A stretch of DNA of 64,000 bases, taken from the IMG/VR virus record IMGVR_UViG_3300042545_001484, positions 1 through 64,000 of that record; one strand, 5' to 3'. This DNA is from a virus. Both the position numbers and the translations under genes were made by a program. The notes beneath the pieces were generated by a model. That model did not search any database. It was not told where the DNA came from and was given only the letters and a program-made list of their open reading frames with translations. Every line of letters starts with the position of its first letter. Within the stretch, counting starts at the first letter, position 1. Positions 1-64,000 of this stretch are shown here, piece after piece.

Positions 1-1651
1 TATTATGGCAGGAGTGCGGTCACCTCAACGCCAGTTTAGTTCGTGCGTACTTATCGAAACAGATGACAGTCTGGATTCCATAAATGCGACTTCTTCTGCG
101 ATTGTTAAGTACGTCTCTCAGAAAGCCGGAATTGGTATTGGCGGCGGTTCTATTAGGGCTGTTGGATCTCCTATACGCAACGGCGATGCTAGCCATACTG
201 GTGTTATTCCTTTTTGGAAGCATTTTCAATCTGCTGTTAAATCTTGTTCACAAGGTGGCGTTCGTGGTGGAGCAGCGACTGTCTATTACCCGATCTGGCA
301 TTATGAGGTGGAAGATCTTCTTGTTTTGAAGAACAACAAGGGAACGGAAGATAACCGCATCCGCCATCTTGATTATGGTGTCCAGTTTAACAAGGTGATG
401 TATGAGAGACTTCTGTCTGGAGGTAATATCACCCTGTTCTCGCCTCATGATTGCCCAGATCTCTACGCAGAGTTCTTTTCAGACGTTGATAAGTTCCGAG
501 AACTCTACGAAAAGTATGAGCGTTCAACCAAAATCAGAAAGAAAACCATCCCTGCGATTGATCTCTTCTCATCTTTTATGCAAGAGCGAAAAGACACTGG
601 ACGAATCTATCTGATGAATGTTGATCATGTCAATGACCATGGTTCGTTTACACAGGCTGCTCCGATTAAGATGAGCAATCTCTGCTGTGAGATCACGCTA
701 CCGACTACACCGCTAAAGGATATTCACGATGAATCAGGCGAAATTAGCCTTTGCACACTTGCTGCAATCAATTGGGGAAAGATTAAAAAGCCAGCAGATT
801 TCGAAAAGCCATGCACCCTTGCAGTACGTGCTTTGGATGCCTTACTGGATTATCAGGACTATCCTGTTAGAGCCGCTGCTATTGGTACTCGGAATCGTCG
901 CCCTCTTGGTATTGGCATCATTAATTTTGCTTATTGGCTGGCTCGTAATGACAGTAATTATTCTAATCCAAACCTTGAGTTGGTACATGAGTATGCTGAA
1001 GCATGGAGTTACTATCTCATTAAAGCCTCCGTCGACTTGGCTGAAGAAGTAGGGGCATGCCCCCTCGATCATGAAACCAAGTATGGTCACGGGTATATGC
1101 CAATCGATACATACAAGAAAGAGGTGGACGAGCTAGTTGCACCAGACTACAAGATGCCTTGGAGCATATTATCAAGTCGGGCGTTGGCATCTGGTATCCG
1201 TAACTCAACTCTGATGGCGTTGATGCCAGCCGAAACTTCAGCTCAGATCTCTAACTCGACCAATGGTATTGAGCCTCCTCGTGCTCTGGTTTCGATCAAG
1301 CAGTCTAAGGATGGTGTTCTCAAGCAGGTTGTTCCTGGTATTCGTACTCTGAAAAACAAGTATGAATTGCTTTGGGATCAGAAATCGCCAGAAGGATATC
1401 TGAAGATTATGGCTGTATTGCAGAAGTTTATTGATCAGGCTATCTCTGTCAACACTTCCTACAATCCTGCTCACTATGAAGATGGTAAGATCCCAATGTC
1501 AGAAATGATTGGCCACCTTTTGATGCACTATAAGTATGGCGGGAAAACTCTATACTATTTGAACACCAATGATGGTGCTGGTGAGATTGAAGATAAGTCA
1601 CTTGCTGCTGGCGATATGGATGATGAAGATTGTGAAAGTTGTAAAATATGA
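1..1651 (+). CDS. nrdA: Ribonucleotide reductase class Ia alpha subunit, C-terminal part (5' end outside window)
   Basis: Long ORF entering from the window edge. Catalytic NxCxE motif (SNLCCEITL) and C-terminal Cys pair (CESCKI). nrdB follows directly. Confidence 0.9.
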   Translation, partial: IMAGVRSPQRQFSSCVLIETDDSLDSINATSSAIVKYVSQKAGIGIGGGSIRAVGSPIRNGDASHTGVIPFWKHFQSAVKSCSQGGVRGGAATVYYPIWHYEVEDLLVLKNNKGTEDNRIRHLDYGVQFNKVMYERLLSGGNITLFSPHDCPDLYAEFFSDVDKFRELYEKYERSTKIRKKTIPAIDLFSSFMQERKDTGRIYLMNVDHVNDHGSFTQAAPIKMSNLCCEITLPTTPLKDIHDESGEISLCTLAAINWGKIKKPADFEKPCTLAVRALDALLDYQDYPVRAAAIGTRNRRPLGIGIINFAYWLARNDSNYSNPNLELVHEYAEAWSYYLIKASVDLAEEVGACPLDHETKYGHGYMPIDTYKKEVDELVAPDYKMPWSILSSRALASGIRNSTLMALMPAETSAQISNSTNGIEPPRALVSIKQSKDGVLKQVVPGIRTLKNKYELLWDQKSPEGYLKIMAVLQKFIDQAISVNTSYNPAHYEDGKIPMSEMIGHLLMHYKYGGKTLYYLNTNDGAGEIEDKSLAAGDMDDEDCESCKI

Positions 1652-1845
1652 GTATGAGATACATAAAAATCAATAATGATAGCTGGGATGATCTAAATAA
1701 GGTTTGGGCTGTTGTTGAATATTCCAGACCAAACCCAAAAAGTTCCGCTACGCATTTGGTCCTCGAAGACACCTCTACTGGTGAAACTTTGAGACGTGTT
1801 GTTGCGTTCCACGAAATAGAATGGCTCGAAGCTAAGGATTGGTAA
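1648..1845 (+). CDS. small hypothetical protein between nrdA and nrdB (65 aa)
   Basis: ATGA overlap with the nrdA stop; compact same-strand spacing. Confidence 0.45.
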   Translation: MSMRYIKINNDSWDDLNKVWAVVEYSRPNPKSSATHLVLEDTSTGETLRRVVAFHEIEWLEAKDW

Positions 1846-2922
1846 ATGCCAGTATTTAAAAAAGATAAAGTTGATGCAATGGAACAGAATTGCTTTTTTG
1901 GCAGTCCTGTCAATATTGCTCGGTACGACAAACAAAAGTATCCTATATTCGAGAAACTGACTGACAAGCAGCTTGGGTTTTTCTGGAGACCAGAGGAAGT
2001 TGATTTGTCGCGTGACGGCAAAGACTTCAAGGGATTGAGCGAACAAGAAAAGCATATCTTCACTTCAAATCTGAAGAGACAAATTCTTTTGGATTCGGTT
2101 CAAGGCAGAGCACCATCGATCGCCTTTCTTCCTATCTGTTCTTTGCCTGAATTAGAAACTTGGATTCAAACTTGGGCATTTTCGGAAACAATTCACTCTC
2201 GTTCGTATACTCACATTATTCGTAACGTCTACAGCGATCCGTCAAGTGTGTTTGATCAGATGCTTGACATTAAAGAAATCGGAGAGTGTGCCGATGACAT
2301 CAGCAAATATTATGACGACTTGATCAGTTATAATGTTCGCTGGAATGGAGATGGCGGTGCGCATTATGATCACAAGAAAGCATTATGGTTGTGTCTCAAT
2401 GCTGTTAATGCATTAGAAGGAGTGAGATTTTATGTATCCTTTGCCTGTTCGTGGGCGTTTGCTGAAGTCAAGAAGATGGAAGGCAATGCGAAAATCATCA
2501 AACTCATTGCGAGGGATGAGAACGTTCACCTTGCCTCTACTCAGCAGCTCCTCAAAATTCTCCCGAAAGAGGATGAAGACTTTGCTCGCATACAAGAGGA
2601 GACACGATCTGAGTGTATTGACATGTTTCACAGCGTGGTCGAACAAGAGAAAAGCTGGGCACATTACCTATTTCAGAACGGATCCATGATCGGACTAAAT
2701 GAGCAACTACTCTGTGACTATGTTGATCACATTGCTGCGAAGCGTATGGGCGCGATTGGTCTCAATGGTAAGCCAGGAGCAAATCCTCTGCCATGGACAC
2801 AGAAATGGATCAGCGGAAGCGATGTGCAGGTTGCTCCTCAGGAAACTGAGATCACCAGCTATATCAGCGGTGGAGTCAAGAAGGATGTTGATTCTGATAC
2901 ATTCAAGGGATTTACGTTATGA
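1846..2922 (+). CDS. nrdB: Ribonucleotide reductase class Ia beta subunit
   Basis: 358 aa with the R2 di-iron ligand pattern (FSETIHSRSYTHI, ARDENVHL). Adjacent to nrdA. Confidence 0.9.
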   Translation: MPVFKKDKVDAMEQNCFFGSPVNIARYDKQKYPIFEKLTDKQLGFFWRPEEVDLSRDGKDFKGLSEQEKHIFTSNLKRQILLDSVQGRAPSIAFLPICSLPELETWIQTWAFSETIHSRSYTHIIRNVYSDPSSVFDQMLDIKEIGECADDISKYYDDLISYNVRWNGDGGAHYDHKKALWLCLNAVNALEGVRFYVSFACSWAFAEVKKMEGNAKIIKLIARDENVHLASTQQLLKILPKEDEDFARIQEETRSECIDMFHSVVEQEKSWAHYLFQNGSMIGLNEQLLCDYVDHIAAKRMGAIGLNGKPGANPLPWTQKWISGSDVQVAPQETEITSYISGGVKKDVDSDTFKGFTL

Positions 2923-3095
2923 GAACCAGACAAGAAGAGATTCTGGACAGCATAGGCTATCGTGAGATGATCTGTTGGGATATGGCTGAAGTATTTTTAC
3001 AGAACAGAGATGCCCACGGCATCCATGACATGGGCGTAGAAATTCAGGCTCTACAGAGAGCCAAGCTAGAACTGGAAAAGTTGGGTGAACAATAG
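2919..3095 (+). CDS. small hypothetical protein (58 aa), below the ORF-track cutoff
   Basis: ATG overlapping the nrdB stop (ATGA); uninterrupted frame up to the dCMP deaminase start. Confidence 0.3.
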   Translation: MRTRQEEILDSIGYREMICWDMAEVFLQNRDAHGIHDMGVEIQALQRAKLELEKLGEQ

Positions 3096-3519
3096 ATTCA
3101 TTGATTATTTTATGAGAGTGGCAGAAGAAACAGCTGCCCTCTCGTATGCGAAACGTCTACAAGTTGGTTGTGTCATAGTCAAGGATCGTCGCATTCTTTC
3201 GATTGGATACAACGGAACACCCTCTGGTTGGGACAACTGTTGTGAGCATGACAACAAAACCAAACCAGAAGTTATTCACGCCGAATCAAATGCCATTACC
3301 AAACTAGCAGCATCTACCGAATCTTCAAAGGATGCCACTGCCTTTGTCACGCATGCTCCATGCATGGACTGCGCAAAACTGCTCTACCAAGCAGGAATTG
3401 CAGAAGTCATATATAAGGAAGAATACCGAGATAAAATCGGTATTGAATTCTTAGAAAAATGTGGAGTTAAAGTATGGCGAAAAAAGAAGATTGGACAACC
3501 TGTGGAAATTGTACCTTAG
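3085..3519 (+). CDS. cd: dCMP (deoxycytidylate) deaminase
   Basis: Zinc-binding HAE and PCxxC motifs (HAESNAI, PCMDCA). 144 aa, downstream of nrdAB as in T4-like genomes. Confidence 0.85.
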   Translation: MNNRFIDYFMRVAEETAALSYAKRLQVGCVIVKDRRILSIGYNGTPSGWDNCCEHDNKTKPEVIHAESNAITKLAASTESSKDATAFVTHAPCMDCAKLLYQAGIAEVIYKEEYRDKIGIEFLEKCGVKVWRKKKIGQPVEIVP

Positions 3520-3626
3520 AATTCAGAGTAATCTCGGACAATCATGAGAGCATTGGCTTCTGTCCGTTTTGTGGTTATGAATTAGAGGAAGAAGAAGAGC
3601 TGCTTGAAGATGAAGAGTGGGATTGA
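3474..3626 (+). CDS. small zinc-ribbon protein (about 50 aa), overlaps the cd 3' end in another frame
   Basis: Own translation: MAKKEDWTTCGNCTLEF...CPFCGYELEEEEELLEDEEWD, two CxxC pairs. Stop overlaps the ATG of the next gene (TGATG). Confidence 0.3.
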   Translation: MAKKEDWTTCGNCTLEFRVISDNHESIGFCPFCGYELEEEEELLEDEEWD

Positions 3627-4039
3627 TGCCTTGGATTTTCCAAGGTCAGGCTCTTGAAGAAATCCCTGAAAATGCGTATGGGTTCGTTTACATAATCACT
3701 CAGATATCCACTGGTAAAAGATACATCGGAAGAAAGTTCTTTACCAAAGCTGGATACAAAACTGTCAACAAGAAACGCAAGAAGATCCGTCTTGAGTCTG
3801 ATTGGAAAGACTACTACGGATCATCCCCCTCAATGTCACGAGCATTAGAAGAATTCGGAAAAGAAGATTTCTCCCGAGAGATCGTGCGTATATGCTACAA
3901 CCGATCCGAGTGCAGCTACTACGAATCAAAGCTGATTTTCCAGCACGATGCCATCCTATCGGAAGATTTCTATAACGATTGGGTAAGCGTCAAGATTTCC
4001 TCGGTCCATGTGAATGCTGTAAAGAATCCTAAAAAATAA
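3626..4039 (+). CDS. GIY-YIG homing endonuclease (Seg-like); ORF track starts at GTG 3617
   Basis: GIY-YIG motif GFVYIITQIS...GKRYIGRKF. Free-standing small endonuclease inserted next to cd/nrd genes, as T4 seg genes are. Confidence 0.7.
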   Translation: MPWIFQGQALEEIPENAYGFVYIITQISTGKRYIGRKFFTKAGYKTVNKKRKKIRLESDWKDYYGSSPSMSRALEEFGKEDFSREIVRICYNRSECSYYESKLIFQHDAILSEDFYNDWVSVKISSVHVNAVKNPKK

Positions 4040-4042
4040 TTC

Positions 4043-4080
4043 TTGCTTTATTTTTAAAAATAAGGTAGAGTGAATAATAG
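4043..4080 (+). promoter_or_regulatory. conserved phage promoter cassette: TTGCTT, 17-bp spacer, TAGAGT, GAATAATAGGA
   Basis: One of at least 18 near-identical copies in this window. The sigma70-like -35 and -10 are 17 bp apart and sit just upstream of gene 4092. Confidence 0.6.
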
Positions 4081-4091
4081 GAGAACGAAAC

Positions 4092-4379
4092 ATGACCGAC
4101 GTTTACACACTTTTCCAAGAGTTAGAATCGTACGAAATTTTCGAGATGCGCGAGGAGTATCAAAACCTCAGAGCGCAAATAGAAAAATTAGGAAAGTTCG
4201 AACAGCGGCAACGCAAATTCAAAAAGGATCAAGACCGAGTTTGTTGGCTTAGACGAGCCAACGAGACCACGATCACGATAGAAGAACTAGACGGCACCGA
4301 AACAATTCAGAACCGACTAGAGTACGAAATTCAAAAAGGAAACGTCAAGGCGACCGACCCACTTCTAAAATATATTTAA
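4092..4379 (+). CDS. hypothetical protein (95 aa)
   Basis: Follows the conserved promoter and an RBS; K/E-rich. Confidence 0.55.
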   Translation: MTDVYTLFQELESYEIFEMREEYQNLRAQIEKLGKFEQRQRKFKKDQDRVCWLRRANETTITIEELDGTETIQNRLEYEIQKGNVKATDPLLKYI

Positions 4380-4394
4380 GAGAAAGTTTAAACT

Positions 4395-4901
4395 ATGTGG
4401 ATTGTTGATGATTTTTTGCCTGACTCTTTATACAACGACTTAAAAAATGTTGTGTTGGGTGATCAGATCAACTGGAACTATATGCCTGGAGGTACTTCCG
4501 TCGATATAAAAGATGAATTTTATTTCGTCCACAAAGTCATAGCCAAAGAGCACACTTCTCCTATATTCAATGACATCAAACCAGTGCTGTATTTTATGGA
4601 TGACAAGCTTGGCTTTGTGATCGATAATCTGATGAGGATCAACTGTACGCTGTGCACAAACCAAGGCAAAATAAAGCCACAAACAATGCATGTGGATTTT
4701 GATGAACCTCACTATACAGGCATATACTACATCAATACCAACAATGGACCTACGATAGTAGAAGACACCAAGGTTGATAGTGTCGCCAATCGCTTTGTGT
4801 TGTTTGATGGACTCAAGAAACATGCTGCGACAATACAGGATGATACGTTTGTTCGGGCCAATATCGTGTTCAATATGAAAGGTCACTTTAGACAAAAATA
4901 A
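4395..4901 (+). CDS. hypothetical protein, possible 2OG-Fe(II) oxygenase fold
   Basis: HxD (MHVDFD), a distal His (KKHAATIQ) and an R-x-N-I-V-F segment resemble the 2OG-oxygenase facial triad. Weak call. Confidence 0.4.
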   Translation: MWIVDDFLPDSLYNDLKNVVLGDQINWNYMPGGTSVDIKDEFYFVHKVIAKEHTSPIFNDIKPVLYFMDDKLGFVIDNLMRINCTLCTNQGKIKPQTMHVDFDEPHYTGIYYINTNNGPTIVEDTKVDSVANRFVLFDGLKKHAATIQDDTFVRANIVFNMKGHFRQK

Positions 4902-4925
4902 AAATGTCTGGACCAAAAATAGTCC

Positions 4926-4963
4926 TTGACTTTTTTTAAAAAATAGGTTAGAGTGAAATATAA
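4926..4963 (+). promoter_or_regulatory. conserved promoter cassette (TTGACT, 17 bp, TAGAGT)
   Basis: Same cassette as at 4043; precedes gene 4987. Confidence 0.6.
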
Positions 4964-4986
4964 GGTTGATTGAAAGGGAATTGATT

Positions 4987-5391
4987 ATGTTGACTCTTCG
5001 CGATATTGATGCCGCCACTGGTTCGAAAGATGCAAGCATCTACTCGGATCTCTACAAGGAAGTGTATGGATGTCGTCCATATAATCCTACGTTTGAGTCG
5101 GTCGAAGCATTCGATGCTGACTTCGAGTATCTCTCGTTGAAACTCGATAAGCAGATCGCTTACGAACAGGATCGGCAGGAGAAGGCATTCCTGGAGTTTA
5201 CTGCTCGTGTTGCAGCCACGATGTACCTTGTCGAAGGCACCACTCGCGAGCGTGCGATCGAGATCATTGCCGAAGCCGAAGGCATCAGTGAACGAGAGTT
5301 CGATTTCTATGGTCTCGAGATTCTTGAGAACGAATTGAACCTCAAGTACGGTTCAATCGCCAAGTGGGTGTCGGAGGCTGCTGATGCCTGA
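4987..5391 (+). CDS. hypothetical protein (ORF track start 4966; ATG 4987 sits behind an AAGGGA RBS)
   Basis: 4966 would lie at the predicted transcription start of the upstream promoter. 4987 has proper RBS spacing. Confidence 0.55.
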   Translation: MLTLRDIDAATGSKDASIYSDLYKEVYGCRPYNPTFESVEAFDADFEYLSLKLDKQIAYEQDRQEKAFLEFTARVAATMYLVEGTTRERAIEIIAEAEGISEREFDFYGLEILENELNLKYGSIAKWVSEAADA

Positions 5392-5535
5392 GTATATGGA
5401 TATCAATGGAGTCTTGCTCGAGCGCTACGAATGGGCAGGTGGAATGAGTATGAGACACAAACAAGTGTCCAAGAGTCAGGCTGCTCGCAAGAAGGAAGTT
5501 GAAAAAGGTTTGGCAAAAATCGTGATTTTCTCCTA
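5384..5535 (+). CDS. small basic hypothetical protein (about 49 aa)
   Basis: Own translation MPEYMDINGVLLERYEWAGGMSMRHKQVSKSQAARKKEVEKGLAKIVIFS; overlaps the previous stop. Confidence 0.25.
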
Positions 5536-5544
5536 AATAAAACC

Positions 5545-5580
5545 TTGACTTATTTAATTAGATAGGTTATATTGAATTAT
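5545..5580 (+). promoter_or_regulatory. conserved promoter cassette variant (TTGACT, 17 bp, TATATT) driving the first tRNA cluster
   Basis: Same architecture as the others; ends about 10 nt before tRNA-Asn. Confidence 0.55.
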
Positions 5581-5589
5581 AAAGTTTAT

Positions 5590-5664
5590 TCCCTGATGGC
5601 GCAGCGGTAGCGCAGTTGACTGTTAATCAATTGGTCGGAGGTTCGAATCCTTCTCAGGGAGCCA
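5590..5664 (+). tRNA. tRNA-Asn (GTT)
   Basis: Acceptor tccctga/tcaggga; anticodon loop cuGUUaa; T-loop GGTTCGAATCC; CCA encoded. Confidence 0.85.
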
Positions 5665-5691
5665 ACTATTGTGCGAAAAGGAAAAAAGATT

Positions 5692-5865
5692 ATGACTGAA
5701 GTATTAGTGTTTAAATTTCCTGCTCTTAATGACGGTTCTCGTACTGCAATCGAGCGCACATTTTGCGAACTCATCAATGATTATCGCAATGGTGTTAAGC
5801 TGGATCCTGAGGCTCTTGACTGGATGGATACGGCAAACAACTTTTTGATGACATCGGAGAGTTAA
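5692..5865 (+). CDS. small hypothetical protein (57 aa, start moved to the ATG behind an AAAAGGAAAAAAGATT RBS)
   Basis: ORF between tRNA-Asn and tRNA-Arg; MTEVLVFKFPALNDGS... Confidence 0.35.
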   Translation: MTEVLVFKFPALNDGSRTAIERTFCELINDYRNGVKLDPEALDWMDTANNFLMTSES

Positions 5866-5873
5866 AGTTTATT

Positions 5874-5950
5874 GCGCTGTTAGCTCATCTGGATAGAGCG
5901 CGAGACTTCTAATCTTGAGGCAGCAGGTTCGAGTCCTGCACAGCGCACCA
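5874..5950 (+). tRNA. tRNA-Arg (TCT)
   Basis: Acceptor gcgctgt/acagcgc; anticodon loop cuUCUaa; GGTTCGAGTCC T-loop; CCA encoded. Confidence 0.85.
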
Positions 5951-5951
5951 T

Positions 5952-6026
5952 ACTCCTGTAGCTCAACGGTAGAGCCGACCGCTCATAACGGTTTGGTTAG
6001 GGGTTCGAATCCCTTCGGGAGTACCA
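5952..6026 (+). tRNA. tRNA with CAT anticodon (elongator Met or Ile-lysidine type)
   Basis: Acceptor actcctg/cgggagt with a G-U pair; loop cuCAUaa. No three G-C pairs in the anticodon stem, so not an initiator. Confidence 0.75.
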
Positions 6027-6029
6027 ATT

Positions 6030-6107
6030 GTGTCGATGGCAGAGTGGTCAAATGCAAAGGACTGCAAATCCTTCCAGTCGTGGGTTCGAATCCCACTCGG
6101 CACTCCA
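6030..6107 (+). tRNA. tRNA-Cys (GCA)
   Basis: Acceptor gtgtcga/tcggcac; anticodon stem aagga/tcctt with loop cuGCAaa; GGTTCGAATCC; CCA encoded. Confidence 0.75.
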
Positions 6108-6129
6108 TTTTTAATTTGAGGATTTAAAT

Positions 6130-6708
6130 ATGACAGAAAAAATTAAGATTAAGCGTTCTTGGGATGAAGAAGGCGAAAACTTACCTCAGGTAGTTCCTAG
6201 CGTAGTCTTCAAGACTCGTGTTCGCGATAACTCGATTGAAGGTGACAATCCCTATCGTTGGGAAGATGTGACATCCTTTGATCTGTTCGCTGGCAAACGT
6301 GTTGTTCTGTTCTCGCTTCCAGGTGCATTTACTCCGACTTGTTCGACAATGCAGCTTCCTGGGTTTGAAAACAGCTTCGCCGAGTTTAAGGCTCTGGGTA
6401 TCAAGGATATCTACTGCATCTCAGTCAATGATGCATTCGTAATGAACTGCTGGGCTAAGGCTCAAAAGATTAAGAAGGTCAAGGTAATTCCTGACGGATC
6501 GTGCGAGTTTACTAGCAAGATGCATATGCGGGTTCAGAAAGACAATCTTGGTTTTGGCGAGCGTTCTTGGCGTTATGCTTGTGTTGTGAACAACGGCAAG
6601 ATTGAGAAATGGTTCATCGAACCTGATCCTCGCGATAATGCTGACACTGATCCATACGGCGAAACGTCACCAGAAAACATTCTGGCTTGGTTAAAAACAA
6701 GCGCATAG
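6130..6708 (+). CDS. peroxiredoxin (Prx5-like, AhpC/TSA family)
   Basis: Peroxidatic-Cys motif LPGAFTPTCS; 192 aa. Confidence 0.8.
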   Translation: MTEKIKIKRSWDEEGENLPQVVPSVVFKTRVRDNSIEGDNPYRWEDVTSFDLFAGKRVVLFSLPGAFTPTCSTMQLPGFENSFAEFKALGIKDIYCISVNDAFVMNCWAKAQKIKKVKVIPDGSCEFTSKMHMRVQKDNLGFGERSWRYACVVNNGKIEKWFIEPDPRDNADTDPYGETSPENILAWLKTSA

Positions 6709-6715
6709 AATTTCT

Positions 6716-7150
6716 ATGGAGAAAGTCAGACAATGCGGTGATTGCACTGCATGCTGCGAAGGTTGGCATATGGGGAGCGTTCTGGGATATGATATGTTCC
6801 CAGGACGACCCTGTCAATTTTTATGCAATGGATGCACTATCTACGAAGATAGACCAAAGGATCCTTGCATTGACTATTCTTGTGATTGGCTACGGCAAGA
6901 TGTATTCCCAGAATGGATGCGTCCTGACATCTCAAAGGTTATTATTACTACTAGAGAATGGCAGGATGGATTATATTATGAATTCAGAGAAACTGATGCA
7001 ATAATCAGTTCTCAGATTCTTGCTTGGATCTATGAATTTGGCGCAAAACAAAACCACAATATGAGAGTTATGATCAATAATTACTGGCACAATTATGGTT
7101 CTGTTGAATTTTGTAATGCAGTATCAAACACCTCTGTAGCTCAACGGTAG
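6716..7150 (+). CDS. Cys-rich hypothetical protein (about 12 Cys in the first 60 aa); 3' end overlaps tRNA 7130
   Basis: CGDCTACCEGW...CQFLCNGC...CIDYSC pattern suggests metal binding. The stop lies inside the following tRNA. Confidence 0.45.
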   Translation: MEKVRQCGDCTACCEGWHMGSVLGYDMFPGRPCQFLCNGCTIYEDRPKDPCIDYSCDWLRQDVFPEWMRPDISKVIITTREWQDGLYYEFRETDAIISSQILAWIYEFGAKQNHNMRVMINNYWHNYGSVEFCNAVSNTSVAQR

Positions 7151-7204
7151 AGCATTCGCTTCATACGCGAAAGGTTGTTGGCTCGAGTCCAACCAGAGGT
7201 ACCA
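7130..7204 (+). tRNA. second tRNA with CAT anticodon (Met/Ile2)
   Basis: Acceptor acctctg/cagaggt; anticodon stem ttcgc/gcgaa with loop uuCAUac; CCA encoded. Confidence 0.75.
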
Positions 7205-7205
7205 T

Positions 7206-7282
7206 GTCCCGTTCGTCTAGCGGTCTAGGACACTGCCCTTTCACGGCAGAGATCAGGGGTTCGAATCCCCTACGGGATACCA
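7206..7282 (+). tRNA. tRNA-Glu (TTC)
   Basis: Close to the E. coli tRNA-Glu sequence pattern (GTCCC.TTCGTCTAG...CCCTTTCACGG...); CCA encoded. Confidence 0.9.
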
Positions 7283-7283
7283 T

Positions 7284-7359
7284 ACGGGTATAGCTCAGCT
7301 GGTAGAGCAAACGACCGATAATCGTTAGGTCACAGGTTCGAACCCTGTTACCCGTACCA
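7284..7359 (+). tRNA. tRNA-Ile (GAT)
   Basis: Acceptor acgggta/tacccgt; loop ccGAUaa; CCA encoded. Confidence 0.85.
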
Positions 7360-7387
7360 ATTTGTTTATTAGGTTTTGTAAAAACAA

Positions 7388-7888
7388 ATGTTAAAAAATC
7401 AAAGAAACCTACTCCTTGGAGTGCCTAAGTGTGGGTCCACAACTGCCAGAGAATTTCTAGTTGGTGAGCGAGTAAGCATATTAGAACCTCATATACTATA
7501 CCAAGATATACAAGGGGAGTTCGATAATGTGTATGCATTTTGGAGAGACCCTGTAGATCGGTTTAAGTCTGCTGTGAAGTTCTTTAATGAGACTGACGAG
7601 GATGGAACAGTATGGGATGCTAGAGAGATTATTACAGGCTTAATGTCTGGCGACCCTCCTTTAATGCTCTTTAAACCTCAGTGTGAGTGGTATAAGAATG
7701 TGCCGAATTTAACGATTCTTCCCTTCTCTGAGTACGAAACTAGTATTAGATTTCTAGAGACCATATTTGGGTCTACAGGCGCTGATATACCTAGACTACA
7801 TAAAACAGTAACATTCTTAGAACTTGACGATGATCTGGAAGAAATGGTAAGAAATTACTATAAAGAGGATTATGAGTACGTGTGCTAA
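7388..7888 (+). CDS. sulfotransferase-like protein (166 aa)
   Basis: 5'-PSB-like motif GVPKCGSTT and 3'-PB-like motif RDPVDRFKS, which are the PAPS-binding signatures of sulfotransferases. Short for the family. Confidence 0.45.
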   Translation: MLKNQRNLLLGVPKCGSTTAREFLVGERVSILEPHILYQDIQGEFDNVYAFWRDPVDRFKSAVKFFNETDEDGTVWDAREIITGLMSGDPPLMLFKPQCEWYKNVPNLTILPFSEYETSIRFLETIFGSTGADIPRLHKTVTFLELDDDLEEMVRNYYKEDYEYVC

Positions 7889-7916
7889 GTTTGATGGACG
7901 ATTTTTGAAAATACTT

Positions 7917-7955
7917 CTTGCTTTATTTTTAATTCTAGGTTAGAGTGAATAATAG
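7917..7955 (+). promoter_or_regulatory. conserved promoter cassette (TTGCTT, 17 bp, TAGAGT, GAATAATAGGA)
   Basis: Precedes gene 7959. Confidence 0.6.
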
Positions 7956-7958
7956 GAA

Positions 7959-8174
7959 ATGAAGGAATTCGAAATGGAAGTTTTTGCATTGTTAGGTGAG
8001 TTTGATCACCACGGTTCGCTGTTGTTGGGCGTGTATGCATCTGAAGAAGAAGCACGGACTGCCTACGGTGTGTATACTCGTGACGGCGATCAATTCATCG
8101 ATTTTTACTACATCGAGCATCGTGTAGTCGGCGCTCCTGTAGATTCCGAACGTCATCGGATCTACATCGGTTAA
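7959..8174 (+). CDS. hypothetical protein (71 aa)
   Basis: Promoter plus ATG; acidic. Confidence 0.5.
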   Translation: MKEFEMEVFALLGEFDHHGSLLLGVYASEEEARTAYGVYTRDGDQFIDFYYIEHRVVGAPVDSERHRIYIG

Positions 8175-8182
8175 AGTTTAAT

Positions 8183-8258
8183 GGACCCTTAGCTCAGTCG
8201 GTAGAGCATCGGACTCTTAATCCGCAGGTCGTTGGTTCGAATCCAACAGGGTCTACCA
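8183..8258 (+). tRNA. tRNA-Lys (CTT)
   Basis: Acceptor ggaccct/agggtct; loop cuCUUaa (one mismatch at the top of the anticodon stem); CCA encoded. Confidence 0.8.
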
Positions 8259-8262
8259 ATTC

Positions 8263-8338
8263 GGACGGTTAGCTCAGTAGGTAGAGCAACGGGCTTTTAA
8301 CCTGTGTGTCCTGGGTTCAAACCCCAGACCGTCCACCA
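8263..8338 (+). tRNA. tRNA-Lys (TTT)
   Basis: Acceptor ggacggt/accgtcc; loop cuUUUaa; CCA encoded. Confidence 0.85.
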
Positions 8339-8352
8339 TTTTTGGAGATTGT

Positions 8353-8530
8353 TATGGGTAAAATGATTTTTGCTTTCTTGTCAATGTGTATAATTTTATA
8401 TACAAGCATTGATATTTTCCGTCGGCTGACCGGAAAAGAAAAGATGGAGTTTGTTAAGTTGGCCAGTTACTCGTTGGGCATTGCGACAATCGCGTCGCTA
8501 TTTGCTCTTGCTATTATCGTTTTGTTTTAA
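8353..8530 (+). CDS. small hydrophobic membrane protein (59 aa), possible NfeD-like partner of the SPFH protein
   Basis: MGKMIFAFLSMCIILY...IATIASLFALAIIVLF, two predicted TM helices. Immediately upstream of the SPFH gene. Confidence 0.45.
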
Positions 8531-8542
8531 GGAAGATATATT

Positions 8543-9340
8543 ATGAATCGTATTGCTAAGATTGCTGTGCTCGCTGGTCTCATGGCTACGACTGCTGCTT
8601 GTACTCGAATTGAAACAGGTGAAGTAGGTGTTCGTCGTGCTATCGACAAGACCATTGAAACCACAGAGTTGATGCCAGGATCAATCAACCAGACACTGTT
8701 TGGCGATGTTATGACGTTTCCTACCAAGGACGTTTCTGTTGACGTTGCTGACTTGACTCCACTCGCGTCAGATAACTCGACCGTTGCTGACTTCGACATG
8801 GCAGTCATCTACTCGATCAATCCAGGTTCGGTTGCCGAACTCTACATCGAGAAGAATCGTGGCTTCCACGCTGACACCGAAGAAGGTGATACGCTGTTGA
8901 TGTATAACTACATTCGTCAGTTGGGTCGTAATGCTGCATACAAGGTTGCTCGTCGCTACGAGTCACTGAAGATGGCAGACAATCGTGCTGAAATCGAACA
9001 GCTTGTTCGTCAGGAAATTATTGCAAGCCTCGCATCTGAAAAGCTAGATAACTCAATTTCTATCTCACAGGTTCTGGTTCGTCAGGTCAAGCCTGCAGCC
9101 AATATCGTGCAGTCTGCTAACCTTTTGGTCCAAGCGCAAAATGAAAACAAGCGTAAGGAAGTAGAAGTTTCTACTGCAAAACTTGAAGCACAGCGTATCT
9201 CTGCATTGAATGCTAACGCTGGCGCAACTAAGTATATGGAAGCTACTGCTATCGTGACGATTGCTGAAGCGATTAAGGACGGCAAGGTTAACACCATCGT
9301 TGTTCCTTATGACTTCAAGGGTATTGTCAACGTAAAGTAA
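8543..9340 (+). CDS. SPFH/band-7 (stomatin/prohibitin-like) domain lipoprotein
   Basis: Signal peptide with a lipobox (TTAAC). Band-7 pattern KDVSVDVADLTPLASDNSTVADFDMAVIYSINP followed by a coiled-coil region. Confidence 0.55.
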   Translation: MNRIAKIAVLAGLMATTAACTRIETGEVGVRRAIDKTIETTELMPGSINQTLFGDVMTFPTKDVSVDVADLTPLASDNSTVADFDMAVIYSINPGSVAELYIEKNRGFHADTEEGDTLLMYNYIRQLGRNAAYKVARRYESLKMADNRAEIEQLVRQEIIASLASEKLDNSISISQVLVRQVKPAANIVQSANLLVQAQNENKRKEVEVSTAKLEAQRISALNANAGATKYMEATAIVTIAEAIKDGKVNTIVVPYDFKGIVNVK

Positions 9341-9346
9341 GACATA

Positions 9347-9435
9347 GGAACGTGGGCAGGACGGTAATGCAGCAGACTGCTAATCTGTACTACCTGTAAA
9401 GGGTAGACTGGGTTCGACTCCCAGACGTTCCGCCA
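9347..9435 (+). tRNA. tRNA-Ser (GCT), type II
   Basis: Acceptor ggaacgt/acgttcc; loop cuGCUaa; long variable arm; CCA encoded. Confidence 0.85.
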
Positions 9436-9542
9436 AGTTTGCGTGGTTTGTTTGCATAGAAAAGAGATGAGGTCGACCTTATGTAACCCCATTGAGCAAA
9501 CAGTAATACAGAGCAGCGGGGACTGTTCCACACAGAGTTTAT

Positions 9543-9618
9543 GGTGGTCGAGGTGTTAATGGATACATGCTGGATTGTGAATCCGGAGTTGCGGGATCGT
9601 TACCCGTCGATCACCCCA
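9543..9618 (+). tRNA. tRNA-His (GTG) with encoded G(-1)
   Basis: 8-bp acceptor stem including G-1:C73 (ggtggtcg/cgatcacc), the His identity feature. Loop uuGUGaa. Variant T-loop ATCGTTA. CCA encoded. Confidence 0.75.
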
Positions 9619-9619
9619 T

Positions 9620-9697
9620 GGGGGTATAGGCCAATTGGTTAGAGTCAGGGGACTTAAAATCCCCACAGTGTGGGTTCGAGTCCCACTACCCCTACCA
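9620..9697 (+). tRNA. atypical tRNA, anticodon TAA (Leu, UUA) but class-I architecture
   Basis: Acceptor gggggta/tacccct; anticodon stem gggga/tcccc with loop cuUAAaa; canonical GGTTCGAGTCC T-arm. Only a 3-bp D-stem can be drawn and the variable arm is 5 nt; bacterial tRNA-Leu is normally type II. Confidence 0.5.
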
Positions 9698-9708
9698 TAA
9701 AATAGTGC

Positions 9709-9745
9709 TTGACATATTATTTATTTCGAGTTATAGTGAATTATA
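9709..9745 (+). promoter_or_regulatory. conserved promoter cassette variant (TTGACA, 17 bp, TATAGT) ahead of the structured RNA and tRNA-Thr/Ala
   Basis: Consensus-like sigma70 hexamers at 17-bp spacing. Confidence 0.55.
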
Positions 9746-9794
9746 GTGAGAAAATCACTAAATACGTTGCTCTTTGAAATTGTTAGACCTTTTA

Positions 9795-9912
9795 GATGAC
9801 CACACTGGAAGTTCCTGTGGCGACCAAGCGCTCGGGGGAAGATAGGAACGTAAAGAGCGAAATTACTGCCAGTGTGCGTGGCAACATCTCAGTAGCCAGT
9901 GTGGTCATTTAA
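9795..9912 (+). ncRNA. candidate small structured RNA 1 in the tRNA cluster
   Basis: A 13-bp perfect long-range stem (ATGACCACACTGG...CCAGTGTGGTCAT) encloses about 90 nt with internal hairpins. No ORF. Lies between a promoter and tRNA-Thr. Reminiscent of the T4 stable RNAs C and D. Confidence 0.3.
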
Positions 9913-9922
9913 GAAGTTTACT

Positions 9923-9998
9923 GCCCTTATAGCTCAGTTGGTAGAGCACCTGCCTTGTAAGCAGGGGGTCTGGGGTTCGAGTCCTCATGAGGGCACCA
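9923..9998 (+). tRNA. tRNA-Thr (TGT)
   Basis: Acceptor gccctta/tgagggc; loop cuUGUaa; CCA encoded. Confidence 0.85.
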
Positions 9999-10147
9999 TT
10001 ATTCTAGGATATGAATATGAGAAGCGAATCTGCAGAATGTGTGATGTATGTGCCCGATACACCTTTGAATCGTGCGGCATTTACAGATGAAACGGTTTTA
10101 GCAGAGATATATAAAGTTTCGAATATTAAAATTGTGTTTAAAGAATT

Positions 10148-10223
10148 GGGGGATTAGCTCAGCTGGGAGAGCGTCTGCCTTGCACGCAGAAGGTCAACGG
10201 TTCGATCCCGTTATCCTCCACCA
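10148..10223 (+). tRNA. tRNA-Ala (TGC)
   Basis: G3-U70 identity pair; very close to E. coli tRNA-Ala (GCTCAGCTGGGAGAGC...TTGCACGCAG...). CCA encoded. Confidence 0.9.
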
Positions 10224-10227
10224 TTAT

Positions 10228-10360
10228 AGACCACCTCTGCTGAACCTCGTGGGAAACCACATAGAGAAAAGGGTAGCGCTTGCTGTTGCAACAGTAAAGA
10301 CTATCTAGGAAGATCAAGCGTCCGGAAGTAATTGATCAAGGCACACTGTGGGTGGTCGCT
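10228..10360 (+). ncRNA. candidate small structured RNA 2 in the tRNA cluster
   Basis: Terminal stem AGACCACC...GGTGGTCG with the same GACCAC motif as RNA 1; internal palindrome ctgttgcaacag. No ORF. Between tRNA-Ala and the radical SAM gene. Confidence 0.3.
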
Positions 10361-10377
10361 CATAAAAAGGAATTAAA

Positions 10378-11394
10378 ATGTTATCTTCTAGCGACAGTAA
10401 TATGACTTATGTGCAATCTAGACTCGCCAAGGCGAAGATCAAAATGCTTCAGCTTGATGTGTTTGGATTCTGTAATGCCAAATGTTGGTATTGCCCTGTA
10501 AGATATATTCCTCAGCCAGAAGAAGGCATGGTTCAAATGCCTTTGGAAACTGTCGAGAAAATCTTCAAGCAATTTGTAGAAGAACGAGACAAAGAAGAAG
10601 GTGTTGTTGATCGCAGCTTTAGTTTGTTTATGACAACTCATTATAGCGAGATTCTTTTGTATAAGGATTTTGCTGGGCTGTTGGAACTTGCCAGAAAATA
10701 TAAGCTGCAGACTTTTATTCTCAGTAATGGTATGAACCTGAACAAAGAAAAAGTCGATCTGATCAAAGAGTATAAAGATGTTGTTCCTCATATTGGGCTG
10801 AACATTCCTGCTTTTGAGAAGGAACTGTGGGCAAAGCGTGCTGGGTTTCCTGAAAGACGGTTCGACGAATTGATGGAGAATCTGGATTATGCAGGAGAAA
10901 CTCTGCATGGGCTTATAGAACTCAATATCCATGTCAACGGTGTTAACACTGAAGATTTCAATGGTCGAACAACCAAAGGTCCAAAGTTTGACGAACTTGA
11001 TATTAACTTAGACAGAGAACATGGCGAGTGGGAACGACAGTGGGTGATCGCTGATCGAAGGTTCCCCAAGTTTAATGTCGGCAAAGGTTCGTTGATGGAT
11101 CGCACTGGTTTGCTTTCTGATTATATTTCTAACAAAGAGATGCAGGAACGCAGACTCGAGACTCGCACCGTTGTCGGTTGTGGAAATTGGGGCGACAGAA
11201 CCACCGAATGGCTGCATATCAATGCAGCAGGTGACGTGATTCTTTGTTGTAACGATTATAATTTCGACTATAAGTTTGGAAACATTAACACCCAAACTAT
11301 TCGAGAAATTTGGGGCAGCGATGCCCATGCCGCTACAGTTGAACGAGCATATCGTGAGATATGTGCAAATTGTACGGCAGCAATAATTATCTAA
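10378..11394 (+). CDS. radical SAM enzyme with a C-terminal SPASM/twitch-like Cys-rich domain
   Basis: CxxxCxxC (CNAKCWYC) near the N-terminus. C-terminal cluster VVGCGNWGD...LCCND...ICANC. 338 aa. Confidence 0.7.
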   Translation: MLSSSDSNMTYVQSRLAKAKIKMLQLDVFGFCNAKCWYCPVRYIPQPEEGMVQMPLETVEKIFKQFVEERDKEEGVVDRSFSLFMTTHYSEILLYKDFAGLLELARKYKLQTFILSNGMNLNKEKVDLIKEYKDVVPHIGLNIPAFEKELWAKRAGFPERRFDELMENLDYAGETLHGLIELNIHVNGVNTEDFNGRTTKGPKFDELDINLDREHGEWERQWVIADRRFPKFNVGKGSLMDRTGLLSDYISNKEMQERRLETRTVVGCGNWGDRTTEWLHINAAGDVILCCNDYNFDYKFGNINTQTIREIWGSDAHAATVERAYREICANCTAAIII

Positions 11395-11486
11395 TTGACT
11401 CCGACCTCTGGTTTAAGTTCCGACCTGAACTGACAGGCGGTAACATTTGTGTCCTAGGAAACGCATTTGTTAAGGAGTTTTTATTT

Positions 11487-11562
11487 GCCTTTGTAGCTCA
11501 GTTGGTAGAGCAGTGGATTGAAGATCCACGTGTCGGGGGTTCGACTCCCTCCGAAGGCACCA
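11487..11562 (+). tRNA. tRNA-Phe (GAA)
   Basis: Acceptor gcctttg/cgaaggc; loop uuGAAga; CCA encoded. Confidence 0.85.
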
Positions 11563-11651
11563 GTTAATAGCTAAACTACTCGCATACCGTATGGTGTATG
11601 GAGTCTGTCGTGAATGTTTAGCACGTGTATCGAGACGTGAGATACTCCTAT

Positions 11652-11734
11652 GCGGGTATGGTGGAATTGGCAGACACACTAGTTTTAGGTACTAGCGCTT
11701 CGGCGTGGGGGTTCAAGTCCCTCTACCCGTACCA
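11652..11734 (+). tRNA. tRNA-Leu (TAG), type II
   Basis: Acceptor gcgggta/tacccgt; loop uuUAGgu; long variable arm; CCA encoded. Confidence 0.85.
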
Positions 11735-11740
11735 TTTTAA

Positions 11741-11825
11741 GGGTCGGTAAAGCCAGTGGCTCTGGCAGTCGGACTGTAAATCCGATCCGTCTTCGGGGGA
11801 GGATCGATACCTCACTGACCCACCA
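11741..11825 (+). tRNA. tRNA-Tyr (GTA), type II
   Basis: Acceptor gggtcgg/ctgaccc with a G-U pair; loop cuGUAaa; long variable arm; variant T-loop ATCGATA; CCA encoded. Confidence 0.75.
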
Positions 11826-11827
11826 TT

Positions 11828-11903
11828 GGGGGCGTAGCTCAATCGGGAGAGCACCAGCTTGTCACGCTGGAGGTAGTGGGATCGAAACCCATCGTCCTCG
11901 CCA
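11828..11903 (+). tRNA. tRNA-Asp (GTC)
   Basis: Acceptor gggggcg/cgtcctc with two G-U pairs; loop uuGUCac; CCA encoded. Confidence 0.8.
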
Positions 11904-11918
11904 CTAAATAAGTTTAAT

Positions 11919-11993
11919 GCGGATGTAACTCAGTGGTAGAGTGTCAGCCTTCCAAGCTGTTCGTCGTCGGTTCGATCCCGATCATCCGCTCCA
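11919..11993 (+). tRNA. tRNA-Gly (TCC)
   Basis: Acceptor gcggatg/catccgc; loop cuUCCaa; resembles E. coli tRNA-Gly2; CCA encoded. Confidence 0.85.
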
Positions 11994-11999
11994 CTTTTG

Positions 12000-12080
12000 C
12001 CCAAGTATCCCTCTCCGCTACGAACGGAGCCAAAGGTAACTGGAAGTAAGATGCAGGTTCGAATCCTGTCGAGGGCTCCA
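12000..12080 (+). pseudogene. degenerate tRNA-like element: intact T-arm, 3' acceptor strand and CCA, an Arg(ACG)-type anticodon hairpin, but no canonical 5' acceptor or D-arm
   Basis: GCAGGTTCGAATCCTGT, then CGAGGGC-T-CCA, but no complementary 5' strand. Hairpin ctccg-CUACGAA-cggag. Could not be folded into a cloverleaf. Confidence 0.3.
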
Positions 12081-12085
12081 TATAT

Positions 12086-12162
<77 letters not shown>

Positions 12163-12168
12163 GTTTTT

Positions 12169-12243
12169 GTCGGTGTGGTGAAATGGCTATCATTACGGTC
12201 TCCAAAACCGTCGTTCCGAGTTCGAGTCTCGGCACCTTCGCCA
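12169..12243 (+). tRNA. tRNA-Trp (CCA) with two mismatches in the acceptor stem
   Basis: D-arm, anticodon stem acggt/accgt with loop cuCCAaa, and T-arm are canonical. Acceptor gtcggtg/caccttc has C3-U70 and U2-U71 mismatches. Confidence 0.55.
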
Positions 12244-12258
12244 GTTTTTAGGTGATTT

Positions 12259-12696
12259 ATGTTTGATGAAGCAAAGAAGGCAATTATAGAATCAAGCGAC
12301 ACTTCTACAATTTATGTTGGTGCCGATAGCATTCGATATAAAAAGAACAAGGAGTGGTGGGCAAAGTATTCGACCGTGATCATCCTGCACAAGGATTCGA
12401 AGCATGGTTGTCAGCTTTGGCACAATTCGGTTGACATGCGCGACTACGGAAACCTTCGTCAAAGAATGATCACCGAAGCTGGATTTGCGATCCAAGCAGC
12501 AACAGAAATTATTGATGTTGTTGGCGATCGCAAACTAGAAATTCACCTTGACATCAATCCTGATCCTAAGCACAAATCTAGTATTGCGATAAAAGAAGCA
12601 TTGGGATATGTCAAAGGAACTACTGGTCTTGATGCAAAAGTTAAACCTGAGGCATTTGCTGCAACGCATGCAGCTGACCATATGGTAAGAAGTTAA
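12259..12696 (+). CDS. hypothetical protein inside the tRNA cluster (145 aa), possible RNase-H-like nuclease fold
   Basis: IYVGADS, VIILH and EIHLDINPDP segments loosely resemble the acidic catalytic segments of RNase-H-like nucleases. Ends 2 nt before tRNA-Val. Weak call. Confidence 0.5.
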   Translation: MFDEAKKAIIESSDTSTIYVGADSIRYKKNKEWWAKYSTVIILHKDSKHGCQLWHNSVDMRDYGNLRQRMITEAGFAIQAATEIIDVVGDRKLEIHLDINPDPKHKSSIAIKEALGYVKGTTGLDAKVKPEAFAATHAADHMVRS

Positions 12697-12697
12697 T

Positions 12698-12773
12698 GCG
12701 GGATTAGCTCAGTTGGTAGAGCGTCTGCTTTACACGCAGAATGTCGGCAGTTCGAGCCTGTCATCCCGTACCA
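12698..12773 (+). tRNA. tRNA-Val (TAC)
   Basis: Acceptor gcgggat/atcccgt (G1-U72); loop uuUACac; CCA encoded. Confidence 0.85.
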
Positions 12774-12966
12774 AATATCTGGACCGACGGGTCTAGTAAG
12801 AAGTGTGACTGAATAATCCCCTCGTCAGTGGGGATAAAGTAGACTCGGGGATTGGTCTCCTGCTTAACCAGCTAACGAGTCGTGGGTCGAGATTACAGAT
12901 AGTAATTGACTGGACCTTGGAGGTATACCTAAATCCTCCCACTTCGCTTTTATTATAAATAGATGC

Positions 12967-13254
12967 ATGCAATATGATGTTATCTTTCAACTGATCGCCG
13001 ATGTCGGCTTCCCCATCGCAGCTTGTTTGCTCGGTGGGGTTTTCGTGTATTTTGTGATCAACTATATTCTTGAGAGTGTTTTGAAAGCAATCAAAGGAAT
13101 GCAAGGTATCATTATGGGGTTGGACAACCGAGTGAAAACTATGAACCACGACATTATTCGTGTTGATGCTGTAGTTAGTTCTGCTCTTGGTCTTCGACCT
13201 GATTTGGATAGAATCGCCCGAGCAGATGGAAAGAATGATGCTCGGAGGGACTGA
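12967..13254 (+). CDS. small membrane protein, paralog A (95 aa): N-terminal TM helix plus C-terminal helix
   Basis: Tandem paralog of 13254..13520: GFPIAACLLGGVFVYFVINYI versus GFPIVASVGMGYFVFFIYKFV, and a conserved NRV/DRI...MxxDIIR segment. Confidence 0.5.
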   Translation: MQYDVIFQLIADVGFPIAACLLGGVFVYFVINYILESVLKAIKGMQGIIMGLDNRVKTMNHDIIRVDAVVSSALGLRPDLDRIARADGKNDARRD

Positions 13255-13520
13255 TGGATCCACAAGTTGTTGCGGAGTTAATAAAACAATATGGTTTCCC
13301 GATCGTAGCGTCTGTGGGAATGGGTTACTTTGTATTCTTTATCTATAAGTTTGTTACTGACAGATTAATGCCTCTGATTGGTGAAACAAATGTAATTTTG
13401 ATCGCACTGATTGATCGTATTAGAATGTTGGACAATGATCTAATTAGGTTACAACAAAAGGTTAACGTTGTGCTGCAGGTTCACGAGGAGCATAAAAATG
13501 CAAGTAAATCTAAAGATTGA
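13254..13520 (+). CDS. small membrane protein, paralog B (88 aa)
   Basis: See paralog A; start overlaps the stop of A. Confidence 0.5.
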   Translation: MDPQVVAELIKQYGFPIVASVGMGYFVFFIYKFVTDRLMPLIGETNVILIALIDRIRMLDNDLIRLQQKVNVVLQVHEEHKNASKSKD

Positions 13521-13576
13521 AATCCTCAAAGTCTTCGAGCTCAACTTTTCTTTTTGTTCAAACAAAAAAATAAAGG

Positions 13577-14029
13577 ATGGGAAAGATGCTAAAACGAGTG
13601 ACGGCACTAATGCTGCTCCTGACAAGCAGCCACCTGCAAGCAAGTGAACTGGTCCATCAATTTAAAAATCCTTCATTCTCTGGCGTCAATGCTGGAGCGC
13701 AATGGCTGACGATTGAAAATCAAGAGACTCTGCGTAAAAAAACTATACAGGACAAGATAGAAGCTGATTTGAAAGCAAAGGCTCTCGAAGAAAAAAACTC
13801 TATTTTGAATCGTTTCTTGAATAACTTGCAGTCTCGTATCTATTCTCAGCTGGCACAACAGCTTACCAATAATTTGTTTGGCGAAGATGGCGGAGAGGCT
13901 GGAGAATTCATACTCGAAGGCAACACTATCAAGTATGAAAAAACTGAAACAGAAATTAAACTTGTGATCATTGATGCAGCTGGCAATCAAACTGAGATTA
14001 TAGTTCCAACAAGTGGATTCAAGTGGTAA
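13577..14029 (+). CDS. csgF: CsgF-like curli assembly protein
   Basis: Signal peptide. The mature N-terminus ELVHQFKNPSFSGVNAGAQWLTIENQ matches the E. coli CsgF N-terminus ([28 protein letters not shown]). Stop overlaps the csgG start (TAATG). Confidence 0.6.
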   Translation: MGKMLKRVTALMLLLTSSHLQASELVHQFKNPSFSGVNAGAQWLTIENQETLRKKTIQDKIEADLKAKALEEKNSILNRFLNNLQSRIYSQLAQQLTNNLFGEDGGEAGEFILEGNTIKYEKTETEIKLVIIDAAGNQTEIIVPTSGFKW

Positions 14030-14841
14030 TGTGGAAGATTCTATTATTACCTTTTCTTCTGTGTGGTTGCGTGGCATCTGGACCTGTTGGTCTTCAATTA
14101 AAAGAAGATGCAAAGATTGTAAAGACACAAGTCAAAGAATTATACAACCTTCCTGCGCCTGACAGACAAGCAGTAGTAGCGGTTTATGACTTTCCTGATA
14201 TGACAGGTCAACGCAGAGATAAAGATGGTATTGCCAGCATATCAACTGCAGTCACACAAGGCGGAACACCACTATTAATTTCTGCTTTGAGGGATGCAGG
14301 TGGAGGAACATGGTTTAGAGTTGTAGAACGAAATCGTGTCGAGGATCTTGCCAAAGAACGTCAGATTGTTAGACAGACTCGTGAAGAATATCTTGGTGAG
14401 GGTGCAAATAAACTCGAACCAATGCTGTTCGCTGGGCTCATCATCCAAGGTGGTATTATCGGGTATGATAGTAACATACAGACAGGCGGAGCAGGAGCAA
14501 GATATCTTGGTGTAGGAGGCTCTGTCGTCTACCGAAAAGATCAGGTTGTTGTTTCTCTGCGAGGAGTCAACACTAATACTGGAGAAGTTGTTCTTAATGT
14601 GCAAGTTTCTAAAACAGTATTATCTGTCGGTAAAGATCTGTCACTGTTTAAATTTGTCGATGTTGGCACAAAATTGGTGGAAGCCGAAGCAGGCATGACC
14701 GAAAATGAAGCCAACACCATGGCAGTCAAAATGGCGATTGAAGAAGCAGTTTTACAATTGATAAAACAGGGTATCGAGAAAGGATATTTTAAGTTCGCAC
14801 CGAAGATCGATATCGATCGATCGGTATCATTAAAGGAATAA
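14029..14841 (+). CDS. csgG: CsgG curli secretion channel lipoprotein
   Basis: Lipobox LLCGC. Long collinear similarity to E. coli CsgG: LPAP...VAVYDFPDMTGQ, LISALRDAGGGTWFRVVERNRVEDLAKERQI, GGIIGYDSNIQTGGAGARYLGVGG, VNTNTGEVVLNV. Confidence 0.85.
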   Translation: MWKILLLPFLLCGCVASGPVGLQLKEDAKIVKTQVKELYNLPAPDRQAVVAVYDFPDMTGQRRDKDGIASISTAVTQGGTPLLISALRDAGGGTWFRVVERNRVEDLAKERQIVRQTREEYLGEGANKLEPMLFAGLIIQGGIIGYDSNIQTGGAGARYLGVGGSVVYRKDQVVVSLRGVNTNTGEVVLNVQVSKTVLSVGKDLSLFKFVDVGTKLVEAEAGMTENEANTMAVKMAIEEAVLQLIKQGIEKGYFKFAPKIDIDRSVSLKE

Positions 14842-14846
14842 GGGTA

Positions 14847-15542
14847 ATGAAAAATAAAATAGCTCTTTTCATTATGTTTCTGATGACGAGTTCGGTGAGT
14901 TTTGCACAAACAACAACCAACTCGATTTTTATTGATCAGGTCGGTGATAGTAGCACTATTACTATTACCCAAAAAGGTCAAACCAACAGCATCGGTTCTG
15001 AGCAGAATCGAGTAGTAATTGAAGGTAATAACCAAACAGTTACAGTCAAACAAGAAGGTAATGGAAACATTATCCAAGGCTCTATTGTTCAAGCAGATAA
15101 TGTCGATAAGGATGTTACTGTTACTGGCGACAACAATAAGTTGACGTATGACGAAGGCGATAGCGGTAGTGTGGCTGGATCCACCAAAACACTTACAGTG
15201 ACTGGGGATTCAAACGACTTGACCTTTAATCAGGGTACAGCGGCATCAGCCACTAATGCTACACAAACTATCGCAATCACTGGTGACACCAACACAATGA
15301 CATCCACCATAAATGCGGATGATGTGGTGAACACTAAGACTATTGTTGGTGATGGTAATACTATTACTACGCTGCAGAATGGCAATGCTGGGAAGAATAT
15401 TGAATTGGTTCTTACAGGCAGTACAAATACATTAACAATAAATCAGCAGAGCACAACAAATGTTGACACACTTAAAGTTGATAGCACGAGCAACGGCAGC
15501 ACTATTACTATTAATCAGTGCAACGCAGGTGGTCCATGCTAA
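14847..15542 (+). CDS. secreted curlin-repeat-like (CsgA/CsgB-type) beta-solenoid protein
   Basis: Signal peptide. About 8 imperfect ~22-aa repeats of the form x-I-x-I-x-Q-x-G-x-x-N-x-I (IDQVGDSSTITITQKGQTNSIGSEQ...) reminiscent of curlin repeats. C-terminal Cys pair. Confidence 0.5.
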   Translation: MKNKIALFIMFLMTSSVSFAQTTTNSIFIDQVGDSSTITITQKGQTNSIGSEQNRVVIEGNNQTVTVKQEGNGNIIQGSIVQADNVDKDVTVTGDNNKLTYDEGDSGSVAGSTKTLTVTGDSNDLTFNQGTAASATNATQTIAITGDTNTMTSTINADDVVNTKTIVGDGNTITTLQNGNAGKNIELVLTGSTNTLTINQQSTTNVDTLKVDSTSNGSTITINQCNAGGPC

Positions 15543-16551
15543 TATTGGTAAGGTAACTCAAACTCGAGGTTCGAGCGAAGTTGTGAAGAAAACTGCAAAG
15601 GTTCCTTCACGACTTCAGTTACCTATTGCCAAGATGGACAAAGTGCAGACTGGAAACGGTAGAGTCGAGATAACTTTTTTAGACGACTCTACCGTCAAAG
15701 TCACTGAAAATTCTAGGCTTGTTGTTGATGATTTTGTTTACAGCGGCAATCCATCAACATCAAAAATGGTTCTCAAATTTGCTTCGGGGACTGCCAGATT
15801 TGCGACAGGTAAATCCGGAAAAATCAACAAAGGCAATATTAATCTGAGAACACCAACAGCCACGATTGCTGTTCGTGGAACAGACTTTGCGACCACAGTC
15901 GATGATTTTGGAAAGAGTTTGGTCATCCTTCTGCCAGAGGAAGATGGATCAGTTGGTGAGATTACTGTTTCAAATGCTGCTGGCTCAGTCATTTTGACCA
16001 GAGCGTTTCAAGCGACCATAGTATCAACCACAGACAGCAGACCTACTCGTCCAGTCATTCTGAATATGTCACTTGATCAAATTGATAATATGCTCATCGT
16101 AGCACCTGCCGAAGAATTCAAGACTGAGGAGGAATTGAGAGATATCAGGACTAACATGCTGGATCTCTCTGAACTTGATGTAGATTTCCTTGCCAAAGAT
16201 GATCTACAAGAAAATGCACTTGCAAGTTCGGATCTTGATATTAATGCAATCGATGCAAATTACCTCGGCGAAGACTTTTTAGACAATGCTTTAGGAGCAG
16301 ATAATTGTGTCACCAGAGAAGACACCAAGTTGTGCGGAACAACATTTGGGCTAGATAATACTACACAGATAACTACAATTCTTTCTGGAGATTATCTACG
16401 GCTCGTTCGGACACTAAGTAGTACTGTTGACATTGTTGTCAAAAAAGATTCAAACAAAACATTATACATAGATAGTAATGGAAAGTCATTTCTAATCGAA
16501 GTAAATCAACCATCGGGCGGGACTATTATAAATGTCAAACAAAGCGATTAA
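15460..16551 (+). CDS. FecR-domain protein with signal peptide; overlaps the curlin-like gene by 83 nt in another frame
   Basis: Signal peptide ...LLLLISATQVVHA. FecR-like segment GTARFATGKSGKINKGNINLRTPTATIAVRGTDF. FecR-domain proteins commonly partner CHASE2 sensors. Confidence 0.6.
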   Translation: MLTHLKLIARATAALLLLISATQVVHANIGKVTQTRGSSEVVKKTAKVPSRLQLPIAKMDKVQTGNGRVEITFLDDSTVKVTENSRLVVDDFVYSGNPSTSKMVLKFASGTARFATGKSGKINKGNINLRTPTATIAVRGTDFATTVDDFGKSLVILLPEEDGSVGEITVSNAAGSVILTRAFQATIVSTTDSRPTRPVILNMSLDQIDNMLIVAPAEEFKTEEELRDIRTNMLDLSELDVDFLAKDDLQENALASSDLDINAIDANYLGEDFLDNALGADNCVTREDTKLCGTTFGLDNTTQITTILSGDYLRLVRTLSSTVDIVVKKDSNKTLYIDSNGKSFLIEVNQPSGGTIINVKQSD

Positions 16552-18613
16552 AATTTTATTGTCTCCGTGGTTGGTACTGATCACATTTGCGCTACTGCTT
16601 GTAGTAAAGCTACAAGATCCATTTTTGGTTGAAGCGTCTCGCCTTAAATTTTATGACTACATCATGCTGGATACACCAAAGCAATCTGAGCAGATTGTAG
16701 TCGCTAATTTAGGGGAGAAATCAATTGAAAAATATGGTCAGTGGCCTTTCCCGAGGGAAGTCCATGCTAAAATCATTGGCGATATATACAGCAGAGGGGC
16801 TGGCGCTGTTGGCAGCACTATACTTATGCCTGAGCCTGACCGCTTGGGGACTGATAGAGTTCTTGCGAATGCTCTAAGCGAATATCCAGTTGTACTCAGT
16901 CAGACTGTTTCCGCTGACTGTATTGCTGGATCGACCACTGGCCGAGGTTCACCTCAGGCAAGTGCGACAATTCGGAAGACAGGCGTTGCCGTAATCGGCG
17001 ATGGAGAACCAACTGAATTTCTTCCTCAATATCCATGCGTTCTAAGTAATATTGCACCTCTGCAAGAAGCCGCTGTCGGTGTTGGGATAACATCAACATT
17101 ACCTGAGGCAGACGGGGTCGTACGGCGAGTTCCTCTTCTAGCACAATCATCTGGCGAATACTATCCCGCATTTGCTCTAGAGATGCTGCGTGTAGCTGCT
17201 GGAGATCCGTCATATCAAGCGAAGATAAATCAGACGGGAGTTGAGGCATTACGAATTCCTTCCTTCGAAACAATTAAAACTGATGAATATGGTCGAGTGT
17301 TCGTCAATCCGAACTATAAATTTGCGTCATTCGAAATTGGTGACAAGGCTTTGCCTGATCTGACAGGTAAAATTGTGATACTTGGCGTAACTGCCGCTGG
17401 TATCGCGAATCCTGTAGCGACTCCACAAGGTGCGCAGTATCCCCATCAGTTGCAAGCGTCAATTCTTCAGACTCTGATAAATGGTGATTCGGTTGCGATT
17501 CCTCTGTGGGGGCAACTTGCTGATCTTGGTGCATTTGTTTTTGTTTGCCTGTCATTGATTGTTGTTTCTCGTTTCCGCTATTCAATTATATATATCGCCG
17601 TGATCATGGGCGGATATCTGTATCTACCATTCTATTTATTTACCAAAGAACACATCCTTTTTGATGTGTCGTTCAATATTGCTGCTGCACTGTTTGTATA
17701 TATACATCTATATACTGCCAAGTTTATCAGCGAATTCCTACAAAAGCAACAGATTAAGAAACAGTTTGGCACGTATCTGTCGCCAGACTTGGTTGCTCAG
17801 CTGCAGAAACAGCCAGAGTTACTCAAGCTAGGTGGAACAAAACAACAGTTGTCGATTATGTTTACTGATGTTCGTGGCTTCACTACTATTTCCGAACACT
17901 ATGGCGAAGACGTTGAAGGTCTTACTTCCATAATGAATAGATATATGACTGTGATGACAAGAGCTATTCTGGAAAACAAAGGAACACTTGATAAGTATAT
18001 TGGTGACGCACAGATGGCTTTCTGGAATGCACCAGTAGATAACCCTCAACATGCTTTGGATTCGGTGCGCACTGCTTTCCAGATGCTAAAAGACCTGGAG
18101 ATATTTAATGGCGAAATTAAAGGGGAAGGCATTCCAGCTTTCGGTATGGGTCTTGGTATTAACACTGCCACTGTGGTTGTTGGTAATATGGGCAGCGACC
18201 AGCGTTTTGATTACACTTGCTTGGGTGATGGGGTTAATTTGGCTGCTCGCCTCGAAGGTCAAACCAAACCTTATGGGGTCAAACTCATCGTCGGACCACA
18301 AACTGCCGAACTGGTTAGGGATGTATACCAAGTAATTGAACTTGATTTGATTGCTGTTAAAGGCAAAACTGAACCAGCTCGAATCTATACAGTTCTTGAA
18401 GAAAAGAACGAAAAGGCTGAAATTGCTCACAACAGATTCCTGGATGCATATCGCTCAGGTGATTGGGGCAGAGCCATGGCCATGGCATATGAAATGGGTC
18501 CATTGTGGAATGGAGAACTCAAAGGCTACTACGAAGCCATGCTCGATCGTATGAACGAAGCCAAAGCTGCTCCTAAAAATTGGGATGGTGTTTATCGCGC
18601 AACCTCAAAATAA
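16532..18613 (+). CDS. CHASE2 sensor, transmembrane region, class III adenylate/guanylate cyclase
   Basis: N-terminal TM then CHASE2 pattern (KYGQWPFPREVHAKII). 4-5 TM helices mid-protein. Cyclase motifs FTDVRGFTTISE, YIGDAQMAFW, GLGINTATVVVGNMGS, GDGVNLAARLEG. Confidence 0.8.
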   Translation: MSNKAIKILLSPWLVLITFALLLVVKLQDPFLVEASRLKFYDYIMLDTPKQSEQIVVANLGEKSIEKYGQWPFPREVHAKIIGDIYSRGAGAVGSTILMPEPDRLGTDRVLANALSEYPVVLSQTVSADCIAGSTTGRGSPQASATIRKTGVAVIGDGEPTEFLPQYPCVLSNIAPLQEAAVGVGITSTLPEADGVVRRVPLLAQSSGEYYPAFALEMLRVAAGDPSYQAKINQTGVEALRIPSFETIKTDEYGRVFVNPNYKFASFEIGDKALPDLTGKIVILGVTAAGIANPVATPQGAQYPHQLQASILQTLINGDSVAIPLWGQLADLGAFVFVCLSLIVVSRFRYSIIYIAVIMGGYLYLPFYLFTKEHILFDVSFNIAAALFVYIHLYTAKFISEFLQKQQIKKQFGTYLSPDLVAQLQKQPELLKLGGTKQQLSIMFTDVRGFTTISEHYGEDVEGLTSIMNRYMTVMTRAILENKGTLDKYIGDAQMAFWNAPVDNPQHALDSVRTAFQMLKDLEIFNGEIKGEGIPAFGMGLGINTATVVVGNMGSDQRFDYTCLGDGVNLAARLEGQTKPYGVKLIVGPQTAELVRDVYQVIELDLIAVKGKTEPARIYTVLEEKNEKAEIAHNRFLDAYRSGDWGRAMAMAYEMGPLWNGELKGYYEAMLDRMNEAKAAPKNWDGVYRATSK

Positions 18614-18616
18614 TCC

Positions 18617-18655
18617 TTGCTTTATTTTAAAAAATGGGGTATAGTGAATTATTGA
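18617..18655 (+). promoter_or_regulatory. conserved promoter cassette (TTGCTT, 17 bp, TATAGT)
   Basis: Immediately after the cyclase stop; precedes gene 18668. Confidence 0.6.
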
Positions 18656-18667
18656 TTGAGAGGTTAT

Positions 18668-18898
18668 ATGATGCAAGTTTCTGGAGTAAGTCCTTATCGA
18701 ACTCCTGTTGCTCTTCCTGGAATAAATTTCAGCGAAGAACACCATCTGGTCGGTTTCACTTGGCCCTATATAAATTCAAAAGGTAAACAATACAACACAA
18801 CCATGGTTGCAACTGGTTGGGTGTGTGATTGTATGGGATTCAACTTCCACGGTAAATGTAAGCATATTACCTTGGTTCATCAAAAGGTTTCGTCATGA
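18668..18898 (+). CDS. small SWIM-type zinc-finger protein
   Basis: CxCx9CxH (WVCDCMGFNFHGKCKHI). Confidence 0.45.
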   Translation: MMQVSGVSPYRTPVALPGINFSEEHHLVGFTWPYINSKGKQYNTTMVATGWVCDCMGFNFHGKCKHITLVHQKVSS

Positions 18899-19308
18899 TT
18901 ATTCAGAATGCTGTAACGTGTCTAGGCTGCGGAGACTTCATCGTCTCTAAGCACCGTCACGATTTTGTAACTTGCACCTGTGGCTCTATCTCGGTGGATG
19001 GTGGGCAAGCATACCTTCGTCGGGTCGGTGACTTTGCAAACGCTGTCGATCATTCGTGGGAACTTCCTGATGAATTGTATCGTCAATGTGCTGATGCGGT
19101 AGAAGAAGCTATTGAAACCAATCGTAATAAGTTTGGTATTGCCAATGCTGTATTGCGTAGGCTTCGATCAGCTGCTCGTATTGTAGCAGAAGGTGAACAG
19201 CGTGTTATAGCATGTAATACTGAGCTTGATGAGATCATGATCGAAGAGGCTGATGGAACTTACAATCGTTACAAGAAGGTAGTAGACAATGAAACATCCA
19301 GATCCTAA
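18895..19308 (+). CDS. hypothetical zinc-ribbon protein (137 aa)
   Basis: CLGCGD...CTCGS Cys pairs; start overlaps the previous stop. Confidence 0.5.
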   Translation: MIIQNAVTCLGCGDFIVSKHRHDFVTCTCGSISVDGGQAYLRRVGDFANAVDHSWELPDELYRQCADAVEEAIETNRNKFGIANAVLRRLRSAARIVAEGEQRVIACNTELDEIMIEEADGTYNRYKKVVDNETSRS

Positions 19309-19465
19309 GAAACACCAGTTAATCTCTTTTGTAAAGAGTGGTATAAGAATTGCTGCGAGCTGCGTTGCTTGCTTGATGATGAGCAATCCATCTGTTGCCG
19401 TATTCATTCTTGGATTGGGTTACGGTCTCGCAGAGATCGTTGGTGTGTATGAGGAGTTAGTATAA
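19289..19465 (+). CDS. small membrane protein (58 aa), below the ORF-track cutoff
   Basis: Own translation MKHPDPKKHQLISFVKSGIRIAASCVACLMMSNPSVAVFILGLGYGLAEIVGVYEELV; overlaps neighbouring stops and starts. Confidence 0.35.
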   Translation: MKHPDPKKHQLISFVKSGIRIAASCVACLMMSNPSVAVFILGLGYGLAEIVGVYEELV

Positions 19466-19553
19466 TGACTGAATGGTATATCCTCGGTTGGACCTTTGTC
19501 GCTATGCTAGTAGTACTACTAGCGATTTTTATTGTATTGGATAGGAAAGTATA

Positions 19554-19757
19554 ATGGTTAGTATAGAATTACAGTACGAACAGGTCGATAGGATCGTTTG
19601 GAAACAACTTGAAGAAACTCGCGATAGTCTTACCAAAGACCTTGGCGCAAACAGTAATGTATTTGTCTGGGGCGACCCAGAAGCAGATGACATCGAAATT
19701 CAGAAGCACATTGATGCTCTGAACCTTATAATTGAATGGTATAGGATCCCTGAATAA
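19554..19757 (+). CDS. hypothetical protein (67 aa)
   Basis: Compact operon spacing. Confidence 0.45.
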   Translation: MVSIELQYEQVDRIVWKQLEETRDSLTKDLGANSNVFVWGDPEADDIEIQKHIDALNLIIEWYRIPE

Positions 19758-20038
19758 TGGCTGTTAAAGAAAATGATATTGTAACAATGAAGCTGGTCTC
19801 TGGTGACGAGGTAGTTGCCAAGCTGGTTGAAGTCTGGGAAGGTCGGGCATATGTTGTTACCAAACCACATGGTGTGATGCTCGATAAGGGAGGATTCGGG
19901 TTGATTCCTTGGGTTCTCACAGCAGATCCGAATGCTCAGTTTGAGATTGCTCAGACTGCGGTCGCAGCAATTACCAAGACCTTTGATGCAGTTAAGGCTG
20001 AATACATCAAGCAAACCACAGGACTGATTGTTCGGTGA
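19757..20038 (+). CDS. hypothetical protein (93 aa)
   Basis: ATG overlaps the upstream stop. Confidence 0.5.
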   Translation: MAVKENDIVTMKLVSGDEVVAKLVEVWEGRAYVVTKPHGVMLDKGGFGLIPWVLTADPNAQFEIAQTAVAAITKTFDAVKAEYIKQTTGLIVR

Positions 20039-20155
20039 CCAAAAATGAAAGATTCGAGATTTTGATCAAGGCTCTTGAGAAAATCAAAGAATTTGGTCAT
20101 TCGCATGGACATGGGCGTGGATACACCTGCGCCAATATTGCAGAGAAAGCTCTAA

Positions 20156-20392
20156 ATGAATCTAGAATTAGAAGCATATGAAGGCGAACTAGCGATGCTT
20201 CGGCATTGCTACAAGCTAGTGAAACATACTGGTCTAGCAGAAAAAATGGGTGGAATTTACTTCATCTGTGGTGAAGGTGGCGAGAAGGATCAAAACAACC
20301 TTCCCGAACGAATCCATATCTGCCCTGCATATGGTGTCGACTGGTTTCAAATTTATGAAAAGACGGAGAAATCTAGTGGACCTGAATGGTGA
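20156..20392 (+). CDS. hypothetical protein (78 aa)
   Basis: ORF in a same-strand run. Confidence 0.45.
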   Translation: MNLELEAYEGELAMLRHCYKLVKHTGLAEKMGGIYFICGEGGEKDQNNLPERIHICPAYGVDWFQIYEKTEKSSGPEW

Positions 20393-20399
20393 ATTTAAA

Positions 20400-20588
20400 A
20401 TGGAAAACATGAGAATCAATTTGGAGCCAGAATATTCTGACTGGTCTTGCTGGTTAATGGGTGATTATGGCAAGAGTCAATATGGCGCTGTCGTATACCG
20501 AGCTCGAAAAGGAATGGAACCTAACTGGTTTCATCGTAAAATGCAAGAACTTTGTTTTGGGTTTCAATGGCGCAAAACTACTAAATAA
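20400..20588 (+). CDS. hypothetical protein (63 aa; internal ATG of track ORF 20250..20588 chosen to avoid overlap)
   Basis: MENMRINLEPEYSDWSCWLMGDYGKSQ... Confidence 0.35.
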   Translation: MENMRINLEPEYSDWSCWLMGDYGKSQYGAVVYRARKGMEPNWFHRKMQELCFGFQWRKTTK

Positions 20589-20605
20589 AAGATGATGGAG
20601 GACTA

Positions 20606-20920
20606 ATGCCGCTCTACGAATTTTACAATACAGAAACTGAAGAACAGTGGACCAATCTCATGTCCTATGATGACATGAAGAAATTTCTTGCCGACAATCC
20701 TCACATTAATCCCGTATTTTCAATAAACGTCATTGGCGGAACAGGCGACCGAGTTAAGGTCGAGTCTGGCATGAACGACATGCTCGGACGGATTGCTCGC
20801 GCAAATCCTGGATCACCTCTGGCTGATAAGTACGGCGACAAGGGTATCAAAGCAAGCAAAACACGCGATGCTGTCAAGGCAGCACAAAAGCGTCACGGAA
20901 TAAACACTACTACAATGTAA
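20606..20920 (+). CDS. hypothetical protein (104 aa)
   Basis: RBS GGAGGA. Confidence 0.5.
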   Translation: MPLYEFYNTETEEQWTNLMSYDDMKKFLADNPHINPVFSINVIGGTGDRVKVESGMNDMLGRIARANPGSPLADKYGDKGIKASKTRDAVKAAQKRHGINTTTM

Positions 20921-20948
20921 AGAGATTTTAGCATTTTGTTATGGGTAT

Positions 20949-21770
20949 TTGATCGTATCAACCGTTCCTAACATGGAGCTTATCCCTATGTCTCAAACTG
21001 CTTTTGATATTACAGAAGAAAACAATTATAGACCGACTCGTAAAGAGAGAAAGATGTCTAGAAAATCTCAAAGAGGTAAACCTAATAACGTTGTCCAATT
21101 ACATCAACCGAATCCTCTTCAGCTAGAAAACATTAAACCGAAAACTGAAAATCAACGAAAGACATTTAGAGAATACTCGACAGGTAAAAATCTATTGCTT
21201 CATGGAGTCCCAGGAAGCGGAAAGACCTTTATCAGCCTTTACCTTGCTCTAGATGAATTGGCCAACAATAATTCAAAACTTCAAAAAGTTGTAATCATCC
21301 GAAGCGCACAATCTTCCAAAGGCATCGGTTTCTTACCAGGAACTGCAAAACAAAAGATGGAAGTCTATGAAACACCCTACTCCTCGATCTGTTCTAAGTT
21401 GTTTGATCGAGGCGACGCATACCAAGTTCTAAAGAATAAGGGAATTGTTGAATTTGAATCAACATCGTTCCTTCGCGGTACCACGATTGATGATGCAATC
21501 ATTATCATCGATGAAGCGCAAAACCTTTCCTACCAAGAATTAAAAACTGTATTGACTCGTGTCGGAGATAACTCTAAGATCGTTATCTGCGGAGATGTCA
21601 ATCAGGACGATCTAACCAGCTCCAGATACAGCGAAGAATCTGGTCTTAAATCAATCATGAAAATTATGGATAGAATTCCATCGGTTTCCAAGATTGAGTT
21701 TGAGATCCAGGATATCGTTCGTTCTGGATTCGTCAAAGAATTTATCATCGCAGAGTTAAATATCGCTTGA
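20949..21770 (+). CDS. phoH: PhoH-like ATPase
   Basis: Walker A (LLHGVPGSGKTF) and Walker B (IIIDEAQN); common T4-like auxiliary gene. Confidence 0.85.
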   Translation: MIVSTVPNMELIPMSQTAFDITEENNYRPTRKERKMSRKSQRGKPNNVVQLHQPNPLQLENIKPKTENQRKTFREYSTGKNLLLHGVPGSGKTFISLYLALDELANNNSKLQKVVIIRSAQSSKGIGFLPGTAKQKMEVYETPYSSICSKLFDRGDAYQVLKNKGIVEFESTSFLRGTTIDDAIIIIDEAQNLSYQELKTVLTRVGDNSKIVICGDVNQDDLTSSRYSEESGLKSIMKIMDRIPSVSKIEFEIQDIVRSGFVKEFIIAELNIA

Positions 21771-21800
21771 CTTTTTTCTCTAACTAGGTTATAGTAACAT
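21767..21800 (+). promoter_or_regulatory. conserved promoter cassette variant (TTGACT, 17 bp, TATAGT)
   Basis: Between phoH and gene 21805. Confidence 0.55.
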
Positions 21801-21804
21801 TGTT

Positions 21805-22470
21805 ATGTTTGAATTGAATCTTATAGACTTTACTGAACTTGAATCTGAAACACGTGAAGACGGAAGGTTCTACACTACTCCTGAGGGAATTGTGTATCCT
21901 TCCGTCACCACTGTTCTAGGTGCAACAAAAGACCAATCTCATCTCCAGAAATGGAAAGAAAGATTAGGCGAAGAGGCTGCTGCTCGAGAGAGCAAGAGAA
22001 CAGCTGATCGAGGAACTGCTCTCCACCTATTGTGCGAGAAGCTAGTCCTTAACCAACCCTATGATCTTCGAAAAGAAATGCCTGTTCCTGTGCAGTTGTT
22101 CAGTCAGCTGCGACCAGTCATACAGGAAAATGTCAACAATATCAGAGGTGTTGAATCTCCTCTATATTCAAACTTCCTTGGTATCGCAGGTCGAGTCGAT
22201 CTCGTTGCTGATTGGCAAGGAAAGACCTCAATCATTGACTATAAGTCCAGTAACAAGGTCAAGAAGCGTGAATGGATTGAGGACTACTTTCTGCAGACAT
22301 CTATATATGCAGTGATGTTCGAGGAACTTACAGGAATTCCTGTTCCTCAGCTGGTCATTCTGATCGGCACCGAAGAGTCAACCAAACCTTCTGTCTTTGT
22401 CGAAAAGCGAAACGATTGGATCTACAAAGCCATGGATCGCATCAATCTCTATAAAAAGTCCTTGCTTTAA
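21805..22470 (+). CDS. PD-(D/E)xK family nuclease (exonuclease-like)
   Basis: GRVDLVADW...IIDYKS gives the D-x-(D/E)-x-K motif; 221 aa. Confidence 0.55.
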   Translation: MFELNLIDFTELESETREDGRFYTTPEGIVYPSVTTVLGATKDQSHLQKWKERLGEEAAARESKRTADRGTALHLLCEKLVLNQPYDLRKEMPVPVQLFSQLRPVIQENVNNIRGVESPLYSNFLGIAGRVDLVADWQGKTSIIDYKSSNKVKKREWIEDYFLQTSIYAVMFEELTGIPVPQLVILIGTEESTKPSVFVEKRNDWIYKAMDRINLYKKSLL

Positions 22471-22500
22471 TTTCCGAAATAGGTTAGAGTGAATAATAGG
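22462..22500 (+). promoter_or_regulatory. conserved promoter cassette
   Basis: TTGCTT, 17 bp, TAGAGT, GAATAATAGGA. Confidence 0.6.
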
Positions 22501-22508
22501 AGATTGAT

Positions 22509-22688
22509 ATGACTAACTTTATGGTTGACTTTTATGAGAACAAGAATGGCATCAGCAATCGGCGGATGCTTCAAGGTTCTCCCACAATCCACCTCAACAA
22601 CGCGAAGTCAGATTTTGCTGTTCAGGCATATCTGAAGCGCACTTACCCCAACTCCGAAATTATTATTAACAATGTAGAATGGAAATGA
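22509..22688 (+). CDS. small hypothetical protein (59 aa)
   Basis: Follows promoter and RBS; MTNFMVDFYENKNG... Confidence 0.4.
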   Translation: MTNFMVDFYENKNGISNRRMLQGSPTIHLNNAKSDFAVQAYLKRTYPNSEIIINNVEWK

Positions 22689-22690
22689 TT

Positions 22691-23206
22691 ATGGAAAATA
22701 TTTATGTGATTTACGGCAAAGATGATTGCCCTTTCTGTGAACAGGCTAAGGCACTTCTGACCTCCAAAGGTATGAAGTTTGACTATCTTACACTGAACGT
22801 AGATTATGACCGTGAAGATTTGTTTGCTATGGCCCCAGAAGCTCGGTCTGTTCCACAGATTTGGCTGATCCAAGATACTAACAAACTCAAAGAAAATTGG
22901 ACTCACATTGGTGGTTTCCAGGAACTGAAGGCATCGTTCGAGAAGAGTGAAATTGAACAGGCTCTCGATGAAGGTGCAACTCTCAGTGTTGTGTTCACCA
23001 AGGCTGATGGCACCGAGCGCACCATGCTCTGCACCAAGAACTCTCAGGTTATCTCTGAGCAATACACTGCTCCTGAAAAGAAAACTGAACGGACTCGTAA
23101 GGATACCGATGGTCTGGTTGTTGTCTTCGATCTAGAGAAGAACGAATGGCGCAGCTTCCGTCTCAATTCGGTGAAGAGCTATATGGTCTTTGAGGATGTA
23201 GAATAA
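22691..23206 (+). CDS. glutaredoxin-like protein with a C-terminal extension (NrdC-like role plausible)
   Basis: CPFC active site in a glutaredoxin-fold N-terminal 80 aa, plus about 90 extra residues. Confidence 0.6.
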   Translation: MENIYVIYGKDDCPFCEQAKALLTSKGMKFDYLTLNVDYDREDLFAMAPEARSVPQIWLIQDTNKLKENWTHIGGFQELKASFEKSEIEQALDEGATLSVVFTKADGTERTMLCTKNSQVISEQYTAPEKKTERTRKDTDGLVVVFDLEKNEWRSFRLNSVKSYMVFEDVE

Positions 23207-23353
23207 TGCAGCCGCTTACTCGTTGGGAATATATCCGAGCAGTTGTAGCAAAGTGGATTGTAGTCAACGTCGCCAGTCGCATCAGTGCGCTGGCGGTGTT
23301 GGCACTCTGCTTAGAAATTTCAGAAAAATATATGGAACAGATTGAGGCAATCG

Positions 23354-23563
23354 ATGAGTAAGTTTATTTGGGTAAGAGATCGCGACAAGTTTGAACACTA
23401 TATTAATGTAAATCATATCATCGATGTGAAAAAGATTCCGGCACATGGCGTTTATAGCGCCGCCGCATATATCATATTAGCAAAAGAAGGCGAAATTCCC
23501 TTATCTCTGGATCAGTTCGATACATATGAGGATGTGATCACCAAAATTCAGGCTGCAGCATGA
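23354..23563 (+). CDS. hypothetical protein (about 70 aa)
   Basis: Short ORF whose stop overlaps the start of the epimerase gene. Confidence 0.4.
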   Translation: MSKFIWVRDRDKFEHYINVNHIIDVKKIPAHGVYSAAAYIILAKEGEIPLSLDQFDTYEDVITKIQAAA

Positions 23564-24555
23564 AGAAGGCGATTGTTACTGGAGCATCAGGGTTCATCGG
23601 GCGTGTTCTCCAGCTAAAGCTGAAAGAAGCTGGTTATTATGTCATTGGCGTAGACGTAAAGTGTGACAATTACGACTGGAACACTGATGAGTTTTTTATT
23701 GATAATTATGCAACAATTGCCTCTGACGGCGATCTGGATGGCGTTGATGCAATCTTCCATCTTGGCGCTAACAGTTTGCTTGGGCCATCGGTATCCAAAC
23801 CACTATACTACTATGATAATAACGTTAGTAGTATGTGCGATATGCTGTCCAATTTAGCTAGAGAAAACTGGAAGGGTGCATTTATCTTTGCATCCTCTGC
23901 TGCAACATATGGTGATATGCGCAGCCCTGATCCTTTGCCTGAAGTTGTGGCTGGAAGTCCAATCAATCCCTATGGCTCAACCAAGTGGGTTGGTGAGATG
24001 ATGTTGAAAGAATCATGCGAAGCGTATGGCCTCAAGGCATACTCAATGCGCTTCTTCAATGTTGCTGGTGCATACAAAGGTATCGGCCAAGCTGCTAATC
24101 AACCACATATCCTTACCAAAATGTCAAAGGCATCTTTGACTGATGACACATTCTACATCAACGGTAATGAATACGACACCTTTGATGGAACATGCGTAAG
24201 AGATTATATCCACGTAGCTGATGTGTGTGATGCTCTGGTTGCTGCAGCAGAACAACTATATAATAAGCCTGAACGTGAATACGACACCTTCAATGTTTGC
24301 AGTGGCAAACCTGTGTCGAATCTGCAACTTGCTCTTACATTCGCAAAACTATATCCTCTGGAATATGATATTGCGGAAGTTCGTCCAGGCGATCCTGGAT
24401 TCCTGATTGGCGATCCATATAAATTGTCGTTGATGTGGCCAGAAGGTCCAAAGTATGATCTCGCCGACATCATCACTTCACACTTTGAATCTATTAGTAG
24501 CCAGATGCTTGTTGGGCAACCATGGCTCCGAACTTACGATGGGAAATTACAATGA
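23560..24555 (+). CDS. hldD: NAD-dependent sugar-nucleotide epimerase, HldD-like (ADP-L-glycero-D-manno-heptose 6-epimerase)
   Basis: GASGFIGRV Rossmann motif. Collinear with HldD: VDAIFHLGANS, FIFASSAATYGD, NPYGSTK (YxxxK), YSMRFFNVAG. Confidence 0.65.
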   Translation: MKKAIVTGASGFIGRVLQLKLKEAGYYVIGVDVKCDNYDWNTDEFFIDNYATIASDGDLDGVDAIFHLGANSLLGPSVSKPLYYYDNNVSSMCDMLSNLARENWKGAFIFASSAATYGDMRSPDPLPEVVAGSPINPYGSTKWVGEMMLKESCEAYGLKAYSMRFFNVAGAYKGIGQAANQPHILTKMSKASLTDDTFYINGNEYDTFDGTCVRDYIHVADVCDALVAAAEQLYNKPEREYDTFNVCSGKPVSNLQLALTFAKLYPLEYDIAEVRPGDPGFLIGDPYKLSLMWPEGPKYDLADIITSHFESISSQMLVGQPWLRTYDGKLQ

Positions 24556-25550
24556 GTAGTATTTGGGAACGTAATGAATTGAACGCAAAGTCTCAAGGTG
24601 GGACAGAGCGAATGATGGAAGGTGTTCTGGCTCGATTGAAGCCAGAGTACCACGAAAAGTTTCAGATTATCCCCTCGCGTGTGCGCGAGCTGCATGATGA
24701 TCGCATCCGTATCTATTGGTTGCACGATTTGCCTTGGGATCCCGAGACCAAGCATTTGACCGCCGAGAACAGTCGCAACCGTTTCCACAAGATTGTCTAC
24801 TGTGGCCAGTGGCAGATGAACATGTACCAAAATCATTTGGGAATTCCGCACACTCAGCAAAGCTGTGTCATTGATACTGCGACAACTCCTTTTGGCCCAA
24901 TCAACAAGAGTGATCCGAAAGAAGAAATTCGTTTGGTTTACACCAGCACTCCTCAACGTGGTCTGAACATTCTTGTTCCTGTGTTCGAGAAGCTATGCGA
25001 AAAGTATGACAATATCGTGCTTGACGTTTTCTCAAGCTATAAGATCTACGGTTGGGAAAATGCTGATCAACAGTTCGAGGATCTGTTTGACAAGTGTCGT
25101 AATCATCCTAAGATTAACTACCATGGCTTTGCTCCGAACGAAACAGTTCGTGAGACTGTCGCAAAGGCACATATCTTTGCCTATCCTTCGATCTGGCCAG
25201 AATGCAACAGCCAGTCGTTGATCGAGGCAATGTCATCTGGTGCTGTCTGTGTTCACCCGAACTATGCTGGTCTTACCGATACCTCGGGTAGCATTACCAT
25301 TCAGTACCATTGGGATCAGGATGTCAATGTTCATGCGAATATGTTCTATGCTGTTCTGGATGACACAATCCAAAAGATGCGCGACAATGATATGATGCCG
25401 TATCTACAGTTCCAAAAGACTTATGCCGACTATCGCTACAACTGGGATAAGATTGGTAGTCAATGGAATGCGCTCTGCGAATCGTTGTTGAATGAATACG
25501 AAGGTAAGGATCTGTCTGTTCCTGCTCCCAAGTTTATCTACAAGTCGTAA
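24552..25550 (+). CDS. glycosyltransferase (GT-B, family 1/4-like)
   Basis: C-terminal ESQSLIEAMSSGAVCV...GLTD motif typical of GT4. Start overlaps the epimerase stop. Confidence 0.55.
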   Translation: MSSIWERNELNAKSQGGTERMMEGVLARLKPEYHEKFQIIPSRVRELHDDRIRIYWLHDLPWDPETKHLTAENSRNRFHKIVYCGQWQMNMYQNHLGIPHTQQSCVIDTATTPFGPINKSDPKEEIRLVYTSTPQRGLNILVPVFEKLCEKYDNIVLDVFSSYKIYGWENADQQFEDLFDKCRNHPKINYHGFAPNETVRETVAKAHIFAYPSIWPECNSQSLIEAMSSGAVCVHPNYAGLTDTSGSITIQYHWDQDVNVHANMFYAVLDDTIQKMRDNDMMPYLQFQKTYADYRYNWDKIGSQWNALCESLLNEYEGKDLSVPAPKFIYKS

Positions 25551-25552
25551 TT

Positions 25553-26497
25553 ATGATTCTTGCTAAGGCACCTCTTCGAGTTTCCTTCTTTGGTGGTGGG
25601 TCGGATATTCCTGCCCACTACCTTCGTTGGGGCGGATCAACAATCTCTACTGCGATTGACAAGTATGTCTACGTTGCAGTAGGAAGAACTCCTCAGAATC
25701 ACATCAAGATCAACTATTCTAAACAAGAATTGGTGACTGCTGTTGATGACATTCAAAATGAAATTGTCAAGAATGCCTTAAAATATTTCGGTATCAAATC
25801 TAATATCGAGATCACCACGTTCGCTGATATTCCTACAGTTGGCACAGGGTTGGCAGGTTCTTCTGCTTTCGCCTGTGCACTGGTGGCTGCTCTTGCTGAA
25901 TATTTCCCTAACGGTAAACGGTATAGCGAATATGAGTTAGCGGAAGCTGCATGTAACATTGAGATCGATATGTGCGGCTGGGCAATCGGGAAGCAAGATC
26001 AGTATGCCTCTGCCTTCGGTGGCATGAATTATATTGAATATCTTGCCAGCGATCGGGTGTTGGTCCAGAGAATCGACCCTAAAGGCATCGATAGCTCCAT
26101 GGTTTTGATTCCGACAAACATTCAGCGCCATGCTGCAGAGATTCTCAATAAAATTGATTTTGATCAAAAGACATACCTCATTCGTGAAATGTCACACATG
26201 GCGGATATGCATGCCGACCTTTCTCCGACCTACGATCTCTACGGTCCACTGCTCAACGAAGCATGGAAGTTTAAGAAACAGCTGGAAGGTGGAATCAGCA
26301 GCCCAGAGATTGATTCTCTTTATGACCGATGCCTGAAGGCTGGTGCGTCAGGGGCAAAGCTGCTTGGCGCAGGAGGAGGTGGATATATGCTGGCTCTGAC
26401 TGACAACAAAAACAAATTGAAGCATGAGTTTTCTGATCGAGTCTGTCTTGATGTGGCTGTCGCATTAGACGGGGCAAGAGTAGTATACAAGGATTAA
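25553..26497 (+). CDS. GHMP-family sugar kinase, HddA-like (D-glycero-D-manno-heptose-7-phosphate kinase)
   Basis: N-terminal APLRVSFFGGGSDIP; GHMP motif II PTVGTGLAGSSAFACA; motif III GAGGGGYM. Confidence 0.7.
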   Translation: MILAKAPLRVSFFGGGSDIPAHYLRWGGSTISTAIDKYVYVAVGRTPQNHIKINYSKQELVTAVDDIQNEIVKNALKYFGIKSNIEITTFADIPTVGTGLAGSSAFACALVAALAEYFPNGKRYSEYELAEAACNIEIDMCGWAIGKQDQYASAFGGMNYIEYLASDRVLVQRIDPKGIDSSMVLIPTNIQRHAAEILNKIDFDQKTYLIREMSHMADMHADLSPTYDLYGPLLNEAWKFKKQLEGGISSPEIDSLYDRCLKAGASGAKLLGAGGGGYMLALTDNKNKLKHEFSDRVCLDVAVALDGARVVYKD

Positions 26498-26499
26498 AC

Positions 26500-27099
26500 A
26501 TGACAACACCATATTATACTCTAGATTCATACGCAGCAGAACTGTCACGTGCATTGAGCACTGTTGATCTGAAAGAACTTGACCTAGCAACCAGAAAGAT
26601 TTACGCTACCAAAGGAAACATTTATGTCTGTGGTAATGGCGGTTCGGCAGCTATCGCGGAACATCTGACCTGTGACTGTATGAAGGGTGTTGCTATGGAA
26701 TCAGATCTAGGGCAGTGGTTGAACATCACATCTCTAGCGTCCAACTTCCCTCTCATCTCTGCCATTGCCAACGACATTGGATATAATGAAATCTTTTCAA
26801 AACAAATTGAATGGCAGGTCAAAGATGGTGCTGCCGATGTTCTGATCGCTATCAGTTCCAGCGGTAATTCCCCGAACATTCTTAATGCGATTTCTAAGGC
26901 AGAAGAAAAGGGAATGGAAACTATTGCCATTGTTGGATTTGATGGTGGCGATGCGAAACAACTTGCTAACATTGTCATTCATATCGATTCTGACAATTAT
27001 GGTATCATTGAAGATGCCAGCCAAGCCATTATGCATTTCATGGCTCAACTGATGAGACGTTGGGCTTCTAACAAAGATCCAAGGGATATTAAATACTGA
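26500..27099 (+). CDS. gmhA: sedoheptulose-7-phosphate isomerase (GmhA, SIS domain)
   Basis: VCGNGGSAAIAEHLTCD and ISSSGNSPNIL, characteristic GmhA/SIS signatures. Confidence 0.8.
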   Translation: MTTPYYTLDSYAAELSRALSTVDLKELDLATRKIYATKGNIYVCGNGGSAAIAEHLTCDCMKGVAMESDLGQWLNITSLASNFPLISAIANDIGYNEIFSKQIEWQVKDGAADVLIAISSSGNSPNILNAISKAEEKGMETIAIVGFDGGDAKQLANIVIHIDSDNYGIIEDASQAIMHFMAQLMRRWASNKDPRDIKY

Positions 27100-27599
27100 T
27101 GAAACAGATTGATTTTGTCTTTCTAGATCTTGATGGAGTTGTCTTTGATTTTCATAGTGTGGTCGGCGACCAGCTAAATGACAAAGAAAAATGGTGGAAC
27201 GAAGGATTTCCTGCATTTATCGACGTTGGTGGGTTCGCGGATCTGCCTCTTCTACCATATGCTTATGAATTGATAGAGTTTCTTTGTGAAAATGTAAACG
27301 TCAATTTTCTATCATCAGCTGGTGGTGCATCCAGATTTGAAGAAATTGTTGACCAGAAGCTTGAAGCTCTGCGCAAGAACGGAATTGACCTGCCGACCAT
27401 CATCGTTCCCTCTAAAGGCATCAAGAAACAATTTGCTCGAGAGAATTATCTTTTGATTGATGATCAAGCAAACAATTGTCAAGATTTCATTGAAGCTGGC
27501 GGTGAAGCGATTGTCCATGTTGACGTGAAGACAACGATAGCCTATATAAAAGAACACTATTTTCTAAAAGGTAAAAGCCATGACCAAACAAACATTTGA
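27099..27599 (+). CDS. HAD-superfamily phosphatase, GmhB-like candidate
   Basis: HAD motif I FLDLDGVVFDF; 166 aa; directly downstream of gmhA. Confidence 0.5.
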   Translation: MKQIDFVFLDLDGVVFDFHSVVGDQLNDKEKWWNEGFPAFIDVGGFADLPLLPYAYELIEFLCENVNVNFLSSAGGASRFEEIVDQKLEALRKNGIDLPTIIVPSKGIKKQFARENYLLIDDQANNCQDFIEAGGEAIVHVDVKTTIAYIKEHYFLKGKSHDQTNI

Positions 27600-27864
27600 G
27601 TATGACGACGAGTCGTTCGACTTTGGATTCACCACTGTCTCCGAGCAAGACTTCAAGATCAAAGAAACGACTGTTGTCCAGCAGGTCACCAAAGAGGTAA
27701 CTGAAGCATCAAATGTAAAGGTCGAAAAGATCTACAAAATGATCATGCCTCTGCTGCTAAATCTTAAGAAAGATGCAGACAAAAATGAGTATATCTATTG
27801 GCCACATCGAGGAAAAAAGATCGATGAGTTTATTGCCATTCTAGAAAATGTTGTGAATAATTAA
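27580..27864 (+). CDS. hypothetical protein (94 aa)
   Basis: ORF followed by a strong terminator. Confidence 0.45.
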   Translation: MTKQTFEYDDESFDFGFTTVSEQDFKIKETTVVQQVTKEVTEASNVKVEKIYKMIMPLLLNLKKDADKNEYIYWPHRGKKIDEFIAILENVVNN

Positions 27865-27887
27865 GGAGGCTTCGAGCCTCCTTTTTT
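27865..27887. terminator. rho-independent terminator between convergent genes
   Basis: GGAGGC-ttcga-GCCTCC hairpin followed by TTTTTT. Confidence 0.7.
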
Positions 27888-28035
27888 ATGGGCGACCCTG
27901 ACCGCGATATTTCTTGAAGTTGCTTCTTTTGCGCTTGTTCATCGAACTCAACTTAGGATACCGAATGTCCTGAGCTGTTTTCTTGGGTCTGCGGACATGT
28001 ATCTCTTTTCCGACAGCAGTAGATTTTTTAGCCAT
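27887..28035 (-). CDS. small, very basic protein (about 49 aa) on the minus strand
   Basis: Own translation MAKKSTAVGKEIHVRRPKKTAQDIRYPKLSSMNKRKRSNFKKYRGQGRP behind a GGGAGA RBS; ends at the terminator. Confidence 0.4.
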
Positions 28036-28073
28036 AATTTTTTCTCCCAATCATATTTTTTAGAAAATAACTC

Positions 28074-28110
28074 TTGCTTTATTTTAAAAAACAGGTTATG
28101 GTGTATTTAT
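28074..28110 (+). promoter_or_regulatory. conserved promoter cassette (TTGCTT, 17 bp, TATGGT)
   Basis: Precedes gene 28134. Confidence 0.55.
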
Positions 28111-28133
28111 AAGATGAGAAAAGGAAATGAATT

Positions 28134-28334
28134 ATGACTTATGATGAATTTGATAACATGTACGATAACTCCTATGATCTCCAGGATCAGCATATGGTGT
28201 ATATCATGGAAAATTGCCATGGTGAACGTTCCATCTGTAATGGTGATGGTTTGATCGTTGCCCAAGAAGAGGGCTACCTCTACGAAGATTTTCGTGACCA
28301 TTACATCGAAAAGCATATGTTGGTGGAAGCATAA
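28134..28334 (+). CDS. small acidic hypothetical protein
   Basis: Follows the promoter; 66 aa. Confidence 0.45.
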   Translation: MTYDEFDNMYDNSYDLQDQHMVYIMENCHGERSICNGDGLIVAQEEGYLYEDFRDHYIEKHMLVEA

Positions 28335-28336
28335 CC

Positions 28337-28918
28337 ATGCTTGAGCAGGACAAACTGGCAATCGAAGCTATCTTAGGAAAATATTCTCCTGAAGAAAAAT
28401 TCGCCTTTTATAGCTCTGGTTCGCAAAAAGTCTGCCGACAAAATAAATGGGGTAATCCCTTTGTTCCAGGTCGAAGTCAAGAGATCGTCGTCTGCAATAT
28501 TCTTGGATTTACAATCAGCAACTCTGTGAGTGGAGCAGATGCTTACGACGCCGATGGACCTGCCGAGATTAAATCTTGCTCTCCTGGCGAAGATGCAGTG
28601 TATAAAGGAAAGTTTGATGCAGTGTATGGCGGAATTTCGTTCTTCCCTACATGGGAAGAGCAACTGGAATATCTTGACCAAAAGATTTTGGCATACAAAA
28701 ATCACTACCATTCTCGATGGGAAAATGGAGAATGCATGGAGATCTGGCAGATGGATTGTCAGACTGTATATGATCTCCTGCTCCCGAAACTCAAAAAGCG
28801 TTACGAAACCTTAAAGGCTAACGACCGAATCAAGGATCCACGCATGCAGGGTGTGCTGACCAAAAAGCAAATTTATAAGCACGGAAAAAAAGTTTATGAT
28901 TCTGAAAATAATGCTTGA
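28337..28918 (+). CDS. hypothetical protein (193 aa)
   Basis: ORF in operon context; no recognisable motif. Confidence 0.55.
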   Translation: MLEQDKLAIEAILGKYSPEEKFAFYSSGSQKVCRQNKWGNPFVPGRSQEIVVCNILGFTISNSVSGADAYDADGPAEIKSCSPGEDAVYKGKFDAVYGGISFFPTWEEQLEYLDQKILAYKNHYHSRWENGECMEIWQMDCQTVYDLLLPKLKKRYETLKANDRIKDPRMQGVLTKKQIYKHGKKVYDSENNA

Positions 28919-28953
28919 TTTATTTTTAAAATTAGGTTAGAGTGAATAATAGG
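28915..28953 (+). promoter_or_regulatory. conserved promoter cassette (TTGATT, 17 bp, TAGAGT)
   Basis: Precedes gene 28975. Confidence 0.6.
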
Positions 28954-28974
28954 AAATGAAGAAAGGAAGTTTTT

Positions 28975-29328
28975 ATGACCAAGTTTACCTCTTTTGACCG
29001 TGCCTCGCTGAAGGCTCTTCGTGATGATCTCCAGACTGTTCTGGATGCCTACGCTGCAAAGTCTGGTCTTGATTTTGATATTGGTGGTATTCGTTTTAGC
29101 GAAGCTGAAGCTACGATTAAGCTGACCACCAAAATCAAGGGTGCTGTTACTCGCACCGACCTGAACCTGCAGCGTATGATTGAAGCATACAATCTGGTTA
29201 TGGAAAAGAACGGTCGCAAGCTGGTTCGCTACGATACTCGCAAGCCGAAGTTCCCGTTCATCTATGAAGAAAACGGTAAGATGTTCAAGACGACAGCTGA
29301 TCGTGCGAAATATCTTTTTGCTGCTTAA
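28975..29328 (+). CDS. hypothetical protein (117 aa)
   Basis: Follows promoter and RBS. Confidence 0.55.
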   Translation: MTKFTSFDRASLKALRDDLQTVLDAYAAKSGLDFDIGGIRFSEAEATIKLTTKIKGAVTRTDLNLQRMIEAYNLVMEKNGRKLVRYDTRKPKFPFIYEENGKMFKTTADRAKYLFAA

Positions 29329-29344
29329 TTTTTAAAAATAATGC

Positions 29345-29380
29345 TTGCTTTATTTTAAAAACTAGGTTATATTGAGAATA
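29345..29380 (+). promoter_or_regulatory. conserved promoter cassette (TTGCTT, 17 bp, TATATT)
   Basis: Precedes gene 29429. Confidence 0.55.
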
Positions 29381-29428
29381 TGAGGAGAGGGGAATGGTTC
29401 CCTCTCCGTTTGAAAAGGAAATTATATT

Positions 29429-30391
29429 ATGGCTCATGAACTTGAAATGATCGGCGATGCTGCTTCGATGGCTTACGCTGGCGACCTGCCTTGGCACGGT
29501 CTTGGTACCAAGGTTCCTTCGGATCTCTCGCCCGAGCAGATGATGAAGGCTGCTGGTCTCGACTGGGAAGTCGAGAAGTTCCCTGCTTTTGCCGAAGTTA
29601 ATGGCAAGCGCATTGACACTGGTCGTTCCGCTTTGGTTCGCACCTCTGACAATAAGTTCTTCGACATGGTTGGCGATGACTGGAATCCTGTCCAGAATCG
29701 TGAGGCATTCGAATTCTTCAATGACTTTATCGCTGCTGGCGATATGGAAATGCATACGGCTGGCTCGCTCAAGGGTGGTCGTAATATCTGGGCTCTCGCA
29801 AAGGTTAACGAATCCTTCGAGATCAACGGTGACGACAAGGTTGAAGGATACCTTCTCTTCTCGAATCCTCACCAGTACGGCAAGACCGTTGACGTTCGTT
29901 TCACTCCCATCCGTGTTGTCTGCAACAACACTCTGACTATGTCGCTGAACGGCACAGCTGAGCGTATGTTCAAGATGAACCACCGTCAGGTGTTTGACGG
30001 CGATATGGTCAAGGAAGTCCTCGGCGTCTCTAAGGATAAGCTGGCTCGTTACAAGGAAATGGCTGAGTATCTCTCGACCAAGCGTTATAACAACGAGTCG
30101 ATCGTTGAATATTTCAATCGTGTATTCCCGATGACCACTCGCAAGGAAGTCGATCCGTTGGAACTGCAGTCGCGTGCTGCCAAGCTGGCTTACGAAGTTC
30201 TCGAGACTCAGCCTGGAGCCGAATATGCTGCTGGCTCTTGGTGGCAGGCATTTAATGCTGTTACCTACTCAACCGATCACCTTCTTGGTCGTTCGGCTGA
30301 CACTCGCCTGACTTCGGCTTGGTTTGGTTATAACCAGCGTCGCAAGCTTGAGGCTGGTAACCTCGCGCTCGAGATGGCTGAAGCTGCGTGA
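29429..30391 (+). CDS. phage/plasmid-related protein of unknown function (DUF932 / TIGR03299-like by recollection)
   Basis: N-terminus MAHELEMIGDAASMAYAGDLPWHGLG resembles the conserved start of that family; 320 aa. From memory, not searched. Confidence 0.45.
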   Translation: MAHELEMIGDAASMAYAGDLPWHGLGTKVPSDLSPEQMMKAAGLDWEVEKFPAFAEVNGKRIDTGRSALVRTSDNKFFDMVGDDWNPVQNREAFEFFNDFIAAGDMEMHTAGSLKGGRNIWALAKVNESFEINGDDKVEGYLLFSNPHQYGKTVDVRFTPIRVVCNNTLTMSLNGTAERMFKMNHRQVFDGDMVKEVLGVSKDKLARYKEMAEYLSTKRYNNESIVEYFNRVFPMTTRKEVDPLELQSRAAKLAYEVLETQPGAEYAAGSWWQAFNAVTYSTDHLLGRSADTRLTSAWFGYNQRRKLEAGNLALEMAEAA

Positions 30392-30618
30392 TTGTAACGT
30401 ATCTACCATGGTTGATGTCATGCCTTACTATCTGGATGACATTACTCGCTGGCAATAATCATCCTCGTGCATGGGCGGTCGGTCTTGCCAACCAAGTCCT
30501 CTGGGTGACATGGATTATTGCCAGCGAAGCATGGGGATTGATTCCGATGAGCATCGCTCTTGCGATTGTATATACTCGGAATCATTTTAAATGGAATATA
30601 GATAAGAAGGAAGTTTAA
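30388..30618 (+). CDS. small membrane protein (76 aa)
   Basis: Two hydrophobic helices; start overlaps the previous stop. Confidence 0.4.
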   Translation: MIVTYLPWLMSCLTIWMTLLAGNNHPRAWAVGLANQVLWVTWIIASEAWGLIPMSIALAIVYTRNHFKWNIDKKEV

Positions 30619-30619
30619 T

Positions 30620-30850
30620 ATGTTTTGGTTGTGGTTAATTGTTGCTATTTTGTTTATTGCAGTAGGTTCGTACGTAGTCGGCACGCTTGATACAGATATT
30701 GATAGTAAGTTTGGTATATTTTGGGTCACCTTTATTGGATCTCTGACGTGGCCAGTTGTACTTGCTGCCGTAATTATCATCGGACCGTTCTTTGGTCTCT
30801 TCTGGCTCGGTGATCGTAAGCGTGAGAAGCTCAAGAATCAAGAAAAATAG
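30620..30850 (+). CDS. small membrane protein (76 aa)
   Basis: Two hydrophobic helices (MFWLWLIVAILFIAVG..., TWPVVLAAVIIIGPFFGLFWL). Confidence 0.4.
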   Translation: MFWLWLIVAILFIAVGSYVVGTLDTDIDSKFGIFWVTFIGSLTWPVVLAAVIIIGPFFGLFWLGDRKREKLKNQEK

Positions 30851-30853
30851 TGC

Positions 30854-30892
30854 TTGCTTTATTTTTAAAAATAGGTTAGAGTGAATAATAGG
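30854..30892 (+). promoter_or_regulatory. conserved promoter cassette
   Basis: TTGCTT, 17 bp, TAGAGT, GAATAATAGGA. Confidence 0.6.
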
Positions 30893-30910
30893 AATTGAAA
30901 AGGAAATTTT

Positions 30911-31354
30911 ATGCCTAATTGGTGCTCAAATAATGTGACTCTTACCCACAATGATCCAGAGATGATTGTTCGTGCAAAAACTGCCATTGAACAGGACACA
31001 CTGCTCAATGAGTTCGTTGCCTGTCCAACAGGCTGGGATTATGACTGGTGTGTGCAAAATTGGGGCACCAAATGGGACATCAACGAAGGTCAAGTCTTTG
31101 AGTCTGATGAGACCAGCCTTGACTGCATGTTCGAAACTGCTTGGGCTCCTCCAATCAAGTTCTATGAGGCTCTAGAGCGTCTTGGGTTTGAGGTCGAGGC
31201 TCAGTATTTCGAACCAGGAGCAGGATATGTTGGTGAATTCAGCAATGGTGTGGATGAAGATTTCGAGATTGATCCAGACGATTTCAGCAACATCCCTGAC
31301 TATCTCATGGAGATGTATGACATCCCCGAGCATTATAATTTTGAAGAAGAATGA
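30911..31354 (+). CDS. acidic hypothetical protein (147 aa)
   Basis: Follows the promoter; Asp/Glu-rich C-terminus. Confidence 0.5.
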   Translation: MPNWCSNNVTLTHNDPEMIVRAKTAIEQDTLLNEFVACPTGWDYDWCVQNWGTKWDINEGQVFESDETSLDCMFETAWAPPIKFYEALERLGFEVEAQYFEPGAGYVGEFSNGVDEDFEIDPDDFSNIPDYLMEMYDIPEHYNFEEE

Positions 31355-31363
31355 AAATAGTGC

Positions 31364-31400
31364 TTGCTATTATTTCCGATTCGGGTTATAGTGAATAATA
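31364..31400 (+). promoter_or_regulatory. conserved promoter cassette variant (TTGCTA, 17 bp, TATAGT)
   Basis: Precedes gene 31421. Confidence 0.55.
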
Positions 31401-31420
31401 GGATGATGAAAGGGAAGCTT

Positions 31421-31630
31421 ATGAAGATCGTGAATTTGTTGCTCGTCGGAGTTGGTTTTTTTGCTGTTCTCGGCACGGTCGGTGCTAGTGACTTCTATGA
31501 AGAATGTCGTGCTGCTGCTGACTGTGTTGCTGGTCCACCGATCAGCCTTTCTGAAATCCTTATTCGTTGCTCCATCGGGGTTGCTCTGATTTGTTTGGGT
31601 GTTCTGAACGAATTGAAAGTTAAGATATAA
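31421..31630 (+). CDS. small membrane/secreted protein (ATG 31421 inside track ORF 31364..31630)
   Basis: MKIVNLLLVGVGFFAVLGTVGAS..., N-terminal hydrophobic helix; 4 Cys. Confidence 0.4.
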   Translation: MKIVNLLLVGVGFFAVLGTVGASDFYEECRAAADCVAGPPISLSEILIRCSIGVALICLGVLNELKVKI

Positions 31631-31953
31631 TGAGCCTAGATTCGTTTTTCGAGGCGGATCTGGTGAATGAAGTCCAGACGCTGGATGAGAAAATCAAACA
31701 GCGTCGGACACAAATGCTGGTACATTCGTATCGGTATTATGTGCTTGATGATCCAGTTATCACTGACGAAAAGTGGCAACAGTGGGCTGACGAGTTGACC
31801 GAACTGCAGGTGAAAAAGTCCAAGATTGGCTTTTATGATGATGCATTCGCCGACTGGAATGGTTCCACTGGTATGCACCTTCCGTTTGATAACTGGATCA
31901 AAGAGAAGGTAAAATACCTAAATAAAATATCAGTTGCTGACAGGCAACAGTAA
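31630..31953 (+). CDS. stand-alone protein resembling the N-terminal domain Ia of NAD-dependent DNA ligase (LigA)
   Basis: KIKQRRTQMLVHSYRYYVLDDPVITDEKWQQWADELTELQ parallels LigA [32 protein letters not shown]. Only 107 aa; no ligase catalytic domains follow. Confidence 0.45.
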   Translation: MSLDSFFEADLVNEVQTLDEKIKQRRTQMLVHSYRYYVLDDPVITDEKWQQWADELTELQVKKSKIGFYDDAFADWNGSTGMHLPFDNWIKEKVKYLNKISVADRQQ

Positions 31954-32335
31954 AAGCGGAAAGACAGGGGTTCGACTCCCCTCACCTCCACCATAGATAA
32001 AGCAACAGGGACTATACAGCGTACGTAATATAGGAACTGGCCGACCGCATGGCTTGCCTCAAGGGAGATAATGTTTGGGGACGAGTAACTGGATAGGAGT
32101 CATGACCTTGGATGTTACTTCAAGTTGGTGCTTTGTCTATGATGGGGGTGACCTGGATATCGATTTTCGTGTAATAGGGCGTCCGAGACTGATTGACTGG
32201 CAAAGTGCCACAAACTGTAAATGCAAACGACAATGACGTTGCCTTTGCTCTAGCTGCCTAACAGCTAGCATTGGGTATGAGTTCCACCTCGAAACAGAAC
32301 GGGCTCAAATACACACTACACACATAAGGAAAATA
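31935..32335 (+). ncRNA. ssrA: two-piece (circularly permuted) tmRNA (ssrA): acceptor piece ends CCA at 31993, coding piece starts GGGGGTGA at 32147, tag ANDNDVAFALAA encoded at 32223..32261
   Basis: T-arm AGGGG-TTCGACT-CCCCT, then CACCTCC-A-CCA, pairs with the downstream 5' GGGGGTG including a G3-U70 pair (Ala identity). The 5' consensus GGGGGTGACCTGGATATCGATTTTCG matches tmRNA 5' ends. Reading frame GCA AAC GAC AAT GAC GTT GCC TTT GCT CTA GCT GCC TAA. CCA-before-GGGG order is the alpha-proteobacterial two-piece arrangement. Outer boundaries are approximate. Confidence 0.6.
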
Positions 32336-32338
32336 ACT

Positions 32339-32545
32339 ATGTCTAATGATACACCTTTCTTGCTCCGTATGGACATGATCAAACTAGCTCAACAAAGAGC
32401 CTCAGAAAAATTCCATGCGAGTATGAATGCTGCCTATGAGAATTCTAGGTTGCACAATACGCCTCTTCCAGAAGTTGCTTATCCTGCCACAGATGACATT
32501 ATTGCTGAAGCACAACTTCTCAAATCTTTCGTTGATGGCAATTAA
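32339..32545 (+). CDS. hypothetical protein (68 aa)
   Basis: AAGGAAAATAACT RBS immediately after the tmRNA coding piece. Confidence 0.45.
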   Translation: MSNDTPFLLRMDMIKLAQQRASEKFHASMNAAYENSRLHNTPLPEVAYPATDDIIAEAQLLKSFVDGN

Positions 32546-32977
32546 TTAAATTGGGGTCTGGCGGGAACCTTGCAACAGAATCCCGCCACTTAGATGGACA
32601 CACAGTCTTTCAACCACATTGCACAGGATGTAATGTCACGACAGATCGACTGAGTTGCGCAACGTGTGTCCATCTAAGTCTAACCGAAGGTTTATAGCGG
32701 CAGACCGAAGGTTTTGGGGTAAACTCGAGACCTAAATAAAATGTTACCTCTGGGGGTCTTCCTCCATTGACTCTTACACAGCTTCAGTCTTTAGGGCACA
32801 GAAAGCAGTAGGCTCGCCTACTACCGACCAAACCATAATGATTCGCATTTCCAGTAAGAGGGAAATGGATTAGAAGATACCTCGACTTTCTTTATTATTG
32901 TATCTTCTCGTAGCGGTATTGTTCTTGTATGTTATACACGGAACAGTCGCCGACTCATTAAACTAAAGAGGATACAA

Positions 32978-33610
32978 ATGAAGAATTTCTTCAAAAATCT
33001 CACATCAAAATTTAATATTGATAAATTATTCGAACAGAGAATTGATTACCCAAATCTAACATATGGCTCAGGTTTTTGCATGGGAATGGTTGCCATTCTA
33101 ACTATATCTGCACTAGCTCCTGCCAAAGCAATTACTGTAGAAGTTCCGGTGATCCAAAAGGTTCCCGTGATCAAGATTGTTGAAAAGCCAACAATCGTGA
33201 AAGTTCCTGTAAAACTGGATCATAATGATCAAAAACAGATCCAGTGCCTCGCCGAAAACACATATTTCGAGGCTGGTAACCAATCAACCAAAGGCAAGAT
33301 TGCCGTCAACAATGTAGTTATGAATAGAGTAAATGATCCTAAAGGTCGTTTCGGAAAGACAGCATGTGCAGTTGTTTCACAAAGAAACAAAAGAACATGT
33401 CAATTTTCTTGGAAATGTGAAGGTCAGAAGAAAATTCGTAGCCGTGAGCAATTTGTCGAATCAAAGAAAATTGCTGAACAAGTATATCTTGGCAATTACG
33501 GGGACATTACAGGGGGAGCTAAATTCTATCATGCGAACTATGTAAATCCACGTTGGAATCTAGAAAGAGTCACACGAATTGGTGCACATATTTTTTATAG
33601 AGAAGGCTAA
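32978..33610 (+). CDS. SleB-type cell-wall hydrolase (Hydrolase_2 domain) with N-terminal signal-anchor; likely SAR-type endolysin
   Basis: TM segment GFCMGMVAILTISALAPAKA. Hydrolase_2 pattern QIQCLAENTYFEAGNQSTKGKIAVNNVVMNRVNDP...QFSW. Confidence 0.65.
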   Translation: MKNFFKNLTSKFNIDKLFEQRIDYPNLTYGSGFCMGMVAILTISALAPAKAITVEVPVIQKVPVIKIVEKPTIVKVPVKLDHNDQKQIQCLAENTYFEAGNQSTKGKIAVNNVVMNRVNDPKGRFGKTACAVVSQRNKRTCQFSWKCEGQKKIRSREQFVESKKIAEQVYLGNYGDITGGAKFYHANYVNPRWNLERVTRIGAHIFYREG

Positions 33611-33613
33611 ATT

Positions 33614-33841
33614 ATGAACTCAATGACTCGAATGAAAGTAATTTGCGAAACAATTGAAGAACTCGTGTGGAAACACGATCTCTCGTATATGGATGCAATC
33701 ATCTATTACTGCGAAGAGAATAATGTGGAGGTGGAAATATTTGCCAAGGCAATTAAAACCAACGATATGCTTAAAGCAAAACTTCAACTCGAAGCAGAGA
33801 GTCTACACTATCTTCCTAAAAGTGCAATGCTACCAATTTAA
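33614..33841 (+). CDS. hypothetical protein (75 aa)
   Basis: Directly after the endolysin. Confidence 0.4.
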   Translation: MNSMTRMKVICETIEELVWKHDLSYMDAIIYYCEENNVEVEIFAKAIKTNDMLKAKLQLEAESLHYLPKSAMLPI

Positions 33842-33844
33842 TGC

Positions 33845-33880
33845 TTGACTTTTTAAACTATCTATAGTATAGTGGAAATA
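33845..33880 (+). promoter_or_regulatory. conserved promoter cassette variant (TTGACT, 17 bp, TATAGT)
   Basis: Precedes gene 33900. Confidence 0.55.
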
Positions 33881-33899
33881 TGATGAGAAAGGATATTGA

Positions 33900-34472
33900 A
33901 TGAAAATTACATTTACTGACAATGGTCTGCCCATGCACTTGGGCGGTCATGAAGGCGAGACCCATCTTGATGACGGTGCTCTTGATTATATCATCGAGAA
34001 ACTCGGTGTCAAGAGCATGGTCGATATTGGTTGTGGTCCTGCGGGCATGGTTGAACTTGCTCGCGAAAAGGGTCTCGAGGTGTTAGGCGTGGATGGCGAC
34101 TTCGTCGTTGATCGCAAGGTTGATGACATCGTCATCCATGACTACCAGAAAGCTCCATATGTTCCGGAGAAAAGCTACGACCTAGCATGGACGGTCGAGT
34201 TTGTTGAGCATATTGAAGAGCAATACATCCGCAACTTTGTTGCTACGATGGATAAGTGCAAGTATGTGCTTATGACTCATGCATTCCCTGGACAGCCTGG
34301 ACATCACCACGTGAATTGCCAGACCACGGAATATTGGGCACATATCATGAATGCGTTTGGATACTCCATCCTTCTCGAAGAGACTAATGCTATCCGCAAA
34401 GCGTCAACGATGAGAGAACGCTATATAAGAGAGCAGAGTATCTTTCTTCTGAACAGAAACTTTGTTGATTAA
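33900..34472 (+). CDS. class I SAM-dependent methyltransferase
   Basis: Motif I VDIGCGPAGM and an acidic motif II (VLGVDGD). Confidence 0.55.
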   Translation: MKITFTDNGLPMHLGGHEGETHLDDGALDYIIEKLGVKSMVDIGCGPAGMVELAREKGLEVLGVDGDFVVDRKVDDIVIHDYQKAPYVPEKSYDLAWTVEFVEHIEEQYIRNFVATMDKCKYVLMTHAFPGQPGHHHVNCQTTEYWAHIMNAFGYSILLEETNAIRKASTMRERYIREQSIFLLNRNFVD

Positions 34473-34515
34473 TAAACTGTATAAACTGTCATACACTGTA
34501 TAAGGAAATAAACAT

Positions 34516-35475
34516 ATGTCAAATTTTGCATCTCTGAAGAATTCGAGTCAGGATTCTCTCCGTAAGTTAACCGAACAGGTTAGCAAGATGTCCGCTGGTG
34601 GCGGCGAAAATTCCGATAAAAACAACGAACAATTCTGGAAGCCAACAGTCGATAAGGCTGGTAATGGTTCGGCGATTATTCGCTTTCTTCCTGCTCCCGA
34701 GGGCGAGGATGTTCCGTTTGTTCGTTACTGGGATCATGGTTTCCAAGGTCCAAGTGGAAAGTGGTATATCGAGAAGTCGTTGACCAGCCTCGGCGAAAAG
34801 GATCCTGTTGCTGAATATAACAGCAAGCTCTGGAAGGAATCAGATAATGATGACTCTCCTCAGCGCAAGCAGGCTCGTAAGCAGAAGCGTCGCCTTCACT
34901 ATGCCGCAAATATCTATGTTGTCAAGGATCCTGCTAATCCTGATAACAACGGTAAGGTTTTCCTCTATGACTTCGGCAAGAAGATCTTTGAAAAGCTGAA
35001 CGAACTTATGCATCCAATGGATGATGGTATTGAAGAAATCAAGCCAGTCAATCCATTCGATATGTGGTCTGGTGCTGACTTCTATCTTCGTATCCGTCAG
35101 GTTGATGGCTATCGTAACTACGACAAGTCTTCCTTCGGTGATTCTAAGCCACTTCTTGAGGATGATGATGCGCTCGAAGCAATCTGGCAGAAGGAACATA
35201 AGCTACAGCCGTTCCTTGATGCTGCTAACTTCAAGTCGTTTGCCGACCTCGAAAAGCGTCTGAACGAAGTTCTTGATCTGAACACTCACATCAATCGTGA
35301 CGACAATCGTCATTATGGTCGCGAGGAAGCTCCAGTAGGTAAGACTGCAAAGCCAGCCTTCGAGACTAAGGTCGAGGAAGATGAAGACCTGCCTTGGACT
35401 GCTCCAGCTGCCGAAACCTCTACTGATGAGGATGACGATATGGCCTTCTTCAAGCGTTTGGCCGAAGAAGACTAA
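34516..35475 (+). CDS. gp32: T4 gp32-type single-stranded DNA-binding protein
   Basis: Collinear with T4 gp32: AGNGSAIIRFLP, HGFQGPSGKWYIE, VVKDPANPDNNGKVFLYDFGKKIFEK; acidic C-terminal tail. Confidence 0.85.
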   Translation: MSNFASLKNSSQDSLRKLTEQVSKMSAGGGENSDKNNEQFWKPTVDKAGNGSAIIRFLPAPEGEDVPFVRYWDHGFQGPSGKWYIEKSLTSLGEKDPVAEYNSKLWKESDNDDSPQRKQARKQKRRLHYAANIYVVKDPANPDNNGKVFLYDFGKKIFEKLNELMHPMDDGIEEIKPVNPFDMWSGADFYLRIRQVDGYRNYDKSSFGDSKPLLEDDDALEAIWQKEHKLQPFLDAANFKSFADLEKRLNEVLDLNTHINRDDNRHYGREEAPVGKTAKPAFETKVEEDEDLPWTAPAAETSTDEDDDMAFFKRLAEED

Positions 35476-35531
35476 ATATCAGTTCGTTGGGGGTGGAAAG
35501 TTTCTTCCTTTCATTCCATCCCCAATGTTAC

Positions 35532-35622
35532 GGAAGCGTGGGCGAGTGGTTGATGCCTGCAGTCTTGAAAACTGCCGTACGTGATGAGCGTACCGTGGGT
35601 TCGAATCCCACCGCTTCCTCCA
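35532..35622 (+). tRNA. tRNA-Ser (TGA), type II
   Basis: Acceptor ggaagcg/cgcttcc; loop cuUGAaa; long variable arm; GGTTCGAATCC; CCA encoded. Confidence 0.85.
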
Positions 35623-35650
35623 GTTTCAATTTTATTCTAAGGATTAACAC

Positions 35651-35851
35651 ATGAATATCAAAACTTTTATCGCCGCTGCTGTTGTTGCTCTTACTTCTGC
35701 ATGTGCTCAGGAAGCACCAGAAGCTGCTACTGAAGCTGCTACTGAAGCCAATACAGCTGTTACTGAAGCTGCCCCAGCCGATGTAGCTGTTAACCCAGCC
35801 GACCGCGATCACAGCGAAGCTCGTGCAGCTCATGCACCTGACAGCAAGTAA
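35651..35851 (+). CDS. small secreted lipoprotein with EAATEA repeats
   Basis: Signal peptide plus lipobox (LTSAC); low-complexity Ala/Glu/Thr mature region. Confidence 0.45.
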   Translation: MNIKTFIAAAVVALTSACAQEAPEAATEAATEANTAVTEAAPADVAVNPADRDHSEARAAHAPDSK

Positions 35852-35860
35852 TTGACTAGC

Positions 35861-35934
35861 TGCTCCTTCCTCTAAAGGTAAGAGATCGGACTTTGAATCC
35901 GTCAATTTAGGTTCGAGTCCTAAAGGAGCATCCA
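35861..35934 (+). tRNA. tRNA-Gln (TTG)
   Basis: Acceptor tgctcct/aggagca; D-stem ctct/agag; loop cuUUGaa; T-arm ttagg-TTCGAGT-cctaa; CCA encoded. Confidence 0.75.
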
Positions 35935-35957
35935 ACTTTCAATATGGAGATTTTATA

Positions 35958-36197
35958 ATGAGTGGTAATGTTTCAGCAGACGAACTTCGTTTGCTTATTG
36001 AGCGAATTGAACGTCTTGAAGAAGAAGAAAAGAGCATTCGCGATGACAAGAAAGATGTCTACAGCGAAGCCAAATCTCGTGGTTACGATGGCAAAATCAT
36101 GAGGCAGATTGTTCGTCTGCGCAAGATGGAATCTCATGATCGCGCTGAGATGGAAGCAATCCTTGATACATACAAAGCAGCACTAGGAATCGACTAA
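35958..36197 (+). CDS. gapR: GapR-like (DUF2312) nucleoid-associated DNA-binding protein
   Basis: [49 protein letters not shown]...[11 protein letters not shown] parallels Caulobacter GapR, as recalled. Confidence 0.65.
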
Positions 36198-36198
36198 T

Positions 36199-36369
36199 AT
36201 GGCAAGAAATGCATCTTACGAGTTTAACTCGAATTTTATGGCTTGGACTGTGAAACGATTTGAAAATGGACAGAAGGTTCATGAGAGTCGTGTCGAGTCT
36301 AAGGAAATTGCCGAAGCTGCGGTTCAGGAATGGACCGAAGGCGGAGGACCTGAGTTGATCGTCGAATAA
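36199..36369 (+). CDS. small hypothetical protein (56 aa)
   Basis: Own translation MARNASYEFNSNFMAWTVKRFENGQKVHESRVESKEIAEAAVQEWTEGGGPELIVE. Confidence 0.35.
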   Translation: MARNASYEFNSNFMAWTVKRFENGQKVHESRVESKEIAEAAVQEWTEGGGPELIVE

Positions 36370-36370
36370 C

Positions 36371-36405
36371 AAAAAAGGGGAGAGGCCAAAAACCTCTCCC
36401 CAAGT
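36371..36405. terminator. bidirectional rho-independent terminator
   Basis: 9-bp stem GGGGAGAGG/CCTCTCCCC flanked by AAAAAA (a T-run for the minus-strand gene). Confidence 0.7.
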
Positions 36406-36454
36406 TGTATGCGGCTTATGTTTTATTGTTTGCCACATCTTCCAATCGTTTTAT

Positions 36455-36700
36455 TTATTCACTGTCTGTTGGTGACTTTTTCGGAGCGAATTTTTCAGCT
36501 CCAGTGATACCAAGACCAGCAATAACAATATACATCATTGACTCGAACATAAATTGCTCTACAGTGTAATCCCAAAACAAATTAGCAACATAGCCCACAG
36601 CGACCAAAAGTACAGCAAGAATAGTAACCCAACGTTTTGACGACGGAGAACCTTGGCTATCCTGCATCATACCTTTTAGATAATCGAGAATCTTTTTCAT
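36455..36700 (-). CDS. small membrane protein (81 aa, two TM helices)
   Basis: Hydrophobic segments VTILAVLLVAVGYVANLFW and MMYIVIAGLGITG; charged C-terminus; ends at the terminator. Confidence 0.5.
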   Translation of the reverse strand: MKKILDYLKGMMQDSQGSPSSKRWVTILAVLLVAVGYVANLFWDYTVEQFMFESMMYIVIAGLGITGAEKFAPKKSPTDSE

Positions 36701-36711
36701 TTATTTTCTCC

Positions 36712-38775
36712 TTATTGAGCATAATAATTGAGATCCAGAGAATTCCTTGGACCAGCAGTAGGGACTGAACCGCCACCACTGCCACCACTTTGGTTGTTAT
36801 TGGTAGTACTATTATTTATAATTGTAGGACTTGCTCCAGGAGTTTGTTCCTTCTTCTGCTCGGCCAGTTTTCTCTGTTCTTCTGCTTGTTCAAGAGCATT
36901 AGTCTGAGGAGTAATACTATTTTTAGGAACAGGATCAGCTTGCATCTTAACGCCCAGCTTCCCATCTGCACCTTTCTGTAGAGGCATGATAGCTTCTGGT
37001 CCAGCTTCTCCCATAATCCCTGTTCCGCCTTCATGCGAGAATGCTGTAGGAGAATCTACAACACCACCATCTGCGAACAATGTAAGTGGCTTCGGATTAT
37101 TGACGATGCCACCATCAGCATATTCTCTTGGCTCTTTTTCTGCATCCTTAGACTTGTAGATATCTCTTGCGGCCAAGCCAGAATCAATAGCAACACTTGC
37201 TGCCGTGCCAACTCCAGGAACTGTCGAAGCCAATCCGCTGCCGACTTCGCCGACTGCACCCAGCAGGTCGCCTTTCATCAAACGACCAGCACCAAACGCC
37301 AGACCAGCAAGAAGTCCAACTCCAGGAATTTTCTTTAGAAGACTTCTGCCTGCAGTTTTGGCGATGCCTTTGGCTCCAACTTTTTCTGCAGCCTTGACAC
37401 CTTCTTTTTCAACTGCTTGTGTTACAAATCTTCCAGTTGCTTTATCTCTGAATCTTTTGGTTCCTGTAGAGGCTATCTCTTCAGCAATCTTAGGTTCTTT
37501 GGCAGCTACTTCTGCTACTTCTGCAGCAGCACCAAACCCTAGCTTGCTTTTAATGCCAGAGAATAATCTCTTTCCTCTGCTTCTCAATCCACCTTTGATT
37601 TTTTTGGCAGCATATTGCTTTATTTGCTGACCAAACCCTTCATCAGAATCAGGCTCTTCATATGCATCATCTGTCTGCAGAGGTTGCGGTTCCGGAGCCT
37701 TAAACATAGTCTCTGGTCTATCGGCGAATCCTCTTTGCTCTAGATTGTCGACAGCCTGTTCTCTTTTGGCAGATTCAGATTGAAGTTCTTGTTTCTGCTC
37801 TTCGGTCGTTTCTCTTGTTTGGTCTTGTTTCTGCTCTTTTTTGTTCTCTTTGAACAGACCAAGAATTTCTTTTATAGAATTGTCGATGGATTTGAGAGCA
37901 TCAATTGCTTCTTTGCTGAATCCACCAATGCCTTTAGCAGCTGGTGTATCGGCTGGTGTTGACTCTTTCTTAGCAACACTCTTAGGGTCTTCCAACCTGT
38001 CAGTGAATAGCCTTGCCAGAGGCATGCGCTTCTTTATTCTCTCAGCAAACCTTTCGGTGTATTCATCCTTGAGTCTACCGAATCTTCTCTCGAATGGAGT
38101 TTGCTCTCTTGCTGGCTCTGCTTCTGCTTGAGGAGCAGCTTGATCAGTTTGCTCGGCAGTAGGTTTCAGCTGATCAGCTTCAAGAGGTTTTGGTTTGACT
38201 TGCTCAGCAGCTCGAGTAGCCTGTGGTGCCTTTTTAGGATCTTCTAGCTTGTCAGTAAACAACCTCAACAGAGACATACGCTTGGCTAGTCGTTCTCTAA
38301 GTCTCTCAGTATACTCATCCTTGAGTGTCCCAGCTCTTCTCTCGAGAGGAGTTGGCTCTGGTGCAGCAGGAGTCGGCTCTGGTGTCGGAACTTCTGGCTC
38401 AGGCTCAGGCGGCTTCAGCGATGTGGGTTCTAATGGTGGTGGCTTGAGCTGCTCGGCTTCTGCTTCTGCTGGAGGAGGCGAATCCTCCATATCTTCTTGG
38501 GCTTCTTGCTTTCTTTCGTGAGCTTCTTCTTTGTCACGTATTGCTTCTGGCGATTCTTCGTCAGGAGTATCTTGTGGGGTGATGTTGGCTGTTCCTACGA
38601 ACGATTCAACTTCTTCGTCCGAGTCTGGGCTCAGTTGTTCAAGAACCATGTCCAGCATCGCAGCTGTTGCAGGTGTGGCTTCCTTCTTTCCTGACATCCA
38701 TTTGTTTTTGTCAGGATCATAGGTGTACTTATCACCATGAATGCTTACTGTTCTGCTTGGATCTCTTCTGGCCAC
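36712..38775 (-). CDS. large repeat-containing protein (687 aa), possibly structural (tape-measure-like); function unknown
   Basis: Uninterrupted 2-kb ORF. Two ~80-aa tandem repeats (ERRxGxLKDEYTERxxERxxKRMxLxRLFTDxLEDPK). Pro/Glu-rich linkers, a Gly-rich hydrophobic segment and a GGSGGGS tail. Confidence 0.65.
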   Translation of the reverse strand: MARRDPSRTVSIHGDKYTYDPDKNKWMSGKKEATPATAAMLDMVLEQLSPDSDEEVESFVGTANITPQDTPDEESPEAIRDKEEAHERKQEAQEDMEDSPPPAEAEAEQLKPPPLEPTSLKPPEPEPEVPTPEPTPAAPEPTPLERRAGTLKDEYTERLRERLAKRMSLLRLFTDKLEDPKKAPQATRAAEQVKPKPLEADQLKPTAEQTDQAAPQAEAEPAREQTPFERRFGRLKDEYTERFAERIKKRMPLARLFTDRLEDPKSVAKKESTPADTPAAKGIGGFSKEAIDALKSIDNSIKEILGLFKENKKEQKQDQTRETTEEQKQELQSESAKREQAVDNLEQRGFADRPETMFKAPEPQPLQTDDAYEEPDSDEGFGQQIKQYAAKKIKGGLRSRGKRLFSGIKSKLGFGAAAEVAEVAAKEPKIAEEIASTGTKRFRDKATGRFVTQAVEKEGVKAAEKVGAKGIAKTAGRSLLKKIPGVGLLAGLAFGAGRLMKGDLLGAVGEVGSGLASTVPGVGTAASVAIDSGLAARDIYKSKDAEKEPREYADGGIVNNPKPLTLFADGGVVDSPTAFSHEGGTGIMGEAGPEAIMPLQKGADGKLGVKMQADPVPKNSITPQTNALEQAEEQRKLAEQKKEQTPGASPTIINNSTTNNNQSGGSGGGSVPTAGPRNSLDLNYYAQ

Positions 38776-38951
38776 CGTTTACCCTTTTTTGTTTTCTGCT
38801 ATTTCATCCTGTATCATCTTGTATAACAAACCAATATAAATGTCCCGTTCGAAAGGAAACATCGCTTCAATCTCTCCAATTGAATATTTATGGTGCTGAG
38901 CCAAATTAAAAATCAAATAGTAATAATTCAGCAGAGTATTATGACTCAGCC

Positions 38952-39650
38952 CTACGGAAAAAAACTTCTGTACCCTTCGAGGACGATCTCTCTGGGATTC
39001 CCTTTATTGTTTGTATACTTCAGCGTATGTGTCATCTTCGGCATGCTCTCAACAAAGGTGACGAGAACATTCTCGAAACTCTTTGTGTTCAATTGGTTGA
39101 TAAACTCAATCTTTTCCTCTAAGGTAAAGTTATCAGCAATGAACAGCTCATCTCCGTCTAAAATGGTATCAATACAAGAAGCCACCAGTTCGATTGCAGC
39201 ATCATCTGATTCCGTTTTAATCTTGGATACATCTTCAATCGTAGGATACTTGAACGTAACAGTAATATTGTCAGATAGCTTTATAGTTGTGCTATGATCA
39301 GGATCCATGTGCGGTTTGATTGTGTCAAGATCAACCTGAAATTCTCTGACTTCATTATCTTCTTTGTCGCGATAACGCAATGTGGAAATATTGCTCACAG
39401 ACTTAGAACGAAGCTGAAGGAACAGATATTCAATATCAAACAGAGGCAGCTTGTTGACATCAACCTTTGATATACAACAGTTGTTGATCACTTGTCTAAT
39501 CGCATTTAGAATGTCTTTATCATCGTTGCTCTCTTCAGCAATCAATAAGATTTTCTCTTCTTTGACTGTGAATGGGCGGAACTTGACAGGCTCCTCGAGA
39601 GAAACCAGTTTAATTTCAAAAATAGGCGAATCGATTACTGGTAGTTTCAT
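38952..39650 (-). CDS. hypothetical protein (232 aa)
   Basis: Long ORF in the minus-strand block with overlap-free spacing. Confidence 0.55.
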   Translation of the reverse strand: MKLPVIDSPIFEIKLVSLEEPVKFRPFTVKEEKILLIAEESNDDKDILNAIRQVINNCCISKVDVNKLPLFDIEYLFLQLRSKSVSNISTLRYRDKEDNEVREFQVDLDTIKPHMDPDHSTTIKLSDNITVTFKYPTIEDVSKIKTESDDAAIELVASCIDTILDGDELFIADNFTLEEKIEFINQLNTKSFENVLVTFVESMPKMTHTLKYTNNKGNPREIVLEGYRSFFP

Positions 39651-39668
39651 AGTATCCTCACTTTAATA

Positions 39669-40286
39669 TCAAGTTGGTGTGTTTCCTGTAACAGGAAGTC
39701 CATTGTTTTGAGCTGGTTGTAGCGTAGTCGAGCTGTTCTTTGTTGATCTTGGCGGCGTATCATCAATCTTATAATAGGTGTATGCAAAGGTTGCAGGAAC
39801 AATCACGAGACTGTTCTGAGCAGCCCAGCTGAAATTGACTGGACCAAAGGACTGTAGGAATGATGCATAGAACGTATAGTTCGCGATCGCGTCGCCCTTC
39901 GAGTCATATTGAATTAGCCTGATGTCAGTTACGTAGTTCTCTTTATATTGCATCGCATACATGTTGCCGATGTTTAGATCCATATATGAGTCTAACCATT
40001 TCTGAAGAGAGCGAATAGTATTAGATTCAACATCGCAATAGAACGCAACATTGAGTGGAGTATATGACAAGCCTGTGGCATATGGAGACAGCAGACCCTG
40101 ACCACCTCTTCTAATTTGCGTAATATCAGCAGTTCTATTAGGAAGGCTGGCGGATGAGCACATCAATGACAGCTGTCTTGAGTCTCCCTCAACGATTGAA
40201 GGAAGATCAATCTCCATTTCGAAATGCGCTTCTCTTGCCAGACCATCAGGCAAAGCGTGGAGAAAATTGTTGATGTTAAAAGCCAC
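39669..40286 (-). CDS. tail-tube family protein (T4 gp19/gp3/gp48/gp54-like); by synteny possibly the gp3 tail completion protein
   Basis: N-terminus FNINNFLHALPDGLAREAHFEMEI parallels the T4 tube-protein N-terminus FVDDVTRAFESGDFARPNLFQVEI. Sits between gp2-like and gp4-like neighbours. Confidence 0.5.
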   Translation of the reverse strand: MAFNINNFLHALPDGLAREAHFEMEIDLPSIVEGDSRQLSLMCSSASLPNRTADITQIRRGGQGLLSPYATGLSYTPLNVAFYCDVESNTIRSLQKWLDSYMDLNIGNMYAMQYKENYVTDIRLIQYDSKGDAIANYTFYASFLQSFGPVNFSWAAQNSLVIVPATFAYTYYKIDDTPPRSTKNSSTTLQPAQNNGLPVTGNTPT

Positions 40287-40928
40287 TTATCGTTTCCCTC
40301 TTCCAGTTTTCCATTTTTGCCAAGGCTGTTCGCCTGATGCTGAGTCTGCCCAAACTTCCTCTGCTGTTGCTCCCTGGAATCTCTGCAGTGGTAGAAACAT
40401 AGCAATGTCCCATTCTTTCGGTTCAACATAGATGAACCTAGATTTGACTTGCGAATATAAATATTTTTTGAAACATGGAGCGAACAGCTTCATTGAACCA
40501 GCGCTCTTCAATGCTTCGTATGAGATCTTGAGTTTTGTTGTGTCGTCGAATCTGTCGTTGTTCGCAATAGTATAAAGCGCATCCATCAACCTTGCTCTCA
40601 TAAGAGGCGGAAGATAGTGTAGATTCAGACCTGTAAATCCACCAGCAAATGTACTGACTGGAAAGATAACAGGGAAAGCATCCCAGTAGGGTAGCTTGTC
40701 TTTAGTCTTGGCATCGTATACGTACATATACATGCGTCCAGGCATGATGCTGCTGGTTACGATTGACTTCTCGAACAGCTTGTCTTGGCTGATTCTATTA
40801 CCATTATACCTTTGAGCTTTAGAACGAAACCACTCTCTGGCTTCTTTAGTCTTGTTCGGAATGATGCGCTCTTGTGCAGCCCTCTTAAGAAGGCGAGAAT
40901 AGATGTAATTGTCTGTTGTTACAGCCAT
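40287..40928 (-). CDS. hypothetical structural protein, gp2-like by position
   Basis: Lies between the gp3-like and gp4-like genes, in T4 order 3-2-4; motif PGRMYMYVYDAKTKDKLPYWDAFP...LNLHYLPP. Weak call. Confidence 0.4.
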   Translation of the reverse strand: MAVTTDNYIYSRLLKRAAQERIIPNKTKEAREWFRSKAQRYNGNRISQDKLFEKSIVTSSIMPGRMYMYVYDAKTKDKLPYWDAFPVIFPVSTFAGGFTGLNLHYLPPLMRARLMDALYTIANNDRFDDTTKLKISYEALKSAGSMKLFAPCFKKYLYSQVKSRFIYVEPKEWDIAMFLPLQRFQGATAEEVWADSASGEQPWQKWKTGRGKR

Positions 40929-41356
40929 TAAATTCCCAAGTCTTTTTCGGTTACAATCTGGAATTTCCAGCCTCGTTCTTCACAGAATCTTTCGGCTGCA
41001 TTCCACTTAGCACTATTTATAAGGTATGTGCTTACCTCTGTGAGATATCTCTTAGTATTCCTTGGCTTCTTGGCAGGAGCTCTGGTCTGCGCATCTGGCT
41101 TTATTTCAATAACATACTTCTGTCCATGGACATTTTCAACATACACATCAGGAAAGTATCTGTGTAACTTGTTGTCAATAGGACTTAGGTAAGGTATAGA
41201 GAATTCCTCTGATGCCCATTTGACAACTCCTGGATCTACATCCAGCCGATAGAACATACGCTGTTCCCAATTGCTTCTATAAATAATGTTGTTCGGGTCA
41301 CCCATGTATTTTTCTGGATTTTTCGGTAGATATTTACCTTTGTACGTCTTAAACAT
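40928..41356 (-). CDS. head completion protein gp4-like (PD-(D/E)xK fold)
   Basis: YRSNWE, VVKWASEE..IPY, HRYFPDVYVE...YVIEIKP (a D...ExK motif), and a C-terminal AKWNAAERFCEERGWKFQIVTE resemble the T4 gp4 family, as recalled. Confidence 0.5.
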   Translation of the reverse strand: MFKTYKGKYLPKNPEKYMGDPNNIIYRSNWEQRMFYRLDVDPGVVKWASEEFSIPYLSPIDNKLHRYFPDVYVENVHGQKYVIEIKPDAQTRAPAKKPRNTKRYLTEVSTYLINSAKWNAAERFCEERGWKFQIVTEKDLGI

Positions 41357-41404
41357 TCTGGGTCCACACTATAAATAGAAGTAACAGAAATATTTAGGTG
41401 AATA

Positions 41405-42238
41405 ATGTCAAGACCAACTAACACCAGTAATCCAGGAACAAAGAAAGCTCAGGCGTTGAGGTTATCTGGAACAGGAGGTAGTTTCCCTCCTGACATCGCA
41501 CAACAGCCAAATTACTTTGCCATCACAATGCGACCATACTCAGTGGGCGCAAACATCAATCCTGGTGGTGGCGGTGGTGTTGCTGGTCCAGGTGGCAAAC
41601 ACTTCTTTCTTCCTATGCCTGTCGCTGGACTAAAGGATAATTTTGACATTCAAATAGAATCTCAAAAAATGGGTGCTGTTGGTGGCGTAGGTTCTTCCGT
41701 TGTTGATGCAATCAACAACCCTTCTAGCATCGTAGGAAACGTTCTGTCTGGTCTTGGTGCGTTAGGCAGAACTCTCGGCGAAGAAGCCATGGGCGCTGCT
41801 TTGGGTGATGCTGGTGTTAATGCTGTGCAGTTGGCTACAGGTGCAATTAACAACCCTAACCTTGCTGCTTTATTTAAAGGTGTTAATCTAAGGAAGCATA
41901 CATTCACATGGAGAATGATTGCATATAACCAAAGCGAATCAAACAAACTGGAAAATATGGTGACACAGTTTAAACAAGCTGCTCTACCATCAAGAACCAG
42001 CGGTGGCAACTTTGGTCTGAATTATCCTGATATTGCATACCTGCAAGTTGTAGGTCCAAAGGAAAATGGACTGATCACGTTCAGCAACAAAGGTGCATTC
42101 ATTGAAAGCGTAAGCGTTGACTATATGGGACAAACGCACCCTGCTTTCTTCACAGGAAGCAATAGTCCTGTAGAAGTCACTCTATCTATGTCTTTCCTTG
42201 AAAGAAGTATCGTCACATCTGAAGATATCCGAGGCTAA
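41405..42238 (+). CDS. baseplate/tail structural protein (Gly-rich, possibly tube-family)
   Basis: First gene of the plus-strand structural block divergent from gp4; Gly-rich N-terminal region. Confidence 0.5.
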   Translation: MSRPTNTSNPGTKKAQALRLSGTGGSFPPDIAQQPNYFAITMRPYSVGANINPGGGGGVAGPGGKHFFLPMPVAGLKDNFDIQIESQKMGAVGGVGSSVVDAINNPSSIVGNVLSGLGALGRTLGEEAMGAALGDAGVNAVQLATGAINNPNLAALFKGVNLRKHTFTWRMIAYNQSESNKLENMVTQFKQAALPSRTSGGNFGLNYPDIAYLQVVGPKENGLITFSNKGAFIESVSVDYMGQTHPAFFTGSNSPVEVTLSMSFLERSIVTSEDIRG

Positions 42239-42240
42239 CA

Positions 42241-42834
42241 ATGTCAATCCGCTATTTCGAAAACTTCCCAAGAATCAACTACTTCAACGTAGTAGCACCA
42301 AACATTACACTCAGAGCAGCTTTCTTAGAAAGATTAAAATTAGAGTCGTTGGTATACTTCCCTTATACTATTGAGGATGGAGAAACAGCCGATGCTATTG
42401 CTTCTTGGTATTACGATAAGCCTGAATATGACTGGTTAATCTATCTCGCAAACAACATCATTGATCCACATACACAATGGCCAAAGTCCACCCAACAGTT
42501 CGAAGCATATATCGCAAAGAAGTATGGGTCTGTTGTGGCTGCAAGATCGGAGATCCTATTCTACAGAAGAAACCCAGATGTCAGCTATGTTTCTGTTGAT
42601 GGATCCACCTTCTCGCCAACAGCAAATTCTAATATGAATATCGTATTAAGCAATACCGATCTAAGGATTACTGTTGACAGTTTTGCTGATGTTGAAGATC
42701 CTTTGAATTACTCTGCTGTTTATGCATATGATCATGAATTAGAATTGAACGAAGAAAAAAGAAACATCAACCTCATCGACAACAAGCTGAAGGCATTGGT
42801 TGCAACTGAATTGGGTAACCTTTTGAATGACTGA
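42241..42834 (+). CDS. structural protein (197 aa)
   Basis: Tight operon spacing inside the baseplate block. Confidence 0.5.
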   Translation: MSIRYFENFPRINYFNVVAPNITLRAAFLERLKLESLVYFPYTIEDGETADAIASWYYDKPEYDWLIYLANNIIDPHTQWPKSTQQFEAYIAKKYGSVVAARSEILFYRRNPDVSYVSVDGSTFSPTANSNMNIVLSNTDLRITVDSFADVEDPLNYSAVYAYDHELELNEEKRNINLIDNKLKALVATELGNLLND

Positions 42835-44401
42835 GACATATATTCCTGGTGGTTTAAAGAAATTTAAAGTCATCCTCAAGAATGCGGATGGCACCAGAGA
42901 GCGTAACATTTCAAATCTAGTGTTAAATATCTCCATCACTGAGGATATATTCAAGAACACACTTTATGGTGCATTACGAATCAAAGACGCTGTAGACCTA
43001 TTGGGTGGTCTCGCGAATATTTCCAATGCAAAGGACACGAGCTTTCCTATTATCGGCGAAGAGTTTCTTGAGATTGATTATGCTACAGAAACAGCAGATG
43101 GTAATCTGGCTGAAGTTAGTCTGCGTTTTGCTGTATATGCTATCGAGAATATCAATTACGCACAGAACAACACACTGAAAGAATACACTCTTAACTTCTG
43201 TAGCGAAGAGCATTTAATCGACGCAACAAGTGTTGTTATGAAAAGCTATAACAGAGCACATAGCGATAACATCGATGATCTAACAAAAGATTATCTGTTA
43301 ATCGACAAAGCAAACAATCCATTCAAGGGCAAAAGAGTTAAAACTCTCAACAAAAAGCAAGAAACCAAAGGTCTACAAAACGTAGTTATTCCTAGACTCA
43401 CACCCCTTCAAGCGTGTCAGTTTCTTGCCAGAAGATCTATCTCCAGCTCTGATGAGTTTGTGTCAGCAACATATCTGTTCTTCGAGAACTTCAAAGGATT
43501 CAATTTCTGCGATGTTGAGTATCTGATCAAGAAGGGAATGGAAAAGATTAAATCAGCAGGAGGTCTTCCTTCTACTGACAACAAGCCACACCCATTCAAA
43601 TATGTGTTTGAGAATCCTCTTATTGGCACTCAGAAAGAAGCAATTAATCCAAGAGAAACTAACACTATTCTGAAGATGCAACAAAAGAGCTTTTTTGATA
43701 CTGTTGCGAAACTAAAGCGTGGTATGTTTGAATCTGATGTTATTGTTTACGATTATATCAATCAGAAGGCTATACCATCAAGATTCCGTTTTCTGGATAA
43801 TGGTGACAAAACAAACAACAAGTCACTGACTCTGGGCAACGAGAAAGAGCAATCTTATCCTGAAAACAGCATCACGTTCATGAACAGTGTTACTTCTAAG
43901 GATGATAAAGAAGTCAAATACAGTCGATTCTTCTTCATTCCCAAGGATCTATCATCGACTAACCAAGATTCGTTTATGGATCAAATCTATCCAGCCAGAG
44001 CATCATACTTCACTCGATTAGCTCAGAATATGTTTACGCTTGATGTATACGGCAACCCAAAGATTAATGCTGGGGATGTTGTTTTCATTACTATGCCAGC
44101 TGGTAATCCACAAGACCCTAGCGCACTGAATCCATATCTTACTGGGTATTATCTGGTTGCCACAATTAACCACATTCTGACACAGACTACATATCAGGCG
44201 AAATGGGATGTGTATAAGAATTCGTTTGGCAAGAAGGTTGAGTCTACTCCTGAAGCTGCTTCAACCAAGACCAAGCCGACAGACAATAAGTCTAAGCAAG
44301 ATAATTATCAAGAAGAAAATGATCCAGGAAGCTTGTTCCCCAATGTCCCTGATAATGGGGTAGTAGGAACTGTTTCAAATGTATTAAGAGGATTGCTATG
44401 A
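42827..44401 (+). CDS. baseplate hub-like structural protein (524 aa)
   Basis: Immediately upstream of the gp5-like gene, with overlapping stop and start. Confidence 0.5.
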   Translation: MTETYIPGGLKKFKVILKNADGTRERNISNLVLNISITEDIFKNTLYGALRIKDAVDLLGGLANISNAKDTSFPIIGEEFLEIDYATETADGNLAEVSLRFAVYAIENINYAQNNTLKEYTLNFCSEEHLIDATSVVMKSYNRAHSDNIDDLTKDYLLIDKANNPFKGKRVKTLNKKQETKGLQNVVIPRLTPLQACQFLARRSISSSDEFVSATYLFFENFKGFNFCDVEYLIKKGMEKIKSAGGLPSTDNKPHPFKYVFENPLIGTQKEAINPRETNTILKMQQKSFFDTVAKLKRGMFESDVIVYDYINQKAIPSRFRFLDNGDKTNNKSLTLGNEKEQSYPENSITFMNSVTSKDDKEVKYSRFFFIPKDLSSTNQDSFMDQIYPARASYFTRLAQNMFTLDVYGNPKINAGDVVFITMPAGNPQDPSALNPYLTGYYLVATINHILTQTTYQAKWDVYKNSFGKKVESTPEAASTKTKPTDNKSKQDNYQEENDPGSLFPNVPDNGVVGTVSNVLRGLL

Positions 44402-45444
44402 ACCCGCACGAAAATAACCCAGAGAACCCACACTTTTTTGGATTAGATCGATTCCTTCCTTTCTTCGGGATCGTAGAAGATCGTAGTGATCCATTGTATC
44501 TCGGTAGATGTAAAGTCCGTATTTTCGGAGTGCATCCTGATGACAAAGAGCTTGTATCTACAGAACAGCTTCCTTGGGCATTTCCTGTTATGCCTATCCT
44601 CGGTAACTCTGCTCTTGGTGGAGCTGGTCACTCTGCAGTTGGACCTGTTGTTGGAACCAATGTCGTAGGTTTCTTTGCTGATGGTTATGATCGTCAGCAG
44701 CCGTTCTTCTTTGGTGTTATCGCTGGCGCTGGTGGACATTTCAATTATGGAACTGAGCAAGGCACACCAGCAACAGGAAGCGACGGAAACTCTGCTTATG
44801 GACCACAAGGCGATGGTCAGGTTTCTGCTCCTCCTGGTAATCTAGATCCAAAGAAACCTGTATACCAGAAGGGAGCAGACATTGCTTCTCGTATGATGCA
44901 GAGGTTCCCAGGAATATCTGCAGCCCAAGCATGCGCAGCTGTTGGTAATTTGATTTATGAGTCTGGCGGTGCGCTCGGCATTGTTCGCGAAGGTGGTAAG
45001 AAAACTCCGCCGCCACAGTCTGGTCACGGTGTTGGTAATGGCTGGGGACTTGCTCAATGGACCAACAATCGACCAAACGCAGGACGCTATACTAATTTCT
45101 GCAACTGGGCAGCAAAGAATGGCAGACAGATAACTGACTACAATGCTAACGTAGACTTCTTCTTGTATGAGCTACAGACAGACTTCAAAAATATTATAGC
45201 CAAATTCAGAAAAGGTGGCGAACACAAAGCACCTTGGCATCCCAAAGGTCCACACAATGTCAACACCATTGAGGGTGCCACAAGATATTTTATTGGCGAT
45301 TATGAACGACCTGCAGAGAAGTATGCGTATAGTTCTGCGGATACTCGTATCAAGCATGCGAAAACCACACTTGCTGCTCTGAATAAAGCAGGTGCACCTG
45401 TCAGGTCTACGGGCAAACCAACAGCCAATACGCCAAGCAAATAA
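44398..45444 (+). CDS. gp5-like baseplate hub N-terminal OB-fold domain fused to a lytic-transglycosylase (SLT-like) domain
   Basis: FFGIVEDRSDPLYLGRCKVRIFGVHP...LPWAFPV is the gp5/gpV N-terminal signature. C-terminal NLIYESGGALG...GNGWGLAQWT resembles the SLT ES...GLMQ catalytic motif. Confidence 0.65.
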   Translation: MNPHENNPENPHFFGLDRFLPFFGIVEDRSDPLYLGRCKVRIFGVHPDDKELVSTEQLPWAFPVMPILGNSALGGAGHSAVGPVVGTNVVGFFADGYDRQQPFFFGVIAGAGGHFNYGTEQGTPATGSDGNSAYGPQGDGQVSAPPGNLDPKKPVYQKGADIASRMMQRFPGISAAQACAAVGNLIYESGGALGIVREGGKKTPPPQSGHGVGNGWGLAQWTNNRPNAGRYTNFCNWAAKNGRQITDYNANVDFFLYELQTDFKNIIAKFRKGGEHKAPWHPKGPHNVNTIEGATRYFIGDYERPAEKYAYSSADTRIKHAKTTLAALNKAGAPVRSTGKPTANTPSK

Positions 45445-45453
45445 GGATATAAT

Positions 45454-47601
45454 ATGGCAACGTTAATAACACTTAATGTGAAGACTACTTTCGGTCAATT
45501 CGAGATTGGCGAGACAGTAACATCAGGAATTGTTTCTTCTACAGTAAAAGCTGTTAACCCTACTGATAATACAATTTCTGTTGATCCTCCACTCATCGGC
45601 GAGTTTAAGGTCAACACACTAATTATAGGATCCAACTCTCTTGCTGTTGGAACAATCATCAATGCGTCAGAATCAAGTGCATTAGATTTGGTCACTCTGT
45701 TTGGTAATCTATTGCCTGACGATTTCTCCTTTACTGATTATATTCTAAACATTGACACGCCTGATATCGAAACTCTTTTAATATCAACTGCAGAGGCTAT
45801 TGGCACAACGGGAGACTCAAAATCAGCTACGGTCGATGAAGCTACTGATGTCATATTGGCAAATCCTTCAGTTGCAGTTGATCCTTCTCTGACAGAAACA
45901 AGACAGAATCCTCTAGATCCTACGGCAAATCCTGGAAGCGCAAGACCTAACGACAGACAGGTGACACCCGTTGCCAATGAGCCTGTTGATGAGTTTAAGG
46001 GTGAATATCCTTACAACAAAGTTTACGTATCTGAAGGTGGACACCTTATAGAGATCGACGACACGCCTGATCATCAGAGATTGTTAGAGCAGCACGTTAG
46101 CGGCACATATAGAGAAATGAAACCTAACGGGAATTATGTCCATAAGGTTGTTAACGACAATTATACCATCGTTTGTGGTGATGATTTTATCAGTGTCGAG
46201 GGCGCTGCTCAGATCGTAGTAAAGGGCAACTGCCAGCTAAGAGTTGGTGGATATCTGACAGTGTCAGCTGATCAGGGTGTGAATGTGTCAACCAAGGGCG
46301 ATTTCCGTGTCAAAGCAAGATCCATCAACATGGAATCAACTAGCGGAAATATTACCACCAAGTCGGCCAAGGATACTATTATCACATCAGCAGAAAAACT
46401 CGACATCAAGTCTAAAGCTAATCATATTGATAGCACTCAGATGACCTCGATGACTGTTGGCGAACAGTTTATTGTTGATGCCAAAAAGATATCACAGCAC
46501 GCCACTACTGATATTTCTCTTGCCTCTGATGCAAAAACATCTATCCAATCTACTGCAGAAACAAATATCAAATCAGGCGCTGCTGTTAATGTCGAAGGTG
46601 CGGGCAATATCAACCTCAAGGCACCTCTTGTTGCATCTTCGCCAATTGATACGGCAACATTAGATGTAACAACTGCAAACATCACCACACTGAATGCAGG
46701 GACAACGAACCTCAAGGGAACTCATAATTCACCCGACGATACAACTAACATCAAGGGTTCTACTACTGCTTCCGTCACTGCACCCATCGCAGCTGAAGCT
46801 GCTGTTCTTGATGCTCCTGTTGCTGCTGAGGAGTCAAAAGGTTCGGGGATTAGCTTTATTACTAATGTCGAAGACTTCGGTATGGCAACAGACGATGATC
46901 CTGATGCTGCAGCTGCAGCGATTAAACACGCTATAGATACAGGAATTGTCACAAGAGAAGAAATGGATGCTCCACCCGAAGGTGGTGGCGAGTCAGATAA
47001 CACACCTCCAACTGATGGTAGCGGAGAGACTTATGATGAGCCAAACAGTGGAAGCACTGGTGGAGCTGCTAAAGGAGCAAGAGCTATCGTAATGAGCAAG
47101 CCAACAATTAGAAATGTTGGAACTCGACCACCAGATAACATTAGACTTTCTACTCGCATTCAGCTGTCATTTGTTTCTACGCACGCTGCAGCAACACCCT
47201 GTGCTGTCAGCGGTCCAAACTCTGAGAGAATTGTTCAGAATCTACAGCTGCTGGCTCAGAACTGCCTTGAAAAAATCAAGGTCAAATTCCCTGATATGAA
47301 AGTTACATCGGGCTATAGAAACTTTGTTCCTAAAGGCGGCGCAACAAAGTCACAGCATTTACAGGGGCAGGCAGCAGATATGCAGTTTAACTGTTCGCGC
47401 AGACAATATTATGAAATTGCCAAATGGATCAAAAACAATGTTCCGTATGATCAATTGCTCTTAGAATATAAGAGCACAGGAAGCAAAAATCCTTGGATTC
47501 ATATTTCATTCAAGGCTTCAGGGAACAGAAACCAAGTCATGACGTTCTTCAACCACAAAAAGAATTGTGATGGATTGAAAAACTTAAATCCGAATGGATA
47601 A
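45454..47601 (+). CDS. cell-puncturing spike-like protein: beta-helical repeats plus a C-terminal peptidase M15 (VanY-like) domain
   Basis: Long run of short V/T/G-rich beta-strand repeats (DNYTIVCGDDFISVEGAAQIVVKGNCQLRVGG...). C-terminal SGYRN, SQHLQGQAADM and WIHIS give the M15 zinc-ligand pattern. Confidence 0.6.
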   Translation: MATLITLNVKTTFGQFEIGETVTSGIVSSTVKAVNPTDNTISVDPPLIGEFKVNTLIIGSNSLAVGTIINASESSALDLVTLFGNLLPDDFSFTDYILNIDTPDIETLLISTAEAIGTTGDSKSATVDEATDVILANPSVAVDPSLTETRQNPLDPTANPGSARPNDRQVTPVANEPVDEFKGEYPYNKVYVSEGGHLIEIDDTPDHQRLLEQHVSGTYREMKPNGNYVHKVVNDNYTIVCGDDFISVEGAAQIVVKGNCQLRVGGYLTVSADQGVNVSTKGDFRVKARSINMESTSGNITTKSAKDTIITSAEKLDIKSKANHIDSTQMTSMTVGEQFIVDAKKISQHATTDISLASDAKTSIQSTAETNIKSGAAVNVEGAGNINLKAPLVASSPIDTATLDVTTANITTLNAGTTNLKGTHNSPDDTTNIKGSTTASVTAPIAAEAAVLDAPVAAEESKGSGISFITNVEDFGMATDDDPDAAAAAIKHAIDTGIVTREEMDAPPEGGGESDNTPPTDGSGETYDEPNSGSTGGAAKGARAIVMSKPTIRNVGTRPPDNIRLSTRIQLSFVSTHAAATPCAVSGPNSERIVQNLQLLAQNCLEKIKVKFPDMKVTSGYRNFVPKGGATKSQHLQGQAADMQFNCSRRQYYEIAKWIKNNVPYDQLLLEYKSTGSKNPWIHISFKASGNRNQVMTFFNHKKNCDGLKNLNPNG

Positions 47602-47635
47602 AAAAAGAGGGGACATTCCTGCCCCCTCTTTCTCC
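47601..47635. terminator. bidirectional rho-independent terminator
   Basis: AGAGGGG...CCCCTCT stem preceded by AAAAAA (a T-run for the minus-strand OMP gene). Confidence 0.6.
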
Positions 47636-47655
47636 ACTTACGGAAGTAGTGCTTA

Positions 47656-48135
47656 TTAGAAGCGTAGACCGATGCCTACTAGACCACCATGCTGGCCAAC
47701 GTTGCCGTTGAAGTCAGTGTAGCGATATTCAACCTTACCATAGACAGGTCCCAAGAGCTTTGCTTCAAGACCACCGCCGAGACGGAGACCTTCGAGCTCT
47801 GCAGTTGTAGTCTGCTTCCAGTTAGAGTAACCGACTTTACCGTAAACGAGAACGGTATCAGCGACTGCATAACCAAGGCGAGCAGAAGCACCAACGTTAC
47901 GGCGATCTAGAACATTGTCGACGTTGGCTTCAACACCAACAACAATATTCTTGTAAAGCTCAGCGTCGAATCCTGCGCCAACGCCGTATGCTACATCGGT
48001 AGTATCGATACCACCAGTAACATTATCAGCACCTGCAGTCACTTCAGCACGAACGCCTGTGAATGGATTAGCCATCGCAGGAGTAGAAACAACAGCAACA
48101 GTGGCTGCGGCAAGAGCAAAAATAGTCTTCTTCAT
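47656..48135 (-). CDS. small outer-membrane beta-barrel protein (OmpX/Ail/Omp25-like, 8-strand type)
   Basis: Signal peptide ...TPAMA; alternating amphipathic beta-strands rich in Gly and aromatics; C-terminal ...GIGLRF with a terminal Phe. Confidence 0.65.
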   Translation of the reverse strand: MKKTIFALAAATVAVVSTPAMANPFTGVRAEVTAGADNVTGGIDTTDVAYGVGAGFDAELYKNIVVGVEANVDNVLDRRNVGASARLGYAVADTVLVYGKVGYSNWKQTTTAELEGLRLGGGLEAKLLGPVYGKVEYRYTDFNGNVGQHGGLVGIGLRF

Positions 48136-48268
48136 ATATTATTACTTTCTTTAATTAAGTTTCTTTTTGAGTTCGGAAACAACACCATACCAGTATTCTT
48201 TCGCCCATTCAGATTGAGAATTATTCAATGCACGATATGCGTTGCCAATTCTCTTTAGAGTCAGCATT

Positions 48269-48670
48269 TCACTTTGCATCTTTAATCCTCTTACGCAACT
48301 CACTAGTACTTAGACTGTGCTTGCGTCTATTATAGTAAACAGGGATAGGAAGTTCTTTTCCTGTAAAATCCTTGTCTACATAATCTTCCCCGATGATCCT
48401 AATGTCAATCTTATGTGTGCTGAGCAATGTCAGCAGATCTTCTTCGGTGTCATAGGGGATGATCTCGTCGACAACACTCAGTGCCTTTAGCTGAACGTAG
48501 CGTTCAAAGACACTTTGTATTGGCTTATTCTTTGCATCTGGTCGATCAATGGTCGGGTCTGTATGCAGCCCAACAATCAGATAATCACACGCATCGGCAG
48601 CTTCTTGTAGCATCAACACATGACCAGCATGTAGAAGATCGAAAGCACCAGCAGTAAAACCAATTTCCAT
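48269..48670 (-). CDS. cytidylyltransferase-fold nucleotidyltransferase, HldE domain-II-like (heptose-1-phosphate adenylyltransferase candidate)
   Basis: GFTAGAFDLLHAGHVLMLQEAA...LIVGLHTD (HxGH-type motif). 133 aa, the size of HldE/RfaE domain II. Confidence 0.65.
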   Translation of the reverse strand: MEIGFTAGAFDLLHAGHVLMLQEAADACDYLIVGLHTDPTIDRPDAKNKPIQSVFERYVQLKALSVVDEIIPYDTEEDLLTLLSTHKIDIRIIGEDYVDKDFTGKELPIPVYYNRRKHSLSTSELRKRIKDAK

Positions 48671-48780
48671 TATAATATCACTCCCATAATAGTTGCAACT
48701 GCAATTAATACTAAAATCATAAGACAGCCAGATCTATCTAGACCCTCCCACATTTCACGTTGTCGAGGATGTTTCATAGT

Positions 48781-49161
48781 TTACTTATCAGCCTGTCTTG
48801 TCAGATACATTTGACGAATAGTTTTTGGGTTGAAAAACTTGATCACATTGGCAAGAGCATCTTCAACTTCGAATGGCTTGCAACTGAAGATGTCGATATA
48901 ACCTTCTTGAGTGTGATCATTAAAATGGGCAACGATGTTTGAAGTCTCAATAAACTGTAGAACAGTCCATCCTTCGAGGTGCTCAACACCGTGACCAAAG
49001 TGAATAATTTGGGGTTCGCCATAAGGCACCATGTCTATATCGACAACCAGTTCCTTTACCCACTGTTCTAGGGTCTCAGGGCTGGTAATTGCTTCTTTAT
49101 CACATTGAGCGCAATCGAGAAGCAAGTGATAGCCCCAATAGCCGCTAGTAGTCCTGATCAT
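48781..49161 (-). CDS. speD: S-adenosylmethionine decarboxylase proenzyme, small bacterial type (SpeD/SpeH-like)
   Basis: 126 aa. HLLLDCAQCD and the processing-site-like IETSNIVAHF resemble the LSESHIS segment of SpeH, as recalled. Confidence 0.55.
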   Translation of the reverse strand: MIRTTSGYWGYHLLLDCAQCDKEAITSPETLEQWVKELVVDIDMVPYGEPQIIHFGHGVEHLEGWTVLQFIETSNIVAHFNDHTQEGYIDIFSCKPFEVEDALANVIKFFNPKTIRQMYLTRQADK

Positions 49162-49323
49162 CGTCGTATAGTTCCTCTATGTTCTTTTTACGTAGAGCAT
49201 TATTTATCTTCTTCTCATAGCGGTGACTATACTTTTCTTTGATCGCTTTAAACTGCCCATTGGCTTCATCGTCATACTTCATAGAATTATTTCGACGATA
49301 ATCGTTACGACTGTTTGCCATAA

Positions 49324-49941
49324 TTAGTCTTCAGAGTCCTCGTCATCGGATGAGCCATGCACTCTCTTGATGTGCTGGGCTAGAGGTCCTGGTAAAAACA
49401 GCTTGTCCTCGTTTGAAGATTCGCAACCAAAAGGGCACGGGATTGCTCGGTCGCGACCTGACCGACCGTCCTTTTTTGGCTCTCCATCCTCCGTAACAAC
49501 GACCTGACCATTTTCGGGCAGAAGTCCAGGGAAGGTGCTGGCAACAAGATCATAGGTGATACCCTTGTATGGCATCTTCTTGTCTTTTACTGCAAGCAGA
49601 AGATCAGCATCATCTGGGTCTAGAGCTTCGAGTAGCTGAACGAATAGAGTTTCGCGGCGAAGCTGATGCATTTCAGGAGCAAGTCCGTCAATGAACAGAT
49701 ATAGCTTCTTTGCTTCGCGATACAAAGTTCCCTGAGCGTCAACAGCTTTATCGAGCTTGGTGTAATTAGGTGCGCCATCAGGGAGAACAAACTTAACTTC
49801 GGGGTGGAAGCAAGCGTGTAGAATTTGGATCAATGCTTTGTTATTTGCACATGTGGCTAAAGCATTCTGCCTTTCCGCCACATTCTTGATCTTTGAGATC
49901 TGAGAAAGAATCTCAGAAATACCCAGAGTATTATTTGCCAT
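49324..49941 (-). CDS. hypothetical protein with C-terminal C2H2-like zinc finger
   Basis: IPCPFGCESSNEDKLFLPGPLAQHIKRVH gives C-x4-C-x12-H-x4-H; acidic tail. Confidence 0.55.
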   Translation of the reverse strand: MANNTLGISEILSQISKIKNVAERQNALATCANNKALIQILHACFHPEVKFVLPDGAPNYTKLDKAVDAQGTLYREAKKLYLFIDGLAPEMHQLRRETLFVQLLEALDPDDADLLLAVKDKKMPYKGITYDLVASTFPGLLPENGQVVVTEDGEPKKDGRSGRDRAIPCPFGCESSNEDKLFLPGPLAQHIKRVHGSSDDEDSED

Positions 49942-50088
49942 TATTATTTGCCTTTAGAAATTGTTTCAATTCGCTGACAACACCAACAAATCTCTGAAGA
50001 GTATCTGCAGGTTTGCTGTAAATGTTGTCACCTCTATATAGCAAGGCATATAACTTGGCTGCTTCAGCCTGTTCTTGACGAGTCGCCA

Positions 50089-50925
50089 TTAAAAATCTCC
50101 AATAGAATCGTGAAGGTTCTTCAACTTGTATTCAATAAAGTAGGTGAATAGATTGCGCTTGTCACCATATTCCTGACTGTCGAACTGCTCGAGCACCTGA
50201 GCCTCGATGTGTTCAGGGATGCAGTCAAAGTCAATCAACTGCTTATTGCGATAGAAGTTGCGCTTGGTGTTTTCGTCAATCTCGTTCGGATCGTATGAGA
50301 TCTGTTCGATACGCTTGGCCGTAACAGGCTTCTGGCGTAGACCCATGACGAAGGTATTATCAGGGGAAAGGCAGTTGGGGATACCGTCGCCAGCGTCACC
50401 CTTGATAATATGCTCCATCAGATATCGCTCGGGATAAGAGCAATGTATTTCCTTCTTGGTCAGAGGGCTATACTGTGTGACGCGAGGATACTTCTGAAGC
50501 TGTTGATAATCCTTATCGCTCGATGCGATCATGATACCTTCAGCATGGTGGTGCTTAGTAAGAACTGCGACGATGTCATCAGCCTCAGCATGCGGCACCT
50601 GAATAACCTTATACGGGAAGTTCTCGCGCAACTCAACCTTAAACTTGTCGAGAGCCTTGAAGATTGCATTCCAGTCAATGTCAGACTCTTCCCGAGCCTT
50701 CTTGCGATGAGCCTTGTAGTAAGGGAAGATATCTTTACGCCAGTAGTTCTTGTCGTCACAAGCAATGACCACGTTACCGTGACCCTTGTACTTTACAAGA
50801 ATGGTGCGAATGCTGTTTAAAAGGATATGACGAAGAAGATCCTCGTCAATATCAATTTTCTTCTGACTACCAACCTGTGCGAACACAGATGAGATCAGGA
50901 ATTGGGACAGGTCAATAATTATCAT
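50089..50925 (-). CDS. rnh: T4-type RNase H / 5'-3' flap endonuclease
   Basis: PIN/FEN-like N-terminus MIIIDLSQFLISS with conserved acidic clusters; 278 aa. Confidence 0.75.
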   Translation of the reverse strand: MIIIDLSQFLISSVFAQVGSQKKIDIDEDLLRHILLNSIRTILVKYKGHGNVVIACDDKNYWRKDIFPYYKAHRKKAREESDIDWNAIFKALDKFKVELRENFPYKVIQVPHAEADDIVAVLTKHHHAEGIMIASSDKDYQQLQKYPRVTQYSPLTKKEIHCSYPERYLMEHIIKGDAGDGIPNCLSPDNTFVMGLRQKPVTAKRIEQISYDPNEIDENTKRNFYRNKQLIDFDCIPEHIEAQVLEQFDSQEYGDKRNLFTYFIEYKLKNLHDSIGDF

Positions 50926-50931
50926 ATTACC

Positions 50932-50960
50932 ACTCTACTTCGTTTTGTAAAAAAAGTCAA
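50932..50960 (-). promoter_or_regulatory. conserved promoter cassette on the minus strand (TTGACT, 17 bp, TAGAGT) driving rnh
   Basis: The reverse complement matches the plus-strand cassette. Confidence 0.55.
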
Positions 50961-50965
50961 GCACT

Positions 50966-51331
50966 TTATTCATCGTTGGCTGGTTCTGGTTCTTCGTCGG
51001 GCAGCAACACAAAACGGTAGCCACCTTCATATTCCTCAATGACAATGCCTTGGTCTTCCATAAACTGCGCAGCCATGTCTTGAAACGGATGCCATTGGTC
51101 AACACACTTCATGACCAACCCCTTGTATGCCTCAAAGAAAAATATCATCTCAGGGCTGTACTCGACAGTGCTGATGTTAATGTCATAATCATTATATAGA
51201 TTATTGATCAACTCGTTTGCAGTGTTGGTGCATATTTCATGAAGATCGTCATAATCTTCTATGTCTGGAAGATTATGTTGTACTTCCTTCTGCTTACGAC
51301 GAGCAATCATATCAATCACTTCACCTGTCAC
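50966..51331 (-). CDS. acidic hypothetical protein (121 aa)
   Basis: Minus-strand operon; overlapping stop and start. Confidence 0.5.
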   Translation of the reverse strand: MTGEVIDMIARRKQKEVQHNLPDIEDYDDLHEICTNTANELINNLYNDYDINISTVEYSPEMIFFFEAYKGLVMKCVDQWHPFQDMAAQFMEDQGIVIEEYEGGYRFVLLPDEEPEPANDE

Positions 51332-51570
51332 TGCAGGGTGATCTTATCTTCTGCTGCACCAAGAGCAGCCATGAGCTCATCAGCTTCGTCTTCGTCGAGA
51401 TCTTCAATGCTAATGGGTTCTGCGTCTGTAAACAAAGAACCATCCTTGAGTTTCTCTACGAATACAGCAAGCAGTTCTTCCATTTGTTCAGGAGGTCCAT
51501 CGAATCCGTCGAAGAAGTCATCGGCAAACTTAACAGTGATCTCTTCGCCAGAGTCAGTCTTAATCTTCAT
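51328..51570 (-). CDS. acidic hypothetical protein (80 aa)
   Basis: Minus-strand operon; overlapping stop and start. Confidence 0.5.
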   Translation of the reverse strand: MKIKTDSGEEITVKFADDFFDGFDGPPEQMEELLAVFVEKLKDGSLFTDAEPISIEDLDEDEADELMAALGAAEDKITLQ

Positions 51571-52664
51571 TATACCACCTTCAATAAAATTGTATCACCA
51601 TTGATACGCCCATTCAATTTAGTGTCTGCAGTTTTAATAGCTGGTAGGAATCCACGAAGAGCAACCTTACCTTGCTGGAAGAAACTCTGAAGCTGTTCCT
51701 CTGGCTTGCGTAGCTTCTTGCTCACAGACAGGTCAGGGTCAAATCCAGTCAGAGTAGTTCCCTTGAACGAGAATCCCTTTGGTGCGTTTGAGTTGTAGAC
51801 ACCCAGAGTTCGGTACTTGGTGTTATACACCCACAGCTGTGTGGCACCGACAACCTTCTGAGGATCAACCGAAGCCAGCTTCAGCGCAGCGTCGCCGACC
51901 TGATACTTGACGTTCTTGACCACATCGGCTGAGGTCTTCAGCTTGATGGCTCGAGGCTTGCGAACCTTGACAGCTTTCTTGTTGTTTAGGTAACGGTCGC
52001 AGTCAGAGATAATTCCAGAGAACACCTTCTGCCAGAACTTCAGCTTCTTGCCGTAGCTTTCCTTGACCTGCTCATCATCGAGGAGCGTTTCCTCCATCAT
52101 CGGCAGATAGAAGGCTCGAACAGCAGCTGCACCCTGAGCAGTGGCCAGCTTCTTGGTAAGAAAATCATACATACCAAACTCAGGATTCAGGTCAAGCTGT
52201 TCTTCAGCGTCTGAGATGAGGTTGTTGATTACTCGCTTGGTGCGATCCTGAATGCTGACAACATTGCTGTTGGTCTTTGGAGCTTCATGCTTGATACCAT
52301 ACAGAGCATTTTCTGTCAGCCGTTCATTGAAGCGCTCCATCATGGTGTCGGGAATGGTTGTGCCATTCAACATCATGCGAGCAATCCAGCACTGGGTGCC
52401 GCTAGTCCGCCAATCAGGTGCGTTGCGAATCTCGCGAATCATCTGGGGCGAACGACCGTCTTTCTTGAGATACTCTAGCAACCACTGCTTGCCTTTGCTG
52501 ACATCATACATGTAGTTATACCAGTTGAATGCATCAGCAAACTGAGAATTGGTCGGCGTCCCCTTGTAAATAGGTTCGTCGCCATAATGCTTCTGATCAA
52601 AACTCTTCGCTTGCGAGCGAGTCTTGGTTTTCATTTTCTTAGCAATTGCCATCATAATCTCCAA
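51570..52664 (-). CDS. hypothetical protein (364 aa)
   Basis: Long minus-strand ORF downstream of a minus-strand promoter cassette. Confidence 0.6.
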   Translation of the reverse strand: MEIMMAIAKKMKTKTRSQAKSFDQKHYGDEPIYKGTPTNSQFADAFNWYNYMYDVSKGKQWLLEYLKKDGRSPQMIREIRNAPDWRTSGTQCWIARMMLNGTTIPDTMMERFNERLTENALYGIKHEAPKTNSNVVSIQDRTKRVINNLISDAEEQLDLNPEFGMYDFLTKKLATAQGAAAVRAFYLPMMEETLLDDEQVKESYGKKLKFWQKVFSGIISDCDRYLNNKKAVKVRKPRAIKLKTSADVVKNVKYQVGDAALKLASVDPQKVVGATQLWVYNTKYRTLGVYNSNAPKGFSFKGTTLTGFDPDLSVSKKLRKPEEQLQSFFQQGKVALRGFLPAIKTADTKLNGRINGDTILLKVV

Positions 52665-52766
52665 AAAATAAAAGGAAGAGAAGTCAGTCCACTTAGGGAA
52701 TTTACAGAGCGAGGCTCAACCCAATATACGAAAGACCATTCGGGACTTCTCTTCAAGTTATAATTC

Positions 52767-52795
52767 ACCATAGCCTATATTTTAAAAAATAGCAA
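52767..52795 (-). promoter_or_regulatory. conserved promoter cassette on the minus strand (TTGCTA, 17 bp, TATGGT)
   Basis: Reverse complement AGTGCTTGCTATTTTTTAAAATATAGGCTATGGTGAAT. Confidence 0.55.
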
Positions 52796-52818
52796 GCACT
52801 ATTTTAGGCTATGAAATA

Positions 52819-53502
52819 TTAATTTGGACCACTTCCGTTACCCCAAGCCTTCACAGGTCCTGTGTATTCTGCATTCTCCCAACGTTGTTGGATTCTTTTT
52901 TCAACCTCGTCAAAGTGAATAGGCGTGTAATCAGTTTGCTCGACACATACACAAAGGTAGCGAGGATCTGGTTCAGGAGAATAATCTGCCCGAAATACAT
53001 CTGTCTCATATTCAATAGTGCCAAGTGTCTTAGTCTGTTTTTCGATCCACTGCTTCATACCTGGACGCATAACCTGATTTGCATGCAGATGGCCATGCAC
53101 GTTCACACGGAAACGTTCTGTCACACAGTCAGGATGCAGAGGGATATGGCTCAGGATAAACTTATCCACGAACACACGAACACCATGAATTTGCTCGAAA
53201 CCAACGCTGTAGTAATCATCGTCTCCGAAGATGTCATGGTTGCCACGAACAAGGATCTTACGACCGTTCATACGCTTCACTAGCTCGAGATACCTCTTGT
53301 TAATGACAACATCACCAAGGAAGTAGACAGTGTCCTGCTCCTTGACCTTAGCGTTGTGGCGCTCGATCATAGTCTCGTTCATTTCCTCGGTAGAGGTGAA
53401 CGGTCGCAGCGGACTGCCATCAGCCAGCTTGAATTTTTCCCACGAGTTCGTATGACCAAGGTGATGGTCAGAGATAACGAACCTGTTTACGAATCTAGTC
53501 AT
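52819..53502 (-). CDS. calcineurin-like metallophosphoesterase
   Basis: DHHLGH, GDVV and GNHD motifs; 227 aa. Confidence 0.7.
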   Translation of the reverse strand: MTRFVNRFVISDHHLGHTNSWEKFKLADGSPLRPFTSTEEMNETMIERHNAKVKEQDTVYFLGDVVINKRYLELVKRMNGRKILVRGNHDIFGDDDYYSVGFEQIHGVRVFVDKFILSHIPLHPDCVTERFRVNVHGHLHANQVMRPGMKQWIEKQTKTLGTIEYETDVFRADYSPEPDPRYLCVCVEQTDYTPIHFDEVEKRIQQRWENAEYTGPVKAWGNGSGPN

Positions 53503-53674
53503 TACTTTGAAACCTTAACTACAACATTTGCTTTACTCAGAGCTTTTATATAGCGAGCATTGCAGCCATTGTTACGAATAACTGCCACCGCATCTTCACC
53601 CGTGGTCGCATCAACAAGCACATATTTGTTATCCGTTTGACTCCACTCGATATACACAATCCAGTATTCAGTCA
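53502..53674 (-). CDS. small hypothetical protein (internal ATG of track ORF 53502..53714)
   Basis: ATGACTGA overlap with the upstream stop. Confidence 0.35.
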
Positions 53675-53877
53675 TCTTCTTCACGAGTCCCATCAGCAAA
53701 TTCAAATAGAGCATGAGCTAGCTCGATAGCCTGTTCTTTAGTCAGAGACAGATAAGGAGTGCGAGTCCCACCAGGAGGAGTTACCTGCAGACATGCACCA
53801 TGTGCATCGCCGCCATAGTAGCGAGTCAGCATGACTTCGCCATTAATAGAGTCTGTACCCATTAGTTGGGTGCTCAT
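53668..53877 (-). CDS. hypothetical protein (69 aa)
   Basis: Minus-strand operon. Confidence 0.45.
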   Translation of the reverse strand: MSTQLMGTDSINGEVMLTRYYGGDAHGACLQVTPPGGTRTPYLSLTKEQAIELAHALFEFADGTREEDD

Positions 53878-54092
53878 ACTGTTTCTCCAAACGACAATGC
53901 ACGATCCTCAACAGAGGTCTCGCCATCGTAGGACTTCATCCACATCGCAACGAGCGAGCGAGCAGTTGCCTTGTCGTGACCAAGATCTTGGGCGACATAG
54001 CTTGAAGCGCCAAACATATTGACCAGACCAGTCTCACGAAGACGATCAAGGTATGTAAAAGTTTCTACGAGTTGTTCAAAATCATAATCCAT
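53874..54092 (-). CDS. hypothetical protein (start moved to ATG 54092 because the track start 54119 lies inside the promoter -10)
   Basis: AAGGAA RBS ahead of MDYDFEQ... Confidence 0.45.
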   Translation of the reverse strand: MDYDFEQLVETFTYLDRLRETGLVNMFGASSYVAQDLGHDKATARSLVAMWMKSYDGETSVEDRALSFGETV

Positions 54093-54117
54093 AATCAATT
54101 CCTTTATCCTATTATTC

Positions 54118-54146
54118 ACTCTAACTTATTTTCTAAAATAAGTCAA
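54118..54146 (-). promoter_or_regulatory. conserved promoter cassette on the minus strand (TTGACT, 17 bp, TAGAGT, GAATAATAGG)
   Basis: Reverse complement CTGCTTGACTTATTTTAGAAAATAAGTTAGAGTGAATAAT. Confidence 0.6.
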
Positions 54147-54607
54147 GCAGTTTTATATGCGCACCACTTGTGGAACAGACCGACTTCGCGACCGTATGCC
54201 TCGATCTCCCAAGGAGCATCAAAGTAGTGGTCTTCTTTGCCTTTTGGCTTCCAGATTTTGCCCATCCACTTGCTGTAGATTTTGAGGCCACCACGAGCAG
54301 CGACCGCATGACCAGTCTGAAGTTCGTTCTTGGCATGCTGCTTGACGTGGACCATCTCGTGACCAAGAACCTTGATCATCTCATTGAGATCTTGCTTTTT
54401 GAGACCGATGGTGAACCAGCGAGGATTCTTAAAACCATCTTCATCGACGCACTCGCCCTCGATATCCAGATTTGCCCAGATTTCTAGGTCAAGGGTCAGA
54501 TTGCGAACCATCCGAGGATCCATCAGCTGGGCAGCGAAAAACTCGGCTGCTTCTGAAAGCTGAGCTTTCATCTTTTTGTTGGTGGTTCCTGTGATATTTA
54601 TCTGCAT
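54143..54607 (-). CDS. putative zinc metallopeptidase (HExxH, SprT/Wss1-like)
   Basis: LGHEMVHVKQH. Confidence 0.5.
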   Translation of the reverse strand: MQINITGTTNKKMKAQLSEAAEFFAAQLMDPRMVRNLTLDLEIWANLDIEGECVDEDGFKNPRWFTIGLKKQDLNEMIKVLGHEMVHVKQHAKNELQTGHAVAARGGLKIYSKWMGKIWKPKGKEDHYFDAPWEIEAYGREVGLFHKWCAYKTA

Positions 54608-54627
54608 GGTTATATCTCCTTATTATT

Positions 54628-54656
54628 CACTCTAACCTATTTTCTAAAATAAAGCA
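54628..54656 (-). promoter_or_regulatory. conserved promoter cassette on the minus strand (TTGCTT, 17 bp, TAGAGT, GAATAATAAGGAG)
   Basis: Reverse complement ACGCTTGCTTTATTTTAGAAAATAGGTTAGAGTGAATAATAAGGAG. Confidence 0.6.
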
Positions 54657-54735
54657 AGCGTTTTGTTTTTGTTTAAAATCAGTGGGTTAGCAGTTTGGCA
54701 GATTTATATAAATAGAATAAACTCTGGAGGATACA

Positions 54736-55142
54736 TGGCGCAACCATCACCGAAGCAGAAAGAGATCTTTTTTTCAGATTTTCTGTTCGATTTTAAGAAA
54801 AATCCGCACACTCATGACCTTGTTCGTGTCACGAATGAGCAGTCTGTTATCAACTCGCTGAAGAAGATTATCAAGACCAATCACTATGAAGTGCCATATG
54901 CTCCATTCTTTGGTGCCAACCTCAGTCGTTATCTGTTTGAGCCATTTATGTCTACAACAGAATATGAAATGAAAACAGATATTAAGTTCGCCATTGAGCA
55001 ATACGAGCCAAGAGTTGAAATTATTGATTTAGTCGTAAACGGAAGACCTGATGATAATGCTATTGACATCACCCTTACTTTTTCTATTATAAATAATCCA
55101 GCGCCAATAACAATAACAACAACACTCATCAGGATTCGATAA
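54736..55142 (+). CDS. baseplate wedge protein gp25/GPW-like
   Basis: About 135 aa with the gp25 family pattern (SVINSLKKIIKTNHYEVPYAPFFGANLSRYLFEP). ATG 54736 lies inside track ORF 54663..55142. Confidence 0.7.
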
Positions 55143-56902
55143 TGGCAAACAATACACTTGCTGTAACCAATTTGGATTATACTGGGCTCAAGCAAAGTCT
55201 AGTCGCGTTCATGCGCAACTATCCGCAGTTTAAGGACTATGACTTTGAGGGATCGAATCTTAGCACTCTGATTGATCTGCTGTCTTATAACTCATATATC
55301 AATACATTCTACACTAATATGGCTATCAACGAAATGTTTCTTGATACAGCTGTGTTGAGAGATTCTGTTGTCAGTCATGCCAAAGATCTAAATTATCTGC
55401 CTCGCTCGGCACGTTCTTCGGTCGGCTATATTGATATTCAAATGGCACCTAATGACAATCCACCATATATCGATATTCCATCAGGAACAAAGTTCCAAGG
55501 CACAGATGGCACTGGTGTTTACACGTTTACAACAGTTTCTAATACCATTATCACTCCAGTCAGTAACACTTATATCTCTACGAATGTTGCTATTCAAGAA
55601 GGTGTTTCTCTCTCAGAAACATTCATTGTTAATACCGCAATTCAAGACCAGCGATTTATAATCTCAAATCCTAATGTAGATACAACTACGCTCGCAGTGA
55701 CTGTAACGAACGATCTTGGTAACCCAGAGACATGGGACTTCTATCCTACTCTGTTTGATGTAAAGACAACTACCAAGGCATATTTCCTACAGGCTACATC
55801 TGACAAATATGAAATCGTATTCGGCAATGGCATAACAGGTGCTTCACCGATTAATGGCGCCAGAGTCGTGGCCAGATATGTTGCTGGCAATCTCGACAAG
55901 CCAAATGGAATCACCTCATACAAGCCAGCAGGAACACTTGCTGGCTACACAAATGCTACTATCACCCCAACATATTACGCCAATGGTTCGCCAAAGGCAG
56001 CTGCTGGTGGGTTGGCTCCAGAAACAACGAAGTCTATTCGCTTCAATGCACCAAGAGCATATCAGACTCTAGAGCGTGCTGTAACTGCTGAAGATTACCG
56101 TAACATTCTGTTTGGCCAGTTTACTGAGATCCGCGATATCTTTGTTTATGGTGGTGACCAAATCGATCCGCCACAATATGGTCGTGTTTATATCGCTGTT
56201 GACTTGACAGATGCCGTTGGTCTTTCTGATCTAGAAAAGAATAAGATTCAGTCATTCATCTCAACAAGAGCACCAATGACAATCACACCAGTTGTGATCG
56301 AGGCAGATTATACTCTTATCAGCATCAATACAGCAGTGAAGTATGACCTCAACCGTTCGAGTCTTGCTGCGAGCGATGTGCAGTCTATGATTATAGCAGC
56401 CATGAACACATATAACACCGATAGCCTGCATAAATTCAACGCAAGATTCCGCTACAGTCAGCTGCTTGCTGCCATTGATGGCGCAGACTCTTCAATCGTT
56501 GATAACCAAACTGAGACAACGCTGATCAAGCGTTTGATTCCTTCTATCAACGAAAACTACTCGTTGGCTCTGAGGTTCCAGAATCAGCTCAATCCAGGAA
56601 GCATCTCATCAACTGCCTTCACATATGGCAATCTGCAGTGTTCTATTATCGACGACAGCAACGGTAACCTAAAGATTATCTCTACTGTTGATGGCATTCA
56701 AACACCTCTGATTATTATCGGTACAGTCAATTACGCCACAGGTATCGTCAATGTGATCAACCTAAATGTATCTGAGTATGTTGGTAATTATATCTCTATA
56801 TTCGCAGCGCCAACTAATTATGACGTTAACTCTTCTCAAAATGTTATCATGGAAATTGACTTTGATAACGTAGCAGTTAGCGTCGAAGGAATCAGAATCT
56901 AA
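55142..56902 (+). CDS. baseplate wedge protein gp6 / baseplate-J-like
   Basis: N-terminus YTGLKQSLVAFMRNYPQFKDYDFEGSNLSTLIDLLSYNSYINTFYTNMAINE matches the Baseplate_J N-terminal pattern. Directly follows the gp25-like gene. Confidence 0.7.
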   Translation: MANNTLAVTNLDYTGLKQSLVAFMRNYPQFKDYDFEGSNLSTLIDLLSYNSYINTFYTNMAINEMFLDTAVLRDSVVSHAKDLNYLPRSARSSVGYIDIQMAPNDNPPYIDIPSGTKFQGTDGTGVYTFTTVSNTIITPVSNTYISTNVAIQEGVSLSETFIVNTAIQDQRFIISNPNVDTTTLAVTVTNDLGNPETWDFYPTLFDVKTTTKAYFLQATSDKYEIVFGNGITGASPINGARVVARYVAGNLDKPNGITSYKPAGTLAGYTNATITPTYYANGSPKAAAGGLAPETTKSIRFNAPRAYQTLERAVTAEDYRNILFGQFTEIRDIFVYGGDQIDPPQYGRVYIAVDLTDAVGLSDLEKNKIQSFISTRAPMTITPVVIEADYTLISINTAVKYDLNRSSLAASDVQSMIIAAMNTYNTDSLHKFNARFRYSQLLAAIDGADSSIVDNQTETTLIKRLIPSINENYSLALRFQNQLNPGSISSTAFTYGNLQCSIIDDSNGNLKIISTVDGIQTPLIIIGTVNYATGIVNVINLNVSEYVGNYISIFAAPTNYDVNSSQNVIMEIDFDNVAVSVEGIRI

Positions 56903-59706
56903 TGGAAATCGACAAGTATATCTCTAATCTTGTTGCTCAACAGTTCCCCTCTTTCTATCAGTCAGAGGGGGATAACTTCATTGCATTCGTTAAAGCATAT
57001 TACGAGTGGATGGAACAAGAGGGATATACACTAAACGCAAGCAAAAGCTTGATGAATTATAAAGATATCGATAACACAATCGACGATTTTCTTGATAACT
57101 TCAAATTCGAATTCCTAAACAACTTCCCGTCTATTACTGCTGCAAACAAGCGGTTCATGATCAAGCACATCAAGGATTTCTACCAGTCAAAGGGTAGTGA
57201 TCGCGGTATGAAACTGCTGTTTCGTCTGCTCTTTGATGATGACATTGAAATCTATGATCCAGGAACAGATATTATTCGCGCATCCGATGGCGTATGGAGA
57301 GTTCCTCGCTATATCGAAGTTGAGCACAATGCAAGATCTAGAACATATATCAACCAACAGGTAACAGGCTCTAGGTCTGGCGCTACTGCATTCGTTGAGT
57401 CTGTTCACACCAAGGTAATCAATCAGAGAATGATTGATGTTATGACCATCAGTAGTCTCCAAGGTAACTTTCTTTATAACGAATTAATTACCAACGATGG
57501 TAATCTATTCAATGCGCCCAAGGTTATTGGTTCGCTTACCACAATCAACATCACAGATGGTGGCGCAAACAATAGAATTGGTGATTTATTCGAAGTATTT
57601 GCATCGACCAATGGTAAAAGCGGTAAGGCACGTGTTGTTGCTGTTGAAGATGGTACAGGAAGAGTCAATTTCAATCTGGTGGATGGTGGCTCTGGTTACA
57701 CATCTGCATCTGGTCAGGTTAATGTTTCAAACACCATTCTCTTTACATCGAATCGAACAAATTCATCAGGAACACCTGATTATACTATATACGAGACGAT
57801 AAGTCAACCCCTAAATTCAATTTATTTTAGTGTATCTACTCCTACAGTAACAAATACTGCAACTCTGTATCATTCTCAGGTTGTTGGTTGGGCAAGTGGT
57901 AGTGTTGTGGCCAATGGTTTCATTGTTGCTACTCCTTCCACAGCCAATACAGTAATCATCAACGTCACAAATGGTGATTTTGCTACTGCTACAACTATCG
58001 GCACTCCTGCTAATGCTGTGCTGTTTACTGGATACACCTCGACCAACGTAACTGCCTATGGTACAGTAACAGGTTCGAACTCTACAGCTGTTGGTCTGCA
58101 TGACATCAACAATACATTCTATTCAAATGGTGCTATGTTCTTCAGTAGCGCCAATGTGTATGCGAATGCGACTAGTATCTCTACAGGTGTGGGTGCTAAT
58201 TTTGACATTGGTTCTATTACAGACACCGAAGTCGTATATCTATTTACTGACTTCATTGGTGGTAACAATGTCAATGACGTTCCATATCTGAATATGATTG
58301 TTTCTGGGGGCAATTCTAATACTGGATTGCTTTTGGGAACTCAGAGCATCACATGCAACAGCGCGACCAATCTTGTTACTGGTATTGGCGGAACACAGTT
58401 TACTACAGAAATTGTTCCTGGATCTGGACTATACAAATTTCCTGGAAACACATATATCGGCACAGTTAACAACGTGATCAGCGCCACAAGCCTTAGACTC
58501 GCGAACGTTGCCAAAGCAAACTGCGTTACATCTACATTCTATTATAACATCAATCAATATGGGTTCCCGAAGAACTCTGCGGCTGGATATAACAGCATTA
58601 TCCTTGATGCGCTGACATCTGCTCCATTTACAATCGGCACAATCGCTTCTCTCGCTGCAGTTAACCCAGGATCTGGCTATAATGCTAATCCGTTTGTTCT
58701 CGTCAGAAATGATTATATTGCTGGATTTGGCAGAAGAAATGTCATTCTTGAGGTTCAGGATATGGCAGGTGTGTTCAACGTCGGGGATACGCTGTCCCAG
58801 ACAGTTCCGATAACACAGACTCTCGTCACGTTTAATGCTAACACTGGTGCATTCTCTAATGGCGAAGGTGTCACACAGATTCGCAGCGGAACGAATGCTT
58901 ACGCTACTATTCTTACTGCCAATGCCACCGCACTTCTATTGACTTCAGACCGAGGAACATTCTACGGTAATACAGCTGGTGGCGGTGCTCTGGTTGGATT
59001 GACTTCAGGTGCAACTGCAAACGCTACAGGTGTCAGCACTGCAACGTCAACAATACTATCAAAGGGAACTATCCTTAATGTTCCTAACACAAGCATCATC
59101 GAGGTCAAGAGAACTTCGTTTAACACTGCATATCAAACAGGAAGCGTTGTTACAGCAACAAGTGGTGGTACTGCTACAGTTCTGAATACATATCAAAACA
59201 CTGCATCTCAGGCAATGGGTAATAACGCTATTGTTACTGATGTTGTTACAACTGCTAGAGGTATTGCCACAGAGCTAGAGATTATCAGTTCTGGTTACGG
59301 TCACCAACCAAATGATGTTATTGAGTTGATCAGTAACAATAATATCTTTGCCATTAGTGGTACTGCGAATGTAACAAACCAAGGTATTGGCGAAGGTTAT
59401 TGGGAAAATACTCGTGGTATGCTTAACTCAAACAAGTATATCGCGGACGGAGATTATTATCAGTCGTTCTCATACGAAATCCAGTCACGACTGTCGATGG
59501 ATAAATATGCTGATATATTAAAACAATTGGCGCATGTTGTCGGTACAAAAATGTATGGTAAAGTGTTCATTGGATCAGCAAAGGTAAAACCAATTACAGT
59601 GCATACCACTTCAATTGAAGTTGTTACCAATCCAATATATGCTAGAGATAATACACTACTTGTTGATCGACTTGGCGGTGCGCTACTAGAAAGAGGAACG
59701 ATTTAA
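56902..59706 (+). CDS. large baseplate/tail-fibre structural protein (934 aa; gp7-like by position)
   Basis: Follows the gp6-like gene; Thr/Ser/Gly/Asn-rich beta-rich composition. Confidence 0.6.
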   Translation: MEIDKYISNLVAQQFPSFYQSEGDNFIAFVKAYYEWMEQEGYTLNASKSLMNYKDIDNTIDDFLDNFKFEFLNNFPSITAANKRFMIKHIKDFYQSKGSDRGMKLLFRLLFDDDIEIYDPGTDIIRASDGVWRVPRYIEVEHNARSRTYINQQVTGSRSGATAFVESVHTKVINQRMIDVMTISSLQGNFLYNELITNDGNLFNAPKVIGSLTTINITDGGANNRIGDLFEVFASTNGKSGKARVVAVEDGTGRVNFNLVDGGSGYTSASGQVNVSNTILFTSNRTNSSGTPDYTIYETISQPLNSIYFSVSTPTVTNTATLYHSQVVGWASGSVVANGFIVATPSTANTVIINVTNGDFATATTIGTPANAVLFTGYTSTNVTAYGTVTGSNSTAVGLHDINNTFYSNGAMFFSSANVYANATSISTGVGANFDIGSITDTEVVYLFTDFIGGNNVNDVPYLNMIVSGGNSNTGLLLGTQSITCNSATNLVTGIGGTQFTTEIVPGSGLYKFPGNTYIGTVNNVISATSLRLANVAKANCVTSTFYYNINQYGFPKNSAAGYNSIILDALTSAPFTIGTIASLAAVNPGSGYNANPFVLVRNDYIAGFGRRNVILEVQDMAGVFNVGDTLSQTVPITQTLVTFNANTGAFSNGEGVTQIRSGTNAYATILTANATALLLTSDRGTFYGNTAGGGALVGLTSGATANATGVSTATSTILSKGTILNVPNTSIIEVKRTSFNTAYQTGSVVTATSGGTATVLNTYQNTASQAMGNNAIVTDVVTTARGIATELEIISSGYGHQPNDVIELISNNNIFAISGTANVTNQGIGEGYWENTRGMLNSNKYIADGDYYQSFSYEIQSRLSMDKYADILKQLAHVVGTKMYGKVFIGSAKVKPITVHTTSIEVVTNPIYARDNTLLVDRLGGALLERGTI

Positions 59707-60851
59707 TGGCTAATACTTTCATTTACCAGATGACAGACACTTGGGCTAATGCTACCCAAACTTTCGTCGCCATCAACATGAATGTTACTGATACTGCATC
59801 CACCGCAAACTCTGCTCTGCTTAATCTTGCTGTTGGTGGTGCCAATCAGTTTACAGTATTGAAGTCAGGCGATCTTTTCGCTGCTGGTGGTATTGGCGCA
59901 AATACAACACATACAAATCTGCTTGGCGATGGTATCGTATTCGACTACAACCCAGCAGCATTTATGGGTCGTATTATGGTTGGCGCTGGGGATGGATTTA
60001 CTTTCTATTCGGGCAATTCTACTGCTGTTGGCGCCAATAGTGTGATGCTGACAATCAGCAACACTGGTGTAACCTCAATGGGCAACACAACTGCGAACGT
60101 GCAGCTCGGTGGTATTACTACTCTCGGAACTCCAGCTGTTGTTACTGGTGCAGGTAACTCGAACTCGTCTATCTCAATTATCGTTTCAAATGCTAACACA
60201 GGCGGTAATACTTCAGCCGACTTTGCTGCGTATGATGGTAGTGGTCTAACAGGCGTAAACTTCATTGATATGGGTATTACCAGCAACACATGGTCAAATA
60301 CAGCATGGACTATTGGTGGTGCATCTGACGGATATCTCTACACAGGTAATACTAACCTTTCTATTGGTACTGCTGGCGGAGCAGGGTCGAATGGCTTTAT
60401 CAACTTCTTCACCAGAGGTACATTAATTGCAAATGAAAGAATGCGTATCGCTCCAGGTGGTAACGTTGGTATCGCAAACACTGCACCTGATGCGACGCTC
60501 GCAGTAACAGGAACAGCCAACGTCTCTGGCGCTGTTCGACTAGGCAGCACTCTTACTGTTGCCAGCAACACCCTGACACTAGGCACTTCTACAGCCACAG
60601 CTGCCAATGGATATTCATTCCTGCCTAATGGTCTAAAGGTTAACTGGGGCTGGGTTGCTGCTAATAACACAGGCGGCAACGTTACGTTTACCAGTGCGTT
60701 TGGCACAGCATGTCTTTCAGTTATGTTGACTTCTGCTAATGCTACTGCCAATGGTCCATATCTGATACAACCAGCCAATACAACAGTGGCTCCGATTAGA
60801 ACCGCATCTGCTACGGCAGGTAACGTAGCTTACTTCGCAATAGGATATTAA
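59706..60851 (+). CDS. tail-fibre-like protein (381 aa)
   Basis: Gly/Thr/Asn/Ala-rich beta-helix-like repeats. Confidence 0.6.
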   Translation: MANTFIYQMTDTWANATQTFVAINMNVTDTASTANSALLNLAVGGANQFTVLKSGDLFAAGGIGANTTHTNLLGDGIVFDYNPAAFMGRIMVGAGDGFTFYSGNSTAVGANSVMLTISNTGVTSMGNTTANVQLGGITTLGTPAVVTGAGNSNSSISIIVSNANTGGNTSADFAAYDGSGLTGVNFIDMGITSNTWSNTAWTIGGASDGYLYTGNTNLSIGTAGGAGSNGFINFFTRGTLIANERMRIAPGGNVGIANTAPDATLAVTGTANVSGAVRLGSTLTVASNTLTLGTSTATAANGYSFLPNGLKVNWGWVAANNTGGNVTFTSAFGTACLSVMLTSANATANGPYLIQPANTTVAPIRTASATAGNVAYFAIGY

Positions 60852-60854
60852 TAA

Positions 60855-62894
60855 ATGAGTCTGTCAAGCAACGCCAATTTTACTTTGCGCAGAAATCTGT
60901 GGATTATGCAAGACCAGAATGCGAATTCGTATTATACGTTCGCAGCTAAAGCCACACCTTGGCCAAATGACATCAATCCACCTGACATCGACAACTCAGT
61001 TGCGACTCTAGAATCTACTATTCCTAACGAAATCCTTTTCGGTAAACTTGTTCCTGAAGGATTTTCCAGCCCGATGACGGATCGTTATAACTGGGAATCA
61101 GGAACAGTGTATGATTCATATGACGACCAAGACCCATATCTCTATTCAAAACAATTCTTTGTTCTTACTCAAGAAGCTGGTGCATACCATGTGTTTAAGT
61201 GTCTGAACAATAACAACAACGCCGATTCAACACAGCAACCACTGTTGTCAGAAACAGCAGCCGATGACGTTTACTATTCTACATCCGATGGCTATCAGTG
61301 GAAATACATGTATAGCTTTGATACAGTCTCGTTCTCAAGATTTACTACTGATGATTATATTCCAGTAGTAGCAAATAGTGCTGTTGTTGGTAATGCCGTG
61401 TCTGGTGCTATTGAGACGTATAAGATTGCATCTCCTGGCGGCAACTATAACTCATACACAAATGGTTACTTCACTGAGATCGCTGTTGGAGGTAACACTC
61501 AATACTTCGGTATCCAAGGCACAGATACAACTGTTTTGACGATTAGCTCGAACACCTTTAGTCTGGGCGAAACAGTCACTCAGGTTTACGGTGGTGTTAC
61601 TGCTAATGGTGTGGTTGTGAGCGAATCGACCGCAAATGGTTCTGCAAGTGTTCTTACTCTGAGAAACACAAACAATATCTTTGCTCCTAGTCTCAATACA
61701 ATTACAGGTTCGCTCAGCGGAAAGGTCGCTACAGTAATTGATGTTACTTCACCTGATGTGTCATCAAACAATAACTTCTACAATGGCTGCTCTCTGTATA
61801 TTGCATCAGGAACAGGCGCTGGGCAGGTTGAGACCATCGAACAATATCTAGTTATCGGTAATGCTCGTAGAGTTCTTCTGGCTAATTCGTTTGCATCACT
61901 ACCCGATCTAACATCGAAATATGTGATTGCTCCAAGAGTTTCTATTACTGGAGACGGCACAGGCGCATCTGCTCTTTCGGTAATTGATCCTAATACAAAA
62001 CAACTTGTTGATGTTCGAGTGATCAGTCGTGGCACAGGTTACACTTATGCTAACGTAGCTGTTTTTGGTAATACAGGATCCACTGCTATTGCTTCAAATA
62101 ATGCTGTTGTTCGTGCCATTATGTCTCCACGTGGCGGTCATGGCTACGATGTTGCTTCTGAGCTAAACTCAACATATCTCTGCTACAGTGCGACCTTTGC
62201 CAATAATGAAGGCGGTAATATCCCAGGAACAGGCTCGACATATCGTCGTGTTGGGTTGCTTGTCAATCCACAGTATGCCAATGTTCTTGTTTCTTATACC
62301 TATACCAGCCTTCCTTCGTTCAGCGTTGGAACTATTGTTACTGGTTCTGTTTCAGGAGCACAAGGCAAGATCTCTGTAAATTACACAGCAAATACAACTC
62401 TAAAGCTGGCTAATACTACAGGTATCTTCGAGTCAGGCGACCTGCTTACGACCTCAACTGTTACTGCATCAAGCAATGTTCTAGCAACAACAGTTACAGG
62501 TGCATCTCCTGTGTTTGACGCCAGAACAATGTTGGTTTGCCCAAATTCTACTTTAAGTGGAGGAACTTTTTCTGTTGGACAGAAGATTGTTCAAATTGAT
62601 GGTGGTGTTGATATTGGATATGCTTATATTCAGAGCATGGATGTCATAGGAGCTAACACAAATATTTACTTGACAGAGGTAAAAGGTTACTTTGATTCAT
62701 CCGATATTCCCACAAGTTCATATAAATACATTTATGATGACAGTACAAGACAAGTAAGAATTCAAGTGGATGATATCATTCGTCCTGATATGGTGCCATA
62801 TAGTGGCAACATTCTTTATGTTGAGAATATAGAACCTGTGGTAAGAAATACTGCGCAATCTGAAACAGTTAAGCTAATTTACGGCTTTAATTAA
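60855..62894 (+). CDS. tail-fibre/baseplate structural protein (679 aa)
   Basis: Same composition and operon. Confidence 0.6.
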   Translation: MSLSSNANFTLRRNLWIMQDQNANSYYTFAAKATPWPNDINPPDIDNSVATLESTIPNEILFGKLVPEGFSSPMTDRYNWESGTVYDSYDDQDPYLYSKQFFVLTQEAGAYHVFKCLNNNNNADSTQQPLLSETAADDVYYSTSDGYQWKYMYSFDTVSFSRFTTDDYIPVVANSAVVGNAVSGAIETYKIASPGGNYNSYTNGYFTEIAVGGNTQYFGIQGTDTTVLTISSNTFSLGETVTQVYGGVTANGVVVSESTANGSASVLTLRNTNNIFAPSLNTITGSLSGKVATVIDVTSPDVSSNNNFYNGCSLYIASGTGAGQVETIEQYLVIGNARRVLLANSFASLPDLTSKYVIAPRVSITGDGTGASALSVIDPNTKQLVDVRVISRGTGYTYANVAVFGNTGSTAIASNNAVVRAIMSPRGGHGYDVASELNSTYLCYSATFANNEGGNIPGTGSTYRRVGLLVNPQYANVLVSYTYTSLPSFSVGTIVTGSVSGAQGKISVNYTANTTLKLANTTGIFESGDLLTTSTVTASSNVLATTVTGASPVFDARTMLVCPNSTLSGGTFSVGQKIVQIDGGVDIGYAYIQSMDVIGANTNIYLTEVKGYFDSSDIPTSSYKYIYDDSTRQVRIQVDDIIRPDMVPYSGNILYVENIEPVVRNTAQSETVKLIYGFN

Positions 62895-62903
62895 GAGGTA
62901 ACA

Positions 62904-64000
62904 ATGGGAATCGAAACCGATCTAAATGTATCGCCATACTACGACGATGCCAATAATGCTATTAACGATAACTATCATCGTATTTTGTTTCGTCCTGCTG
63001 TCCCTATTCAGGCTCGCGAACTTACGCAGCTCCAGGATATTCTGCAGAATCAAGTTGAGCGTTTCGGCGACAATATCTTTACTTCAGGCACAATCATCAA
63101 GGGTTGTACGTTTAGCTACGATCTAAAGTATAACTACGTTAAAGTTCTAGACATTCGTCCAAACGACAGTCAGCCAGTACAGCCATCCAGCTATCCTGGA
63201 TTTATTGGCCACGAGCCAACCTCAAATCTATATGCTATCTGCGTAAACTATCAGGATGGTTACGAGTCGCAGGATCCAGACCTCAAGACCCTATACTTCA
63301 AGTATGTTAACAGCGGTGTCAATGGAGAAACTGAGTTTGCTCCTGGATCGCAGATTACTTTCTACGAAACAACTGATGTCGCCACAGCCATGGCTAACAA
63401 TGGCATCAATGCTGCTCAGTTTACTGATGGTGATGTCACCGTAGCTTCCGTTGCTGATGCAGTCGGTAGAGGCTACGCAATGACTGTTTCTTCTGGTGTT
63501 ATTTTCCAGAAAGGTCACTTTGTTCAGGTTCCTTCTTCTGAAACAGTAATCATATCCAAATATTCGACAACTCCAAGCAATGTTGTTGCTGGCTTCCTGA
63601 TCAGTGAGAATATCGTCACTGAATATCAAGACACCAATCTGCTTGATGGCGCTACTGGCTATAGCAATCTAAATGCTCCTGGAGCTCACCGTCTACAATT
63701 GATGCCTCAGCTGGTTGCATATGATATAGCAGACGCTCCGACAAATGGCTTCTTCTCGCTAGTTGAGTGGGAAAATGGCAATATCACTCGTTCTTTCCAA
63801 GAAACGCAATACAGTGTTATCGGGAACGAGATGGCTCGTCGTGAGTATGAGACCAACGGTAACTTCGTTGTTCGTCCATTCAATGTCACAATGCAAGATG
63901 CCAACACCACTCACAATATTGCTGTTGTTTCTGCTGGGCTTGCCTATATTGATGGTCACAGAGTTGAGACTCTAAACAACATCAATGTCCCTGTTCGTAA
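62904..64000 (+). CDS. virion structural protein, N-terminal 365 aa (3' end outside window; not in the ORF track because it has no stop)
   Basis: AAGAGGTAACA RBS then ATG 62904. Frame stays open to the window end. N-terminal YHRILFRPAVPIQARELTQLQDILQNQVERFGDNIF is a motif recalled from phage structural proteins. Confidence 0.6.
   Translation, partial: MGIETDLNVSPYYDDANNAINDNYHRILFRPAVPIQARELTQLQDILQNQVERFGDNIFTSGTIIKGCTFSYDLKYNYVKVLDIRPNDSQPVQPSSYPGFIGHEPTSNLYAICVNYQDGYESQDPDLKTLYFKYVNSGVNGETEFAPGSQITFYETTDVATAMANNGINAAQFTDGDVTVASVADAVGRGYAMTVSSGVIFQKGHFVQVPSSETVIISKYSTTPSNVVAGFLISENIVTEYQDTNLLDGATGYSNLNAPGAHRLQLMPQLVAYDIADAPTNGFFSLVEWENGNITRSFQETQYSVIGNEMARREYETNGNFVVRPFNVTMQDANTTHNIAVVSAGLAYIDGHRVETLNNINVPVR

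Follow-up and report, generated by a model that had tools for sequence, protein, structure and literature searches.

Virus-encoded heptose chemistry has precedents. Functional heptose biosynthetic enzymes are encoded by viruses, according to the summary of Tang et al. 2024 in PMC11461863. Three phage enzymes, namely a HAD-APH protein, a cytidylyltransferase and a GT-B glycosyltransferase, make heptosyl- and diheptosyl-5hmC, and each of the three was needed for the heptosylation of 5hmC in E. coli (bioRxiv 10.1101/2023.12.21.572611). Phage DNA heptosylated with the help of a cytidylyltransferase similar to the one described below has thus been reported. In gene order, Caulobacter phage Cr30 carries the same arrangement of SDR, glycosyltransferase (GT), kinase and isomerase genes as the locus analyzed here, and the cluster is already annotated there.

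The window, a stretch of 64,000 nucleotides from an IMG/VR virus record, had been reported in a preliminary description to carry six heptose-pathway genes. All six ORFs were recovered with unchanged coordinates, five with the Pfam families named there and the sixth, a HAD-superfamily phosphatase, by motifs and fold. Five of them lie on the plus strand, tightly packed with gaps of at most 2 nt or overlapping: a GalE-like extended SDR (23560–24555; Pfam Epimerase/SDR), a GT4 glycosyltransferase of GT-B fold (24552–25550), an HddA-like GHMP kinase (25553–26497; Pfam GHMP_kinases_N and GHMP_kinases_C), a GmhA-like SIS isomerase (26500–27099; Pfam SIS_2/SIS) and the HAD (27099–27599). The sixth gene, for a cytidylyltransferase-fold nucleotidyltransferase (48269–48670; Pfam CTP_transf_like, phrog_7878), is located 21 kb away on the minus strand. 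Family and PHROG profile E-values for the cassette genes range from 1e-15 to 1e-70, far beyond chance, and the catalytic motifs are intact in all six pathway proteins. Upstream, an nrdC-like glutaredoxin gene fused to WYL_2 (22679–23206, plus strand; Pfam Glutaredoxin and WYL_2) is a conserved anchor of the locus; of 80 related loci, 66 have a glutaredoxin gene immediately 5' of the cassette, as do Cr30, phiM12 and DLP6. The surroundings form a nucleotide-metabolism and replication module (nrdC, NrdAB, RNaseH, gp32).

We consider it likely that this operon of a marine T4-like phage encodes the synthesis of nucleotide-activated D-glycero-D-manno-heptose and its transfer to an acceptor; every substrate, anomer, nucleotide and acceptor in the following scheme is one that we infer. 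In the first step, the GmhA-like enzyme, from its sequence a predicted sedoheptulose-7-phosphate isomerase, would convert host sedoheptulose-7-phosphate to heptose-7-phosphate. GmhA is its best NCBIfam family (TIGR00441, 105 bits), and its 13 best PDB matches are all GmhA (down to 6e-22), with DiaA behind at 5e-15. Both the SSSGNS phosphate loop and AIANDxGY are conserved. At the metal and catalytic positions H61/E65/Q172/H180 the protein has H/D/E/H, with Asp in place of the catalytic Glu65 of GmhA and Glu in place of Gln172. In the second step, the kinase would phosphorylate C1 to give heptose-1,7-bisphosphate, probably as the alpha anomer by analogy with HddA. It is a predicted D-glycero-D-manno-heptose-7-phosphate 1-kinase, with HddA as its best NCBIfam family (NF049969, 129 bits; next families 72), HddA-type 3k85, WcbL 4usk and C. 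jejuni 4n3o as its best PDB sequence matches (1e-33 to 1e-26) and the GHMP motifs SFFGGGSD, GTGLAGSSA and GAGGGG; its IMG product name is D-glycero-alpha-D-manno-heptose-7-phosphate kinase. Although the equivalog scores, including that of the cytidylyltransferase, lie far under the curated cut-offs (HddA 129 against 600, GmhA 105 against 209, rfaE_dom_II 79 against 181.5), both identities put forward in the preliminary description are supported, as HMMs and solved structures rank the same families first. Among bacterial homologues of the kinase, a GmhA-like gene adjoins in 44 of 80 loci; an HddC-type NTP_transferase is the partner in 53 of 80 and a cytidylyltransferase in one of 80.

Removal of the 7-phosphate, the third step, would fall to the HAD, a predicted heptose-1,7-bisphosphate 7-phosphatase and functional analogue of GmhB, whose start overlaps the isomerase stop and which is translationally coupled to the isomerase. 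Searches of Pfam and NCBIfam gave no match for it, but it matches phrog_2643 at 7e-21, keeps all four HAD motifs (DxD at D10/D12, S72-S73, K109-K110, D121-D122) and has a confident HAD fold in its AF2 model (pLDDT 91). The best PDB fold matches are generic HADs, the deoxyribonucleotidase-like 3bwv, human cdN/mdN and HisB-N, with GmhB absent from the top 50. The earlier suggestion of a GmhB family member was therefore rejected on HMM and fold matches; the protein resembles 5'(3')-deoxyribonucleotidases, and relatives with 30–34% identity, annotated as such, occur in many phages without a cassette. A HAD phosphatase step in the module is borne out by comparison among phages. A small HAD of ~100 aa directly precedes the GT in 66 of 80 loci, whereas the window and two further loci (L005 and L006) are without it and instead carry the NT5C-like HAD directly after the isomerase; the two are mutually exclusive in distribution, and a third cassette variant has a HAD-IIIA, GmhB-like enzyme. 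The small HAD has thus undergone non-orthologous displacement by another HAD in the window's lineage. No cassette-linked HAD was found in Cr30.

Heptose-1-phosphate and a nucleotide would then be joined by the cytidylyltransferase, a predicted heptose-1-phosphate nucleotidyltransferase whose gene a rearrangement has split from the cassette. Its best NCBIfam family is rfaE_dom_II (79 bits, followed by TagD with 69), but its best PDB matches are ethanolamine-phosphate (ECT) and glycerol-3-phosphate (TagD) cytidylyltransferases, not HldC, and IMG names it glycerol-3-phosphate cytidylyltransferase. Where an (F/L)xxGxSTT motif is reported for heptose nucleotidyltransferases, the window enzyme reads RKHSLSTS. 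Relatives with 55–57% identity in two Vibrio phages and one Acinetobacter phage among the sampled genomes stand alone, without heptose neighbours. Evidence that the enzyme belongs to the module comes from 17 other contigs, in which a run between nrdC and rnh comprises SAMdc, cytidylyltransferase (52–60% identical to the window's), optionally a TylF-like methyltransferase, then GmhA-like, GmhB-like HAD, transaldolase, GT and HddA-like kinase genes. In the window, too, the cytidylyltransferase lies directly downstream of an S-adenosylmethionine decarboxylase-like gene (SAMdc; 48781–49161, minus strand; phrog_3125), an order common to all 17 loci. In the window, the genes for a 365-aa protein, RNaseH, DUF6433, SAMdc and the cytidylyltransferase form a block that corresponds to the downstream half of the ancestral locus, inverted and moved elsewhere; the SAMdc-like gene marks it as such. 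A fusion provides a second link: gp206 of cyanophage SynMITS9220M01 joins a small HAD to a cytidylyltransferase (42% identical to the window's) between GmhA-like and SDR genes, with an HddA-like gene also beside this HAD::cytidylyltransferase fusion. The hybrid of GHMP kinase and HldE-like cytidylyltransferase noticed in the preliminary description is thus a recurring phage design. The known heptose enzymes with a cytidylyltransferase fold act on the beta anomer, but the product of HddA is the alpha anomer; either the kinase or the cytidylyltransferase must therefore depart from what is known of its characterised relatives.

The nucleotide sugar may optionally be tailored by the SDR, probably by epimerisation at a ring carbon and not by the C6 epimerisation of HldD. 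We ruled out HldD, the identity first assigned to this gene, for which grouping with GalE had been named as the refuting outcome: GalE reaches 187.7 bits (cut-off 262) against 77.5 for HldD in NCBIfam, the top 30+ PDB matches are all UDP-glucose 4-epimerases, and no HldD was matched below 1e-10 in the PDB search. The protein is a nucleotide-sugar epimerase or dehydratase, an accessory tailoring enzyme. Only 8 of the 80 related loci have its gene, and its place in the locus differs among them. Since the SDR groups with GalE, an L-glycero (ADP-L,D-heptose) end product is without support. [quoted passage not shown]

In the last step, heptose would be transferred by the retaining GT4. Its likelier start is 24552 (332 aa) and not 24522, on which the public gene call and homologue lengths agree, so that it overlaps the SDR stop by 4 nt. 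The enzyme matches Pfam Glycos_transf_1 (41 bits, gathering score 26.4) and phrog_2170, and the best Foldseek PDB matches of its AF2 model (pLDDT 92.7) are the GT4 enzymes ManT, HepE, SenB, GlgM, BshA, SdgB, MshA and PimA. Pfam and fold matches alike exclude an ADP-heptose GT9. The N-terminal GGxE loop and EX7E, GT4 features of NDP-sugar users, are kept, the EX7E glutamates (~residues 217 and 225) being invariant or nearly so across 30 homologues. The combination of a retaining GT4 and a kinase of HddA type is indicative of the alpha (GDP-heptose-like) series. In a family of 2833 homologues, phiM12 and DLP6 carry the GT without kinase and isomerase, and one locus (L280) has it with only a cytidylyltransferase and an SDR; the GT gene is the constant element of the locus, and its product would consume the activated sugar.

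At least about 100 of the sampled environmental phage contigs carry a related cassette at this genomic position. Among 80 related IMG/VR loci, 77 have GT, kinase and isomerase together, in that order beside nrdC. The commonest variant is self-contained (small HAD, GT, kinase, isomerase), with no nucleotidyltransferase within 8 kb. The genes for all six functions are present in the window, with family resemblance and intact motifs, and are recurrently linked or fused in related phages; the cassette is a genuine module, of a general type already known but unusually built. The transaldolase embedded in one variant points to sedoheptulose-7-phosphate as the entry substrate.

As acceptor, a glycan of the host cell envelope has a slight edge over phage DNA or protein, because no enzyme that makes a hydroxylated pyrimidine was seen in the roughly half of the source contig that was covered and O-methyltransferases typical of glycan tailoring accompany the cassette in relatives. 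That the same chemistry serves for an anti-restriction hypermodification of the phage's own DNA, with 5hmC, 5hmU or 5hoC as the hydroxylated pyrimidine that receives the heptose, is unlikely. Besides the 5hmC heptosylation introduced above, two IMG/VR loci (L089 and L095) have the HAD-APH/cytidylyltransferase/GT-B architecture, with a cytidylyltransferase 59% identical to the window's; next to it are genes for a dCMP deaminase, a C5-methylase-like protein and a ThyA homologue that carries the cytosine-specific N177D change. The genes called over ~82 kb of the 160.7-kb source contig, about half of its length, however include no ThyA homologue, C5-methyltransferase or TET/JBP dioxygenase. The nucleotide-metabolism module falls within this part and contains ThyX and dCMP deaminase instead; the ThyA of Cr30 has canonical dUMP-methylating residues. 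The UDP-arabinose pathway for 5hoC arabinosylation is built on a like plan, with an SIS isomerase, a kinase, a HAD and a nucleotidyltransferase, and the 5hoC-arabinose DNA transferases have GT4-like folds with the same PDB matches as the window GT (BshA, PimA, MshA, ManT). Yet the window GT and the GT candidates of L089 share no sequence similarity, the homologue search with the window GT returned no RB69, DLP3 or RL38J1 match, and T4 beta-GT is not among the top 50 fold matches of the window GT. The position of the cassette in a nucleotide-metabolism/replication module would suit a DNA acceptor, whereas efficient generalised transduction, as seen in Cr30 and phiM12, is atypical of phages that replace a base completely.

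Improbable, in our judgement, is a partial pathway in which only the GmhA-like, HddA-like and GT enzymes act together, with the HAD a deoxyribonucleotidase for nucleotide salvage, the SDR a UDP-glucose 4-epimerase, the cytidylyltransferase a producer of CDP-glycerol or similar, and the phosphatase and nucleotidyltransferase supplied by the host (GmhB, HddC or ManC). The deoxyribonucleotidase annotation and cassette-less relatives of the HAD would fit, as would its absence beside the Cr30 cassette, but the three mutually exclusive HAD types and the overlap with the isomerase argue against this reading. Similarly, the IMG name, the TagD and ECT matches, the commonest variant without a linked nucleotidyltransferase and the HddC-type partners in bacteria are set against the HAD::cytidylyltransferase fusion beside GmhA-like and HddA-like genes and the contiguity in 17 loci.

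A non-heptose pathway, in which isomerase and kinase use a different sugar phosphate for another activated sugar, is very unlikely: GmhA and HddA are clearly the best families in both HMM and PDB searches, GmhA-like genes adjoin the bacterial kinase homologues, and one variant embeds a GmhB-like HAD and a transaldolase, which makes or uses sedoheptulose-7-phosphate, although both enzymes, by our count, score under half of their equivalog cut-offs, the isomerase has the two active-site replacements and the SDR is GalE-like. Highly improbable is a route without a nucleotide sugar, with heptose-1-phosphate as direct GT4 donor (phosphorylase-like, as in GT4 trehalose phosphorylase) or a heptose phosphate as acceptor (as in sucrose-phosphate synthase with a HAD phosphatase, or GlgM) to give a small heptose metabolite, which the self-contained commonest variant and the compact GT4s with small-molecule or sugar-phosphate acceptors among the best folds (SenB, GlgM, BshA, MshA) would allow, but which the NDP-sugar features of the GT, its occurrence without kinase and isomerase, and the cytidylyltransferase linked in 17 loci contradict.

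The transcription unit is closed by a terminator-like hairpin (27863–27883, plus strand; 9-bp stem with five G-C pairs, then TTTTAT), such hairpins being no more numerous across the region than expected by chance. Its last gene is a 94-aa ORF (27580–27864, plus strand) that gave no family match in a profile search and is kept in L005 (86% identity) and L006 (53%).

The operon at 23560-27599 probably produces an activated heptose for the glycosyltransferase (GT) that it encodes. All six genes named in the preliminary description were found at the positions and with the domain types it had given, as judged from open reading frames, Pfam matches, HAD motifs and a HAD-fold model. The cassette ORFs run in the same direction and are packed tightly. 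They comprise an SDR (23560-24555, +; 331 aa; Pfam Epimerase/SDR), the GT (24522/24552-25550, +; 342 or 332 aa; Pfam Glycos_transf_1), for which public gene calls and homologue lengths place the start at 24552, a kinase (25553-26497, +; 314 aa; Pfam GHMP_kinases_N and C), an isomerase (26500-27099, +; 199 aa; Pfam SIS_2/SIS) and a HAD protein (27099-27599, +; 166 aa; four HAD motifs, without a Pfam match). The last ORF of the unit encodes 94 aa (27580-27864, +) and is followed by a terminator-like hairpin (27863-27883). The sixth gene, a cytidylyltransferase (48269-48670, -; 133 aa; Pfam CTP_transf_like), lies 21 kb from the cassette.

The metagenomic contig containing the window (160,657 bp; JGI Ga0453708_0000020, NCBI JBFDRV010001599.1) comes from a T4-like myophage with NrdAB, gp32, RNase H, baseplate proteins and a gp5-like hub. 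Its CsgF, CsgG, curlin-repeat protein and CHASE2-cyclase gene are hallmarks of the pelagimyophage/Melnitz group (PMC7029224). The curli-type secretion set (CsgF, CsgG, curlin-repeat) and its downstream genes occupy 13577-18613 (+); the set is followed by a FecR-domain protein and then by the 693-aa CHASE2 and guanylate/adenylate-cyclase protein, which shares ~40% identity with its counterparts in Pelagibacter phage HTVC008M and Methylophilales phage Melnitz.

The kinase and the isomerase most clearly point to heptose. For the kinase, HddA (NF049969) is the best NCBIfam family at 129 bits, with the next families at 72, and the best PDB sequences are the HddA-type 3k85, WcbL 4usk and the C. jejuni enzyme 4n3o (1e-33 to 1e-26); the GHMP motifs are intact in the translation. 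The top four NCBIfam matches of the isomerase are all GmhA models, and GmhA also takes the first 13 places among its PDB matches (6e-22 and weaker), before DiaA appears at 5e-15. Its phosphate loop, SSSGNS (S-x-S-G-x-S), is conserved. At H61, E65, Q172 and H180 (E. coli numbering), the catalytic and metal positions of the E. coli enzyme and its B. pseudomallei counterpart, both histidines are kept, and E65 and Q172 are conservatively replaced by Asp and Glu. The HddA and GmhA assignments made from the sequence alone thus agree with the best families and best structures, though both scores lie below the curated equivalog cut-offs (129 against 600 bits for HddA; 105 against 209.45 bits for GmhA, TIGR00441), and we therefore call the two proteins HddA-like and GmhA-like rather than certified members.

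The SDR and the GT do not fit the ADP-heptose branch that had been proposed for the end of the pathway. Described beforehand as an HldD-like epimerase, the SDR instead groups with GalE (187.7 bits, against 77.5 for HldD, TIGR02197), and its top PDB matches are all UDP-glucose 4-epimerases; the SDRs of Caulobacter phage Cr30 and of the cyanophage are likewise GalE-like. HldD identity was rejected on these grounds. The GT matches Glycos_transf_1 above the gathering score, carries the EX7E motif and has a GT-B fold nearest to GT4 structures. It is thus a compact, retaining GT4-type GT-B enzyme. A GT9 heptosyltransferase (WaaC/WaaF) was ruled out by the absence of a Glyco_transf_9 domain in the Pfam search. 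The best fold matches of the GT model (pLDDT 92.7) were ManT, HepE, SenB, GlgM, BshA, SdgB, MshA and PimA, a search that did not separate DNA-modifying from glycan-building GT4 enzymes. HddA yields the alpha anomer, and characterised cytidylyltransferase-fold heptose enzymes take the beta anomer, a mismatch that counts against pairing the two. The retaining GT4 enzyme and the HddA-type kinase together argue for an alpha-linked donor of a GDP-heptose-like series, and against ADP-L-glycero-beta-D-manno-heptose, the kind of product that had first been suggested.

The nucleotidyltransferase step is harder to place in a family. The cytidylyltransferase had been called HldE-domain-II-like, and this stands insofar as HldE domain II (TIGR02199) is its best NCBIfam family; at 79 bits it falls well below the cut-off of 181.5, with TagD close behind at 69, so that the closer assignment does not hold. 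Among PDB sequences the order is ECT, then TagD, then HldC. The HxGH motif is present as HAGH. The heptose nucleotidyltransferase motif (F/L)xxGxSTT (PMC11461863) is replaced towards the C terminus by RKHSLSTS, of which the phage subfamily keeps R-x-H-x-x-S-S/T. No competing HddC-type enzyme was detected: a regular-expression search found no GxGTRxxP-type motif in real window ORFs, PF00483 (NTP_transferase) had no match among the genes called over ~82 kb of contig (the window with ~8 kb upstream and ~10 kb downstream, about half of the 160.7-kb contig), and the window has no homologue of either Cr30 gp066 ('cytidyltransferase') or gp108 ('nucleotidyltransferase').

A DNA-level search of phage genomes returned a single match, 179 bp in Stenotrophomonas phage DLP6, and relatives were therefore sought by protein comparison. 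Scanning IMG/VR with the kinase gave 80 loci, 77 of which carry GT, kinase and isomerase together. One fecal 'Bacteriophage sp.' record (MT835644), unverified and with many long ORFs in all six frames, was left out of the comparisons. The three genes are contiguous, in that order and directly after nrdC (glutaredoxin visible in 66 loci), and are followed in the relatives by a ~365-aa protein, a ~117-aa protein, RNase H, PhoH and a PD-(D/E)XK protein. In the existing annotation of Cr30, glutaredoxin is likewise followed by an SDR, a GT, a 'D,D-heptose 7-phosphate kinase', a small ORF and a 'phosphoheptose isomerase'. The SDR occurs in only 8 of the 80 loci, at varying positions and at times replaced by a 4,6-dehydratase-like SDR. 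The GT family is far broader (2833 homologues in the protein collection), and Sinorhizobium phage phiM12 and DLP6 have the GT alone after nrdC. From these GT-alone loci, the variable SDR and HAD genes and the breadth of the family, we infer that the GT is the constant gene, to which the sugar-supply genes were added as modules. In one IMG/VR locus (IMGVR_UViG_3300047286_000060), the nrdC-rnh interval holds only a cytidylyltransferase, an SDR and the GT, without kinase or isomerase; with the GT-only state of phiM12 and DLP6, it points to stepwise gain or loss of the supply genes. Beside nrdC, DLP6 has the homologous GT together with a GT-A enzyme and a methyltransferase; PMC5349666 describes digestion of its DNA with 18 restriction enzymes.

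In the window this locus is split. The block at 48269-52664 (-), made up of the 365-aa protein, RNase H, DUF6433, an S-adenosylmethionine decarboxylase-like gene (SAMdc) and the cytidylyltransferase, is the displaced half of the ancestral nrdC-rnh locus, inverted and moved ~21 kb away by rearrangement. This reading follows from the retained adjacency of SAMdc and cytidylyltransferase (49161 to 48269, -) and from the 364-aa protein at 51570-52664, which is homologous, at 43% identity, to the one usually found after the isomerase.

Elsewhere the cytidylyltransferase is found within the cassette itself. At least 17 IMG/VR loci from the cytidylyltransferase scan have it contiguous with the cassette, at 52-60% identity to that of the window. 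Their nrdC-rnh order is SAMdc, cytidylyltransferase, an optional TylF-like O-methyltransferase, a GmhA-like SIS protein, a HAD-IIIA/GmhB-like phosphatase, transaldolase, GT (42-48%), an HddA-like kinase (scoring 155 bits against the HddA model) and RNase H. Examples of this variant are L103 (2491-6745) and L121 (5926-10805), the latter with its TylF-like methyltransferase at 6392-6946. The embedded transaldolase, an enzyme that interconverts sedoheptulose-7-phosphate, is a strong pointer to this sugar as the entry substrate; as predicted from its genes, the transaldolase variant would by itself suffice to turn central sugar phosphates into activated heptose. In the cyanophage SynMITS9220M01 the run is GT4, HddA-like kinase, GmhA-like isomerase, gp206 and SDR, where gp206 joins the small HAD common in the kinase-scan loci (see below) to a cytidylyltransferase domain that shares 42% identity with that of the window. 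The same cyanophage carries, besides its heptose-type cassette, a 20-kb glycan island (147.8-170 kb). A further GHMP kinase and a cupin are encoded there, along with NTP_transferases, one of them in fusion with an RpiB-type isomerase, and with several SDRs, HAD phosphatases and four GTs. In Cr30, RNase H is closely followed by the cytidylyltransferase. Other findings point the other way. No nucleotidyltransferase lies within 8 kb of the cassette in its commonest form, and the cytidylyltransferase homologues sampled from phage genomes at 55-57% identity are stand-alone genes of Vibrio and Acinetobacter phages. In bacteria, the nearest relatives of the kinase (37-43% identity) belong to operons of SDR, NTP_transferase, kinase and GmhA. 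Among 80 bacterial kinase loci sampled, 53 had an NTP_transferase motif and one a cytidylyltransferase, which makes the phage pairing of a GHMP kinase with a cytidylyltransferase unusual. The phage loci with a linked or fused cytidylyltransferase suggest that the 'hybrid' pairing, proposed beforehand from the sequence alone, recurs in phages.

The phosphatase slot is the most variable part of the cassette. The window HAD, put forward earlier as a GmhB candidate, is not a member of that family: NCBIfam and Pfam searches gave no GmhB or HAD-IIIA match (TIGR00213, TIGR01656, NF050049), its best PHROG is '5'-3' deoxyribonucleotidase', and its confident HAD-fold model has a helical insert after motif I (residues 18-48), not the capless C0 form of HAD-IIIA. 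Its fold matches are generic HADs and deoxyribonucleotidase-like proteins with a helical cap; HisB-N ranks 12, and no GmhB appears in the top 50. GmhB membership was rejected, as neither HMM, sequence nor fold comparison gave a GmhB match. All four HAD catalytic motifs are complete, and many phages that lack the cassette encode relatives at 30-34% identity. In the kinase scan, a small HAD of ~100 aa lies between nrdC/WYL and the GT in 66 of the 80 loci; 11 of the 14 exceptions reach the contig end upstream of the GT, the others being L005, L006 and L029, which is truncated downstream. The window's NT5C-like HAD is shared only with L005 and L006, its two closest relatives, and in all three it directly follows the isomerase. 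In a third variant, the HAD-IIIA/GmhB-like phosphatase occupies the slot. The HAD types are mutually exclusive at the cassette, a case of non-orthologous displacement. Chiefly because of its mutual exclusion with the small HAD, and against its family resemblance, the protein at 27099-27599 seems to be the pathway phosphatase, a predicted functional stand-in for GmhB.

Set against known systems, the module comes closest to the GDP-D-glycero-alpha-D-manno-heptose pathway (GmhA, HddA, GmhB, HddC) of Aneurinibacillus thermoaerophilus, Campylobacter jejuni, Burkholderia pseudomallei (WcbL) and Yersinia pseudotuberculosis. Both combine a GmhA-type isomerase and a GHMP anomeric kinase with a phosphatase step on the bisphosphate, which in the window is a predicted one; both also have SDRs for tailoring and retaining GT-B transferases as consumers. 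The window differs in lacking an HddC-type NTP_transferase, its candidate nucleotidyltransferase being of the cytidylyltransferase fold, in that the phosphatase of its lineage is not GmhB (HAD-IIIA), and in scores below the equivalog cut-offs. Judged by its gene families, the module would work like the GmhA-HddA-GmhB-HddC route with the last two steps taken from different enzyme families. With the ADP-L-glycero-beta-D-manno-heptose pathway (GmhA, HldE or HldA plus HldC, GmhB, HldD, and GT9 heptosyltransferases) it shares the GmhA-type isomerase and a cytidylyltransferase-fold enzyme whose best family is HldE domain II, but it has no PfkB-type kinase, its SDR is GalE-like, its GT belongs to GT4 rather than GT9, (F/L)xxGxSTT is not conserved and the predicted anomer is alpha. 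Among phages, Cr30 (gp006-gp010 and gp178; NC_025422) has SDR, GT, heptose kinase and isomerase after nrdC in the window's order, at 35-47% identity, with the cytidylyltransferase downstream of RNase H and its heptose genes already annotated; unlike the window, it has no cassette-linked HAD and no inversion dividing the locus. It is known from annotation alone.

Three phage systems bear on which molecule receives the sugar, and any one acceptor is much less certain than the activated heptose itself. Tentatively, we favour a host envelope glycan by a small margin over DNA and protein targets. The rfaE and glycosyltransferase genes of pelagimyophages have been read as modifiers of the host O-chain (PMC7029224). 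These 'LPS-related' genes of cyanomyophages and pelagimyophages come from the same phage group, and rfaE in that literature is the cytidylyltransferase; they have been described mainly in a hypervariable host-recognition cluster, whereas the window cassette keeps one position, within the module for replication and nucleotide metabolism, and persists across the sampled relatives.

Slightly behind comes the phage's own DNA as acceptor. Pyle et al. (bioRxiv 10.1101/2023.12.21.572611) reported one or two heptoses placed on 5hmC in DNA, a modification that required each of three phage proteins: a bifunctional HAD-APH enzyme, a cytidylyltransferase and a GT-B. As is predicted for the window, their 'contig 53' cluster supplies activated heptose to a phage GT-B through a cytidylyltransferase-fold enzyme and a HAD; there, however, the kinase is APH-like rather than GHMP, no phage GmhA is present, the GT is T4 beta-GT-like and unrelated in sequence, and the cluster sits with 5hmC-producing enzymes, which were not found here over ~82 kb. 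Two IMG/VR contigs, L089 (3300020185_000025; cluster at 2669-8909) and L095 (3300020463_002440), share this HAD-APH/cytidylyltransferase architecture, with a cytidylyltransferase 59% identical to the window's. L089 encodes a 221-aa ThyA homologue with N177D (a cytosine-specific change), L143D and H147T, as well as dCMP deaminase, a small HAD fused to an APH-like kinase, a 305-aa protein, the cytidylyltransferase, a 419-aa protein and a C5-methylase-like protein. By their predicted genes, both look like DNA cytosine hypermodification clusters. Their likeness to 'contig 53', and that of L088 and L091, is one of architecture only, with no identifiers matched. A similar step logic of isomerase, kinase, HAD and nucleotidyltransferase is found in the UDP-arabinose pathway of RB69, DLP3 and HY126 (AfhE/AfhF; PMC13326640), which ends in GT4-like transferases acting on DNA and in which one HAD also resembles 5'(3')-deoxyribonucleotidase; it differs in handling a pentose, in its KpsF-type isomerase, in having kinase and NTP_transferase joined in a fusion, and in its acceptor, 5hoC DNA, being proven.

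What counts against DNA, and moves the envelope glycan slightly ahead, is that no enzyme making a hydroxylated pyrimidine was found over the ~82 kb, that the Cr30 ThyA is canonical, that the window GT shows no sequence relationship to the L089 GT candidates, and that methyltransferases typical of glycan tailoring accompany the cassette in relatives. Over this span, the called genes include no ThyA homologue, C5-methyltransferase or TET/JBP, but instead ThyX, dCMP deaminase and NrdAB. The methyltransferases, of Methyltransf_24 or TylF type, join the cassette in at least 36 loci (for example L007, 9519-10274); absent from the window, they suggest an O-methylated heptose product in the relatives. 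A bolder reading, rather unlikely when taken as a whole, is that the phage makes a nucleotide sugar not described before, an alpha-linked NDP-D-glycero-D-manno-heptose with its nucleotide added by the cytidylyltransferase-fold enzyme instead of HddC, for use by the conserved GT4 enzyme on a non-LPS target (DNA, or virion or host protein). Were it so, aquatic T4-like phages would share a glycosylation system, based at nrdC-rnh, that is widespread yet has gone unrecognised.

Part of this picture is already known, namely the Cr30 annotation, heptosyl-5hmC DNA and viral heptose biosynthetic enzymes, the last from Tang et al. 2024 as summarised in PMC11461863. In the literature examined, three aspects appear to be new: the fixed nrdC-rnh site and breadth of the cassette, its modular variants (three HADs, transaldolase, methyltransferases, SDRs), and the repeated association of GHMP kinase and cytidylyltransferase-fold enzyme. 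Together, the loci suggest that a very large clade of aquatic T4-like phages shares one modular cassette, constant in location and built from interchangeable parts, with three unrelated HADs for one slot and optional transaldolase, methyltransferases and SDRs. A published summary gives the phosphatase as absent in viruses; here, non-orthologous HADs seem to fill the step. If the chemistry is confirmed, this would be a new route to activated heptose. Cr30 offers a tractable model for learning what abundant marine and freshwater phages glycosylate.

Several other genes of the window stand apart from the cassette. Adjoining the cytidylyltransferase gene, 47656-48135 (-) encodes a 159-aa outer-membrane beta-barrel protein (OMP_b-brl) with a signal peptide and a weak match to a cyanophage OMP family. 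A radical SAM/SPASM-domain protein at 10378-11394 (+), with small ORFs upstream and no PHROG match, might be an auxiliary gene of the peptide-maturase type. The window further encodes a peroxiredoxin (AhpC/Redoxin; 6130-6708), an SPFH/Band-7 protein (8543-9340), a small class-I methyltransferase beside gp32 (33900-34472), a protein with a Tn7 TnsA-like endonuclease domain among the baseplate genes (40928-41356, -) and a calcineurin-like phosphoesterase (52819-53502, -).

Follow-up and report, generated by a model that had tools for sequence, protein, structure and literature searches.

Why phages carry a tmRNA gene at all is a question that, to our knowledge, no experiment has answered yet, and a tmRNA-like locus in a phage genome raises the question of whether it is a working gene of the phage or a leftover of its host. 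Such a locus is present in the window analyzed here, a 64,000-nucleotide stretch of an uncultured virus (IMG/VR record IMGVR_UViG_3300042545_001484). The initial annotation had described it as a two-piece, circularly permuted tmRNA with an alphaproteobacterial-type tag. ARAGORN called a permuted tmRNA (flagged tmRNA*) with exactly the tag noted before, ANDNDVAFALAA, and two Rfam covariance models exceeded their gathering scores, RF04321 tmRNA_permuted with 91.6 bits (gathering score 47, E=2e-16) and RF01849 alpha_tmRNA with 54.2 bits (gathering score 50, a small margin). The alpha_tmRNA model outscored the overlapping models of the same clan (the beta and cyano subtypes were compared), which were dropped. 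This agreement is far above chance level and confirmed the identification, although real alphaproteobacterial genes reach 250-273 bits with alpha_tmRNA, far above the phage gene. Since ARAGORN misses genuine tmRNA genes (those of Phosso, L073, L074 and L076), Rfam models were required alongside it. The window very probably holds a complete, circularly permuted, alphaproteobacterial-type ssrA gene in a T4-like myovirus, which looks functional and whose architecture and genomic position mark it as a homologue of the SsrA of Melnitz and the pelagimyophages.

The locus was resolved into the following elements:

31886-31924 (+): predicted promoter region, contained in the 3'-terminal part of the Nlig-Ia ORF that lies upstream
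31932-31993 (+): acceptor piece, about 62 nt, from the start of the Rfam match at 31932 and helix covariation
31933-31948 (+): 5' hairpin of the acceptor piece, GUUGC/GCAAC, one pair with a compensatory change
31956-31962 (+): 5' strand of helix P2a, GCGGAAA, pairing with UUUUCGU at 32164-32170
31966-31982 (+): T-arm, AGGGG at 31966-31970, TTCGACT at 31971-31977 and CCCCT at 31978-31982
31983-31989 (+): 3' strand of the acceptor stem, CACCUCC, followed by the discriminator A (31990) and the encoded CCA (31991-31993)
31994-32143 (+): intervening sequence (IVS), 150 nt, presumed from its closing-helix pairing to be excised from the precursor
32144-32310 (+): coding piece, about 165 nt with an approximate 3' end, from the alpha_tmRNA span; its 5' 80 nt are near-invariant in the family
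32144-32150 (+): 5' strand of the acceptor stem, GGGGGUG, in which G3 pairs with U70
32164-32170 (+): 3' strand of P2a, UUUUCGU, following the D-loop analogue
32198-32210 (+): hairpin of the coding piece, UGGC/GCCA, covarying across the family
32223-32261 (+): tag frame, with resume codon GCA, peptide ANDNDVAFALAA and stop UAA, from ARAGORN and codon variation
32273-32307 (+): alpha-type H-type pseudoknot after the tag, from covariation and a match to the 3' end of the alpha_tmRNA consensus
32273-32276 and 32286-32289 (+): pseudoknot helix A, GGGU/ACCU
32278-32284 and 32301-32307 (+): pseudoknot stem B, UGAGUUC/GGGCUCA, with loop CGAAACAGAAC

Every element of the acceptor piece described earlier, from the T-arm to the CACCTCC-A-CCA ending at 31993, was found in the sequence. 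The order is permuted, CCA lying upstream of G1 (32144) on the same strand, and the gap between the two, given before as about 150 nt, is exactly 150 nt. The 5' end of the coding piece had been placed at 32147; it is at 32144, where GGGGGTGACCTGGATATCGATTTTCG starts, a slip of 3 nt. Pairing of GGGGGUG with CACCUCC yields the G3-U70 wobble that had been proposed, and this pair is invariant across all relatives, with acceptor pair 6 switching between A-U and G-C. The alpha_tmRNA match spans 31894-32310.

Comparison with relatives showed that the predicted helices are conserved as structures. In the helix columns of the acceptor piece 98.5% of cells were paired, as against 47-58% when the partners were slid, and two pairs of the T-arm were compensatorily changed among relatives (AU/CG/GC and GC/AU). 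The hairpin of the coding piece occurred as UGGC/GCCA, UGACC/GGUCA, UGAUCG/CGAUCA and GGCC/GGCC, all paired. A P2 helix had been expected to join the 3' end of the coding piece to the acceptor piece; a helix joining the two pieces does exist, but its partner is the 5' part of the coding piece. This 7-bp helix, P2a, covaries in diverged relatives (GCGGAAA/UUUUCGU, AUCUUCG/CGGGGGU and GUGAA/UUCAC). The outer, extended P2 helices of the alpha_tmRNA model align to gaps in the window, and the sequence 3' of the stop codon is in part missing compared with that model. When 26 diverged sequences were inspected by eye for PK1 upstream of the resume codon, only a local hairpin covaried among several candidate helices, and no second covarying helix was found. 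The alpha-specific T-loop (GGCnGUA) is absent from the window, which has the canonical UUCGACU; the relatives L071, L086, L101 and L114, as well as Melnitz, carry GGCAGUA. A scan found no terminator after the coding piece, and its 3' end is for this reason approximate.

The tag frame previously noted downstream of the coding-piece start is present at 32223-32261 and encodes ANDNDVAFALAA followed by a stop. Among 25 distinct coding sequences of the family, encoding 17 peptides, the last two alanines use all four Ala codons with no replacement and the leucine at -3 uses five codons, so that variation in the LAA end is purely synonymous. The N-D-N residues persist as well, their codons changing synonymously, and either TAA or TGA serves as the stop. 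This codon pattern shows purifying selection on the tag frame at the level of the peptide. The pseudoknot that follows is likewise conserved by covariation, helix A occurring as GGGU/ACCU, GAGU/ACUU and GCGC/GCGU, and stem B in at least 8 different sequences of 6-11 bp, all fully paired in the family. Both the 3'-terminal pseudoknot with a GCAACAGAA-type loop and the ANDN... tag, as in the alpha subtype, are thus present. The tag was not found in the text-form supplement files of the tmRNA database paper (PMC11915505). Tags of the form NDNxxAFALAA were found in 5 of 185,579 bacterial species representatives, four of them alphaproteobacterial MAGs with a permuted tmRNA, and this form occurs in Acetobacteraceae MAGs.

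Upstream of the acceptor piece, a sigma-70-like sequence, TTGATA-18-TAAAAT, lies at 31886-31915 (10 of 12 consensus matches), and a family-conserved -10 element, TAAATA, at 31919-31924, with a predicted start near 31932. In 35 family variants TTGAC(A/T)-17-TA(T/A)A(A/T)(A/T) was found at a constant distance from the acceptor piece, and the family promoter motif is often identical to the T4 late motif TATAAATA.

The window belongs to a T4-like myovirus, with genes for gp32, gp33, the gp5/6/7/8 baseplate proteins and RNR, and the phage has 23 tRNAs. Around the locus the gene order is PhoH, PDDEXK nuclease, tmRNA, gp33 coactivator, gp32 and CsgG/curlin, which matches Melnitz. About 1.3 kb separates the tmRNA gene from gp33 downstream, a stretch that contains ORF68 (see below) and a cell-wall hydrolase gene:

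33614-33841 (+): gp33-type late-transcription coactivator (Pfam PF16805, 3e-16; PHROG 254)

The nearest isolate by gp6 is Caulobacter phage Cr30 (41.5% amino acid identity; Melnitz, 34%). Megablast of 15 kb against GenBank phages matched tRNA genes only, and blastn of the tmRNA against the same phages gave a single weak match, to Phosso; the window phage has no cultured close relative among GenBank phages. The tmRNA gene is nevertheless conserved in more than 50 related contigs: homologues of the same architecture were found in 27 IMG/VR contigs sharing a 24-mer of the coding piece, and more were reached through ORF68. The start of the coding piece was absent from all 185,579 bacterial species representatives, so that the gene represents a phage lineage and not a recent capture.

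This kind of gene is not new, since phage-borne two-piece tmRNAs were published in 2022 (Buchholz et al., PMC9004378) and 79 phage tmRNAs are listed in a tmRNA database (PMC11915505). A gene in the same genomic position has already been published for Melnitz-like phages and pelagimyophages, to which the window adds an uncultured lineage. The SsrA of Melnitz (MZ577097.1, 45984-46436) and that of the window are both permuted, of alpha type and carried by T4-like aquatic myophages. In each, a sigma-70-like promoter has a -10 element overlapping TATAAATA, the acceptor piece terminates with an encoded CCA, and a long IVS (142 nt in Melnitz, 150 nt in the window) is closed by pairing of leader and trailer in a helix that ends ...ATGAT ahead of GGGGG; the tag is of the ANDN...ALAA form, and the 3' pseudoknot has AACAGAA as its loop. 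In both phages ssrA lies upstream of gp33, with PhoH, PDDEXK nuclease, gp32 and CsgG/curlin/FecR genes around it. Blastn detects no nucleotide similarity between the two; the T-loops differ (UUCGACU, canonical, in the window and GGCAGUA, alpha-type, in Melnitz), and Melnitz has four tRNAs compared to the 23 of the window phage. The region after the pseudoknot also differs, Melnitz having a predicted glutamine riboswitch and the window ORF68 with a second pseudoknot copy. In the window there was no glnA or Downstream-peptide match at the gathering threshold, nor at E<=5 in 32500-33100 or at E<=1 in 31700-32600. The riboswitch (glnA RNA) in the 3' part is common in the Melnitz/pelagimyophage group but does not define it (PMC9004378).

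The alpha two-piece tmRNA of bacteria was first shown to be functional in Caulobacter (Keiler et al. 2000, as cited in PMC9004378). The bacterial form (RF01849) and the window agree in several respects: CCA precedes GGGG, G3-U70 is present, P2a links the two pieces, the resume codon lies in the context UGCAAACGAYAAY, the tag is of the ANDN...LAA type, and the 3' pseudoknot has a GCAACAGAA loop. Compared with its bacterial counterparts the phage version is strongly reduced, being without the outer P2 helices and some of the sequence 3' of the stop; it also has a canonical T-loop and a far longer IVS, and it sits in a lytic phage with no smpB nearby. A tblastn search with an approximate SmpB probe gave no match at E<1 within the visible 64 kb, suggesting that any activity must rely on a host SmpB that accepts the reduced tRNA-like domain. 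A well-covarying alignment of so strongly reduced an alpha-type tmRNA indicates which parts of the molecule are dispensable.

From these features we infer the following course of expression. The promoter just upstream would start transcription at about 31932 and give a single precursor comprising acceptor piece, 150-nt IVS and coding piece, in which the 7-bp acceptor stem would run into the helix of about 15 bp formed by leader and trailer, closing off the IVS. Host tRNA-processing enzymes would then excise the IVS, RNase P cutting 5' of G32144 and endo- and exonucleases trimming to the CCA at 31993, while the acceptor stem and P2a would keep the two pieces joined. Host alanyl-tRNA synthetase would charge the RNA via G3-U70, and host SmpB and EF-Tu would bring it into stalled ribosomes, where translation would resume at GCA 32223, add ANDNDVAFALAA and stop; the ALAA end would mark the product for ClpXP-type proteolysis. 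The likely benefit to the phage, which is conjecture, would be ribosome rescue sustained while host transcription is shut off and mRNA decay yields non-stop messages.

At its ends the IVS lengthens the acceptor stem by about 15 bp: ACCA and the trailer UAGAUAAAGCA together pair with the leader UGCUUUGUCUAUGAU. When the pairs formed by each trailer with its own and with foreign leaders were counted, the window closing helix gave 13 of 14 pairs with its own leader and 6-8 of 14 with those of other phages; the family means were 11.9 pairs in cis and 7.5 in trans. Compensatory changes preserve the closing helix in all variants with a long IVS. Across the family the IVS measures between 3 and 157 nt, and that of the window type always lies exactly between CCA and GGGGG. 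The siblings L104 and L105, with 98% identical flanks and identical tmRNA pieces, have unrelated IVSs; conversely, IVSs of the window type are 90-97% identical (135-147 of 150 nt) across backbones that are 69-81% identical, in which 43-49 of 62 positions of the acceptor piece and 56-64 of 79 positions of the coding 5' part are identical. Between distant backbones the presumably discarded IVS is thus better conserved than any other part of the locus, whereas near-identical phages can carry entirely different ones; it behaves as an exchangeable cassette. Within the window type the 5' 63 nt are almost invariant and the 3' half differs by about 10%. The interior folds no better than shuffled sequences (MFE z=-1.6), and the RNAalifold covariation term for five near-identical copies was just -0.36 kcal/mol, with one compensatory pair. 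The IVS had no Rfam match and no second copy elsewhere in the window. A 15-codon ORF within it is broken by a 2-nt indel in L111 and was rejected as a candidate gene. A MITE was rejected as the main explanation because the terminal repeats differ per IVS type and the flanking TA...TA belongs to the helix.

Two further features were found directly downstream of the gene:

32339-32545 (+): ORF68, 68 amino acids, directly 3' of the tmRNA gene, with a CA-rich leader and a Shine-Dalgarno sequence ahead
32553-32588 (+): second copy of the 3' pseudoknot, GGGGU/ACCUU and UGGCGGGA/UCCCGCCA, loop GCAACAGAA

ORF68 had no Pfam or PHROG match. Its relatives were found with an alignment query, a single-sequence search of the loci having found nothing, and they occur at 32 IMG/VR loci, in 27 of which a permuted tmRNA was called upstream on the same strand; of the other five, one has partial motifs at a contig end, two are without upstream sequence and two have none. 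A large protein database holds 14 homologues, all unnamed, and no homologue was found in 50,697 GenBank phage records. AlphaFold predicts two helices (pLDDT 70, pTM 0.33), a model too simple and uncertain for a fold search. ORF68 is tightly linked to the tmRNA on its downstream side. AcrIIIA1 (PMC11662646) was considered as a potential earlier case of a small phage protein that acts on tmRNA; there is no demonstrated relation. The second pseudoknot copy gave a partial alpha_tmRNA match of 16-20 bits. In L021, which is without ORF68, this pseudoknot follows directly after the tag and is followed by the same downstream sequence, and in L022 the equivalent second copy retains a decayed tag of L021 type. 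We read the copy at 32553-32588 as probably the displaced older 3' end of the gene, and ORF68 appears to have arrived together with a new 3' end that took its place. The exchangeable IVS, the linkage of ORF68 and the displaced pseudoknot copy each appear to go beyond what is described in PMC9004378 and PMC11915505.

These observations bear on other explanations of the locus. It could be a remnant of a host tmRNA gene, left as a functionless passenger by imprecise prophage excision or as an attachment-site fragment, since tmRNA genes are common integration targets whose fragments occur in prophages (PMC9004378) and a partial duplicate of the 3' pseudoknot is present at 32553-32588. That duplicate, however, flanks one small 68-amino-acid gene and not an island, and the gene itself is complete, with both pieces, tag and pseudoknot. 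Dozens of T4-like contigs of lytic type retain it, with covarying helices and only synonymous change at key codons of the tag; its sequence is in no bacterial species representative, and no integrase was found among the ORFs of at least 200 amino acids in the window. The earlier claim that the gene is phage cargo and not an attachment-site remnant is upheld by this completeness, by its conservation in relatives and by the missing integrase, and a host remnant is very improbable and already close to refuted. A takeover of the host system seems less remote, though we still consider it unlikely: the phage RNA would out-compete or replace host tmRNA, redirecting tagging, proteolysis or RNase R recruitment in favour of the phage, perhaps together with ORF68. 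One gain imaginable under such a takeover is the recycling of host proteins. The strong reduction of the phage tmRNA (54 bits as against 250-273 for bacterial alpha tmRNAs) would fit, as would the linkage of ORF68 to the tmRNA in 27-28 of 32 loci and its absence from cultured phages; selective tagging of host proteins is one option raised in PMC9004378, and the tmRNA of phage DS6A, consisting of the tRNA-like domain only, inhibits host tmRNA (as cited in PMC11915505). The canonical ANDN...ALAA tag, however, is under purifying selection, and ordinary trans-translation needs it whereas a pure decoy would not. ORF68 has no known function, with a low-confidence two-helix model only, and its linkage could merely reflect conserved gene order among related phages.

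A further explanation concerns the IVS, which might be an independently inherited unit, either a mobile, homing-type cassette targeting CCA/G1 or an RNA that is functional after excision. The high IVS identity across diverged backbones with exact placement between CCA and GGGGG, the unrelated IVSs in siblings with 98% identical flanks, and the near-invariant 5' 63 nt next to a 3' half diverging by about 10% all agree with it. We nevertheless regard it as doubtful: different IVS types share no sequence and so form no single element family, there is no repeat elsewhere in the window and no Rfam match, the interior fold is not significant with its single compensatory pair among five near-identical copies, and there is no endonuclease gene in the neighbourhood. 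When phages co-infect a cell, ordinary recombination between them or template switching at the foot of the long hairpin could produce such a pattern. Somewhat less probable still is the combined reading that the IVS is an autonomous RNA cassette exchanged horizontally and that ORF68 entered with the replacement 3' end. If true, the phage ssrA locus would be modular and actively remodelled, and more than a host gene borrowed once and kept unchanged. The IVS exchange and the tmRNA-linked small gene are the less expected results and could matter more than the tmRNA itself; should a mechanism of targeted exchange or a cofactor lie behind these patterns, they would offer a way into the question of why phages carry tmRNA.

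With the preferred reading, a functional alphaproteobacterial-type phage ssrA, the Melnitz/pelagimyophage-type locus is seen to extend to T4-like phages that have phages of Caulobacter and Sinorhizobium as their nearest isolates. The initial annotation had taken the tmRNA as a clue to the host. The tag and the Rfam subtype are indeed alphaproteobacterial, but the clue is weak because Melnitz (PMC9004378) carries an alpha-type ssrA and yet infects OM43, a non-alpha host. The scan with the coding-piece start matched no bacterial genome to which a host could be assigned, and the tag-pattern scan points only broadly to Alphaproteobacteria. An alpha-type phage tmRNA alone should not serve for host assignment.

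Permuted tmRNAs are also carried by other aquatic phages, the Caulobacter siphophages (CcrSC, CcrBL9 etc.) and cyanophages (PMC9004378, Table S1). These belong to other phage families (giant siphophages and cyanomyophages) and have other tags, such as the cyano ANNIV... The supplement of the Melnitz paper (PMC9004378) includes the Caulobacter siphophages and does not include Cr30 or Sinorhizobium phages. The Sinorhizobium jumbo phage Phosso (PV764938.1) has, like the window, an alpha-type phage-borne permuted tmRNA, located at about 349.5-350.2 kb, which was undetected by ARAGORN and is unannotated in PV764938.1. It differs from the window phage in being a 469-kb jumbo phage with an IVS of roughly 400 nt, judging by the Rfam span. 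Phosso is the only GenBank phage record with nucleotide similarity to the tag and pseudoknot region of the window (75% over 90 nt), and its tmRNA scored 113 and 108 bits with Rfam. Permuted tmRNAs of cyanophage type were also found in the IMG/VR scan (L039 and L040).

The initial annotation proposed a two-piece, permuted tmRNA with an alpha-proteobacterial-type tag at 31935-32335. Its elements were all located in the sequence, confirming a permuted tmRNA; only the 5' end of the coding piece had been placed 3 nt too late, the correct start being 32144.

Elements of the tmRNA locus
31886-31915, + strand: alternative predicted promoter, TTGATA-18-TAAAAT
31919-31924, + strand: predicted -10 element TAAATA
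31966-31982, + strand: T-arm, AGGGG (31966-31970), TTCGACT (31971-31977) and CCCCT (31978-31982)
31983-31989, + strand: acceptor 3' strand CACCTCC
31990, + strand: discriminator A
31991-31993, + strand: encoded CCA
32144 (start), + strand: coding-piece 5' end, GGGGGTGACCTGGATATCGATTTTCG, exactly 150 nt after CCA
32223-32261, + strand: tag frame GCA AAC GAC AAT GAC GTT GCC TTT GCT CTA GCT GCC TAA
32339-32545, + strand: ORF68, a 68-aa ORF with a CA-rich leader, directly 3' of the pseudoknot
32553-32588, + strand: second pseudoknot copy, 3' of ORF68

The GGGGGUG x CACCUCC pairing contains G3-U70. ARAGORN called a permuted tmRNA with the tag ANDNDVAFALAA, and two Rfam models scored above their gathering scores: RF04321 tmRNA_permuted (91.6 bits, gathering score 47, E=2e-16) and RF01849 alpha_tmRNA (54.2 bits, gathering score 50), the latter ranking top among the lineage-specific models at this position. 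A P2a helix with covariation in diverged members could also be drawn; it joins the acceptor piece to the 5' part of the coding piece and not, as the annotation had expected, to its 3' end. The finding is real, and its interpretation was essentially right.

An exact-match scan of IMG/VR with a 24-mer from the coding piece matched 27 contigs, and additional relatives were collected through a neighbouring gene. Among 12 unique variants, 98.5% of cells in the tRNA-like domain were paired, against 47-58% with slid partners, and compensatory changes were found in the T-arm (AU/CG/GC and GC/AU) and in the acceptor-piece 5' hairpin. In more diverged members P2a covaried (GCGGAAA/UUUUCGU, AUCUUCG/CGGGGGU, GUGAA/UUCAC) and acceptor pair 6 changed from A-U to G-C, while G3-U70 was unchanged in every member, diverged ones included. 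The H-type pseudoknot 3' of the tag corresponds to the one at the 3' end in the alphaproteobacterial consensus; its stem occurred in no fewer than eight distinct sequences (6-11 bp), each paired, and it had a covarying second short helix (GGGU/ACCU, GAGU/ACUU, GCGC/GCGU). A classical PK1 could not be drawn, the sole supported element before the resume codon being a covarying hairpin.

The 25 distinct tag coding sequences specified 17 peptides. The final two alanines used all four codons with zero replacements, the preceding leucine used five codons, N-D-N was preserved through synonymous changes, and the stop alternated between TAA and TGA. Synonymous-only variation at the LAA end and N-D-N, together with the alternating stop, shows that selection acts on the encoded tag peptide. 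Conserved pairing and tag selection are both evidence for a functional gene.

The window comes from a T4-like myovirus and has genes for the two subunits of ribonucleotide reductase, gp32, the gp33 late-transcription coactivator, T4 RNase H and baseplate proteins (gp5, gp6, gp7, gp8, gp53, gp25-like). None of its 34 ORFs of at least 200 aa was an integrase or recombinase, in agreement with the earlier claim that no integrase is visible. No cultured phage showed close DNA similarity; when gp6 proteins were compared, Caulobacter phage Cr30 came nearest among isolates (41.5%), followed by the Sinorhizobium phiM12 group (~34%) and by Melnitz, a phage of OM43, and HTVC008M (~34%). The window also encodes an unusual gene set described for Melnitz and pelagimyophages (PMC9004378):

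14023-16551, + strand: CsgG, curlin-repeat and FecR-domain protein genes in a row
20949-21770, + strand: PhoH, 3' of the curli block
21805-22470, + strand: PD-(D/E)XK nuclease, 3' of PhoH

The 23 tRNA genes form one large interrupted cluster (5590-12773, +), apart from tRNA-Ser(UGA) and tRNA-Gln (35532-35934, +), which lie about 3.3 kb 3' of the tmRNA. CTAAATA lies just 5' of tRNA-Gly (11904), tRNA-Asn (5533) and tRNA-Ser (35472), and likewise of the tmRNA (31918). A radical SAM/SPASM-domain protein gene sits in the middle of the tRNA cluster (10378-11394, +), and directly 3' of the large cluster is a manA RNA motif (12780-12949, +; RF01745, 66.1 bits, gathering score 55.2), adjoining TATAAATA at 12954. 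A sugar-modification block (23560-26497, +) encodes an NAD-dependent epimerase/dehydratase, a group 1 glycosyltransferase and a GHMP kinase.

Melnitz carries a two-piece ssrA directly 5' of the late-transcription coactivator (Buchholz et al. 2022, PMC9004378), and this locus matched that of the window element for element: a TTGACA-17-TATAAATA promoter, an acceptor piece with a terminal CCA, an intervening sequence (IVS) of 142 nt closed by a trailer/leader helix and ending in ...TTTATGAT before GGGGG, the tag ANDNYVPVDYALAA, a pseudoknot (UGAGGGUGU/ACAUCCUCA plus GAGU/ACUU, loop GUAAACAGAA) and the coactivator gene 3' of ssrA. The order PhoH, PDDEXK nuclease ... ssrA, coactivator ... gp32 is common to both. 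Since locus elements and neighbourhood order match, the window tmRNA gene is homologous to, and syntenic with, a phage gene that has already been published. The phenomenon of phage two-piece tmRNAs is itself already published: permuted tmRNAs occur in 17 of 47 related contigs, and 18,146 phage genomes yielded 133 unique tmRNAs, 53 of them two-piece and nearly all from aquatic phages (PMC9004378); a 2025 tmRNA database holds 79 unique phage tmRNAs (PMC11915505). Sinorhizobium phage Phosso (PV764938.1) has an unannotated alpha-type permuted tmRNA at 901-1590 of the excerpt L068, about 349.5-350.2 kb in the record (Rfam 113 and 108 bits; IVS of ~400 nt, judged from the span of the Rfam match), missed by ARAGORN.

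The coding-piece start was absent from 185,579 bacterial species representatives, and the gene therefore belongs to a phage lineage. A scan for NDNxxAFALAA-stop matched five genomes. Four were alphaproteobacterial MAGs, of which three carried the label Acetobacteraceae and one only Proteobacteria; their tmRNAs are permuted, encode ANDNHEAFALAA and score 250-273 bits against alpha_tmRNA. The fifth was a Chloroflexia MAG with a standard tmRNA. The window tag is accordingly of genuine alpha type. In contrast to the alphaproteobacterial tmRNAs, the phage version is strongly reduced (54 bits), without outer P2 helices and with some of the post-stop region missing. The host clue drawn in the initial annotation thus stands in weakened form: the tag and the Cr30 and phiM12 affinities weakly favour an alphaproteobacterial host, because Melnitz carries an alpha-type ssrA (PMC9004378) yet infects OM43.

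Family-wide, a predicted sigma-70-type promoter, TTGAC(A/T)-17-TA(T/A)A(A/T)(A/T), keeps a constant spacing to the acceptor piece, its -10 often identical with the T4 late motif TATAAATA; the predicted -10 is kept in the window. With this or the alternative promoter, transcription would start at about 31932, the first base of the Rfam match. The upstream ORF (31630-31953, +) extends with its 3' end (last ~65 nt) across the predicted promoter and into the RNA as far as nucleotide 22. This ORF encodes a stand-alone 107-aa protein that comprises the NAD+-binding Ia domain of a DNA ligase and nothing else (Nlig-Ia, PF22745, 3.6e-25), with relatives in Escherichia, Arthrobacter and Erwinia phages. 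No terminator was found 3' of the coding piece.

Melnitz and each of the seven long-spacer variants that were examined first had an acceptor stem extended by 14-16 bp through pairing of discriminator, CCA and trailer with the leader, in sequences that differ from phage to phage. The window trailer formed 13 of 14 pairs with its own leader against 6-8 of 14 with foreign leaders (family means 11.9 in cis, 7.5 in trans). This helix would join both ends of the tRNA-like domain across the long insert and presumably guides host RNase P and 3' processing enzymes in excising the IVS. With an approximate query sequence, no SmpB homologue was detected in the 64-kb window, and dependence on host SmpB is therefore assumed.

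What lifts the locus above the routine is two observations, the cassette-like behaviour of the IVS and the tmRNA-ORF68 module. The CCA-to-G1 distance in the family was 3, 5 or 42-157 nt. In the related contigs L104 and L105, both flanks match the window at 98% and 96% identity, and acceptor piece, coding piece and tag are the same as the window's, whereas their IVSs (63 and 71 nt vs 150 nt) are unrelated to that of the window. (L104 is ENA ERZ28612991, record MEHR18-2_SAMN08331102_METAG-scaffold_29221, whose sample name suggests a lake metagenome.) Unrelated IVSs likewise occurred within the L101-103 trio and several other pairs. Conversely, IMG/VR and JGI metagenome scans found the window-type 150-nt IVS in three more backbones (L113; L114; L111/L115 and L112/L116). 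Across different backbones it was identical at 135-147 of 150 positions, against 43-49 of 62 in the acceptor piece, 56-64 of 79 at the start of the coding piece and ~60% in flanking DNA; L113, with a backbone close to the window's, was the exception. Given unrelated IVSs in siblings and near-identical ones in diverged backbones, the history of the IVS is uncoupled from that of the gene.

This pattern may come from template switching at the hairpin base during co-infection or from conversion of a homing-like kind, or it may reflect a role for the RNA once excised. Every copy of the window-type IVS sat precisely between CCA and GGGGG and none at another site, and the window has a single copy; its first 63 nt were near-invariant and the remainder differed by ~10%. 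It had no Rfam match, no conserved ORF and no significant fold except the closing helix. Intervening sequences are known to vary, sometimes with a tRNA or repeat inside (PMC11915505); no description of their exchange was found there or in PMC9004378.

ORF68 had no Pfam or PHROG match, and its AlphaFold model showed two helices at modest confidence. Relatives (32-59% identity) were found at 32 IMG/VR loci, 27 with a permuted tmRNA called upstream in the same orientation, one with partial tmRNA motifs at the contig end, two without upstream sequence and two with no tmRNA. The linkage is strong but not absolute, because the last two (L075, L080) have 783 and 1590 nt upstream and yet no detectable tmRNA. 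A large protein database held 14 unnamed family members; 50,697 GenBank phage records held none. L021, a related contig, has no ORF68: an equivalent pseudoknot directly follows the tag, and then the same downstream sequence as in the window. In L022 the second pseudoknot copy still has a decayed L021-type tag. The simplest reading is that ORF68 came with a replacement 3' end of the tmRNA gene, which would have displaced the old end.

Further downstream, a hairpin-closed insert (32591-32676, +; GATGGACACAC ... GTGTGTCCATC, loop ~60 nt) is present in L104 and L105 and absent in L021. It is followed by a direct repeat, AACCGAAGGTTT, with copies at ~32682 and ~32706. The 12-mer CCTAAATAAAAT, which otherwise occurs only before the tmRNA, then recurs at 32731. 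Conserved non-coding DNA of about 390 nt, 5' of a hydrolase gene, had no Rfam match. A relative of 190 kb has, about 1 kb 3' of its tmRNA-ORF68 module, a CUA-anticodon tRNA (L101 3976-4054, L102 2710-2788, L103 1733-1811), an amber suppressor labelled 'Pyl' by ARAGORN, which could serve stop-codon suppression or recoding in that relative.
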